Assembly (NCBI GenBank): GCA_964016885.1 | Contig: OZ024743.1 | Coordinates: 103,912,001 to 103,976,000, forward strand | Length of the DNA: 64,000 nucleotides | From: Eledone cirrhosa | Lineage: Eukaryota | Direction: 5' to 3' | Shown here: positions 1 through 64,000 of the stretch, piece by piece | Position numbering within the stretch: the first letter of the stretch is position 1 | How the letters are laid out: the number at the start of each line of letters is the position of its first letter | The notes under the pieces: generated by a model | The model's input: the letters and a program-made list of their open reading frames with translations, nothing else | Told to the model about the DNA's origin: nothing | The model's database searches: none | Translations under genes and position numbers: made by a program

Positions 1-164
1 TACTTTTTGTTTTAGCTGTGGATTTCAAGGTTTTCAAACCTAGGCTAGGCTACCTTATTGGCGGCACCGAATAGCTTCTCTCTTTAACACTCGGCAATAT
101 ATTTTTCATGTTATCTTTTTATTTTCTCTCTTGTATAAGCTATTTGCACAATACACATCATATT

Positions 165-2194
165 ACAGTACTACAGATATTTGGTATGTATGCGGGGTTG
201 GAGTCGGAGTTTTCACCAGAAAACTCAGCATAGATGACTGTTTTGTTTGATTTTTTTTCTCATCATAAATTTCACGATAGCAACGTAGTCCATCTTCCAA
301 ATGTCTTTGAAATTTTGCCAAGCGTTCAATGTTAGGATCCATTGCCTCTAATCCTTACAATCACCTTACTCATATGCGTGAATACTTCCACCAAGCCCTT
401 AACAGTGAACTTTTTCTGTTCCTCATCTGGTTGTTCTGCTGCTTCTTCCAACTCTTCTCTATGTCGCTGCTTTTCCAATTCTATTAAATCTCGTCAGTCA
501 ACTCTCCTTCAACAAAGTTCACTAAATTTTCCACATCTTGCGCATCCACTTCCAACCGCAACTGTTGAGCAAGACCCACAATTTTATTACTTATCACTTC
601 AAAATCTGAATTTTTATCAAAATCTTCAAAATTATTAACAAACCTTTTCAAGCACTTTTTCCATACACCTTTCATACATTTTTCACTCACGTCCCGCCAA
701 GCTCCGTCGATGTTCTTGATGCAGTTGACAATATTGAAATCTTTCCAAACTTCACGCAGATCCATTACGTCATCCTCCGTTGCTGTTACTGCCTGTGCAA
801 AACTAGTTCGTAAATAATACGCCTTGAAAGTAGATATCACCCCCTGGTCCATTGGTTGAAGAATTGATGTCATATTTTGGGGCAGATCCACACCTTTAAC
901 ATTAGGATGCAGGTCATCAATATGTTGGGGGTGGCCTGGGTCATTATCGAGGAGAAGTAGAATCTTGAAGGGAATGTTGTTTTCAAGGCAGTATTCCCTG
1001 ACTGCAGGTATAAAGCAGTTGATGAACCAATCCTCGAACAAAGATTGCGTCATCCATGCCTTGCTGTTTGCCCGATAAAATACTGGCAGCGTATGTTTGT
1101 CCACGTTCTTTAATGCACGTGGGGTTTGGGAGCAATAAATGAAAAATAGTTTCAACTTATGCCCCGTAACATTTCTGCCTAAAAGCAACGTCACTCAATC
1201 CTTGAATGCCTTGAAGCCGGGCATACTTTTAGCCTCTTTGTGAAGATACGTTCTTTCAGGCATTTTTTTCCAAAAGAGGCTAGTTTCGTCGACACTGAAA
1301 ATTTGTTTCGGGCGATAGTCTCCTTCCTCGATAATCTTGTCTAAAACATCGAGGAATGTTTTTGCTGCTTCACCAGTAATATGACAGTTGTGCAAATTAA
1401 ATCGACGACGAAATCGTTGGAACCAACCGTGGCTTGCCGTAAACGTTTCAGTACACTTGTCTCCCTCACGTGACTTGAGTTTCTCGAAGATGCTGTGCGC
1501 CTTGCTTTGAATAATATGAAGACTCATTGGCATTCGTTTGGCTATTTGGTCATCAAACCACATGGCCAACAATTTCTCCATTTCATGTATCAGGCCTTTT
1601 CGCTGTCTTGTTATCAAAGCATTGTATCCCATTATGTTCTTGACCGTCTCCTTCACTTGTTCTTTGTCCTTGAGGATGGTAGATATAGTAGAACTTGCCA
1701 AGTTCATTCTAGCAGCAATTGCGTTCTCTTTACCTCCCTCTACATATTGTTTGATGGTCTTCAGCTTTGTTTCTATATCAATGGATTTCCTTGACTTCTT
1801 GGGATAAGGCCCTGGTGTAGTACTGGTTCTTTTTGCTGACATCTTGAGGGATATAACGGTATCGAAACGAAAAAATACTTGGTAACTTCTAATGTTCAGT
1901 GGATAGATGCGAATGACGTTGCGAAAGGTGATGAGCTGGAGGCTGCTCAGCACTGCCGGTTGCCTCAGCCCAACTTATTGTACACAACAGTGTTCACTTT
2001 AACTCACAACTGTGCTGTCACTGTTGTCTGCGGATCGTAACTGCGAGGTATTGTCGTTGAGCGAATATATTATTGACGAGTCAACGAATCGTAATTTCGA
2101 GAGATTTTTGTGAAACTAATATATGTAATTCGTGAAGTTGTTCGTAACTCCAAGAGATTGTTAAACGAATAGATCGTTAAATGAGGAGTACCTA
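165..2194 (-). mobile_element. Tigger/pogo-family DNA transposon with a disrupted transposase (HTH_psq, CENP-B HTH, DDE_1), in an eIF3f intron; the other end probably lies before base 1
   Basis: Likely ATG at 1842. Translation shows MSAKR...RKSIDIETKLK, LLAMWFDDQ, FTASHGWFQRFRRR, IFSVDETSLFWKKMP, NSKAWMT, ILLLLDND and TSILQPMDQGVI. In-frame TGA at 1195-1197 (FKD*VTLLL, probably CGA>TGA) and frameshifts near 490 and 355. TIR-like end (T/C)AGGTACTCCTCATTTAACG at about 2175-2194, followed by TA. Confidence 0.92.
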
Positions 2195-2240
2195 TATATA
2201 TATAACTATTCATTATTTTTCTTTTACTGTGATATTCTAG

Positions 2241-2332
2241 CACACCAATGGGCGTTGCCAGCAAGTCTACTGGAATCATGTTTACACCAGTGAATGTAGA
2301 AATAATTAAGTATGAGACAGAGCAAGTTGCAA
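2241..2332 (+). CDS. EIF3F: eIF3 subunit F, internal exon
   Basis: ttctag| ... |gtaagt. Encodes TPMGVASKSTGIMFTPVNVEIIKYETEQVA, matching the eIF3f segment after the MPN domain (STLMGVPGRTMGVMFTPL...). The phase-1 end joins the next exon in frame. Confidence 0.9.
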
Positions 2333-3723
2333 GTAAGTACCCCTATGAAATATTCCTCCCATGTCGGGCGTGGTAGAATAGCAACAGAATAAATAAAATA
2401 CCTGACTATCTTGCAATTTTATCCTTACTATTTTGCAATTTGAAATGCTGAAGGGGCAGTCAATATTTGTCTGGAGCTGAGAAAATCAGTGTCAGGTATT
2501 GATTAATTGATCACTTCAGTTGATGGTATCCTTTTCCCATTAATAGCCATGTGCCTATGTATGATATCACTAGTTTGATTTTTCTGCTACATAGATTGAA
2601 ATAAGCAGGGTATTTTTGTAAGAGGTAGGAATATAATTAGTAAAATCAGTCAACTAGGAATACCACACCCTATAGTATTCTGACCTTCTTTTCTATTGAT
2701 TGAACATGGCCACCTTCCTGAAAGTAGTATTCCTGTCTTACCTGCTAAAACCTTTCTCTCAGTATGAGACTTTGCTTCCATGCTGATTGTTTGACTGATT
2801 CAGCTGTGCAAATTAGGTCATTGGTATACTGGATTAACCATGAGTAGCTACTAATAAACATTTTTCTATGACTTCAAAAACTATAACAATGAGATGGGGT
2901 AGGGGTGGGTGATAACTGAGAAACCAACTCTGGTGGCACTTATCTACATGCTAAATTCCTTGAACTTATTGTTGACTCTCATCCTACTAAAGTTTGATGT
3001 GATACAGGATGTTAAAAGTTGATGCCGTCCCCTCTATGACAAGCATTTAGGGCATGTTGATCTGAGAGTAATTTTCTCTCACCAATCTCTGAAAAGGGTC
3101 TTGGACATTGACCCTTTTTCTGACTATAAAAAGAATGAAAGAAAAATTCAGTTACCTTAATATAAATGAGTTTGTCTAACTGGATTGTAATTGAATCAAC
3201 TATACCACAATAAAATGTGACCACAACACTGTAAAATGGTAGTGTTGGTGCCATGAAAAAATACATCCAATGCACTCTGTAAAGTGGTAGTGGTGGTGCC
3301 TGGAAAAAACACACCCCACTACACCTTGTGGTTGGTATTTGGAAGAGCATCAGCTATAAAGACCATGCCAAATATAGAATGTATGAGCCAGATAGAGGTC
3401 AGTCTGACTTATGGACTATGACAACCCAAACAAAATGATGATGTATGATGATATGCAAAATAAAGGCTTCATTCTTTGGTAAAAGGAATTATTTGCAGTT
3501 TAAGTATTGTTGATACATTCTTTTGCTTTTTTCAGTCATTGAACTGTAACCATAGTTGTTTATTGTTTTTTTTTTTCATTTTTGCTTGTTTCATTTTAAT
3601 GTGTTTATTTTATCATTATTTAATGTCCATCTTCCTTGCTAGCAAGAGTTGGGCATGTATTCAAAGACTGAGTCAATACTCAAGCAAAGCTTCTGTCCTC
3701 TCTGAAAGTAATTCAAGGTGGGG

Positions 3724-3910
3724 AATTGGCAGAATTGTTAGAACGTTGGCCAAGTGCTTTGTGGTATTTGTTACGGCTCTTTATGTTCTGAGGTCAACTT
3801 TGCTTTTCATCTTTTCCCATAAATAAAATACCATTTTGGTATTGGGCTCGATATAATCAACTTCCCACACCCTAATATTGCTTGCCTTGTGTCTAAATTA
3901 GAAACCATTA
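3724..3910 (+). mobile_element. Meta-domain SINE, degraded
   Basis: tRNA-like head (tggcagaattgttagaacg) plus gaggtcaactttgcttttcatc...ataaaatacc, the Meta core. Related copies at about 5190, 12520 and 47966. Confidence 0.6.
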
Positions 3911-3959
3911 TATATTGAAAGTAATTCTGTTATGTTCTTCATTCTATTTCTTATTACAG

Positions 3960-4096
3960 TCAACTTGATTCGAGAAAGCAAACTTTCTTCTAAAAGGTCA
4001 GTCTCTATGGTAACTGATTTACAACAAGTAGATATACTTTGTGGAAGACTTCAGAGCATGCTTGCAATCGTTCAACAATATGTTGAAGATGTCTTG
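3960..4096 (+). CDS. EIF3F: eIF3 subunit F, internal exon
   Basis: ttacag| ... |gtaagt. Encodes (I)NLIRESKLSSKRSVSMVTDLQQVDILCGRLQSMLAIVQQYVEDVL, matching eIF3f SDLQQV...VLQYAEDVL. Confidence 0.93.
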
Positions 4097-4516
4097 GTAA
4101 GTTAGTTAACTTTCTTTTACTAGTTCCATTTATTGCACTGTGGCCATGCTGGAGCAACCATTTCCAAGGCTTTAGTTTGATGCAACAACTTTGCCTTTCA
4201 TCTTTCTTGAATCAATAAAATAAAGTTCCTGCAAAGTCCTCTTTTTACCAAGCCTAGATAAGGATAGGCTCTGCCAGGTTTAAAATGCTTTGTCATTACA
4301 ACACCCCACAACTCCATCAGGTGTTATGGGTCCATAAATTAATTTGGCATTGTTTTTACAGCTAAATGCCATTCCTAACACCAACCACTTTATAGTATAC
4401 TGTATGCATTTTATTGTGACACCAATATAAGTGAGGACCTTTGAATCAAACAAGAATAAAAAGACCTCACTATATTGTCTCCATTCATTCAATACATAAT
4501 TTGTTCTTGTATTTAG

Positions 4517-4630
4517 GATAGTAAAATAGCTCCAGATAACAGCACAGGACGTTTTCTCATGGAACTTATTCACAGTGTCCCCATGATTGATCCTGATGAA
4601 TTTTCTGCAATGCTTAATGCCAACATAAAG
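4517..4630 (+). CDS. EIF3F: eIF3 subunit F, internal exon
   Basis: atttag| ... |gtcagt, 114 bp, phase 0-0. Encodes DSKIAPDNSTGRFLMELIHSVPMIDPDEFSAMLNANIK. Confidence 0.93.
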
Positions 4631-5091
4631 GTCAGTATACTGTCTTCATCCTCCCCCCCTTTTTTTTTTATTCATCATTTCCATTTTGAGATACTCCTCT
4701 CTACTTCCTTTCTTCCCTCTCTCCTAGTATATTTTTGTGCCAAGCTATGATGATGCCACCCTACTATGTAGCAGCAAGTGTTTTGTTTCTTAGTTGGATG
4801 CTTCTTCCAACTGTTATATTATGAATTGGCAAAGTTATTAAGGCATTATACAAAATGTTATGCCTCTTTCTATTCTGGATTCAAATCATGTTGTATCCTA
4901 CTTGAGTGGGTTATCAGGTTGTTTGAATCAGTCAACCTCAGGTGGAGGTCATATCAAAAGATTTAAATGTAAATTATAAACTGATATTTATGGGTGCTCA
5001 CATTTTTAAAAAGTTCTTTTTCAAGTAATTGTTTAAATATAACCAAGTACTCGATGGTTTAAATCTGGATTAGCCCTTTATGAATTTCATT

Positions 5092-5481
5092 TTAACCCTT
5101 TTGTTACTTAATTTTCAATAAAATATAGTGTATTTGTAATATAACAAAAAGGTTTTTATATAAAATTATGTTGAAAGATTTTAAATAGGAACCAGGATTG
5201 TAGATCATCAGTTAAAATGCCATTGCAGTATTTGTTCTGGCTTTTTACATTCTGAATTCAAATCCAGCCGAGGTCAACATTGCCTTTCAGCCTTCTGGGA
5301 TCAATAAAATAAAGTACCAGTCAAGTACTGGGGTTTATATAATCAACTTTCTTCCCCATAATTTGCTAGCTTTGTGCCTAAATTAGAAATTAATTTTAAA
5401 AGGAACCATTTAAATGGATGGCTTTATTCCATAGAACCAGAGGCAGTTTATGGTGGGTAGGTTCATATTAAATAGGGTTAG
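5092..5481. mobile_element. piggyBac-like MITE (TTAA-CCCTTT ends) with a Meta-SINE inserted at about 5195-5400
   Basis: Starts ttaacccttt and ends agggttag. Its body is shared with copies at 16847-17075, about 41010-41225 and about 57105-57311. The inner SINE is flanked by a duplicated aggaacca. Confidence 0.55.
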
Positions 5482-5542
5482 TTGATGCTTGTTTTACTGA
5501 GAATTGAATCTTTATTCTTTATACACTTTTTCTCTTTTTTAG

Positions 5543-5641
5543 GATCTTTTGATGGTCACTTACCTGTCTAATTTAACCCGTGCCCAACTGGCCCTGAATG
5601 AAAGGCTCACCATGTTTATAGCTATGGGTGCTAAAGAGTAG
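5543..5641 (+). CDS. EIF3F: eIF3 subunit F, last coding exon
   Basis: Polypyrimidine tract plus tag|. Encodes DLLMVTYLSNLTRAQLALNERLTMFIAMGAKE*, the hallmark eIF3f C-terminus DLLMVTYLANLT. Confidence 0.93.
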   Translation, partial: DLLMVTYLSNLTRAQLALNERLTMFIAMGAKE

Positions 5642-5704
5642 AAAAAATATGCATTTAACTTTTGAGAGAAAATGGACTGTTCAGAGTAATTTCAACCGTA
5701 TTGA

Positions 5705-5710
5705 AATAAA
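5705..5710 (+). promoter_or_regulatory. probable polyadenylation signal of eIF3f
   Basis: AATAAA about 65 nt after the stop codon, followed by a GT/T-rich tract at about 5730-5750. Confidence 0.55.
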
Positions 5711-6214
5711 ATTAAAATGTAATGATTTTCAGTGTCTTTTTTTTTTTTATAATTGAAGATATATGAATATATGTCTTAAATTAATTTGTTTACTTCCTTG
5801 TGGTAGAGTATAAAATTTGACTGAATCAGACTGCTTTTTCTAGCAGTCCTGTTACTTGCCATTGTCCACCTACTGCTCCTCTGTTGACAGTAAATCACGT
5901 GATAATTCTTCCATTCAAAATTATCACTGGCAGTGGATAATTCGAAACATTTTTCTTGATTGAGAAGTTCCCTGAAAAGCTGAGATTTCTCAGAATGCTC
6001 AAAACTGTGATTACTCAGTGAAACTGCAGTTGGGACGTCAAAGTAAGTAGGTAAATTATTTTTATCTTGTTTACTTTTCTCAAATATAATTTTATTATGC
6101 TCTAATTGATTTTTAATTCTTGCATTAAGCAAAACTGGTATTGGTTGGATTTCCTCACATGTATAAATATATCTTCAATTAATTTGTATATATAATTATA
6201 AAATTAATAACACA

Positions 6215-6387
6215 AGCCACACTGTAAATGTGGTTGTTAGGAAGGGCATCCAGCTGTAGAAAACCCGCCAGACAGTCCTATGCGAGCAAGACAATCACTC
6301 TTGCCTCAAGTGGGAAAACTCCCGTCCAAACCCATGCAAGTGTGGAACACGGATGTTAAACGATGATGATGATGATGATGATGATGA
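6215..6387 (+). mobile_element. RTE LINE 3' end fragment
   Basis: Near-identical to the RTE 3' UTR at 25817-25985 and ends in a (GAT)n tail. Confidence 0.75.
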
Positions 6388-7479
6388 AGCCACATGAAGG
6401 CCTAAAAAAGTACTCTCTCGGGTTTCCATGTATTCAAAATATATTGGGATTGATAAATATTACCAAAGTAACAATCGTTTTTTTTTCCTCCTTTCCATCC
6501 ACATACAATATTGTTACCTCAATATTTATATCCCTGTTTAGTGGTTTCCGAAATTTCCCATTTTATTTATAAAATATTTTGTTAAATATCTCGATGTCAA
6601 TGACCTAGGGAGAGAAAAAAAAACATCACTCTTAGTTTAAAAATTAAAGATACCTAGTCCTGTGATATGTACACATCCAGTTATACGACACCTGATGTCA
6701 GTTGATATTTCTGACTGCATCAGTATCCTGATGAACGTTTCATTAGTGCTGGTGCCATGAAAAAATGCACCCAGTACACTCTAAACTGATAATGCTGGGG
6801 TCTCACAAAAACACCTTGTATACTTTAAAATGATAATCCTGGTGCTACTAAAAGCAAAACATCTTGTCCACCCGATAAAGTGTTAGTGTTGGTGCCACAA
6901 AAAAAAATGTACCCTGTATGGTGGTTGGCAGTAGGGAATTTCATATAGGGAAAATGTTTTTTGTTGGAATCACCTCATGTCAATTCACCCTGAATCCATT
7001 TCATATAAAAGCTACAAAGGCGAAGATATGGATATATTTAGGGGTTACACATTTTGAATGCTATACCAAAATGAAAAAAAATTTACTTCAACACTTGTTG
7101 ATTGTAGCCAGATTCCTCTACATCACCACTACCATTGTCATACTGCCATCACCCCTAGTATTATAACAGCAGTACTACCATTATAACACAACCACTGCCA
7201 ATACCATTATACTTCATCACCACCACAAATGCTTTTGTGTTTTCTCTACCATCATGTCAAACTCTGGGAGACAATTTCAGTTGCCATAAAAACACTAGCC
7301 AGGAGATCCATGAAGTCTGAAGAAATGCAAATATCATACCAAAACGGAAAAAAAAGCATCTGCACTTCCAACGAGAAATTGTATAAGGAGTAGCAAGGAC
7401 TGAAAAAATAAAAATCAAGGATCACTGACAAAGCAATTGGAAAGGTGATATCAAGGAAGTTTTTAATATTACAAGCCAG

Positions 7480-7822
7480 GGAGGCACATGGCTTAGTGGT
7501 TAGAGCATTGGCCTTGCAATCGAAAGGTTGTGAGTTCAATTCTCAGACCCGGGTGATGTGTTGTTTCCTTGAGCAAGACACTTTATTTCACATTGCTCCA
7601 GTTTACTCAGCTGTAGAAATGAGATGATAGGGACTGGGGTCCCTATCATTCCACTGCAAAGTGGTTGTGGAGGTGCCACGGCAAAAAAGCACCCAGCACT
7701 CACTGTAAATGAGGTTGGTGTTAGGAAGGGCATCCAGCTGTAGAAATCAAGCCAGAATCGGTTCCCGTCCCACCCTTGCAAGCAGGGAAAAGTAGACGTA
7801 AAATGAAATGAATGAATGAAAT
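7480..7822 (+). mobile_element. tRNA-derived CORE-type SINE with an RTE-derived 3' tail
   Basis: A box (tggcttagtgg) and B box (gagttcaattc), CORE-like ccttgagcaagacacttt...cagctgtagaaatg, and a tail gtgttaggaagggcatccagctgtagaaa shared with the RTE 3' UTR. Confidence 0.85.
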
Positions 7823-7824
7823 GA

Positions 7825-9792
7825 GGGCATTCTCAAATGAAAAGATGTCCCATCTGAAGACAAAATTTTCCACGAAACAGCGAGATCAGATGTCTTTGCT
7901 CATAGCTAGTGTTGATGCAGAATATGTGAGAGTCATTCAGAAGAAGAAAATGAGAATTCACAATATAAAAGTAAGAAAGAGAAAGCAGAATGAAGTGAAG
8001 ATGTTTGAGAAAGTAGCTCTTGAAAGTTTGTCATCCAACTCAGCTATTAGTGATGATAATGAAATCTTCAAGTCAACACCATCCTGAAAATCACTGATTA
8101 AAACCAACTTGTTGCCATATGGGAGCTGGAGAAATTGCCCGTATGACAAGCAATTGTGAAGAATCTTGGTCATTGTGTGTCTCAACTGTCAATTTTCTCC
8201 TTCAACTGATTTTCAAGCAAGGACCAGTCACTGTTAGAAGATGGCTCAGGAAATTGAATTATTTGCTTTCCCACCTGAAGACATCCTGGTTATTCTTCCA
8301 TTGGGATTGAAAATTATTAGCATCAACTTCCCGATCCAGCACACTTGACAATTGGATTGCAGTTTTAGGAAGAACTCGTAGGTGTTCTGATTGCAGGAGA
8401 TGAACTGACATTTTGAAGAAAATTCAACAACTCAAAAGTAAGTTCAGAATAATTGGTATGCCCTTCGGCACCACTGCCCATAACACCAGCATGCCAATAC
8501 GAAAATTGAAGCAGTTCTGAAAAAAGCTATTTTATAGCTGGCTTGCTGCCATCACATTCTTGAACTGGTTTTGAAGAAAGTCTTTGAGATCTTTTACCCC
8601 TCATCTGGTCCAAGTCTCCCACTGTTCAAAAACTTCCAATAACGTTGGGAGTCCATTGATAAGTCTCAGTATCAAACTGTCCAGAGTGATGAGGAGTCCA
8701 CGGAAGTTTTTACAAGCAAAAGAGGGAAGAGATGGTTGAATATCTACTGACCACTGCTTTCTAGATCCCTGAGATGACTACACTAAATTCATAAAGATCT
8801 CCCTTCTCTCTCTTGGTGGTTGGCCATCTCCCCAGTTCTCCCTCTCGGTCCCAGGAGCTTATCACCAGGCTTGTTGGATTTCTAAAGCCATATATGTGAT
8901 CAAGATAGTTCTGTTCAAAGAACAACTTAATCTTACATCATGTGAATCCAGAGATCTACAAAAAGTCACTTATTGGTGTATGTAAAATTATGGAACAAAG
9001 AATGGGATCCATAGGAAATGATCTCAATTTGATGAAGCTGCTACCAATGTATCCTGACCAACAGATCGGAACCAGGGCAGAAGTGATCCTTCGGCGTCAC
9101 CTGTGGTACTTGTCAGAAGAGTTAGTAGCGTTGGATTTCTTTGATGAAAGATTTGGACTGGATGAGAAGAAAAAAAAATGTTTCAAAATCTAACAAAAGA
9201 AGGAAATGAGTGGTTTTCAGCAACAAAGAACTGAGTGGCTTTGTTATGAGGAAAACAAATAACTTTTTCCATCTGCTCAACATTGTCCTAAACAATTTGG
9301 ATTTTTGCACTAACAAAATATCAGTTGATGCCTGAAAGTTGTGAATGACACTGTTGGGCAAGGTATTTATCACATAAAGAGGTTTAATGATTCTATGAAG
9401 GATGAAAATCAGAAAGAGTAACTCTTAAAAATGGTTGCAGGTCAAAGGAAACAGGTGTCCCAGAGGACACAGGGTGTTGTTTTGGGTTATAAATTTCATT
9501 CATAAAAAGTGTTACTCTCTTTGATCCCAATATTATTGTGTATTTAGAATGTATTCCTCCTGCTTATTTTCATTTCATTTCGTTCTGTTGTGTGGTTTTC
9601 TCATTGCACTCAGTCAAGTGAACAGAAAGGACAATATATGACAGGTCAGATCCCCCAAAAATCGTCATAAATAAAAAGATGTGAAAGTGTGCAACCTCTA
9701 GATATTCAATTGACCTATAATTTGGCATACTTTGTTATTTTATCAACTTGAACATGAGATGATTAACGAATAGTTTGCAAAATGAAACACTA
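7825..9792 (+). mobile_element. decayed DNA transposon with a hAT-superfamily (hATm-like) transposase pseudogene
   Basis: Motifs appear in order across broken frames: FHWD*KLL (about 8295), FGTTAHNT (about 8465), LACCHHILELVL (about 8540), PGAYHQACWISKAIY (about 8850), HLWYLSEELVALDFFDER (about 9100), LKVVNDT (about 9335). Possible TIR end ...TGAAACACTA at 9792. Subfamily is assigned from recalled motifs only. Confidence 0.7.
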
Positions 9793-10015
9793 GTGTACAG
9801 CCATAGAAACAATGCCAACCTGTTTATCAACACATTACCTCCAGTTCATTTTTTAAACCAATGCTACTGTAGACATAGATCTGTGGTTAAAAAGTTATCT
9901 TTGCAACTATTGGTTTGGTATTTAATTCAACTCAAATATTGACCAGGCTATGAGTGAAATTGGTAGATGGAAACTGCAGAAGATAATGTTTGTTTGTGTC
10001 TATGTATATATATAT

Positions 10016-12075
10016 ATCATCACCGTTTAGCATCCATTTTTCCACACTAGCATGGATTAGACGGGTTGTTCCATTTATGGCAAATTGGGTCAGGTGATCG
10101 TATCTTGCTCACACAACTGTTTTTGGCTTGGTTTCTATAGCTTGGATGCCCTTCCTAATGCCAACCACATTTACAATGTGTGCTGGGTGCTTTTTGTCAT
10201 GACTCCTACATGACCACTTTACAGTGTGGGCTGGGTGCTTGTTGTTGCGACACCTACACAACCACATTTCACTGTGGGCTGGGTGCGTTTTTGCTGTGTC
10301 ACTATCATGAGCACTTTACAGTGTGGGCTGGGTGCTTTTTGCTGTGGTGTCTTCACGACCACTTTACAGTGTGGGCTGGATGTATGCTACAGCTTGTCCC
10401 CATGAGAGCTGTATGGGATGGTAGGGTGGTGGTGGTGCTTATTTTATATATGTATACTTCAGCTTCGGCCTGTGCCTATGGGAAGGCAGGTCTTCTGTAA
10501 TACTGCATAACACGAGAGATCCCGATCCTGTGTCATCGTCTTTGAGAGGTGCAATTGAGCAAGGTCAGCTTTTATCACCTCATCCCAAGTTGTCCTGAGT
10601 TTACCAACTCCAAGGTTTCCATTGACTTTGAGAGCTTTGCACCTTTTTATACAGCTGTCATCCTTCATACACATCACATGTCCATACCACCGAAGTCTCC
10701 TCTCCTACACACCACATGATTCCTCTTATGCCTAGTTTCTTTCTCAGTTTGTTTATGCTTTGCTTGTCGCATAAATTACTATTACACATCCAAAGGAGCA
10801 TAAAGGCTTCATTTCTTTCCAATCTACGCAAGTCTTCTGCACACAGCGGCCAGGTCTCACTACCATGCAACATTACTGTGTGTATGCATGCATCATGCAG
10901 TCTGCCTTTCATTTTGAGGAAAAAGCCTTTTGTAGCTAGCAATAGTAGTAGCTCTCTGAACTTCTTCCATCCCGTTCTCACTCTGGCTACTGTACTTTCA
11001 GAACACCCACCCTTGCTGCTAATTTGATCACCCAGGTAGCAGAGCTGTCTACCAAATCTTCCAAGAATTTGATTGCGTTTGTTTCCTTCTTACTGCTCCG
11101 GTGCAACGGCTACATTTAAAACCTACATTCTTACGTAATCTTCCTGAGATCTCATATCTCTTGTGTACCCATAGTTTACATTTGGAACAGAGGATGCAAT
11201 TTCTAACTAAACCTTTCCTACACACAAAGCAAGGCCATTTTCCCAAGAGGATCAGGGTTCTGTTTTCTAATCTACTTACTAGGTAGGACTTTTGTCTTTG
11301 TCAAGTTGACTTTAAGACACCCTTGTTTCTAGGCCATGCTTCTATATTTGAAATTTCTTTTCTAATTCCACCATAGACTTCGCTATGAGTGTCACAGGAG
11401 TTCCAGTCTTAAACTCCTGTTAGAGCTTGCAGTATGACAATAAACAGGAGGGCTGAGAACAGAGCCCTGGTGGACACCAACCTGCACGCTAAATTCCTCA
11501 CTATATTCATTGTTAATCCTAACTTTGCTGACTGCTCCCTGTGTACAGCCTTCACAAGCCACTCATCTACTCCTTGTTTTCTAAGAGTCCACTAGATTAT
11601 GGCACGGGATACTCTGTCAAAAGCTTTTTTCAGGTCAACAAATGCCAGGTAAAGCAACTTACTTTTAGCTAGGTACTTTTCCTGCAACTGCTTCCCCAGG
11701 AAGAGAGCATGTGGTGCTTTTGCCTGGTACAAATCTGAACTGCATTTCATCTAGATTCAACCAGCTGTGCTATAACTTTGTTACTTTCATAACCTGATGC
11801 CTCTATAGGTTCCTCTATCTAGTTCATCTCCTTTACCCTTGTAGCAATTGACAATGATACTGCTGCACCAATCATTCGTTATGACACCATCTAGTATTAC
11901 TTGGTTTACAATACGTGTGACCTACCGACCCAGATTCTTTCAGTCTCTTTGCAACTATACCCGATCGACCAGTTGCTTTCCTGGTCTTCATATCCTTAAC
12001 TGCCTTACTTACTACACTGCTGCTGACTTTTATGGCTGGGCCCTCTGTAGGGTCTCTTTCTGAGATTGACCATGT
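10016..12075 (-). mobile_element. 5'-truncated, degraded RTE-clade LINE (RT, PHD-like finger, C-terminus, 3' UTR)
   Basis: Broken frames encode GPAIKV...MKTRKATG, AFVDLKKAFDRV, VHQGSVLSP, WPCFVCRKG..CSKCKLWVHK and TGWKKFRELL..HGSETW. The 3' UTR has 38-bp tandem repeats (about 10165-10380) and a GAT-like tail at about 10016. Confidence 0.9.
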
Positions 12076-12519
12076 CAAAAATGAAAATATTTTATGATAA
12101 CCACTGATCAAGAATCATTACATATAGCAGCTAAGAATTTTAGGACATTGGTGAAAAGTAAACAACATCCCATTATCACAATTTATTCTCTACCATGCAA
12201 GAATAGGTGAGACCACTCTAGAAAAAGCGACATCATATAAAGTATATTATGAACACAAAAGTTAATGAACTCAGAGCACTCGCATTAAACTGGGAGAAGC
12301 ATTGTCAGGCTGTATGACACACATGCTCCCATATAAGAATATATATATATAATTAAGGATGGTTTTCCGAAGGGGATCACGAAGCAATCATAATTCAATA
12401 GGGTACTCAATACATTAGTATAAAAGTTACATATTTATTTTATATAGAAGTAACTGAATTTATGTGTGTATCATCATTTAACGTCCATTTTTCCACGTTA
12501 GCATGGGTTATAATTGTTT

Positions 12520-12700
12520 CTACTTTTGGCACAAGGCCATCAATTACCCCAGTGCATTACTGGTGCTTTATTTTATCAACCCCATAAGGATGAAAGGCAA
12601 AGCTAACCTCGGCAGGATTTGAACTCAGAATGTAAAGATCCATAACTATGCTGCAAGGCATGGTGTCTGACGTTCTATTGATACTGGCAATCTACTGCCA
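12520..12700 (-). mobile_element. Meta-domain SINE
   Basis: Reverse strand reads tggcagtagattgccag...gagttcaaatcctgccgaggttagctttgcctttcatcc...gataaaata. Confidence 0.7.
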
Positions 12701-12729
12701 TATATATATATATATATACATATATATAT

Positions 12730-13066
12730 GGAGGCACATGGCTTAGTGGTTAGAGCATTGGCCTTGCAATCGAAAGGTTGTGAGTTCAATTCTCGGACCG
12801 GGTGATGTGTTGTCTCCTTGAGCAAGACACTTTATTTAACGTTGCTCCAGTTTACTCAGCTGTAGAAATGAGATGATAGGGACTGGGGTCCCTATCATTC
12901 CACTGCAAAGTGGTCGTGGAGGTGCCACAGCAAAAAGGCACCCAGCACTCGCTGTAAATGAGGGTGTTAGGAAGGGCATCCAGCTGTAGAAATGAAGCCA
13001 GAATCAGTTCCCGTCCCACCCTTGCAAGCAGGGAAAAGCGGACGTAAAATGATGATGATGATGATA
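12730..13066 (+). mobile_element. tRNA-derived CORE-type SINE with RTE tail
   Basis: Near-identical to the copy at 7480-7822 and ends in a (GAT)n tail. Confidence 0.85.
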
Positions 13067-13719
13067 ATAATGTGATTGTGTGTGCGGGTACATATATATC
13101 ATCATTTAAATTCTACCCCTGCTAGCAAGGGTTGGATTGATCATCACAGACTAAGTCACTACTGATGTTTCAGATGATTCAGGGATCTGTGTCCTGTTTA
13201 CATATGTTCCTGCACTCTTCAGTATGCACCAGGTGCAGTTTGTGGCACAAATATGAGGGAGGTTGTCATGTTTGGCAGATCTTGTATGGTTGGATGCCTT
13301 TCCTAACACCAACCACTTTACAGTATACTGGGTGCATTTATCATACAAATCACCAACACTAGAGTAGTCGTACCCTTGACCTAATTGAATAGTTCTTTCA
13401 ATCTCTTTTTTCTATAGCTAGATACCCTTCCTAACACTAACCAGCTCAGCAAAGATCAGCAGTATATACTAAACTGAATAATGAAGTATGAGTTGTTATC
13501 AGGAAGAGTGTCCAGTCATAGAATATTCCTTTGAAAACACTTGTCCAACCCATGCTAGCATAGACAAGTGGATATAAACACAAACAATGATGATGATGAT
13601 GATGATAATGAGAAATTTCTTTAACTATTGGCTTCTGCCTCGTTGAGCAAAATAAAAACTGATAAGGTAGGTAGGTAGGTATGTATGCGCACATGCTAAA
13701 TGAAATAAAAGAAAACACA

Positions 13720-16331
13720 ATATAAGAATAAAACAACATTTATTCATTTTGAAGATGTCCAAAAGTAAAAAGCTTCCAGCTTATGCGCCTCTTTTAATGG
13801 CCGTTCTGTAAGATTTTTTCCTTTTTTTTTTATTTACTTATATGGCAAAATATACATTAGTAATCGCTAGATTGCAGCAGAAGAAGCAAGCTGGAGTTAA
13901 GGAATGGTAGCGACTTTCAAGAGAAATTCAGCAATGTACAAACAAGTTAGTAGCTACTTTCAGATGAAATCACTTGCACTAGTTGTGATAGTTGTAGCTC
14001 TGGTTGGTTGAGGGTTGTTTTTATCAGTTTTTAAAATTTTTGTAGTTTAAAAAATATATAATATATAACAGAAAGGTGGGAGGTAAAGAGAGGGAGAGGA
14101 GAGGGGGGGGGGTGAATTCTACAAGGCAACAATATTGTGGTAGCAAAGTTGCTTAAGGCATACCACAACATTGGGTTAAGAAGCTATAGAAATGTTTCTC
14201 CAATTAAAGTATGGATATGCTGCCTGGATTTGACTGCGTTGAAAATAGAACCAGAATTATTGTTTATTTGTATGGCAGGGAAGGGATTAATCAATGCCTT
14301 GTATGAAATCAAGCATTAATTGAAAATTTATTATAGAAAAAAAAATCATTACAATAAAATAGAAATACCCTTTTGAGTTAAAAAGAAGAAAAAAAAAGAA
14401 TTTGATATTTTAAAAAAATGTTTTAAATGAACAAGCAACTGAAAAAAGTATTTCGGCTGTAAAAATAATAGATGGGCGGATATGCAAAAGGATAAAGCAC
14501 AGACAAAAAGGCGTGAAGTAATAATAATAATTAATCTGTAAAAAAAAAATAAAACAAAAGATCTACATATTAGTTATATAACTCTTCACAGCTTAGCAAA
14601 GGTTTGAAATAAAGAAAAAAAAAATTGAAATTTAAAAATAAAAACTTAACATGAAACAAAATCTTTACTGTAGAAAGTATTTTTCCCTATACACTAGCTC
14701 CAACCCCTGCACTTTTGTAATAAAAGAATAGTTAATCTAACATCCCCCACCCTTCCCCAATATATGTACCTTGCAGTTTTCCTACCCACCTTCTGCTGGA
14801 AAGAATTTAAAAAAAAAAACTTCAGAAAATATACATCTTAAAAAATAGGAAGTTAAAAAGTTGTATATTTTTTTTTTATTTAAAGAAAAACAAACAAATA
14901 ACTGTAAATTCCCAAAAGAACTCTTGAATTAAAATTAAATTACAAAAAAATGCAAACAATTTTTTTTGTATTGTCTTTTTCTGCTTTCTTTTTAAAAGGA
15001 AAAAATATATATTTATGTATATATAAAAAGATAATTAAAAAACAAAGTACAGGCATTTTACTGCAAAATATAAATTAGGACATTGTGTTTTGTCCATCAA
15101 GTGTCTTTTAGATGTTTTAAAAAAGAATGCATGGGCAGAGAGAAACTATGTATATGTGTGTATACTTGTGTGTGTTTGTGTGTAAGGAGATCTATGTACC
15201 ACACTTTAATGATCACACCTTAAAATAAGCCCAGTTTGAATTCTGAAGGCAAACTTTATTTTAGGTTTCAACTCTGATTTTGTTTTGTTTTGTAATTTTA
15301 TTGTATCAGAAGATTTTCCTCCACCAACTCATCTTCCAAAACAAAGAGATTGGGTGAGAATATATATATATACACTTAGTATTGAATTGTGGTGAGCACG
15401 AGTACTCAATACCATAGTAGAGATTAATATTTTCTTTATTAAGACCAAGTTAGTCCTGTTAATCGGTGCTTCTCCTGTCTACGCAAAGTCTTGTTTGATG
15501 ACCCTGTTAGAACACAGGAAAAACTACAGAGCAACAAGACTCAAACTTTATCATAATAAAGAATATATATATGTATATATATATCATGATTTCAGATATA
15601 TGAATAATAGATTTTTTTCATTTTTCTTTTGACATGAAATGGGATTAATAATTGTAATAATAAAAGCTACAACCCCCCCATCTCTCCAACTTTTACCATT
15701 GTGAAATTTCCAGTATTATGTGTTTTATTATTTAGTTATAATTTAAGTAACACAGAAATATATATATTCTTTTCTTTAATACAGTTAAAATTCATAGAAA
15801 TCTGTCTAAGAAAAAATGTCCAAACATCAAAAAGATATTTTTATGTCTTTACTGCAGGTAACAGTATTTCGTTTATTTTGTCCTTTAGATTTGTTTGTAT
15901 TTCTTTTTTAGTCGAAAATTAACCAGAAACTATTGGTAAAAAAAAATTATTAAAATAATATAAAATGAAGGGTGAGAATGGGGTAGAGAAGAGAATGGAG
16001 GAGGAAATCTTTCTGGTGGCACATTTGATGGAAGAGTACAAACAAACAAAGATAAGGAGGGGAGCAGAGGGCTGGAGTAATAGATTACTGGGGAGATAGC
16101 TATAGCAGCAGTTGAAGAAAGAGAAGAGGAAGAGGGCTGCTCTTGTTAATTAAGGCAAGAGAGAAAGAATAATGAGGCGGACTAGGAAATTTGTTTATTT
16201 CATGTTGGTTGCAGTAATAAAACAGATGATCGTTTTTCAGCCACATGGCTCTGGTTATAGCAGGCATAGGCATCAAGGAAATGACAAGATGCTGTGAACA
16301 CTGGTATATCGCACACATTCTCACTGTAACA
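13720..16331 (-). other. putative terminal non-coding (3' UTR) exon of the 4.1/coracle gene
   Basis: Donor gtaagt 29 nt after the stop codon (exon edge 17536). Strong acceptor ttttttcag| at 16331. AATAAA at 13739-13744 with a GT-rich element downstream. The region is nearly free of transposons. Inference only. Confidence 0.4.
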
Positions 16332-16846
16332 CTGAAAAATAAATTTAAAATATATATTAGAATATGTGTTTAAAATAAAGTAATGCTTAAAATATTCAAA
16401 CATTAACTGAATGAGCACTCCATACTGGAAGGCACAGTGTAGAAATTTATTTTCTAGGTATAAATGTGAGTGACATCAAAGTTTCAGCTTGATAGCTTCA
16501 CCTGGCTACCCAGGTGAATAAATATGTATATATTTAAATATACTTATATAAAAGACTGCAAGCCCTGCAGTTTCAGCTTGTTTTCTCTAGCTTTTTCAAG
16601 GGTGTTTATCATGCATTGAGTACTACCCTAATTTGTAGACTTCCAGTCTTTGCAAAGCAAACTATATATCTATCAATATTCACACATGATCATACTGAAT
16701 TTCTGTAGTAGTGGTAGTGATAGAATTGGTTGACAAAGAGTGACAGATTTAAGTAAACTTATTTACAGGGTTGATTTACCAGTATTAGATTGGATCCATG
16801 AAGACAATGAGATTTGCTTTACATAATCAAATTGTTCATCTTTTTA

Positions 16847-17075
16847 TTAACCCTTTCATTGGCATATTGCTATGTTTTTTAAATGATTTTAAAAATAATC
16901 AAGAATTTTGAGAGATTTAGTAAAATAACTTTAATTATTATGTTAGCGTTCAGAACATAAAGGTTCTTATATGAAATTATGATGGAAGGCTTTTAAATAA
17001 ATGTAAACATTTTAAAACAGTTTTATGCCATAGAACCATGGACAGTTTCAGGCAATTTGGTATCAATAGAGTTAA
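16847..17075. mobile_element. piggyBac-like MITE
   Basis: ttaaccctttc ... tagagttaa ends with TTAA on both sides. Same family as the copies at 5092 and 57105. Confidence 0.55.
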
Positions 17076-17564
17076 GGCAACAATAACGGATTTCTAACAC
17101 TGAATATTATAAATTATAGGGGATGGGTATATTTTATTGACCTAAGAAGTACAATATGCAAGTAAACTTTGGTCAAAGTTTGAGCTCAAAAAGTAAAGGG
17201 CTGTAACTAAATACTGTAAATTATTTTGTTCAACTTTCTAAATGATTCCCGTCAAAAACCTTCAAATCAATGAGGGAGTGTCTATGCAAATTTACATGGC
17301 AGCTTGTCGATGGATGCTCAAATTGTTAGAAATAGTAATCAAATTGCCTTCAAAACACCTTTAAAAAGACAGTTAATGTAGGATGTCTGAGAAAAATAAA
17401 GACAAAAATCAACAGGATGGTCACAATTGGTACACTTTTGATCCCAAATCTATTTAACCATGACTAACCTAGGGTTGAACATGTAAAAATATATGAAAGA
17501 GCATATAGAGCTGAGATAAAATGAATTATACTTACTGAAGGGTCCCAGACAATACTGAAGGATG

Positions 17565-17666
17565 TTAAATTTCATTTATTTGTTCAATTTCCCTCATGTA
17601 TTCTATTTTTTCCACAGACAAGTCAAGGTTCATCTGTGTTACTGAGCGGATTGCCTCAGCAAGGGC
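17565..17666 (-). CDS. cora: protein 4.1/coracle homolog, last coding exon (end of 4.1 CTD)
   Basis: tttcag|ALAEAIRSVTQMNLDLSVEKIEYMREIEQINEI*, matching the Coracle/4.1 CTD end ALAEAIQEATAMNPDMTVEKIEI. Confidence 0.92.
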   Translation of the reverse strand, partial: ALAEAIRSVTQMNLDLSVEKIEYMREIEQINEI

Positions 17667-18360
17667 CTGAAACCAGACAACAAAGTAACAAGTTAATAAC
17701 GTTCATCAATAAATTAGAAAAGAGGGGTGAGGGGCTGTGGAAAAAAATGACAGAAAACTAGAGACACAGTCCATTGCAGAGATAACACCCAGCTGTTGCT
17801 GGTACACATTTTCAGCTGAAGGTACAGAAGCAATGTGAAATGTAGGGTCTTTTTTAAGAACAATGCACCACACGGTTGTCACATTCTGAGGTTTGACAGG
17901 CAGATCAGACAAGTGTGTCTTGCTCATATGTTCCATTTTGGCATGATTCTATAACTGAATATGTTCCCTAAGCCAACCACATCATGGCATGTGCTGTATT
18001 CTTGTGGCACCACCACTACACTTGATAGGGTGGATTAAGTACATTTTATCGTGGTACCAGTACTACCATTTTACAGAGTTAGCAGGGTGTATTTTATTGG
18101 GACACCAGCATTTGATAGCTTTCTTTGAAGAGGTAGATGTTTCTCAAGTCGAAATATTTAATATATATATATATGTGTGTGTGGTTTACTGATGCACAAT
18201 GAGAATGAGAACTCAATACCGAAGTAGAGTTTAAATATTCATTTAATATGTCTACCACTTAGCCATAATATGTATATAATTTGATAAGCAGTTCAAAGAA
18301 AGGCTAAAAAAAAAAAAAAGATAGTTGTATATGTAGAGACAGCTGAATCTCTATGTATGT

Positions 18361-18745
18361 ATCATCATCATTTCATTTTATGTCCGCTTTTCCCTGCTTG
18401 CAAGGGTGTGATGGGAACTGATTCTGGCTTGATTTCTACAGCTGGATGCCTTTCCTAACACCAACCTCATTTACAGTGAGTGCTGGGTGCTTTTTTTCTG
18501 TGGCGCCTACACGTCCACTTTACAGTGTGGGCTGGGTGCTTTTTTGCCGTGGCACCTCCACGACCACTTTGCAGTGGAATGATAGGGACCCCAGTCCCTA
18601 TCATCTCATTTCTACAGCTGAGTAAACTGGAGCAATGTGAAATAAAGTGTCTTGCTCAAGGAAACAACATATCACCTGGTCTGAGAATTGAACTCACAAC
18701 CTTTCGATTGCAAGGCCAATGCTCTAACCACTAAGCCATGTGCCC
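18361..18745 (-). mobile_element. tRNA-derived CORE-type SINE with RTE tail
   Basis: Reverse complement of the 7480 family, with two 38-bp tail units. Confidence 0.85.
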
Positions 18746-18960
18746 CCTCCCCCATCGCCACCAACCTCACAAAAAAAGTAGTTATGTTGAGAACAAAGAC
18801 ATTCAAAAGCAACACAAACAAATAATTATTTTGTTGTTATTTCTATGTCCACTTTTCCATGTCGTAATGGGCTGAACACTGTCTCAAAAACTCTTGTCCA
18901 GCCCATGCCAAATAAAAAAAATAGCAGATCAAATAAATTAATCAATATATATATACTCAC

Positions 18961-19050
18961 AGCATCATAATCAATATCATCATTATCACTGGTTATGGTT
19001 ACTTTCTTTTCCACTCGCGTCTCAATCATTCCATCCTTCTCAGTTCGATA
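18961..19050 (-). CDS. cora: protein 4.1/coracle homolog exon (CTD)
   Basis: cttcag|YRTEKDGMIETRVEKKVTITSDNDDIDYDA|gtgagt, 90 bp, phase 0-0. Matches YKTERDGIVETRVEQKITIQSDGDPIDHD. Confidence 0.93.
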
Positions 19051-19770
19051 CTGAAGTTGTAAGGGAAGGAGGAGGACAATAATAAAAATTAAAAAACATA
19101 CAAAATTGCATAAAGATACTAATTAGAGAAATGTATACATTTATTTATTCATTTAAACATTTTTTAAAGTCATGAATTTCTGAAAAGCAGAAACCAAAAC
19201 AAAGAGACAAATAATGTTTCATCTTCAAATTCCTAAATTTGGCTTAGAAGAAAAAAAAAAAAAAAAAAAATTTAAACATGGATGAGTATATCCCTATTTG
19301 AAAAAATTGTGTCTAAATCAAAGGAATTCTCCGTAACAAATTTCTTTTATTTTTGTACCAGTTCCTGTAAAACAAGTTATAAAATCGTGTGTGTGTGTGT
19401 GCATGCGTGTGCACGCACGCACTTAGGATTGACAAAGTAGAGATTAATATATATTTTTTATTAAGGTCAAATTAGAGTTCTCTTGCTTTGGTGTTTGACC
19501 TTGGTATTCACAGAGCCTGTGCATACACAGGTGAATCTCCAGAGTAACAGGATTCTAACTTGGCCTTAATAAAGGAATATAAATATATTGAGTAAACTGA
19601 GAGGAAAAGAAAATAATTGTTTCAGTAAGAATGAAGACAAAAAATATCATTGCCTTAATTTTTCATGTCACAATACTGTTTCTAACATTGGAACAAACCA
19701 AGAAATGTTATATGTATATATATATGTGTGTGTATATATATATATATATATATGTATTTATATATATGTA

Positions 19771-21155
19771 CTAGCATTAAAGCCCAGCGTTGCTCGGGGG
19801 TCAGTAAGTTACCAAAGTTAGGTTGCACCACCCATTTTATGGCAGCACTTTTTTGTCTGTCAGGCACTGGGTGAATGAATTGCAGACCTGGACTGCCGAA
19901 GCAGGAGCTGCGCCAGCAGTGACAATTGTAGCTTTGCCTATGGATATTATCTCTGTGCAAAGAAGTGTTGAAATTTATTGTTTCACAGTACTTGCGCAAC
20001 ACGCGCGTAGATGATGCCAGCCGAACAACAGAGCTGCGATGGTTCTGCATGGTTGTTTAATGTGTGTTTTCTAAATTTAAGATAGTAGGGAGGGGTGTGA
20101 TATGGGGGAGAGTTAGCTGCGGATTCTAGCAGGTTTAGTGACCTCATAGAGGATATTATTGTGTATGGTAAATAAACTGATACTTCTTTCTTCCACGTTC
20201 GTTGAAAGATGTTTTTAAAAAGATTTATCGGTATTTTTTTTTGTTGTTGAATAAATTTATCTGTTGCTTTTGAATAATTGTTGTTTCGTATGAAATGTAA
20301 TAAGTTTTCTTTGTCATTGAAGTAAATAAATGTTTGACTGTTCCACACTAAAAAACAAACGTTCTCTCTCTACTCTCTCTCCTTCATTTCTTTCTCTCTT
20401 CTTTCTTCGGCATTCATAAAGGAAGTTTGTAAGTTTAAGCGTATATAAGAGAAAGTTGCAGCATGTATGTAGTTTTATCGAATTTTAAGAGGAGTAGATA
20501 GAGGAAGTCAGATTGTATTAGAGGGGTAAAGCGTCATGTACTTAGTTTTATCGATTATTTCCATAATTGTGGGTGAGTTTGAAAGAAATAGTCGTTGACC
20601 TAAGTTAGACCATTTACAACATTCTAACAGACTTTGAGTCGAATCGGTTTGAAATTGTGCAAATGTATAAACATGCAACATGCACACAACAACAAACTAC
20701 CTTTTATAGATAATGATGATGATGATAAACCCAGTATTTTTTTTTTCGATTTTTAAGGGGAGTAGAGAGAGGAATCAGATTGTATTAGAGCGGTAAAACG
20801 TCATGTATTTAACGTTTATCTCACTCCTTTATTTTTTCTCTCTCTAAAGGAAATTAGTAAGGAGTGGGTTTATAAGCGTATATAAGAGAAGGTTGCAGCA
20901 TGTATTTTTTTTTTTGATTTTTAAGGGGGAGTAGAGAGAGAAAATCAGATTGTATTAGAGGGGTAAAGCATCATGAATTTAGTTTTATCGATTATTTCCG
21001 TAATTGTGGGTGATTTTGAAATAAATAAATAGGCGTTCACCTAAGTTAGACTATTTACAACATTCTTACAGATTTTGAGTCGAATCGGTTTGAAATTGTG
21101 CAAATATATAAACATGGAACATGCACACACACACACAACAATCTGCCTTTTATAG

Positions 21156-21156
<1 letters not shown>
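19771..21156 (-). mobile_element. non-autonomous Helitron with a duplicated 5' end
   Basis: On the minus strand: A|TC at 21156, CTAG|T at 19771 preceded by a GC hairpin (cccgagcaacgctggg). Internal diverged duplication of about 20420-20710 and 20860-21156, each copy ending in ttttataga. Confidence 0.7.
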
Positions 21157-21193
<37 letters not shown>

Positions 21194-21452
21194 GATAAAT
21201 CTACCAAGAGTTTACGGTAGTGTCCAATCCGTATGAAGAACTCAATGTAATCCGGATATCATGGAAAGAAGAGATGCAATGAAATTTCACTTTCGGTGAA
21301 AGATAAACGGAATACAGAGTCAAGATAAAATATTAAAAAAATAATGAATAAAACAATGAAGCAGTTCCTTATATTAAACAAAAAAAGTTCATTATTTAAC
21401 GATCGTTTCTAGGATATATATGTGTTAGAATTGGCATGCATATTCAACATTA

Positions 21453-21598
21453 TTATTTCTGAAGACGGCATATATATGTGTTGGTATGTATATTTAATCT
21501 TGATAGTTTGTATAATTTTGTATAATTTTGTACATAGATCTGTTGAATATGCATGCCAATTCTAACACATATATATCCTAGAAACGATCGTTAAATAA
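21453..21598 (+). ncRNA. type I hammerhead ribozyme-like motif with a long stem II (Penelope pLTR-type)
   Basis: ttattt-CTGAAGA (21459)-long stem (tatatatgtgtt...aacacatatata)-GAAA (21581)-cgatcg-TT-aaataa. The base of stem II pairs imperfectly. Confidence 0.55.
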
Positions 21599-21664
21599 TG
21601 AACTTTTTTTGTTTAATATAAGGAACTGTTTCATTGTTTTATTCATTATTTTTTTAATATTTTA

Positions 21665-21992
<328 letters not shown>

Positions 21993-22216
21993 TAGCTCCT
22001 TCAACTGCGCAGAGGGTTCTATAGAAAGGCGTAGGTAGAAACTCCATTTTATGTCCTAAATGCAAAGTATGGGTGCATAAAAGATGTAGTGGGATCACAG
22101 GTAAGCTAACTAAGAACATAGATTTTACATGTGGCCGGTGTTTTGGTGCAATAAGTAGCAGCAAGTGCCCACAAAATACTAGCTCTTTCAATTGCGCAGA
22201 GGGTTCTATAGAAATA

Positions 22217-25200
22217 GTTTCGGCCTCGATGGCGCGGCACCAACATAACTTTACATAGAACGGGGTGGTGTGGATGGGGTGGGGGTGGTGGTGGTGGGAC
22301 GGGGTGTATTTTGTTAGAGATGCCTACTGGCTGGAGTAGGTTTTACTATATATTTAGGTAAGGCGGGTCTTCTCTGTTACTGAGTACCGCCAAAGGTCTC
22401 GGTCCAGTGACATTGTCTTGGAGAGGTGTAAGTGTGTGATGTCGGAGTTTATCAGCTCGTCCCATGTTTTTCTAGGTCTGCCTATTCTGTGACTACCGTC
22501 TATCTTTATTGCCCTGCACTTTGTTATACAGCTATCGACTTTCATGCGCATCACGTGTCCAAACCAACGTAGCCTTCTCTCGAGTAAACAACATCTGATC
22601 CCTCTTATCTCTAATTTTTTCCTTAGTTCGTTTATGCTTTGCCGTTCACGTATATTACTGTTACACATCCAGCGGAGCATGCAAGCTTCGTTCCTCTCTA
22701 GTCTGTGTATATCCTCTGCACACAATGCCCAGGTCTCACTGCCACGCAACATTGCTGTTCGTATGCAGGCATCATACAGCCTGCCTTTCATTTTTAGGGA
22801 GAACCCTTTAGCGGCTAATAGTGGTATAAGCTCTCTGAACTTTTTCCATCCAGTTCTGACTCTAGCTATTGTACTTTCAGAGCACCCTCCCTCACTGCTG
22901 ATTTTATCACCCAGGTAACGGAAGCTGTCCACTATTTCTATAGAACCCTCTGTGCAATTGAAAGAGCTAGTATTTTGTGGGCACTTGCTGCTACTTATTG
23001 CACCAGAGCACCGGCCACATGTAAAATCTATGTTCTTAGTTAGCTTACCTGTGATCCCACTACATCTTTTATGCACCCATACTTTGCATTTGGGACATAA
23101 AATGTAGTTTCTGCCTACGCCTTTCCTACACACTGAGTATGGCCATTTGCCGGCGCCCTATTTTCTTTCCTACAAACTAGAACTTTAGTCTTAGCCAGGT
23201 TAATTTTAAGGCCTTTTGATTCTAGGCCGTGCTTCCATGTTTGGAATTTCTTCTCTAGCTCGGCCATTGATTCAGCTATGAGCGTTAGATCATCTGCGTA
23301 TAGGAGTTCCCATGGGCAGCCAGTCTTGAACTCCACTGTTATAGCCTGAAGGGCAATAATAAATAGTAGGGGGCTAAGGACGGAGCCCTGATGAACAACT
23401 TTTACGCTAAACTCTTCACTATATTCGTTGTTAATTCTAACCTTGCTGACTGTTTCTTTATACATGGCTTGTATAGCTCTCACAAGCCATTCATCAACAC
23501 CTAGTTTTCTAAGAGCCCACCAGATAATGGAACGGGGCACTCTGTCGAAGGCTTTCTCCAAGTCGACAAAAGCTAAGTATAGGGGTTTACTTTTAGCTAG
23601 GTACTTCTCCTGTAGTTGTCGTACAATGAAAAGAGCGTCTGTGGTACTTTTGCCTGACACAAACCCGAACTGCATTTCATCTAGATCAATTCTCTCTGAT
23701 TAGTTGCGCTATTACTTTTTCCGTGACCTTCATGACCTGGTCGATTAATTTAATGCCTCTATAGTTACTCCTATCTAGGGCATCTCCTTTACCCTTGTAA
23801 CAGTTAATGATGTTGCTGCTACGCCAGTCCTTCGGAACAACCCCATTCTGTATGACTTGGTTTACTATCCGGGTGACCATGGTGTGTCCAACCGTTCCAG
23901 AGGTTTTCAGCACCTCAGCAACTATTTCCAAAGGCCCAACCACCTTACCCGTCTTCATATCTTTGATTGCCTTACTTATTATACTACCTTCGACTAACAC
24001 TGCTGGTCCCTCTATTGGGTCGATGTGGGGGAGACTGTCTTTCTCCCATTTAGTAGCCTTTCGTAGTGACACTTCCAAGCTACCTTCTTATCAGCGTCAG
24101 TGATGGCAAGTACACCATCATCATTAAGTACACACTTCTCCCCGACAATATCACGGTTTTCCTTGACACATTGCCTAGCAATCCTGATCACCTCACGTTG
24201 TAGAACATGCTTGAACTTTCTTTCCTCTGCTTCCCTTCTTGCGAAGTACACTTGTCTCCTAGCTTCCCTCCTGGCCACTTGATAGTCTTCTCTACTTCCC
24301 CCATCCCGCCATACTTTCCAAGCCTGCTTTTTGGCCTTAATTGACTCCTCCACCTTACTGTTCCACCACCATGTTACTCTCCTCCTGCCTATAGGCCTGC
24401 TCCAGCCACAGACTTCGTCTGCCGCCATCAGCAGGTTTGCTTTCAGGAATTCCCACTGTTCCTCTATATTGTACGACTCTAAATGCTCTTCCTTACTGTC
24501 GAAAGCATCAAGTAATATGCTTTTAAATTTATTTCTGGCTGTGGGGTCCTTTAGCTTCCATATTTTTCTCCTGAGGATAGTCCTCTTCTGCTGTCGAGTA
24601 CGTCTCGTCCTGACTATGGGGTCGCTAATTATCAGTCTATGTTGGGAGGTGCATTCTTCATGGGGGAGGGATTTAGTATTTACAACAGACACGTCTTCTG
24701 GTAAGGATATAATCTACCTGGCTGGTATGTTCCCCTGATCTGTAGGTGATCAAGTGATTGTCTCGTTTTTTGAAGTTAGTGTTACAGATAGTTAGGTTAT
24801 TTGCGTCACAGAATTCCAGGATTCTGGAGCCTTCCTCATTTCTAGTACCAACCCATAGCCTCCGTGGATTCCATCATAGCCGTCACAATGTTGTCCGTGA
24901 CCATTTAGGTCGCCAGCAATAATTATATAGTCACTGTCGGTTATTTGGGAGGTAGTGAGCATCAGTGTCTCATAGAATCTGTCTTTTATAGCGCCAGGCA
25001 GTCCGGATTGGGGCGCGTACGCAGATATTACCGTCACAGTAGTTCTATTTAGAACAAGTCTTATTTTAATTATTCTGTCATTCACTCTATTTACGTCTAT
25101 TATCTTATCCACCCATTTTTCTGCTAACATGATTCCTACCCCACCCAGCCCATTGTCATTTCCCACCCAGAAAAGCTTATAGCATAGTTTTTTACCCACA

Positions 25201-25335
25201 ATGAATCTAGCAGATCCGCCCCTCCACCTGGTCTCTTGGATACAGCAAACATCAACCTCCTTACGTTCAAGCATTTCTACAACCTCGTTAGAGCGACCTT
25301 TTAAGGTGCCTACATTCATGGTACCAACTCTGTAT
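22217..25335 (-). mobile_element. near full-ORF RTE-clade LINE (APE endonuclease, RT, PHD-like finger), frameshifted
   Basis: APE motifs [42 protein letters not shown] motifs NYRGIKL, QFGF, FVDLEKAFDRV, HQGSVLSP, LYADD. C-terminus RRLRWFGHVMRM..GRPRKTW, stop at 22354. At least four frameshifts plus small in-frame deletions. Confidence 0.95.
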
Positions 25336-25777
25336 AAATATATGTATATATATACATATATATATACACATATATATATACACATATATATATATACACA
25401 TATATATATATACACATATATATATACATATACACATATATATATACACATATATATATATACACATATATATATATACACATATATATATATACACATA
25501 TATACACATATATATACACATATATATATATACACATATATATACACATATATATATATACACATATATATACACATATATATATATACACATATATATA
25601 TACATATATATACACACATATATACACATATATATATACACATATATATACACATATATATATACACATATATATATATACATATATATATATACACATA
25701 TATATACACATATATATATACATATATATATATACACATATATATACATATATATATATATACACATATATATATAC

Positions 25778-25808
<31 letters not shown>

Positions 25809-25816
25809 CATATATA

Positions 25817-26170
25817 TCATCATCATCATCATCATCAACGTTTAACGTCCGTGTTCCACGCTTGCATGGGTTTGGACGGGGGTAGTCCCACTTGAGGCAA
25901 GAGTGATTGTCTTGCTCGCATAGGACTGTCTGGCAGGTTTTCTACAGTTGGATGCCCTTCCTAACACCAACCACATTTACAGTGTGGGTCTGGGAGGTTT
26001 TTACCGTGTTGCCTACACGGCCACATTACAGCGTGGACTGTGTGTTTTTTTGTCGTGACACCTACACGATCTCATTTGTTTCGGCCTCGATGGCGCGGCA
26101 CCAACATAACTTTACATAGAACGGGGTGGTGTGGATCGGGTGGGGGTGGGGGTGGTGGGACGGGGTGTAT
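25817..26170 (-). mobile_element. RTE LINE 3' UTR with a (GAT)n tail
   Basis: 26079-26170 repeats 22217-22310, the sequence just after the RTE stop codon, and continues to aacgttgatgatgatg. Confidence 0.85.
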
Positions 26171-26206
26171 TTATATATATATACATATACATATATATAC
26201 ATATAC

Positions 26207-26237
<31 letters not shown>

Positions 26238-26270
26238 CATATATATATATACACATATATATATATATAC

Positions 26271-26319
<49 letters not shown>

Positions 26320-26800
26320 CATATATATATATACACATATATATATATATACATATATATATATACATATATATATATACACATATATATATACACATAT
26401 ATATATACAAATATATACACATATATATATACACACATATATATATACACATATATATACACATATATATATACACATATATATATACATATATATATAC
26501 ACATATATATATACACATATATACATACACATATATATATATACACATATATATATATACACATATATATATATACACATATATATATATACACATATAT
26601 ATATATACACATATATATATATACACATATATATATATACACATATATATATACACATATATATATATATATACAGATATATACACATATATATATACAC
26701 ATATATATATATATATACACACATATATATATATACATATATATATACACATATATATATACATATATATATATACATATATACATATATATATATACAC

Positions 26801-26833
<33 letters not shown>

Positions 26834-26836
26834 CAC

Positions 26837-26881
<45 letters not shown>

Positions 26882-26934
26882 TATATATACATATATATAT
26901 ATACACATATATATATACATATATATATATACAC

Positions 26935-27003
<69 letters not shown>

Positions 27004-27110
27004 CATATATATATACATATATATATACATATATATATATACATATATATATACATACATATATATATACATATATATATATATACATATATATATACAT
27101 ATATATATAC

Positions 27111-27173
<63 letters not shown>

Positions 27174-27312
27174 CATATATATATACATATATACATATAT
27201 ATATACATATATATATATACATATATATATACATACATATATATATAGATATATATATATATACATATATATATACATATATATATACATATATATATAC
27301 ATATATATATAC

Positions 27313-27359
<47 letters not shown>

Positions 27360-27442
27360 CATATATATATACATATATATATATACATATATATACATAC
27401 ATATATATACATATATACATATACATATATATATATACACAC

Positions 27443-27499
<57 letters not shown>

Positions 27500-27538
27500 C
27501 ACACATATATATATATATATATATATACATATACACAC

Positions 27539-27571
<33 letters not shown>

Positions 27572-27658
27572 CATATATATATATATACATACATACATAT
27601 ACATATATAAATATATATATACATACATATATATATATACATATACATATACATATAT

Positions 27659-27732
<74 letters not shown>

Positions 27733-27924
27733 ATACATATATATATATGTACATATATATATATACATATATATATATGTACATATATATATGTACATAT
27801 ATATATATGTACATATATATATACATATATATATATACATATATATATACATATATATATATATATACATACATTTATATATATACATATATATATATAC
27901 ATATATATATATACATATACATAC

Positions 27925-27955
<31 letters not shown>

Positions 27956-28492
27956 CATATACATATATATACATATATATATATACATATATACATGTAT
28001 ATATATATATATATGTATGTGTATATATATATATATACATATGCATACATATATATATACATATATATACATATGCATACATATATATATACATATATAT
28101 ATATATACATACACATATATACATACATATATATATATATACATATATATATACACATATATACATACATACATATATATATACACATATATATATACAC
28201 ATACATACATATATATATATATACACATATACACATATATACATATATATATATACACATATATACATACATATATATATATACACATATATACATACAT
28301 ACACATATATATATATATATATATATACATACATATATATACATATATATATATACATATATACATATATATACATATATATATATATACATATATATAC
28401 ATACACATATATATACATACACATATATATATATACATACACATATATATACATACACATATATATATATACATACATATACATACACACAC

Positions 28493-28532
<40 letters not shown>

Positions 28533-28559
28533 CACACACACACATATATATATATATAT

Positions 28560-28595
<36 letters not shown>

Positions 28596-28745
28596 AAGGC
28601 GGGTAAAATTCCCGAGATACATGGACGAGTTCTCTCCAGCGTTCTCTATCCCTCATTATCGCTGCCATGTCCTGCATCTCCAATACATATATATATATCT
28701 ATCTATATATATATCTATATATATATCTATATATATATCTATATA

Positions 28746-28818
<73 letters not shown>

Positions 28819-28902
28819 ATATGTATATATATATACATACATACATACTTATACATATATATATACACACATATACAGATATATATACATGCATATACAT
28901 TA

Positions 28903-28935
<33 letters not shown>

Positions 28936-29084
28936 GTATATGTATGTATATATAAGTTGAAAAAAATGAAAACGAAATTTCATTTCTCACTCTTAGTATG
29001 GCACTTACTTAAATGTAAGTATGTATGTATACGTACATACATATATGTATACAGACGTACAGTAGCATGCATATATATATATAT

Positions 29085-29124
<40 letters not shown>

Positions 29125-29798
29125 GCATATATATATATACATATATACATATATATATACATATATATATATACATATATACACACATATGCATATATAT
29201 ATATATACATATATACATATATATATATACATATACACATATATATACATATATATACATATATACATATATATATATACATATACACATATATATACAT
29301 ATATATATATACATATATATACACATATATATACACATATATATACACATATATATATACATATATACACACATATATATATACATATACATATACATAT
29401 ATATATACATATATACATATACATACATATATATATACATATATATATACACATATACATACATATATATATACATATATATATACATATATACATATAC
29501 ATACATATATATATATATACATATACATACATATATATATATATACATATACATACATATATATATATATACATATATACATATATATATATATACATAT
29601 ATACATATATATATACATACATATATATATACATATATACATATACATACTTATATATATATATATATATACATACATATATATATATATATATATACAT
29701 ACATATATATATATACATACATATATATATATATATATATACATACATATATATATATACATACATATATATATATACATACATATATATATACATAC

Positions 29799-29867
<69 letters not shown>

Positions 29868-29900
29868 CATATATACATATATACATATATATATATATAC

Positions 29901-29931
<31 letters not shown>

Positions 29932-29998
29932 CATATATATATACATATACATATATATATACATATATATATATACATATACATATATATACATATAC

Positions 29999-30029
<31 letters not shown>

Positions 30030-30040
30030 CATATATATAC

Positions 30041-30099
<59 letters not shown>

Positions 30100-30200
30100 C
30101 ATATATATATACATATATATATATACATATATATATATATACACATATATACATATATATATATACATATACATACATATATATATATACATATACATAC

Positions 30201-30279
<79 letters not shown>

Positions 30280-30638
30280 CATATATATATACATATATAT
30301 ATAGATATATACATATATATATACATATATACATATACATATATACATATACATATACATATATATATATATACATATATATATACATATATATATACAT
30401 ATATATATATATATACATATATATATACATATATATATACATATATATATATACATACATATACATACATATATATATACATACATATATATATATATAT
30501 ATATACATACATATATATATACATACATATATATATACATACATACATATATATATACATATATACATACATACATATATATATACATATATACATACAT
30601 ACATATATATATACATATATACATATATATATACATAT

Positions 30639-30671
<33 letters not shown>

Positions 30672-30751
30672 CATACATATATATATACATACATATATAT
30701 ATATATATACATACATATATACATATATATACATACATATATATATATATA

Positions 30752-30783
<32 letters not shown>

Positions 30784-30898
30784 CATACATATATATATAT
30801 ATACATACATATATACATACATATATACATACATACACATATATATATACATATATATATATACATACATATATATACATATATACATATATATATAC

Positions 30899-30945
<47 letters not shown>

Positions 30946-30982
30946 CATATATACATATATATATATATACATATATATATAC

Positions 30983-31013
<31 letters not shown>

Positions 31014-31091
31014 CATATATATATACATATATATATACATATATACATATATATATACATATATATATATACATATATATATATACATATA

Positions 31092-31137
<46 letters not shown>

Positions 31138-31237
31138 CATATACATACATATATATATATACATACATACATATACATACATATATATATATACATACAT
31201 ATATATATATACATACATATATATATATACATACATA

Positions 31238-31325
<88 letters not shown>

Positions 31326-31336
31326 CATATATATAC

Positions 31337-31415
<79 letters not shown>

Positions 31416-31449
31416 CATATATATATACATATATATATATATATACATA

Positions 31450-31561
31450 TGTCCTATGCGAGCAAGACAATCACTCTTGCCTCAAGTGGGACTACCCCCG
31501 TCCAAACCCATGCAAGCGTGGAACACGGACGTTAAACGTTGATGATGATGATGATGATGAT
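31450..31561 (+). mobile_element. RTE LINE 3' terminal fragment
   Basis: Inverted, essentially identical copy of 25817-25927. Confidence 0.85.
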
Positions 31562-31668
31562 ATATATATATACATATATATATATACATATATATACATA
31601 TACATATATATATATATACATATATGTATGTATATGTATATATATATATGTATATATGTATATATATG

Positions 31669-31702
<34 letters not shown>

Positions 31703-31875
31703 TATACATACATATATATATATATATACATATACATACATATATATACATATACATACATATATATACATATATACATACATATATATATATACATATA
31801 TATATACATATATATATATACATATATATATATATACATATATATATATACATATATACATATATATATATACAT

Positions 31876-31908
<33 letters not shown>

Positions 31909-32085
31909 CATACATATATATATACATACATATATATATACATACATATATACATATATATATATTTATATACATATACATATATATATATATACATATA
32001 CATATATATATACATATACATACACATACATATACATACATATACATATATACATATATACATATATATATGCATATATATATAT

Positions 32086-32669
32086 GGAGGCACATGGCTT
32101 AATGGTTAGAGCATTGGCTTTGCAATCGAAAGGTTGTGAGTTCAATTCTCAGACAGATGTGTTGTTTCCTTGAGCAAGACACTTTATTTCACATTGCTCC
32201 AGTTTACTCAGCTATAGAAATGAGATGATAGGGACTGGGGACCCTATCATTCCACTGCAAAGTGGTCGTGAATGTGTCACGGCAAAAAAGCACCTAGCAC
32301 TCACTGTAAATGAGGGTGTTAGGAAGGGCATCATCATCATCATTTCATTTTATGTCCACATTTCCCTGCTTGCAAGGGTGGGACGGGAACTGATTCTGGC
32401 TTGATTTCTACAGCTGGATGCCCTTCCTAACACCAACCTCATTTACAGTGAGTGCTGGGTGCTTTTTTGCTGTGGCACCTCCACGCCCACTTTGCAGTGG
32501 AATGATAGGGACCGCAGTCCCTATCATCTCATTTCTACAGCTGAGGAAACTGGAGCAATGTGGAATAAATGTCTTGCTCAAGGAAACAACACATCACCCG
32601 GTCTGAGAATTGAACTCACAACCTTTCGATTGCAAGGCCAATGCTCTAACCACTAAGTTATGTGCCTCC
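32086..32669. mobile_element. tail-to-tail inverted pair of CORE-type SINEs
   Basis: The + copy (32086-32331, tail truncated) directly abuts a full - copy (about 32329-32669). Confidence 0.88.
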
Positions 32670-32769
32670 ACGAAACACGATATTTAGGGTATAAATATTG
32701 AGTTTTGTCATAAGTTAATCACTACCATGACTAAATCTTAACCATCTAATATGTCAGGGTATGTCACTT

Positions 32770-32836
32770 TATTTTATCTGATGAGGACGTAATGTTCAAC
32801 TTAACTCAGTACCTCTGAAATATGTATAATAAAATA
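32770..32836 (+). ncRNA. minimal type I hammerhead ribozyme (copy 1)
   Basis: tattttat-CTGATGA (32778)-stem II-GAAA (32817)-tatgta-TA-ataaaata. Stem I is a perfect 8 bp; stem II is partly decayed. Confidence 0.68.
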
Positions 32837-33352
32837 TAATTGATCACAAGAATATCTATTTTGTTAATATTTTGTATATTGTTTAATTTTGATATAATAT
32901 AATAGTATTAAAAATTCCACGGTATTTAATTGATCGTTTCTACCTGACTTAATATTTGAAAAAAAAGATCACGCATCATGTCCCTCTCTTCTTTTCCTTA
33001 TGCCGTTATATATTCTGCCATCTCTATCTCCCTCTTTGTTTTTAGCTTCATCTCCTTATCTTTTCCCTTTCTCTTCTATTTAGCTCTCTCTTTCTCTCTC
33101 ATTTGTTTTTTTCTCTAATACGGATATTTACATATTTAAATATTTAACATTTATGTACCTATGTGTTTATGTAGTTATTTTATTTATGTATTTATTCTTT
33201 CTACACTTTCTCCTACTCGCCCTCTCCATTATATTTAGTTTGTCATGTTAGTACTTATGGTATATAAATATTGAGTTTTGTTGTAATTAATCACTGCCAA
33301 GACTGGAATTGAACGATCAGCACAGTTGAGGTATGTCATACATCAATTTATG

Positions 33353-33416
33353 TATTTTATCTGATGAGGACGTACTGATAAAACAGCACAGTATCTCCGA
33401 AATATATAATAAAATA
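33353..33416 (+). ncRNA. minimal type I hammerhead ribozyme (copy 2)
   Basis: tattttat-CTGATGA (33361)-gga.gtactg...cagtat.tcc-GAAA (33399)-tata-TA-ataaaata. All core nucleotides present, with a palindromic minimal stem III. Confidence 0.78.
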
Positions 33417-33529
33417 TATTTTGATTACGTGAATGTCTACATTTATTAATATTTTGAATTAATATTATATATATGTATATATCAAAGGCATGTATTGAGT
33501 TAGAAACTCAAAATGCTCTCTTATGTATG

Positions 33530-33566
<37 letters not shown>

Positions 33567-33895
33567 GTATTGAAGTTTGCTTGAAGCATTGTGGAATAAT
33601 GAATTTTTTTTTTTTTTTTTGTCGTTTTGGAAGACAGAGGCCAGCTTTGAGATCAGGTTAGAGTCAAGCTGGTCATGATTGTAACCTGATCTCAACGCTG
33701 GCCTCTGTCTTTGACCGGGTGGTAGTAGTACACTATAAGCCTACGCCCCTTTACCAGATGGACATAAGTCGGCTTAATAATCACCACTTGAGGGCGGCCG
33801 ACCGGGGTAGAAGCTGCTAAATGTTCGGTCGTCCTCATGTCTCTGATTTTCAGCCCCATGGATTTTGTCTATTATATTCCTTTGTTATATTTCAA

Positions 33896-33953
33896 ATACC
33901 TGATGATGTCACCGGATTCATACTGAACCCGGTCATTGAAATGATCATAGTAT
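33896..33953 (+). ncRNA. type I hammerhead ribozyme-like motif, different family
   Basis: atac-CTGATGA (33900)-tg..accgg...ccggtca..-GAAA (33938)-tgatca-TA-gtat, followed by aataaa as in Penelope pLTR ends. Confidence 0.6.
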
Positions 33954-35789
33954 AATAAACCTTTTAAGGAATTACATCAGTCCAGCCTCCTGTTATTTTA
34001 TAATAATTAACTCCGTACTCGCACCACCAACTACACAAACGAAGACGGGTGAGTTGCATTACGTTGAGTGCTCTCCATAATATTACACCAAAGTTGGCCA
34101 TACGGAATGACCAGTTCTATCCAGTGGTAAACCAACAAACCTAAATATATAAAAATAAGGGATACAGTTGTATCCCTTAGAAAGCAGGCTTTGCTAGCAT
34201 CAATTTTTATACATGTTATAAACATCCACTTTATATAAATACCAGGTACGCTTTTCAAACTTTTTTTTTTATATTATCATTTTCCTTATATAACATTCTG
34301 TATAGAACATTCACACTTTTATTCACTATATATATATATAGTTGATAAATACTACTTTTCTACCATAAGTTTCATTCTAAATGGAGCATTCTTTAAACCA
34401 ATGCAAATAGAACCTCAAATACAAAGCCAAAAAAGCCAAAAAGATGAATTACATCTAGCGAAAGCACTGTCTATTTAAGTATTACACAAAAAGCCTAAAA
34501 CCATGGAAAAGTAGTAATATTTCTCAATCATAATAGCTATATCATCCAACATAATGTACTGAGGATTTATTTCTGTTCATGAAACCATATACAAATTATG
34601 TGTATAATTATAATGCATGTGTGTGTGTGTGCGCGCACACACGCACGCACATGCACACATACACACAGAGAAATTAACATCATGACAAAGGATTAATTTC
34701 CATCTTTCCGCCATAATAAAATCTCCTTCATGTTTATTCTGTACGTATATTCTGCAGACAATTAACCATATAAGGATTCATACCTCTATGCATCAGTGCT
34801 GTGTTGAATGTTAAATATGGCTTACACTTGGATTAATTATTTACTGTGGTACAAATAGCTCCTACCTCCTTAATGATTTAAACAAAGAGAAATATTATAT
34901 ATCTATATATATCCGCTTAGTATTGATGGTTGCAAGAATGAATACTCAATACCATAGAAGCGATTAGTATTTTCTTTAAGGTCAAATTGATGACCCTGTG
35001 AAGACACAGCCAAAGCTTTCTCTTTCTCATTGTATATTTTTCGTAACAAAATAGATTGTATGAAACAGGTTTAAGCTACAATGTGCAAATAAGTGGTGTG
35101 GTCGATATTGTTGTCATTGTTGTTGTCATCGACGTTCATTAGCATCAGCAACCTGCTGTATAGCAGCCTTCAAAGGTTGGTGGTGTGGTGTTGTTGATGT
35201 GAACATTGCTGCTGCCACCACCACTGTCACCCTAGTGTGACACCTACCCAACTGTAGCCAGATATAGGCATTAATATTTGATACTCCAGCAGGGTCTGAT
35301 TTAATAAAAAGTATTTGATGTCGTTTATATGGTGTCATCAAAATGTTTCTACGTAGGTAACATCAGATGGTTGTGACATGGTGTGTTTTCCTGTGTGTTA
35401 GCAGACAATTTGCCACTGAAAGAATGGACAAATTCATCTCTATATTTCTGTCTTTCTCTACTACTGTCAGTGCTGAATTGGGCCCAGACCATTATGATCG
35501 AACCCCCGAGCTAATTGATATAAAAAAATTGTCATATCCAATAATGTTCATTTATGGTGCAATCTTTACTTCATTCCTGACTACTTACACTCTGCATGTT
35601 ACAGCTACCTTAACCAGGGCGTACAGAAATACAAACTCCACACAAAACAGAATATCATAAGTGTGCTACCGACGAACCACCTGTAACTATAGTTACACAC
35701 ACATCTACTATATATATATATATATATATTTATATACATATATATGGTATTAGTATTGGTGTTCTGAAATAGCGATGTATGCATGAATG

Positions 35790-36066
35790 TATGTATAGTA
35801 TATTTGGCAATATACTGTATGTTTAATTAAAAACATTTTGAAGACCATTCGGTGTGAGTTTTAAAGTAGTGACTATGTCACTTACTTATTCTCAGCAAAA
35901 GCAAAGGAGTGAGTGGTTTTGATAAATGCTAATGAGCAAGAAACAGGACTGTTGATCACTCTGCTTTTGCCGAGAATAAATAAGTGACAGAGTCACTACT
36001 TTAAAACTCATAGTCTTTAAAATGTTTTTAATTAAACACAGTATATTGCCAAATGTACTATACATA
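35790..36066. repeat. long inverted repeat or foldback (MITE-like)
   Basis: Arms at about 35790-35902 and 35962-36066 are reverse complements (tttggcaatatactg/cagtatattgccaaa; gagttttaaagtagtgact/agtcactactttaaaactc) and are flanked by TA repeats. Confidence 0.8.
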
Positions 36067-36123
36067 TATATATATATATATTTCATATGTAACCGATGTG
36101 CAACCTCGCAGCACTCCATTTTT

Positions 36124-36194
<71 letters not shown>

Positions 36195-39100
36195 TGCTGG
36201 AATTTTTTTTTTTACATATAATTCCAATGAAATAATGCAATGAAACAATGACATAGAGCCCAAAGAAATATCTCTATAAGAGAGGCACAATAAATTATGT
36301 TTAGTATTTATGCCACTGACAAGACTGAAAAATGTAACCAAATGATAAAAAGAACAAAGGAAAAAAATATAAAAGCAATATCAAAAATTACATAGAAATA
36401 AAAATTGATGAGCTAAAATTTTAAGCAGCAGTAAAGTATAAAATTATTGAAGCATACTGAAGAAGTTCTAATTTATACAGAACTAATGATTATTTTGAAC
36501 AATATATATAGGAGCTTAGTTAACCGACTGCAAAGCTAAATTATTTTTCCCCTCATAAACAAGATGGCACCAAAGCCTCAATGTTTCAAACGTGAGAGTT
36601 GCATATAAATCACAGAAGAACATGTACCTTAACTTTTAACATCCTGTATCACATGAAGCCACATTAACAAGGCATAAGTACACAACTACATGACATTAAA
36701 AGTCTCTGTTCTAAGACAGCAAATTTTCACAACAATCTGTCCACTAGTAAAATTACTATAAACATTTGAATCAACAAACCCGTTTTTAGACATTTTCTAC
36801 TTTAATGATTTCTACTAAATCATTAAAAGATGTCAATAGTTAAATTGACAACTGGTTGAGTTGAGAAGGAGTTCAATCCTTAATGCAGGTAGTGTTCACA
36901 ACCATGACTTAACTGTCAATGACCCAGCCAACCTAGCTTTAAGTAAGTATGATGAGGAGACATATTTCCATAAGTGTTGATTTTGTATAACACTAATGAA
37001 TTATATGTTGGTTCACAATGCTGAGTCCTAATCCAACCAGGCCACTTCTCCTTCCTATTCAAAGACAAAATCTTCAGTATTGATAACACATTGAAGCACC
37101 AGGCGGCAGTATTTAAATTATACAAGCACTCTACATGTCTACACTAGTAAGTAAATCTGTATAAATGAATGCACATGGCTTTATCATTGTAAAGACATGA
37201 GTTAAATTCCAGGCACTGTACTGTGTTCTTGAGCAAGACACTTTATTTCATGTTGCTCCAGTCCACTCACTTAAAAAAAAAACTGATATGGACCTGTAAT
37301 TCAAAGGGTCAGCCTTGTGATACACTGAGTCATACTGAAACTCCCTGAGAGCTACGTTAAGAGTACATGTGTCTGTCGAATGCTCAATCAACTACTTGCA
37401 TGTCAATTTCTTGAGCAGACTGCTCCATTGTTTGAAAAACTGGAGCACACATTGTCAAAAAAGACAGATGTCTTAAACACACACAGGCACAGCTATATAT
37501 GTCTCGCAGCCAAACATTGTGCCATCTTGACCCTTTCGTTGTTTAACAGTGCTGTATGTAAAATAAGAGTGAAAATTCAGTATTCTTCCAGACAACCCCC
37601 AAAAACTATATTAAATATAACTCTTTTTTTTTTTTTTTCATTTGATACTAAATAGCAGTAAGCAATATAAGCAAATTAACTCTTAACCTCCTGTACCACA
37701 TTAGCATGATATTCTTCAAAAGTATAAACCAGCACTATGACTATCATATTAATACTGCAAATTTTCTCAATTTGTTCACTAGTACTTCAATTTGAATTAA
37801 CAAATAAACTTTTTTTTTTTTAAATATTTTCTACTAAATCATTACAGGATATTAAAATTTAAGGGGGAAAAATGAAAATTTTCAACACTTTTTGTGAAAG
37901 TTCTGGTTCAACTGCACGCATTGCACAATAGTAAATCTAATGAAAGGTAGAGGAGCTCTGTGGTGCCTCTTCCCTTGGTGCCCTAATCACATTTTGTTGA
38001 ATGCTTAATTCAAATCTGATGTCATAGCAATACAGTATTTCATTTTAATATAGGCCTTAAACGCTAATAATACGCTTATTGCAGTGTGGAACCTACAAGA
38101 CTAAAATAATTGAGCCCTGTATTATGTCTCAATAATTAATTTACAAGTCAGTTCTATCACCATAAGGTTACGGGTTCAATTCAAAAACTGGGCAGTACAT
38201 TGTATTCTTGAGTAAAATATTTATTTCATGTTGGTCCTTTTGTCAGATGCTACCAGCTAATAGCATCAGCAATAGAAAGACCAATCTGACATTTGATAGA
38301 TAATATCAACAGTGGAAAGACCGAACAGGAACATTGTTTCCTTGGTCTGATCTGAGAATTGTCAAATAGTATCAACAATGAAAAGACCAATGGAAACATT
38401 GTTTTCTTGGTCCAATCTGGTGATTGGTTCCTTTCCTTTTTTTTTTTTTCTATCACTGTGTAGATAGGCTAACCGTCAACCACATTAATAGGCAGTAGTA
38501 TGTAGTAATTAAAGTGTTGGCTTTATTATCCTGCTTGGCATTAGGAAGGACATCCAGCTGAGAAAAACAAGCCTAAATCAATTCTGTATGAGAAAGACAC
38601 AGGTCATCTGATCTGGCTTTTCTCACAAGACAATTCATCTAAACCATACCAACTTGGAAAAATAGACGTTAAACAGTGATGATGATGATTTGAACCTTGT
38701 ATTGCCATTCTCTACATATTTAAACATAATACCAATAACATTTTGAACAATTAAACTCATTTCACTGCATTAACTTCATGTATTTTCCTTTGAGGGTTAA
38801 GGAATAATTATCAATGAAACAGAGTAAATTTAAACCTCTCTACTTCAGATATTTGTTAGTGTGTGCCACCAGTATCATCCTTTAATGTCTATTTTCCCTA
38901 TTAGCAAGGGGTGGATGGGTCATCATAGGCTGAGTCAATACTTAAGTGAAGCTACTGACCTCTCAGACTGGCAGGAGGCCAGCATCTCACACATTCCAAT
39001 ATTCTACCAGGTGAATTTCATCATGGCACTAACACTAGGGAGGTTGTCATGTCATTGACACAGCTGAAAAGTTTTCCTGACTCTTTGGCAAACTTTTCTA

Positions 39101-39993
39101 TGGCTGGATGCCATTCTTATCACCAACCACTTTACAGGGGGCACAGGATGTGTTTATCACATAGGTCACTAACACGAGAGAGGTTGTCATGTCTAAGACA
39201 ACTGAAGTGTACCCTCACCCTTTTTGGCTTGGTTTTTACAGCAGAATGCCCTTCTGTTCACCAACCACCTCACAGGGTGAGTGTATTCTATCTCACCACT
39301 AAATCATTATAAATTTTTCAAAGATTTGTTATTTTTTATCAAAATCTAATATTTTTTTTTAAAAAGCTACAATCCCATTTTTTTTTTGTTTCTAATGGAA
39401 ACTCTACCCCCCCCCCCCCCCAGCTAATTTAGAATGTTCTTGTCCTATGTCAATAATTATGTGGCAAAGATTCTGAAAAAGGTACATAAATTCAATAAAA
39501 GATTTGTAAGCTGAGGAAACATGAAAAATACCTATTCCCCAAAATATAATAGAAATCAGGCTTATCAATAACAACAATAACAATAATAACAAAAGTAATA
39601 ATAATATTAATAAATATAAAAGAAAAGATAATATACAGATCTTTGTTCCATCAACCAAAATTGTAGTGGTAAAGTTTGCTGAAAAATTACATTAGTTTAC
39701 ATGCAATAGGTAACTAATTAAAGCAAGCAATAAAAACAATTTTAAAAAAAGCAGCAAGATGCAAAAAAAAAAAATAGGTTAGGAAGGGAATTTGAAAAGA
39801 TACAATCCGCTGGGTGGGTTGGGGCTGAGAAAGAGAGCTGTTTGATAAGAACCATCGGTAGCAAGGCAACAACAGCAAGCATTCAAATTGGCTTCTACAT
39901 TTTTTTTAAATGTTGGCTCTTTTTTTTTTTTGCTTTTCATTTATACTTTTCCCCCTTAAAATATGTTTCTTTTTTTTTTCATGATGAACTTAC

Positions 39994-40203
39994 AGTAGTT
40001 GTTTCAATGGTCTGTGTTTTTGAACTATGAGCTTGCGAACTGACCAAAACCCCGTCTTCTGACACAGGCTGGCCTTCTACACCCTCTCTTTGGTAAGACA
40101 CTTTCCTCGTCTCTGTCTTTACTATGGGCACATTCTTGGTAGGTATTGGCTTTTCACTTAAAACTGGGCTATATTTGATACATTCCGTTGCAATTGTGGG
40201 GGG
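39994..40203 (-). CDS. cora: protein 4.1/coracle homolog exon (start of CTD)
   Basis: ctacag|PPTIATECIKYSPVLSEKPIPTKNVPIVKTETRKVSYQREGVEGQPVSEDGVLVSSQAHSSKTQTIETTT|gtaagt, 210 bp, phase 0-0. VPIVKTET and LVSSQ..SSKT are 4.1 CTD signatures. Confidence 0.93.
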
Positions 40204-41773
40204 CTGTAGGAGACGAAAGAAGACTTATTGGAAAAAAGGTACAAGGCAAAAGCGTTAAGCAGGAGGCAAGGTTATGTTATTGCAGAAAGGAGTTGAACTT
40301 TCAGGATGTCAATAAAATATTCAAACCTTCTAGTGCGTTCCAAGAGACAAAACATTCCAAGAAAGTTTTAGTATAAATTTAATTAAATCAAATTTCTGTT
40401 TTATAGAAGTGGTGTAAATATTCATTAAAGAATTAATCGAGCTATTATGGATTGTGTAATTAAGGTTGGAGAGGTGAAGGGAGAATTTACTAATATTAGG
40501 GTTACCTAACTTGATTTTATTTTAAAATTTAACTTTTTAAATTAGAATAGAAACTGAGTAAACACCATCATTTAATGTGTTTTCCCTGCTAGCAAGGGTT
40601 GGATAGGTCATCAAAGACCACATCAACACTGACTGGAGCCAATGACCTGCAGGCAGGCAGATTGGTAGCCACATTTTGCTTAGATATTCTACATGGTGCA
40701 TCTGTCTTTCAAATCAGTTATAATAAAGCATCTAGTAGAATGATTTACTGTTGGCTTCAATTAAACATTGTTTACATTTCATGAAAAATAATATCACAAT
40801 ATTCATTTGTCCAATACTCCAGATATTTTCTGTTTTAGCAAAGTATTTACACAGTTTCAAGAAATATTACATTTGTTGGACACCACTATGTAAAATTGGT
40901 GAGGAATGGATCACTATATTATATATAATTTATAGTAGCAGTTTAATCTTCAAGAATCTGCTATTTTGTGAACCTCTAATTCAAACTAAACTTAATTGGC
41001 TCTTAATCTCTTTGTTAACATATTACTAATAAAATACACTGTATTTGAATTAGGAGTTTGGAAGGATTTAATAGAAATATTATTTATTTATTAAGATATA
41101 TTTGTAACATAAAAGGTTCTCATATAAAATTATGTAGGAAGACTTTAATTTAAATAGGAACCCTTTAAAATATGTGGTTTTATACCATAGAACCAGGGCA
41201 ATTTGGGGTGAATTGCTATACAACCCTGATAAGTACAGAGAAAAAGCTTTTCAGAAGCATTAAACATTTCACAAGTGAATAGGTATTGAGAGTAAAAATA
41301 CCAATATATGCAACTGCTCATTCCTTTTTATTTTTGGAGTGAGATGAAGGAGGAAGGGTCCATTCTATTAGTAATATTCTCATGCTGAACAATACAGAAT
41401 GGAAATAAGGTTAGAAGGAAGACTTAGAGATTGGAGGAAAAAAAAAGCCTTCATTTAAAAAATATTAACAGACAAAAGAAAAATAAATTATTGAAATCTA
41501 ATCAAGTCTGTTAGGATCATGTTTGTCCATATTTCTGAGATGTGTTATTACAAAATAGCACTATTTGAACTATTAACATTAACTATTAGAATACCTAAAT
41601 CTACAGCATATTTTTTTTTAATGAATATATGTATATAAAGTATAATATTCAGAAGACATAACAGTATTTATTACTTGAGTCAAAGAATACAATTATTTTT
41701 TGGGCCCAAGTGATGAAGTTATTTATTACATCTGATGATTATACTTTATTATTAATATATTATTCTGTACTAC

Positions 41774-41844
<71 letters not shown>

Positions 41845-42332
41845 TCTTGATTGTCTTCATGCAACAATTTCTCTCTCTTTTTTTTTTATTTTTCAAGAAA
41901 GAATTTCAAAATATTAATAAGGAAATGGTTCAATCAATATATAAGAAACAGATGAATGCAATCAGATAAAATTAATATTAATAATGCATGCACATAGAAG
42001 TCCAGTTTCATATAGTTAAGATTTAGTTTGAGAAAGAGGAGAGGGAGATTTTGTGTTAAGGAAAACTTTACACTACAAAATAGTTTAGATAAATTGTTTA
42101 AAAATAGATACATTGATGTGAAATCAAGTGTGAACTATTTTCATAGGAGAGAAGTGGAACAACTCTTTTCTGCAATGTGCAATTGTAGCTGGAAAATTTG
42201 TTTTTTCTATAATGTATTTATTTTTTTAGACTTTTTTAAAAATATTTCATAGATAAAAACCATGAATAAATTTCTTTTTTAAATTAATAAATCAAAGTAC
42301 ATACATATACATTTCTCACACCCACACATTAA

Positions 42333-42379
<47 letters not shown>

Positions 42380-42818
42380 ACTTTATGTGTGTCTGAGACC
42401 CTGTCAACAACCACAACTTGATCCACAAAGACAATAGGTGTAAATGGTAGAAAAAGAAGCAAATGGAAAAAGTGATGATTTGGAGAAAAAAATATATAAA
42501 GTGTTTGATGTGTAAAATGAAACGGACAGAAGAGCATCCATGAAAACAGGTCAAAGAGAGGAAAGAGTGAAAGTTTAGGAAAATGTAAGAAAAAAAATCC
42601 AAAAGGATGAAAAAGATGAAAAAAAATTTTTTTTTCAAATTATCACTGCAAACACCACCACCAAAACTAAGTAAAAAAAAAAAATACCACCACCAACATT
42701 ACAAAATTCTAAAACCATTATCACCATTACCAATTCACCACCACCACCATTACTACTACTACTACTGCTACTACTACTACCTTTACCATCACCAGCAGCC
42801 AATACCAGCTGTACTTAC

Positions 42819-42986
42819 AGTTGGGCTTGTTTGAACACCCCAATGTGGATGGGAATCAAGCTGGTCTTCAGGTTTGCTTCGACTGCTGTACTTAGGTGGA
42901 ACTGGAGGAGGTATTTTGCGAACACCAGATTGTACCTCTTGGACGCCATTCACAAGGCTGATCTTCCCGAAACCAGCTTTAGTTGT
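42819..42986 (-). CDS. cora: protein 4.1/coracle homolog exon (variable region, PxxP motif)
   Basis: atgcag|TTKAGFGKISLVNGVQEVQSGVRKIPPPVPPKYSSRSKPEDQLDSHPHWGVQTSPT|gtaagt, 168 bp, phase 0-0, open reading frame. Confidence 0.8.
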
Positions 42987-45039
42987 CTGCATTAAGACAA
43001 ACATGGAATTTCTGGATAGATTGACAGGTTTATTTTTTCAATTGCATCATGTGCCAAAGTGTTAATAAAAGTTAGTGTGCCATGTGCAAATCACCAAGAG
43101 AACAAAATGGTAAAGAAAAAACAATAGGCCAGAGACATTTTTTTAACTTTCTGCATGCAACCAATTGTACAAGTTTTGGCACAATACACCACTGCTGCCA
43201 TCTAATGACATTAACATAGCCACCCCCAACCACAGACACATGGTTCCATGCTTTGAGTTAAATGGCTTGGCTTACTTTAAAAACATGAAAAACCCAGTTA
43301 ATTAAATATTAGTGTGGAGGGGAGAGAAAACAAATGAGTTAAGCATTAAAAATGGTGTTGGGTGTATTTAACATATAAAATAATGTAAGTGCACGTGTCA
43401 AGAAAAAAGCTGACATTATTAAAGAAAAAAATTGGAGTTACATTTAAATAAGCAATTAAAAATAAAACCAGGTGAGTATACAATGTTGTAAGATAAGTGC
43501 CAGAATACATTCTAACACAGTTTTAAAATCCTTTGAAAGGTTTCAAGTTAGATACTCCATTTATATCATTTACTAATACACCACTGCCCAAACTATCATA
43601 ACTAACCTAAAACTGCCCTTGTTCTATGACACATAACTGCCCATTTTAATATCTCCAAACTTATAGATATTAAAACCATCCAACATTATGGAAGAATGTT
43701 TTATTAAGTGATTCACCAAACATCAGTTTACTAATGAAACATTAGCAACTTTAATAAAACTGTCCAACTTCTTCATTGCTTTCAAAATTCATTGAAACAT
43801 GTTCATGGAAATATAGTAAGAAAACAGTTAGAATACTACATTTCTTTAGTGTCTCCTTCTTCTGCAACTACTAAACTAGCAACAGAAGGACCACACACAC
43901 AACTTAACCAAATAAAACCTATACTTTGTTTTAACCAATATTTTCTCTAATATCATTCAGGTGTCATATTTGTTTACATGTCATATTTGTTTACATATCA
44001 ATATTGTCATTCTGTACAAGCTAGTTGATACTAAGTATGTTCTAATTTTAATACTAGCCTAAGGTATAAATGAAAAAAAATATATATATGGCTTCAGCCG
44101 GATGGCTGGAGCAGGTAAAAGAGTATATATATATTTATTTATTTGTTATCTTCTGTATATGGTTCACGTTATCCATGTCTTGTTCACAGCCCAATCTGAA
44201 ACAATTTATTCATTTTCTGTATCAATATCTGTTGTTTCAGATAAAGAAATCTACTCATGTGGCAGCTGTGCAAATACATCAATAAAGTGTGTGTGTGTGT
44301 GTGTGTGTGCGTGTGCGTGTGCGTGTGCGTGTGTGTGTGTACACACACACACAATCTTCATTTTCGATTTTTTTTTTTTGTCTTTACTTGGACCTTTTTT
44401 TTTTCTTTTTCTATATTGTGATCTTGTCCCTATTTTGTACTCCTGAAGTAGGGTTTAAACCGACACAGCGAACATTCTTTCCTCTTTCCAATATAAAGCA
44501 TGAAACTAACAAGACTTTTCCCACCTCTGTTTGATGTCTCCTTGAAAATACACATACATGTATTTATATAAACACTGTATGGTGCAAAATTTCCCTGAGG
44601 AAGGGAAGATGCCCAGTGTCACAAGCCATATTATGAAAGACAAGAGCAGGTATAAAAACTGAAATGTGTAGGAAATAAAATGGTGTAACTTCATCTGCTG
44701 TTTATATTATTATTCTATATCTGTCTCTCTCTCTATATATATAAAGAATTTGGCAAGGAAAGACAATCAGTGGATATAGCAGGTTAGAAAATGATGTAAA
44801 TAAAAAACAAAAAAATTGTAAGTAATCTCCTTGTTTACTACTTATGTTTTTTGCATTAGTAAAAAAACAAAGTTAAATATTAAAGAAAATAAAAAATAAT
44901 TATAAGTGAATGTGAGTTGAAAGGGAAGTCATGGCCAAGTTCTTAGGGCCCTGGTTTAAATATCCAGATAGAACTGCTTCTACACACACACATACATGGT
45001 AATGGTGATGATGATATATATATATGTGTGCATGGGTGT

Positions 45040-45700
45040 TTTTAAAAATCTATCCCTTAATATTAGTCATAGGATTTCTATCATAACCAGTAAGGAGATA
45101 TTTGATAATGCACCACTATATTATAATGCTCTTCAATATAGTGGCTTCAAAGACAAGATTAAGTACATATCCAACACCCCCCCAAAAAAAGAACTACAAA
45201 TAGGAATAAAAATATAATCTGGTTCACCCTTACTCCCTAAACATAAAGTCTAATGTAGGTAAGAAATTCTGAAACCAGTGTTTCCCCATTCAAAAAAGGT
45301 ATAGCTACATATGCAGTAGGTTCTACATCAAAATACAATATTTTTACAGCCCCATTGTGAGGTTGATAACTACTAGAAACAAACCCAAAGAAGATCCAGG
45401 ATGCTCTTGCAGGATAAGAGAAAACTGCTCACAGCATCAGAATTATAACATTGTCCATAGTATACAGGGTGGAAGTTACACCTGTTACTATCAACCATGC
45501 AGAGAGAATGTCCTTTAGATAAACTGAGATGAAGACAACAACGACCATTGTAAAATGAGTCTGGTAATTAAAAGACAAAGTAGCCCCCCATGCAATAAAC
45601 TGGAGAAATTTGGAAAGTCCAGATCATATATTAATGGATCAAAGAGATGTTCTCTTTGAAAAAATTCAGGATTCTACAAGGTTTGAAATTGTCAAACAAA
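45040..45700 (+). mobile_element. Penelope-like retroelement remnant (RT thumb to GIY-YIG region)
   Basis: Decayed frames encode KNLSLNISHRIS..KEIFDNAPLYYNALQYSGF, KNIIWF-PYSLNIKSNVGKKFL, CSCRIRENC and IVYRVEVT, typical of PLE proteins (IIWFNPPYS..VKTNIGKKFL). Confidence 0.72.
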
Positions 45701-46287
45701 TATCTAAACTCAAAGAAGGAGGTCAGTAAGGGCTGCTTACATTTTAAGAGTATTTACTTTCATCATAGAAAAAAACCACAGCCCAGATATCCAGTCATCA
45801 CAAACAGAAGTATTACATCCACCATTATGTAACATTCTGAATTGCTTGACACCTTTTTCTTCTACACTTTACACTAACAATTGACCCAAATTACTCACAA
45901 ACAATGGAGCACACATGTTATATCACAGCATATTGCATCACTATCTCAAGAACACACAGGCGTCACCTCCCTTTTACTCTGGTTTAATATATTCTTCTAG
46001 TTATGTCCTCTTTTCACAGAGGATCTCACCCAAAAGTCTCATTCAGCCCTCTTGCCACTACATTTAATGAAAGGTAGAGACCATGGGTCTACTTTCTGCA
46101 TTGTGTCCATTGTGTGCCATAAAATTTAAGGTTCTGCAACAAGCATTACGTGTAAGAATCATAATTCATTCTTAATCATTATGTAAAGCTTTTTCCTTCA
46201 AACAAACCTTAATGCGACATACACTCATACACACAATATATTAGTGTTATTTTTATACGTTATAAAAATTTCAAATGTTAACCTGCT

Positions 46288-46342
<55 letters not shown>

Positions 46343-47179
46343 AAAATTTCATGCAAAATTAAAAGAATCAGTTAGGATTAATAAATTAGCTTCAAAAAGA
46401 AACAAAAATTTTAAAGAGTTAATTACAAAAACATATTTTTTTAAAATATTTGTGCCATGAATTAATTCAGTTAATAAAATATCAAATTTGTTTCATATAA
46501 AAATATAACAAAAATAATCTTACGTAAATAAAGCTGTTGACTTAGGAAGCATTGGGAAATTTTGAACTGAGTGTGTCTCATTGCAAATGCCCATAATAAT
46601 AGTTGATCAGTATAACATTTAAGAAAATTGGTAAAACGGCCATGTGGACAGGTGCCTCTATTCAATTTTTCCCATCTCCAGGGATACTTTACGCTACTAT
46701 TTATAATGATCAACTACAGTTATGGTTATTTGTGTTGGGATACACACATTTCAAATGTTTCAAATTAAATTCACTCTAGTAGTCAAACAAATCAAATACA
46801 AAAATTAGGCATGGTGTTCTTAAAGGCTGCTGAAAACAGCAAATGCAAAATGGACCTAGCAATACGAATTTCACATGCAAGTATAAAGCTACAGCACATC
46901 ATTTGAAGAAAATATTATTGGATATGCACAAAGAGCATATCCAATAATAATAGTATGATAAATAACTCCATTTTGGTTCTTTCAATAGTTTCTACTTACT
47001 TCAGTGTCTGCTAACTACTACCCTGTCACAACTAAATATGTCGACACTGCCCTACTTCTTTTATCGGATTTACCGTCTAATGCTCTTACATCACTCATAC
47101 ATCACTACCTATTCTTTTTAATATCTATTTTGCCTAGATTCAAACTAAACCTCCTCTAGTTACCTTGTCCTCTTACTTG

Positions 47180-47217
<38 letters not shown>

Positions 47218-47965
47218 GAAGAGAACCAAGGTTTTAAAATTAAATCCATCTTTAATATCTACAATGGTTTCTATACAAGTGATAAGCTTACATGTATAAG
47301 CAAACAACGAATCAATCAGTTATAGCTAATTACACGGTGATCCTTAACCATTAAGTAACATAACTATAGCTACATTCTAACACAGGACATAAATTAAACA
47401 AACTACTTTACACCATAATACACCCCCCCCCCCCCCCTGTTAGTATTACACTAATTTTCTGATTTGAATTTACCACTAGATATCATAATTCAGCATGTTA
47501 TCAAGTCATTTTATGTTTTCTACTCCTGATCATCTGATATCAGAGAGTAACCTGACTAATATTATTTATATTTTTACCTATTGTACATCTATTAATGCAA
47601 AAACTACTTAATTACTGTTGTGGTTTTTGGACTGTAGCTTCTCTCTCTCTGTATGTTGTTTACGTATTACCAATGTAGGATTTTCTAAGGCTTACACGAA
47701 ATTATATATACTGCCTTATACCTAAGCCTAAAAACATACTTCTTCACCATAATTACTAACTTGTACATCTACCCACATCAGTTGCTTTCTTCATTGCTAA
47801 CCTGTATTCAACATTTGATAATGTGCATGCTCTTAATATATGTTTTTGTTAAATTCAATCCATCTTAATAATCCTGATGATACACAAATGGTTTCTATAT
47901 TGTGTGAATAATTGTTAATTAGTTATAATTGACTAATTCGTTGTTTGCTTATACATGTAAGCTTT

Positions 47966-48135
47966 TAGGGGAGTGGAAAATTGATTAATTCAACCCCCAG
48001 TGCATTACTGGTGCTTTATTTTAACCCCTTAAGAGGGTGAAAGGCAAAGTTAGCCCTGGCAGGATTTGAACTCAGACTGTAAAGGACCGTAAGCATCATA
48101 TCTATCACTCTACTGATTATGCCAATTCTCCGCCC
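47966..48135 (-). mobile_element. Meta-domain SINE
   Basis: Same family as 12520-12700 (aggatttgaactcag; aaaggcaaagttagccc). Confidence 0.65.
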
Positions 48136-48323
48136 TACGGCTTTATATAATAATAATAATCAGTTAACACTCCCCTCACAATTTGGTGGAAAAGGGGAAA
48201 CTGTGAACAAGCTTTCTGAATAAAGCCAAGTAACAAAGTAAATTGAAGTAAAATAAAAATGAATAAAAATATAATCACAGGGTGCAATAGTTGTCTATAT
48301 GTGTGAAGTAGAAAGACTCCTAC

Positions 48324-51179
48324 CTTTTCTGGTTTAGTAACTGGTATGAAGGACATTTTGTTGTCAATCCATGATTCTTGTCTTGGAGAGCCTGTTTCAC
48401 CAACAACAGTTGGAATAACGTAGCCGATAACACCAGGAACACCATAGCTGTCGCCTCCAGGTACAGTGATCGTACTAAGCTGAGCATTAGGACTGTATAT
48501 TTTACCCTGAGGACCATAGAATCTGCCGTCAGGACCATAGCATTTACTGTCAGGGCTGTAGAGATTACCGTCAGGACCATACACTCTGCCGTCTGGACTG
48601 TAAACTTGTCCTTCCGGACCATAACCTTTACCATCGGGACCATACAGTCCACCGTCAGGGCCAAACAACTTGCCCTCTGGACCATATATTGAACCATCAG
48701 GACCATGACCTTTACCATCAGGTGAATAAAATCTTTGATCAGGACTGTACAAGTTGTCATTGGGACCGTACACTCTGCCATCTGGGCTGTACAGTCGATC
48801 ATCAGGACCATATATTTTGCCATCAGGACCAAATAATCGGCCATCAGGACTAAAGACCTGACTGTCAGGGCTGTACGGTTTACCACTGGGCCCATATACT
48901 CTACCATCAGGGCTATAAACACTGTTGTTGGGACCATATCCTTTGCCATCACGACCGTGCAATTTACTGTCAGGGCCATACACTAAGCCATCTGGACCAT
49001 GTACCTTGCCGTCAGGACCATAATTTCTGCCACTTGGACAACATATGGTGCCATCAGGGCCATAACCTCTGCTGTCAGGTGTATAAAACCTTTCGTCTGG
49101 ACTGTATAGTTGTCCGTTGGGTCCTATTACTCTTCCATCAGGAGTTTGCTGTCGACCACCAGGACCAAATACTTTGCCGTCTGGACCATAAAATCTACCG
49201 TCAGGGCCAAAATATCTACTGTCAGGACTGTACAAGTTACCGTCAGGACCAAACACTCTGCCATCTGGGCCATATACTTGTCGCCTGGGGCCATATCCTT
49301 TACCATCAGGGCCATATGGTTTGCCATCAGGGCCATATATTCTACCATCAGGGCCATACATTCTACCACCAGGACCATAACCATTGCCATCAGGATCATA
49401 AAATCTTTGATCGGGAGTGTACAATTCTCCATTTGGACCATACAATCTGCCATCTGGACTGTATGCTTCACCATTCGGGCCATATCCCTTACCAGCAGGG
49501 TCTGGAAGGCCATAGCCTCTACCTTCTGGAGACCTAGATACTTTCCCTTCTGGAGAACCACAAACTGTGCCATCAGGGTTATACAGTCGATCATCAGGAC
49601 CATATATTTTGCCATCAGGACCAAATAATCGGCCATCAGGACTAAAGACCTGACTGTCAGGGCTGTACGGTTTACCATTGGGCCCATATACTCTACCATC
49701 AGGGCCATAAACACTTTTGTTGGGACCATAGCCTTTGCCATCACGACCATGCAATTTACCGTCAGGGCCATACACTAAGCCATCTGGACCATTCACGATG
49801 CCGTCAGGACCATAATTTCTGCCATTTGGACAACATATGGTGCCATCAGGGCCATAACCTCTGCTGTCAGGTGTATAAAACCTTTTGTCTGGACTGTATA
49901 GTTTTCCATTGGGCCCTATTACTCTTCCATCAGGAGTTTGCAATCGGCCACCAGGACCAAATACTTTGCCGTCTGGACCATAAAATCTACCGTCAGGGCC
50001 AAAATATCTACTGTCAGGACTGTACAAGTTACCATCAGGACCAAACACTCTGCCATCTGGACCATACACTTGTCGCTTGGGGCCATATCCTTTACCATCA
50101 GGGCCATATGGTTTGCCATCAGGGCCATATATTCTACCATCAGGAGCATATATTCTACCACCGGCACCATAACCTTTGCCATCAGGAGCATAAAATCTTT
50201 GATCGGGAGTGTACAATTCTCCATTTGGACCATACACTTTGCCATCTGGACTGTATGCTTCACCATTCGGGCCATATCCCTTGCCAGTAGGAGGATCTGG
50301 AAGGCCAAAACCACTTCCTTCTGGGAACCCAGAAGCATTTGCTTCTGGAGGCCCACAAACTGTGCCATCAGGGTTATACAGTTGATTATGAGGACCAAAT
50401 ATCTTGCCATCAGGACCAAATAATCGGCCATCAGGACTAAAGACCTGACTGTCAGGGCTGTACGGTTTACCACTGGGCCCATATACTCTACCATCAGGGC
50501 CATAAACACTGTTGTTGGGACCATATCCTTTGCCATTACGACCATGCAATTTACCGTCAGGGCCATAAATCTTGCCATCTGGACTGTTTACAATGCCGTC
50601 AGAACCATAATTTCTGCCATCTGGGCACCATACTGTCCCATCTGGGCCATAACCTCTGCTGTCAGGTGTATAAAACCTTTCGTCTGGACTGTATAGTTGT
50701 CCGTTGGGTCCTATTACTTTTCTGTCAGGAGTTTGTAGTCGACCACCAGGACCAAATACTCTGCCGTCTGGACCATAAAATCTACCGTCAGGGCCAAAAT
50801 ATCTACTGTCAGGACTGTACAAGTTACCGTCAGGACCAAACACTCTGCCATCTGGGCCATATACTTGTCGCCTGGGGCCATATCCTTTGCCATCAGGGCC
50901 ATATGGTTTGCCATCAGGGCCATATATTCTACCATCAGGAGCAAATATTTTACCACTGGGACCATAACCTTTGCCATTAGGAGCATAAAATCTTTGATCT
51001 GGGCTGTACAATTGTTTATTTGGACCATACAATCTGTCATCTGGGCTGTATGCTTCACCATTTGGCCCATAACCTTTGTCGTGGGGTGGTTCTGGAAGGC
51101 CATAACCATTGGCTTCTGGACATCTGTAGCCCCTGGACAGAGGCACTGGCCCAGGATAAACGTCTCCATTGACAGTTGA
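48324..51179 (-). CDS. cora: giant repeat exon (952 aa of YGPDG heptads) of the protein 4.1/coracle homolog
   Basis: ttttctag|STVNGDVYPGPVPLSRG...IPVTKPEK|gtagga. 2856 bp without a stop, phase 0-0, on the same strand and phase as the flanking 4.1 exons. Confidence 0.85.
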
Positions 51180-52375
51180 CTAGAAAAGATAAAAAATATA
51201 ATCATTATAGATTTTATTTTACAAATGAATTATGAAATATTTTCATAAACTTAATTTATTAAAAAAAAGTGCTAAAGGAAAATTAGTTAAGCAAAACAAT
51301 AACTGTAATGTATAATATGGTCAGTCAGACTGTACAACATGTATCAATCAGACCACAGCTAAGCAATATATGGTCAGGGAACAAGAAACAAGTTGAACAA
51401 AGCATACTCTCAACTAAAAATTGAACTCATGAAAGAAGTCTGGTTTCAGGTATTATGAAAGTGATATTTAAAAAAAAGGAAATGTAAAAGAAAAATAAGC
51501 AAAATATTTGATAAACTTAAGTCTACATGGTAACCAATGTTACATACACAGAAATACATATATAAATGAATGTGTAAACATATGGACAGGCTGCATTTTA
51601 CTGTGCCACCAACACAAGCAAAGTTGTCTGCCAGGCTAAAGTGTTTCCACTTCACTGCGTCAGGTTTGGTTCAAAATTACTTTTGTCTTGGTAGGATCAC
51701 CTGTAATTGGTTCATGTCATTCGATAATAACAGCTGAGGGTAGAGGGTCACTGATTAGAGATATGAAGATGGGGGCATGCTTTCCACACTAGGCTGGGAG
51801 ACTTTCAGTGTGCATATGGCTTGTTTGGAGTGCATGAATACTATGAAGTGGAAGAGGGTAGCTGACAGTAGACTGACAGGTGGAATAATGGTGACTGGGC
51901 GTTACAACAAAGAAGCTATAGTTTGAAGTAGAAGTCACTTCTATAAAATTGAATGAAGAAGTGGCACATAAACATTAAATAAACATGACAGAAAAGGAAT
52001 TTAAGCAAAGATTTTATAATCATACATCTGTCTTTAGATATATAATAATTGGACTGTCAGGAACACCACAACAAATTTATCCAACATCTTGTAATCAAAA
52101 GAAAGTACTTCTGACTATACTATCAAATAGCAATTTTTTAAAGATTTAAGCCTTACAAAAACTATGTAACGTATGCATAATAGGGAGAAGAAAAATTCAC
52201 AAAAGTTTCTTAATCAAAATCACTGTATAAACACCAGGTCAGCAGTGTTCAAGAAATGCAGACACTTTAAAAGAGCGCCTGTCCTAGAACTGAGCAACAC
52301 CACCTTCCCCAGAATGAAATCAAACAAATGCATAAACATTTGTAATTGCTTCATGTTGGTTTGGTTTGATTTTTT

Positions 52376-52417
<42 letters not shown>

Positions 52418-54820
52418 CTCGATCATCTTTTTTCTTTTCCCCCTTTCTCATCTAATTTTTTATCTGCCTATTTACTTAATTTCATACAACTCATAGGCAA
52501 TAGAAATATAAGTGGGTACAGCTGAAAAGTTAAAACACTCAGAAAAACAAATCTTGTAGAGACAAATATTTTCAGATCAGTTTCTTTAATGCTATAGATA
52601 TTTATACATATTTTCTTATATTTAATTCACCTTTAAAACAAAAGTAAATTATTTCCAAATATGATTGTGTATCAGCAACTAAGATGTGGTAGACAAAATC
52701 AAAGCACACAGAAAACAAAAAGAACTAAAAAAGAAAAAAAATATATTTCATACTTCCTCTCTCACTCTATCTATCTATCTCACACACACACACACACACA
52801 GTTGTTATAAAATTATTACACCGATAAACAAATAAAGCACATGAAAATACAATAATGATAAAAAAAAAAAAAAAAAAAAAATCAACAAAAGCTCAAAATA
52901 CCATGCCTTATATATACAGAGGGGTAGGTTATCGGATAGAGTATTTAAACAGATTGATGAGGGAGAGGAGGAAACTTCCTCTGGTCGGGGATGACCATTG
53001 TTTTGCACTTTAAAAGTTTCTTCTCTCCACACCACCAATGTTTCCCATCATCGGATTGATGAATGGCTTAGAAAAGAGAGAGAGTGAAAGTAAGGAGATA
53101 GAAGTGGTAGGGAGCAATGTAAAGTAGTTAAATACCTCTTATAAACATTGCAGAAAGGGTTGGCAAAATTTTACATTAGAACAAAAGAAATGCCAAGAGG
53201 GATTTAAACATAATTAGCTAAATGACATCAAACAACATTAAATGAAACAACATTAAATGAAACAACAAATAAACAGGAACAGACAAGAAAAGAAATACTT
53301 TGAAATAGAAGATAAAATATTCTGCAACAGCCAGGTGGCGGGATCAAAGAAGGAAAAACAAACAATAGAAAAGAAGTATGCCTTTTAAAATTTGTTGGCA
53401 TATATAAGGGATGGAAAGTGAAAGTGTACATGACTGGGGTGTTTGCAGGAATTGATTCTAGTAAAAACGAGAAGCAAACTGACCGTTATGAACAACAAGC
53501 AGGGTGATTATTATTAATAAGCAGGAGGATGACAAGGGGAAAGCAACATTTATTATTAGATATACATCTAACAACATTAAATGAATAATTTCTGAAGAGA
53601 TTTATATGCCATTTGGCAAATGAGAGACAGAGATGAAATGAGTAAGGGACAATTATACATGCATGGGTTCTATTTCTGGATGTGGTTATGAAATATATGA
53701 AGCAGGTGGAGACAGTAGGTTGTTCTATAGTTAGAAATACATATTTTCATGCACAGAGCTGTCAACGATCTAATATTCTAATTTACAGAATTACTGATCC
53801 ATACCATAAGGAGGATCTAAGATGTATCTAAGTAAAATGTGTCCATCTATTTAAAAAGTGTTGGCATTATGTTATTTTAAATTTTAATTACAATCAAATT
53901 AAGAGTACTTTTATAATAACTCATCGCCATATAATGTCTATTTTCATGCTTGCATAGTATAAACGAGTTGTCACCTTCTGAAGATAGACAGGTCGAGAGG
54001 CTATATCCTGCTCATAAGTTCTGTTTGGGACCTGGTTTCTATGGCTGGATGTCCTTTCTAACATCAACCACTTTACTGCATATACTGTGATCATTTTACC
54101 TGGCACCCTTACAGAATGGGATTAGGTGCTTATCATGGCACCAGCATTACCACTTTACAGGCTGGTCGGGATAGTTATTGTTTTGGCACTAACACTACCA
54201 TCATATAGTGTGGACTGGGTGCTTATATATTATAATATTTTGCTAAATTAGTTAAATAAGGCTAGAGTTGAAATGTGCCTGAGAAAGAGAGGAAGAGATA
54301 GTATGTATGTATACATATTTTACTAGTTTCAATCATTAGACACTATGTGAGGATATTGCCTTTAACTGTATAATGAATATCAACACCTGTACTTAAGTAC
54401 TTATTTTATCAACCTATGGAAGGATGAAACTAATGCACAAGTATACTTATTTAATAATATCTCTCTCCCCCTCAGAGTTATAATATACCTATTCAAAAAT
54501 GGATATACATATATATGTGTGTGTGTATTGGTACTTTAAGAAAGCAACACCAAAATTCAGCACACAGCATATCAAGGAAACGAAATAACAGAAGTAAGCT
54601 TTATTTCAGCTTTATGTTTTTCTGTTCAAATTCATAGCTGTTGCATAACTGTTATCACCGAAATATATATAACAGTGACTATGAATAAACAAAATTAATT
54701 TTAACCTGTTGACATAGGAGTATATTTATAAACAAGGACTGAGTAAACAGACCCACCTGCACACTTTGTCAAGTGCTCTATCCTGGTGAAGTGTCAGTGA
54801 TTAACCAATACATACTCAAA

Positions 54821-54872
<52 letters not shown>

Positions 54873-55089
54873 TATAACCATAGGCACTATCTTTTATTAG
54901 AAATAAATACCAAAATAGTGTATGTAATGGGGTATATGTCTAAGAGACTGGAATATTTCTAGTTGAACAGCTCTCAGAAAGAAAAAAAAGATAACAGACT
55001 TATTCTTATTAGTAGACAAAGAGTAGATCGCAGTTAAGTAATATAAGTTGGTGTAGGTAAACACCAATGGCAGGCAGAAGATGGCAAAC

Positions 55090-55236
55090 CTTCTCTACCG
55101 ATTCTTGCTCTTCATCTAGAATAGGGGGTAACTTTGTCTTCATATGCCCTGTCTGAGCATCAAATGATGTCACCTTATCCTCACCATCTTCGTCTGAGGA
55201 ATCGGAGGAGGAAGAAGAACTGGATGAATCTTTCCG
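55090..55236 (-). CDS. cora: protein 4.1/coracle homolog exon (Ser/acidic variable region)
   Basis: ttacag|RKDSSSSSSSSDSSDEDGEDKVTSFDAQTGHMKTKLPPILDEEQESVEK|gtttgc, 147 bp, phase 0-0. Possible internal alternative donor after GEDK. Confidence 0.72.
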
Positions 55237-56389
55237 CTGTAAATATGATGAGGTGATAAGAAGTATGAAGTGGCGTATAAATTGATGGCACTAGTGTAGG
55301 AGTACATTTGTTCTCTAAGTCTATGAAGGAACTGCTTTTAAATTATAGATGAACATGCATACACAGACACGTGTGGGGTGTATTGGTGGGGGGGGGGGGG
55401 ATGTTTGTTTGCCTGCCTGTTTTGCTGTCAATATTTTCTTTGTTTTCAGACTAATCGCATTTCAAAAGTGTTGATGAAATGAATGATGAATTTCATCCCA
55501 AGTATAAGAAATACAGGTAAGCTGCCAAAAACTTTGTATCAAGTTTGAATTGTGCAACAAAAAGAAAATAGAAATATTTCATTAAAAAAAACAATGAAAC
55601 TTTATGATATACATGCTTGTATATATTTGTTTGCATGTATGTACACGTATGTTTGCATATATGTGTGTACATTTGTGTTTGCATTTGGGTATATATACAT
55701 ATGTTAGCATGCATGTATGTGCACATATGGGTTTTCATATATGTGTGTATGGGTTTTCATAGATGTGTGTGTACATGTGTTTGCATACATGTATGTGTAC
55801 ATGTCTGCATGTGCTTGCATATATGAATGCATGCATGTGTTTGCATATATGAATGCATTCATATGTTTGCATACATTTGTCTACACGAGTTTATATATAT
55901 ATATATATATATATAAATGAAAGGTATAGAAATTGTTTTAGCGAGAAGCTAACAGTATTCTATAATATATATATATATGTATATATTTATGTATATATAT
56001 GTATATATTTATGTATATATATGTATATGTATATGTATATATATATGTATATGTATATGTGTGTATGGGGATTTATAAATAAAAAACTTAATACTTAAAA
56101 CAAAATTAAACAAAAAACATTAATCACTTAAAGGAAATTATGCAAACAAGAAAAAATATCAATTTAAATTTTTACAATAAAGTAACAAAAAATAAATATA
56201 TAAATAAATAAACAATAACCAAACTTTAAAAAAAAAATGCAACAAAATCAAAATTCTAAGTTGATAAAAAAAAAACGTCTAGTATACAACTTATTAATGT
56301 AACAAAATGTTTTCTTTCGTGAATGTGTGTACACAGCAGGAAAATGTGATTTGATAAAATGAAACTGTTAAATAGTGTAGTTGATAGTT

Positions 56390-57311
56390 AAATCTTAACT
56401 CTTTTGTGACCACATTTCTAATGAACGTCACTATTTCAATTAATCAATAAAGTTTTATATATTATTTCAATACTAAGATAGAAACTTAATATATGGATCT
56501 AGTATAGCATGCAGAGGAGGGTGGAGGGTATGATAACTCTGGGCATCCATATTGAGGCAAGTGGTGGGGGTATCCAACCTAAGAGTCATGCAAGGTTTTC
56601 TGTTTAATATGACTACTGAGTACAGCATACACTCAAATTTCTCAAGCGCCCATCCAAAATCTGCGACCAGTTTTCTACATAAAAACTGAGAAATTTATGA
56701 CCTTAAAATTTGATGATTGTGCTGAAACAAACTTAGGTAATAGCATATGTACTTGTTTTCTGACAGGAGATCTCACTTTGGGGTCCAGATTTAATGAATG
56801 TGGCTGATTTTAAATTAATTTGAATATTTCATGTTTCTTCATGTTTATTTCATGTTTCATCTGTTTTTACATATTTAAAATATTTTCCTTTCATACATTT
56901 TTCACTACTCAGCCCTATACTTTAGTTTTAGGGGCATACAATCAAAGAGTTGGCTCCAAGCATTCCCAAACTTCTGCATGACACTGATCTTAACTCTTTT
57001 GTGACTGTATTTTTAATGAAATACACTATTTCAATTAACAGATAGAACATTTTTAGGGTTTACTAAAATTATTATTTCATTACTAAGTAACGCAACATAT
57101 GGTTATTATCCCTTTCGTGACCTCTCATGAAATATACTGTTTGAATTAATTAATAAAGAAGTTTGAGGAATTTACTAAGATTATTAATTAATTAACTTAA
57201 CATAGTTCTTACATAAATTATGTTGGTAGATTCTAATGTAAATAGGAATCGGATGGTTTTGTTTAATAGAACAAGAGATAGTTTTGGATGGATTGGTTTT
57301 AAAGGGGTTAA
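56390..57311. mobile_element. cluster of piggyBac-like MITE fragments with an unclassified insertion at about 56500-56986
   Basis: Three similar starts (ttaactcttttgtgac / atccctttcgtgac) at about 56396, 56990 and 57108. Ends in aaaggggttaa at 57311. Confidence 0.45.
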
Positions 57312-60202
57312 ATGTAGCACAGTTTAGGTATAGTCAATGTAGGATGGGTAAAATGTTCTGCGTGCAAATCCCTACAAAGTTGGTGCGATGCCGTGACTGG
57401 TCTCACTTTATACAGTAGTGGTCATTAATCAGAATTGAAAATTACTTTGGAAGCATGTACAGTGCTTCTTAATGGTCTTAGTTGCACATGTAATCATGAG
57501 CAAACACAGACACCTTCTCAAACATCTGAACCATCTAAACTACCCTGACTTGGGTATCATGTACAATGTTTTTATTAATAATCTAAGGTACCTATGTAGT
57601 TGTGAACAGATATCAACACCCTCCCAACAGTCTCACCCAATGACCAAAAAAAACATCCTGGACATGACAGTTTGGTGGAGGCAGGGGCTTTTTTCTTATC
57701 AACCCTAAAATGATGAAAGGCAAGGTGGACATCAGAGGAAATTCAACATAAATCACAGAGAACCAGAACAAATATTGCAACCCATTTTTCACCACCTTAA
57801 CTCACAATACACCTACCTTGATTAAGATATGAATAATGGTCACCTACTCAATAAATTTGGCTATTAATATTAATCTTTTTGCAATATTATAACAAACCCT
57901 GCAATTTCAGGAATGAGGGATATGAAGGCCATGTCATTTATGTATTTGTCAAGGATATCAAAATAATATGGTTCTGTGTGTAAATTAAAAGTTGAGGATG
58001 TCAACAGTTCATTTTGAAATGTATGCACAATGAAATGAAATGATGTAAAAATCGACTGATCAGAATATTCTGGTATTTATGGCTTGTTAAGTGACAAGTT
58101 CTTATCTATATCACCAGGGCAACTATTTTCTCACAAGCAAAGGTTTACTTTAAGCTAGAACATCAAACTGGATTTTTACAGTTTGAAAACATACATACAC
58201 ACTTGCATATATAAAAGTATAAGCAAACTTGCTGCAATGCAAAAGTTATATAAAACACAAAGCAAAGAGAAGACAATAAATGAAACAGAAAACAATAGTT
58301 CAATTAAACAAGGAAGAAAATAAATTAGTTTATGATAAAGCCTGGAATGATATGAAGGATAATGATGTAAATACTGCTGTAAATATGTCATTGACTTCCC
58401 ACAACAAAGATGACCCCATTCTTCACAGCAACATTTCTTGCTTCTATCTTGCATCCCTAAACTTGATGAATGAAAGGCACCCAGCTGGTAAAAGTCTGGT
58501 GTCATTGGGAGGGAGTCTGCATCACCACCTCTTGCAAGAGGCCATCAACAAACAAATATACAAAACATTCCCAAACAAAATGCTAAGAGGATTCATCAGT
58601 CATATCAAGAGTATGACAACTGCCCTAGTGTTGGAGTCCAAAGAAATGTTCCTAGTACACTGTATAGCAGATGGTGATAGGAAGGGCATTCAACCCTAGA
58701 AAACTTGCCAAACAAAGTCTCAAGAAGACTCTTTAGTTATGTCAAAGACATGGCAACCTCCCAGTGCTGGTGTCATGATAAAATGACGCCCAATACACTC
58801 TGTAAAGTGTGGAAATGTATTTAAGAGAGATGTGGCTTCCAGCCCAACTGAGAGGTCAGTAGATCTGATTACATACTACTTGTATGTGACGACCCATTCC
58901 ACCCTTGCTAGATGGAGAAAATGGATATAAAACGTTGACAATGATGACGATAATGTGTGCATGCATACGCTCACACACAACTATAATTAAAGGTCCCTGA
59001 TGCATAGCATAAATTGACCATTTTATTATCAGGTAGGAATAGGAGATGGGATAGAAAAGGCAATAAAGAAGAGAGGTACTCTGGGAATGTCATGGGAATA
59101 TCATGTGGATGCTGTGAGAATGAGGGAATGTGAAAATATTGTGAATGGTGTAGAACAATGAGGAATACAAACCAAATTTGAAACCATCAAAAGATGAAAA
59201 ACCATCAAAAGCAGAAAAAAAAAAAAAAAATAGGAGGACTTCTTTAGATAATAGTCCTGGTATTGTGTCTGGAAAATAAAATGGTGTGGTTCTAATTAAA
59301 ACAAATTGATACCAGGTCTGTACACCCAATCAGTGTTGACCTGAGATTAAACAAGTGTTAGTTAAGCTAAAGTGTTACCTTTGACTTCTTCAACTTTCAG
59401 TATAGAAAAAGTATGAGGGTGTAACTGAGAAATCTGCTTAGTAAAAACAACGAAACCCAATTATCTTTAATATGAACAGTGTTAGGTCTGACACACACAA
59501 CAAGAAGTATATATATAAGTGTTAAGACATCGGATGAAGTGAAAAACTGATTTCAAGAAACTGAACTGCATGAAATATGACGACAGGACCAAATGGACTG
59601 GTGATATGCTATAATACAAAAGACCCGTCCAACAGAACAAGCAGTGTGACATTAAAAGCAAATGTGAGAGACAGGAAACTAGATATAATATATCAAAAAT
59701 ATGCAATTATGTCTCTGCCAGGGTGAGTATGAAAGGAATTTTAATTTAATTGAAAAAAAAGCAATGTATATATAATTGCATATTTAACTAAAAATTAGCT
59801 TACAATATAATCAGATGAAGTGTGTATAAGAGCATATACAATATCTTTGTGTATAATAAGCATACATAAGTCTGGTGGTGTGTTTTAAACTGTGATCATG
59901 TCACAGCTGCAGTTATTGTCATATTGTTTCTTATACATGAACATATAGTTTACACTTTTATATATACTTCTAATATATATATATATATATATATAATTAT
60001 CTTCATCAGTTTTACAGCTATTTTCCATGCTTCATCATCATCATCATCACCATTTTACGTCCGTTCTTTCACGCTAGCATGAGTTAGACGGGTTGTCCTG
60101 TTGTGGGCAGTGTCCGGTCGTCTGACCTTGTCTTGCTCATACGATAGAGTATAGGAAACATATGGAAGTAAGATGCAGACATAATGCTACATCAATCATC
60201 AT

Positions 60203-60510
60203 TATCATCATCATCATTTTACGTCCGCTTTTCCCTGCTTGCAAGGGTGGGACGGGAACTGATTCTGGCTTGATTTCTACAGCTGGATGCCTTTCCTAAC
60301 ACCAACCTCATTTACAGTGAGTGCTGGGTGCTTTTTTTCCGTGGCGCCTACATGTTCACTTTACAGTGTGGGCTGGGTGCTTTTTTGCCATGGCACCTCC
60401 ACGACCACTTTGCAGTGGAATGATAGGGACCTCAGTCCTATCATCTCACTTCTACAGCTGAACAAACTGGGCAAATGTTAAATAAAGTGTCTTGCTCAAG
60501 GAAACAACAC
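60203..60510 (-). mobile_element. 5'-truncated CORE-type SINE with RTE tail
   Basis: Matches 18361-18670 and lacks the tRNA head. Confidence 0.8.
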
Positions 60511-62805
60511 AAGTGTATATAAATATATATACGCACACATACACACTAAGATATAGACATGTTAGAAACAAGACGTTGGGTTAAACAGATTATCACATTC
60601 TGAGGTTAGATGGCCACGTCAGATGACTGTGTTACATTCATATATTCCATTTTGCAATGGTTTCTACAGCTCCTTAATGTAATGTCAACCACTTGACCAT
60701 ATGTAATGGGTTCATTTTCCCATGGTATGGCACCACACACATATTGTAAGATAACTTTTAATTAAATATACAATTACAAGTATAACTAACTGATCATTAC
60801 TAAATTCCTAACTTATATTTGTGGGAAGGAATGTATGAATGGTGTTTTGGGAGACAAATCAAAACTGGAACAATGGAAAGAGACAGTAAAAGAACAGGAG
60901 GAAACATGAAAGCAACTGCAGCTTTTTTTTTCTTCAAGCTGTGTACAAGCAGAAATAACAACAGCAGTAACTAGAACAAGAAAACATAAAAAAGCAAAGT
61001 TTTCAAACAGTTCTTATGGTACTGACAGTTCAGACCAGTAGCAGCATGACAGCAATGCACTCCAAATTGGACTTGTGCAAACAGCCTCATTATTTTTACT
61101 TTACATACAACGCACACATGTACACACAGACACAATCATTATTTAGAGAAAGCAAAATAGTGAACAGAACGATTTAACAAAATTCAAAGAAATATATATA
61201 TATTTTTTTTTTTAGTATAACAAATCAGGGGTAGATTGTGGAAAAAAAGATTTTCTAAACAAGATTAAACAAAAAATTAGCTCAAATAAAAGAACTAATC
61301 TACATTGATAGTATTAGTAATGATTTCTAAATGATGCATGAATCAAGTTTGGGTGAACCCTATTCGATTACTGCTACGTATTGTCCCTGAGAGGATGAAA
61401 GGAATAATTTTGCCAGCTCAAAAGCATCACCCAATTTTTTTTTTACACCAATACTATTTTGTTTATATTAATACTATTTAATTTTTTATACTAATATTGT
61501 CTTTTTTTACATTCATACTGTTTTTTAAAACTAATACTATATTTTCCTCCATTAGTTGTAGTCTCAGGATAAGACAATCCGTTGATTATCGGAAATTCTT
61601 TAGGTTCAAAGATAACATTCCAGTATGGCTAAGGTCACCCTAGCTATAACTAAAGAACACAGTTACACATTATTATTACTACTACCACTACTATAGCTGT
61701 ACCCTAAAAAACATTGCCTATTTTTATTATGATTCACATCATCATCATTATCATTATCATTTAACATCTGTTTTTCCTGCTAACAAGGGTTCGACGAGTC
61801 ATCACAGACCAAGTCTTCATCAGAGCTACTGAACTCTCAGATGGGCCAGGAGCTGCATGTTGCTTACATAAATTTCTGCACTTTACAGAGAGCATTATGC
61901 TTTTTATTGTGGCACCAGCACTAGCGAGGTTATCATATATTTGACAGCTGAAGAGTCCTCTCAATCCTTTGTTTGGCAAGTTTTCTACGGCTGCGTTGCC
62001 ATTCCTTTCACCAACCATCTTACAGAGTATACTAAGTATTTAATTATGTCACTAACACTGATTCTTTGGACTAAATATCCTTATAGCTATGATTTTTTAA
62101 AATCTATTTCCTGCAGGGTTTTCATTGTTTAATATATTTTTTTCTTTTCAATCAAAGATGGAATATATCAAAACAGAGAAATGATTTGAAAAAAAAACTG
62201 TCAAACTAAATTATTTTAAAAATCTAATTTCATCTTAAGAATGATAATATTTAGTTTAAATCAGTTTAAATGAAATTTTTTAAATTAAAATTTTAAATGA
62301 TAACTGTAATGGTCACACTATTTACCATAAGTAAAAGTACACCACAGAGGTATATAAGTAGAAGTATGAAACAGGTATTGAATGTAGCAAATACAGTAAC
62401 AAACAGAGTACTTATATTATAGATATAATTCATTTTTAATATATTTTATAACTGCCAAAGAAGTGCTTGGAGTAGGGGAAAAACTGACTGTGTAGGCAAT
62501 TATTTCAAAACCTAAGACCCTCAATGTGCATATAGGTTAGGCAATAAGTGATAACTGTGAACCTGGAAGGTCAGAATACCCTGAAATATACCCCAATGAA
62601 GATAATGAAACACGCTCCAATAAGAAAGTATTAGCCAGTTGAACAATCAAAAAGCATCAATCAAAGAAGGGAACAAACCGGAATGTTGCAGTTGAAAGAC
62701 AAATGTGATAAATGGATAAAGCAAAACAGTGATTAGATCTGCATCATCTACAGCTGCTGGAAACACAGCAGTGCATGCTGAACAAACAGAAATGTCTGTT
62801 GTCAC

Positions 62806-62880
62806 CTTTTCGGATTTCCTTCTAAAAGGGTTTCGCATAGGACACAGAAGTCCAGACGATGAGGATCTATGGACGCTTTT
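62806..62880 (-). CDS. cora: probable protein 4.1/coracle homolog exon; upstream FERM exons lie beyond the window
   Basis: cttccag|KSVHRSSSSGLLCPMRNPFRRKSEK|gtgaca, 75 bp, phase 0-0, joining in frame to the 55236 exon. No homology recognised. Confidence 0.55.
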
Positions 62881-64000
62881 CTGGAAGACCAGGGAGATAT
62901 ATATAGATATCATCATCATCATCACAGAACAATTTATATATACAAGCACACACACAAACACACCACAGATATAGAAAAAGAAACGGTCTGAGTCATTAAT
63001 AATTAATAAATTAAAAATATAATTTGAAACATTAAAAGTTTCATTTAAAATCCAACTTGAAACTGTTGATGACAGTTTAACAAATAATTATTGATGGGGT
63101 ACTTTACAAGATAAAACGTAATAAAGAACTGACATCAGAACAGATTTTGAGTCTTGTGTTATAAATACCATACACATATATGTATAGTGATCAATTGTGT
63201 CGAGCAGACATTAATTAAATATAAATATATGTAAATTTTACTGTTATATATTATACTTTACATAAGGTAGCTTTAATTTTAAAAACTTAAGACTATATTA
63301 AAAAAGAAATTCAAATATTTTAAAACAAAAATGCTTTGGTATATTTTGTAAAAAGCAAAACCATAATTAAAAAAGATAAATAATTATTAGTTGCATACAG
63401 AAATGAGTAAGTTTGAAACAAAAATTGTCTAAAAGAAACTTTATAATCAACTCTAATGATCAGTTATTTAATTCCTAACTGTAACTTTGCCTACATCTCA
63501 GTATGTATGAAGGAGAAATTGAAATATCTTTCAGCTAAGAACAAACTATACCAAACATTTCTCATGTCACAAAGAAGCCCCAAATTCTGTTACTCATTTA
63601 CCTTCCCTGACACTATGTCCCTTATTTCAGTAATCATCATCCATGTTTAATGCCTATTTTCCATGGGTAAGACAGGCAGTCACATTATGAGGCTAGACAA
63701 GTCAAGTGACCATGCCTTGTTCATACATTCCATATTTGGCTTGGGTTAGGCTGCTTTTCTTCATGTCAACCACTTTATAGCATGTACTAAGAGCTAGCAT
63801 AACCACCTTACAGGGTGAACTGGGAGTTTTTTGTTGTGGTACTAACAAAGCCACCTTACAGTGTGGACTGTTTTTTTGTTTTTTTTGTTTTTTTTTCGTT
63901 ATTGCTGTAGTATGACTACCCCACAGGATGGACTGGTTTTTTTTTAGGGGGGTTTTACCAAGGTGCCAGTAGGACCACTTTACAGTATATCTATAAGACA

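What the first reader, a model, noticed from the sequence alone, without database searches (positions are those of the whole stretch)
48324..51179. Giant 952-aa YGPDG-heptad exon inside a protein 4.1/coracle gene
Seen: a 2856-bp stop-free exon with canonical splice sites and phase 0 at both ends. It lies between ordinary exons that lead into an unmistakable 4.1 C-terminal domain, and it encodes more than 100 heptads of consensus [YF]-[GS]-P-[DN]-G-[RK]-x. Known: 4.1/Coracle proteins link membranes to the cytoskeleton at septate and axo-glial junctions and have alternatively spliced variable regions; I know of no such repeat domain in them. Inference: this is a skippable cassette giving a lineage-specific giant 4.1 isoform, analogous to giant ankyrin exons. 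The PDG turns and aromatic strands could form a beta-hairpin solenoid spacer, or an elastic or phase-separating Tyr/Arg/Gly domain.
Basis: partly seen in the sequence, partly recalled or inferred. Interest (0 to 1): 0.85.

Follow-up and report, generated by a model that had tools for sequence, protein, structure and literature searches.

The report
Giant turn-repeat exon in protein 4.1
A 2.9-kb exon encoding 116 seven-residue Tyr-Gly-Pro-Asp-Gly-type repeats is spliced between exons of this animal's protein 4.1 gene (a membrane-to-cytoskeleton linker), where it likely forms an optional, flexible ribbon-like spacer; long insect versions of the protein carry similar-sized turn-rich inserts, so this is probably a recurring design, not a one-off.

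Summary
Confirmed: the exon is 2856 nt, stop-free, AG/GT-bounded and phase 0. It encodes 952 aa with 116 in-register heptads (only 36 match the strict consensus). It lies between the FERM-FA and C-terminal-domain exons of a complete protein 4.1/coracle gene. One sequencing run that behaves as RNA shows it spliced on both sides. Skipping of the exon itself was not seen. Repeat copies show purifying selection (dN/dS 0.24-0.63). No annotated protein with this exon was found. The claim that 4.1 proteins lack such repeats fails in part. A mirid bug and parasitoid wasps carry xDG-turn repeats in the same inter-domain region, and three flies have isoform-specific 770-940-aa DPxxG-turn inserts. Likely mechanism: a marginally stable beta-meander spacer, like the PDG-turn sheet of CPAP but with shorter strands. 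AlphaFold was inconclusive (pLDDT 41 and 38), so a disordered Tyr/Pro/Gly chain is a close rival. The scan had no earlier look-alike. New variant of a known kind.

The parts
48324..51179 (-). Giant phase-0 coding exon, 952 aa: 36-aa lead, heptad blocks of 34, 34 and 48 repeats joined by two ~26-aa Pro/Gly linkers, 51-aa non-repeat tail
   Evidence: spliced on both sides in run X4
50277..51071 (-). Higher-order unit U1 (residues 37-301)
49485..50276 (-). Higher-order unit U2 (residues 302-565)
48792..49484 (-). Heptad core of unit U3 (residues 566-796)
48498..48791 (-). Older partial fourth copy (residues 797-894), 72-74% identical to the unit starts, dN/dS 0.24-0.26
62806..62880 (-). 25-codon phase-0 exon; one of the two upstream exons joined to the giant exon (the other ends at G000:C4:103982235, beyond the window)
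55090..55236 (-). 49-codon phase-0 candidate exon with a Ser-run motif also present in the Apolygus 4.1 protein; bypassed by both upstream joints seen
42819..42986 (-). 56-codon phase-0 exon; joined to the giant exon upstream and to exon 19050 downstream
   Evidence: (joint 48324->42986 with GT-AG ends; loose end at 42819)
39994..40203 (-). First exon of the 4.1 C-terminal domain (Pfam 4_1_CTD positions 1-48); skipped in both downstream joints to 19050 that were seen
18961..19050 (-). Second CTD exon (Pfam positions 53-78); receives a direct splice from the giant exon
17565..17666 (-). Last coding exon with stop codon (end of the CTD)

Best explanation
This is a coding exon spliced into the variable region between the FERM-FA and C-terminal domains of a protein 4.1/coracle gene; it is probably an optional cassette, and its 116 heptads likely fold as a narrow, marginally stable beta-meander ribbon that would act as a long, compliant spacer between the membrane-binding FERM domain and the partner-binding C-terminal module. 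SHOWN: the exon, its splicing on both sides, its growth by nested tandem duplication (21-nt heptad, then ~795-nt unit) and protein-level constraint. INFERRED: each heptad is a 3-residue Pro-Asp-Gly turn plus a 4-residue strand (R/K, V/L/I/F, Y/F, G/S). An odd period of 3 plus an even number is what a continuous meander of 3:5 hairpins needs, and it would place aromatic and beta-branched residues in cross-strand ladders on both faces (textbook hairpin geometry, recalled). At 0.48 nm per strand the three blocks would span roughly 16, 16 and 23 nm, hinged at the linkers, and could unfold to about 350 nm under load (rough estimate). The aromatic ladders might also bind proline-rich partners, as in CPAP (untested).
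For: Splicing: in run X4 only, of 4 runs laid, joint 48324->42986 has GT-AG ends (depth 503.6, one contig), and a contig starts exactly at 48324. X4 depth is 142-1680 over the exon bins against about 0.4-13 in non-repeat intron bins; X1-X3 are flat. Loose ends at 48324 and 42819 match the first 30 nt of exon 19050 exactly. The loose end at the acceptor is explained in 30 of 30 columns by exactly one of 69,751 pairs of donor-context sites, the exons ending at 62806 and 70235 (next best pair 28 of 30). Selection: dN/dS 0.42-0.63 between the recent units (p from 0.0005 to 0.15) and 0.24-0.26 for the older copy (p about 1e-6). Among heptad pairs with the same residue, 59% use a different codon at Pro3 and at Gly5. 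Fold leads: CPAP's TCP domain is a single-layer sheet of about 20 antiparallel strands whose turns are often PDG (PMC3776556, passages). Both AlphaFold models put short strands every 7 residues, and Foldseek on the first ranks CPAP TCP10 4th (E 7.8e-7) among hairpin-rich folds. Parallels: 8 of 120 arthropod 4.1 proteins score above all locally shuffled controls against the repeat (7-94 bits against a maximum of 3.9). Three dipteran long isoforms have 768-941-aa isoform-specific inserts holding 13 of 13, 13 of 16 and 16 of 19 of their DPxxG motifs.
Against: Both AlphaFold jobs failed to give a confident fold (pLDDT 41.0 and 37.5; pTM 0.18 and 0.20). The Foldseek TM-scores to CPAP are only 0.13-0.19, so the match is local and partly sequence-driven. 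The repeat is 22% Gly and 15% Pro, 4-residue strands are very short, and position 2 is usually Gly rather than a turn-capping Ser/Thr/Asp. The best sequence match in the PDB is the disordered Pol II CTD heptad, and CPAP was not hit by sequence. Amino-acid changes between units are not significantly uneven across heptad positions (p 0.33). RNA support is one run of unrecorded kind from one sample, with short contig overhangs. No read spans FERM to the exon, and no skip of the exon was seen. Tissue, location and partners are unknown.
Confidence: 0.5

Rival explanations
1. The exon is real, but the repeat is an intrinsically disordered Tyr/Pro/Gly/Arg chain that works like the RNA polymerase II CTD or an elastomeric protein: a multivalent, phosphorylatable tether that may phase-separate and cluster 4.1 complexes at the membrane.
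For: Best PDB sequence match is the Pol II CTD, in the same Y1-x-P3 register (E 3e-22; E 2.6e-17). Composition is 22% Gly, 15% Pro, 10% Tyr, 7% Arg with net charge -5 over 865 aa. 31 of 109 regex heptads have Ser/Thr before Pro. AlphaFold confidence is low twice.
Against: Positions 7 and 1 are mostly beta-favouring (hydrophobic 88 of 116, aromatic 101 of 116), and D/N-G follows Pro, a turn signature that the Pol II heptad lacks. The strict 7-residue register is kept across 116 repeats with no indel inside a block. Most heptads have Gly, not Ser, at position 2.
Confidence: 0.3
2. A 21-bp minisatellite was exonised and is tolerated; only length and an open frame matter, not the sequence.
For: The genome holds unrelated 21-bp minisatellites whose translations resemble the repeat at 33-43% identity. 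dN/dS between recent units is only moderately below 1, and 2 of 6 comparisons are not significant. The 703-aa Drosophila isoform without a long insert rescues cora mutants (PMC7329144, passage).
Against: dN/dS is 0.24-0.26 in the older copy. Conserved residues use diverse synonymous codons, whereas the minisatellites are homogeneous or full of stops in the matching frame. Turn-periodic inserts recur in arthropod 4.1 proteins.
Confidence: 0.1
3. The heptads stack in parallel as a rigid beta-solenoid or cross-beta-like rod or polymer rather than a flat meander.
For: Strict periodicity with aromatic and Asp/Arg positions able to stack. Periodic Gly-rich silk proteins form extensible cross-beta structures (PMC5485732, passages).
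Against: A proline in 111 of 116 heptads disfavours parallel beta-arcades (recalled principle). Neither model shows a solenoid, though both are low confidence.
Confidence: 0.07
4. The exon is mainly used in short transcripts from an internal promoter that lack the FERM domain, giving a separate repeat-plus-CTD protein.
For: No contig links the exon as far as FA or FERM; the upstream joints reach only the exons ending at 62806 and 70235.
Against: The exon has no start of its own in the joints seen. Candidate phase-compatible exons continue from FA to 70235.
Confidence: 0.03

Closest known systems
Long Coracle/protein 4.1 isoforms of arthropods (Drosophila 1698-aa Coracle with its 'central divergent region', PMC2132682 passages; Apolygus KAF6197634.1; Leptopilina, Phymastichus, Fopius and Cotesia 4.1; mosquito and hoverfly long isoforms)
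   Same: Same gene family, and an insert between FA and CTD. The size is similar (768-941 aa isoform-specific in three flies). Content is turn-periodic: xDG heptads in Apolygus, mixed 6/7/12 spacing in wasps, DPxxG in flies and a beetle.
   Different: This repeat is far more regular, and Tyr/Pro-rich (Y+F 14% and P 15%, against 1-7% and 1-7%). The flanking variable-region exons show no detectable homology to arthropod 4.1, so common descent of the inserts is not shown.
CPAP/SAS-4 TCP (G-box) domain, single-layer beta-sheet (PDB 4bxr; PMC3776556, passages)
   Same: PDG-type turns linking consecutive antiparallel strands, with exposed aromatic residues. Foldseek rank 4 for the low-confidence model.
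   Different: No Pfam Tcp10_C hit and no sequence hit. TM-score below 0.2. About 116 putative strands of 4 residues against about 20 longer strands. It works like it at best; it is not a member.
Giant ankyrin long exons (PMC5135030, passages)
   Same: One very long coding exon in a membrane-skeleton adaptor. Some carry lineage-specific repeat arrays proposed as spacers.
   Different: Those average 8.1 kb and are Ser/Glu-rich. This exon is 2.9 kb and Gly/Pro/Asp/Tyr-rich, and no neuronal specificity is shown.
RNA polymerase II CTD heptads (PDB RPB1 chains)
   Same: Period 7 with Tyr1 and Pro3 in register.
   Different: Position 2 is mostly Gly, positions 4-7 are D-G-R/K-hydrophobic, and there is no second Ser-Pro. 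The resemblance is best read as convergence.

Membership tests
Protein 4.1/coracle gene | N-terminal FERM domain | tested here: met
   tblastn of three arthropod 4.1 proteins finds seven collinear FERM segments at 54-76% identity on the same strand upstream
Protein 4.1/coracle gene | FERM-adjacent (FA) domain | tested here: met
   PF08736 over the cut-off at G000:C4:103993642-103993740, minus strand
Protein 4.1/coracle gene | 4.1 C-terminal domain | tested here: met
   PF05902 in exons 40203-39994 (E 1.5e-5) and 19050-18961 (E 1.7e-4); last exon by tblastn
Protein 4.1/coracle gene | Giant exon joined in frame to exons of this gene | tested here: met
   Joints to 42986 and 19050 downstream and to 62806 and 70235 upstream, all phase 0, in one RNA-like run
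Protein 4.1/coracle gene | One transcript carrying FERM, the giant exon and the CTD | not testable with these tools
   Only short contigs were available
Cassette (skippable) exon | Symmetric phase and canonical sites | tested here: met
Cassette (skippable) exon | Transcripts that skip it | tested here: inconclusive
   No skip joint among the 15 of 68 joints and 24 of 1386 loose ends shown; neighbouring exons are alternatively used
CPAP TCP/G-box single-layer beta-sheet | Pfam Tcp10_C or sequence homology | tested here: not met
CPAP TCP/G-box single-layer beta-sheet | Consecutive antiparallel strands joined by PDG turns | tested here: inconclusive
   57 PDG motifs at 7-residue spacing; low-confidence models and low TM-scores
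CPAP TCP/G-box single-layer beta-sheet | Binds proline-rich motifs through aromatic residues | not tested
   No partner known
Giant-ankyrin-type long exon | Ser/Glu-biased composition | tested here: not met
   Ser 5.7% and Glu 1.5% in the repeat region against about 25% combined
Giant-ankyrin-type long exon | Neuron-specific inclusion and axonal role | not testable with these tools
   Tissue of run X4 not on record
Pol II CTD-type heptad | Ser2-Pro3 and Ser5-Pro6 phospho-sites | tested here: not met
   Position 2 is Ser/Thr in 31 of 109; no Pro among the 8 commonest residues at position 6

The most novel reading that the evidence does not exclude
Long protein 4.1/Coracle isoforms across protostomes carry a previously unrecognised mechanical module: an optional beta-turn ribbon, built separately from PDG, KDG or DPxxG repeats in different lineages. 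It acts as a force-unfolding spring or ruler between membrane and cytoskeleton, and this 116-heptad exon is its purest and most tractable form, a new 7-residue-period beta-meander fold.
Probability: 0.25. Interest if true: 0.8.

Novelty: new variant of a known kind. Interest (0 to 1): 0.55.

Why it matters
I found no function assigned to the large central region of Coracle/4.1 long isoforms in the passages read; the short fly isoform rescues mutants (PMC7329144). This exon, together with the arthropod inserts found here, suggests that region is repeatedly filled with turn-periodic sequence. That gives a testable structural hypothesis for an old blank in a much-studied junction protein. The near-perfect heptad is easy to express and mutate. 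If it folds, it would be an unusually narrow single-layer beta-ribbon, of interest for protein design and cell mechanics. It also appears to be missing from protein databases, which points to large repeat exons being overlooked in annotation.

Tried and rejected
No RNA holder was listed by record; the RNA nature of X4 is inferred from its own pattern. The bin holding exon 55236-55090 has no cover in X4; this is not evidence that the exon is never used. Most other listed joints lie at interspersed repeats with 20-30-letter sides and mostly non-canonical ends, and were rejected as artefacts. A genome-wide pattern search with part of the acceptor-side loose end found nothing, because it is a column mix of two contigs. 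The Pfam hits on the exon (Proteasome_A_N, DUF4440, GBD_IRG7_N) are short-motif artefacts of the repeat. Protein searches found no close relative: 7 hits among 7991 scored at 1667-4760 aa, all insect or unnamed repeat proteins; none of 27 candidates for the exon's non-repeat tail at 523-1666 aa; 760 hits among 50%-identity representatives, of which 150 were listed, best 301 bits, and only P0021 has a 4.1 CTD. The whole repeat was not searched in the 524-1666-aa range of the 90% library. The ESM Atlas gave no usable hit for the repeat or for the wasp insert. A metagenome scan found none of 58 pattern matches to be relatives. The second AlphaFold job used a self-alignment in which MAFFT stacked overlapping segments on themselves, so it added little signal. 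Other matches in the own genome are unrelated 21-bp minisatellites; the exon is single-locus among the candidates scored. Literature: nine searches. Judged from titles and abstract openings, none describes this repeat or a cephalopod 4.1 isoform; for, 30 of 113 papers were listed. Passages of PMC12125057 and PMC10887211 added nothing specific. No supplements were opened. Earlier scan notes: nothing by sequence or place, and 8 unrelated giant-exon notes by words.

Full report
Observation. The minus-strand interval 51179-48324 is a 2856-nt open frame of 952 codons between a polypyrimidine-AG acceptor and a GT donor, phase 0 at both ends. The other five frames contain 10-116 stops, and base shuffles give no ORF above 302 aa in 1000 trials. 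There are 116 in-register heptad slots in blocks of 34, 34 and 48, with Pro at position 3 in 111, an aromatic at position 1 in 101, D/N at position 4 in 100 and Gly at position 5 in 84. The exon grew by nested duplication: three units of about 264 aa that are 88-91% identical in DNA, and an older partial copy at the 3' end.

Host gene. The window is G000:C4:103912001-103976000 of a 3.0-Gb animal genome. No call named the organism. Seven FERM segments map collinearly upstream on the same strand, followed by an FA domain over the Pfam cut-off. Then comes a run of phase-0 exons (extended window coordinates 73579, 70333, 62880, 55236, 51179, 42986, 40203, 19050; the first is a candidate only) ending in the 4.1 C-terminal domain. 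It is a complete 4.1/coracle gene.

Expression and splicing. Four runs from one study hold the exon, none on record as RNA. Laid on 42790-55260, three are flat. Run X4 has depth 142-1680 over the exon bins against about 0.4-13 in non-repeat intron bins, and it alone shows the joint 48324->42986 with GT-AG ends (one contig, depth 503.6). I therefore read X4 as RNA; this is an inference. Loose ends at 48324 and at 42819 are exactly the first 30 nt of exon 19050. The giant exon is thus spliced either to 42986 or directly to 19050, and both routes seen bypass the first CTD exon (40203-39994). The acceptor-side loose end is a consensus of two contigs. Of 69,751 pairs among 374 donor-context sites upstream, only the exons ending at 62806 and 70235 explain all 30 columns; both are phase 0. 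Skipping of the giant exon was not seen either, but only 15 of 68 joints and 24 of 1386 loose ends were shown, and contigs show presence, not absence. Loss of the first CTD exon need not disable the CTD. In human 4.1R the last 62 residues (exons 20-21) suffice for NuMA binding (PMC2148212, passages), and a 57-residue fragment of the 4.1G CTD holds the binding module (PMC10523638, passages). The last two exons here encode 63 residues. Their equivalence to exons 20-21 is my inference from position and length.

Selection. dN/dS between the three recent units is 0.42, 0.60 and 0.50 over whole units (p 0.0005, 0.022, 0.009) and 0.43, 0.63 and 0.49 over the heptad core (p 0.003, 0.15, 0.06). The comparisons are not independent. 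The older partial copy gives 0.24-0.26 (p about 1e-6), and conserved Pro and Gly use different codons in 59% of same-residue heptad pairs. The protein, not the DNA unit, is conserved, under moderate constraint. Changes are not significantly uneven across heptad positions (p 0.33).

Relatives. No annotated protein with this exon was found (limits under Tried and rejected). Similar xxPDGxx heptads occur in unrelated proteins of moths, mayflies, molluscs and unnamed metagenomic records, so the motif arises repeatedly. One hit, P0021, is a 4.1 protein of the mirid bug Apolygus lucorum with its own run of xxGKDGx heptads. I then took the best 120 of 474 proteins matching its CTD, nearly all named ones arthropod 4.1 proteins and partly redundant. 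Against the repeat, 8 of 120 score above every locally shuffled control (controls at most 3.9 bits; 767 of 1200 scored): Apolygus 94 bits (found through the repeat, so not independent), four parasitoid wasps 30-59, two Halictus isoforms 12, and one unnamed protein 7. Separately, 38 of 120 have more [DN]PxxG motifs than any of 50 shuffles, 34 of them by a wide margin (12-20 against at most 5), mostly flies, plus a beetle and a butterfly. In three fly species the motifs lie mainly in an insert of 768-941 aa that is present in the long isoform and absent from the short one. 36 of 120 are 1500 aa or longer. An isoform with this exon would be roughly 1500-1650 aa plus any N-terminal extension (my sum of exon lengths), the size of the 1698-aa Drosophila Coracle (PMC2132682, passages). 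coracle splicing is regulated by Muscleblind (PMC3315501, passages), and the 703-aa isoform rescues mutants (PMC7329144, passage). The variable-region exons here have no detectable arthropod homologues, so convergence and remote homology cannot be told apart.

Mechanism. AlphaFold2 gave pLDDT 41.0 for one unit alone and 37.5 for 14 heptads with a self-alignment. Both models place 1-3-residue strands every 7 residues. This is a weak lead. CPAP's domain is a solvent-exposed single-layer sheet of about 20 antiparallel strands with PDG turns that binds a proline-rich motif through aromatic residues (PMC3776556, passages). From recalled hairpin geometry, a 3-residue P-D-G loop plus a 4-residue strand allows an uninterrupted meander with Tyr/Val cross-strand ladders. 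I favour a marginally stable ribbon acting as a compliant spacer of about 55 nm folded and 350 nm extended (0.5). The main rival is a disordered Tyr/Pro/Gly chain resembling the Pol II CTD, which is the best PDB sequence match (0.3). Tolerated exonised satellite (0.1), solenoid or cross-beta rod (0.07; compare lacewing silk, PMC5485732, passages) and FERM-less transcript (0.03) are less likely.

Comparison and novelty. It is a member of the 4.1/coracle family and works like the optional central inserts of long Coracle isoforms. It is not a giant-ankyrin-type exon by composition or size (PMC5135030, passages), not a TCP domain by sequence, and not a Pol II CTD. Nine paper searches (titles and abstract openings seen, passages for the papers cited) showed no description of this repeat or of turn-periodicity in Coracle inserts. 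Subscription papers and supplements were not seen. Earlier scan notes hold no look-alike.

Verdict. That parallel is itself the most interesting result. New variant of a known kind; interest 0.55.

Noticed in passing
window 39994-40203 (-): The first CTD exon is bypassed by both joints to exon 19050 seen in run X4 (from 48324 and from 42819), so these transcripts would carry only the last 63 CTD residues.
   Followed up: partly
window 55090-55236 (-): The exon begins with an Arg/Lys-Asp-Ser-run motif nearly identical to residues 526-542 of the Apolygus 4.1 protein. There the heptad run lies before the motif; here the giant exon lies after it.
   Followed up: partly
P0196, P0202, P0285, P0294 (parasitoid wasp 4.1 proteins): About 900-aa central regions made of degenerate ~25-residue units with xDG/xNG turns at 6-, 7- and 12-residue spacing; no Pfam family covers the region in P0196.
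   Followed up: partly
P0223-P0253 (bee 4.1 proteins): A different, charged 8-residue Lys/Glu repeat fills the central region in many Apis and Bombus isoforms.
   Followed up: no
P0002, P0003, P0006, P0008 (moth proteins of 2468-2968 aa): Unrelated to 4.1, but carry long xxPDGxx or xxGPGGx heptad arrays at one shared position; three have a DM9 annotation.
   Followed up: no
window 484-1974 (-): Tigger/pogo-type transposase remnant: CENP-B_N, HTH_Tnp_Tc5 and DDE_1 in two open frames separated by a stop.
   Followed up: partly
window 22354-25500 and about 10658-12000 (-): Broken LINE-type retroelement copies inside and beyond the gene; RVT_1 hit at 23118-23699.
   Followed up: partly
window 26172-32085: About 5.9-kb (TA)n/(TACA)-type microsatellite in the intron between the two CTD exons, giving spurious ORFs up to 1810 aa.
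   Followed up: no
window 21325-21665: Inverted repeat with 125-nt arms, 99% complementary, 91 nt apart, next to a ~440-nt direct duplication at 20436-21129.
   Followed up: no
G000:C2:229.20-229.42 Mb and G000:C2:19.917-19.921 Mb (L007, L009): Large minisatellite-like arrays whose translations resemble the heptad: the first spans over 200 kb with many TGA stops in the matching frame; the second has a 7-codon period and an 851-aa open frame on one strand.
   Followed up: partly
P0192 (Strigamia 4.1, 1797 aa): Appears to hold two tandem FERM-to-CTD copies in one record, possibly a fused annotation of two genes.
   Followed up: no
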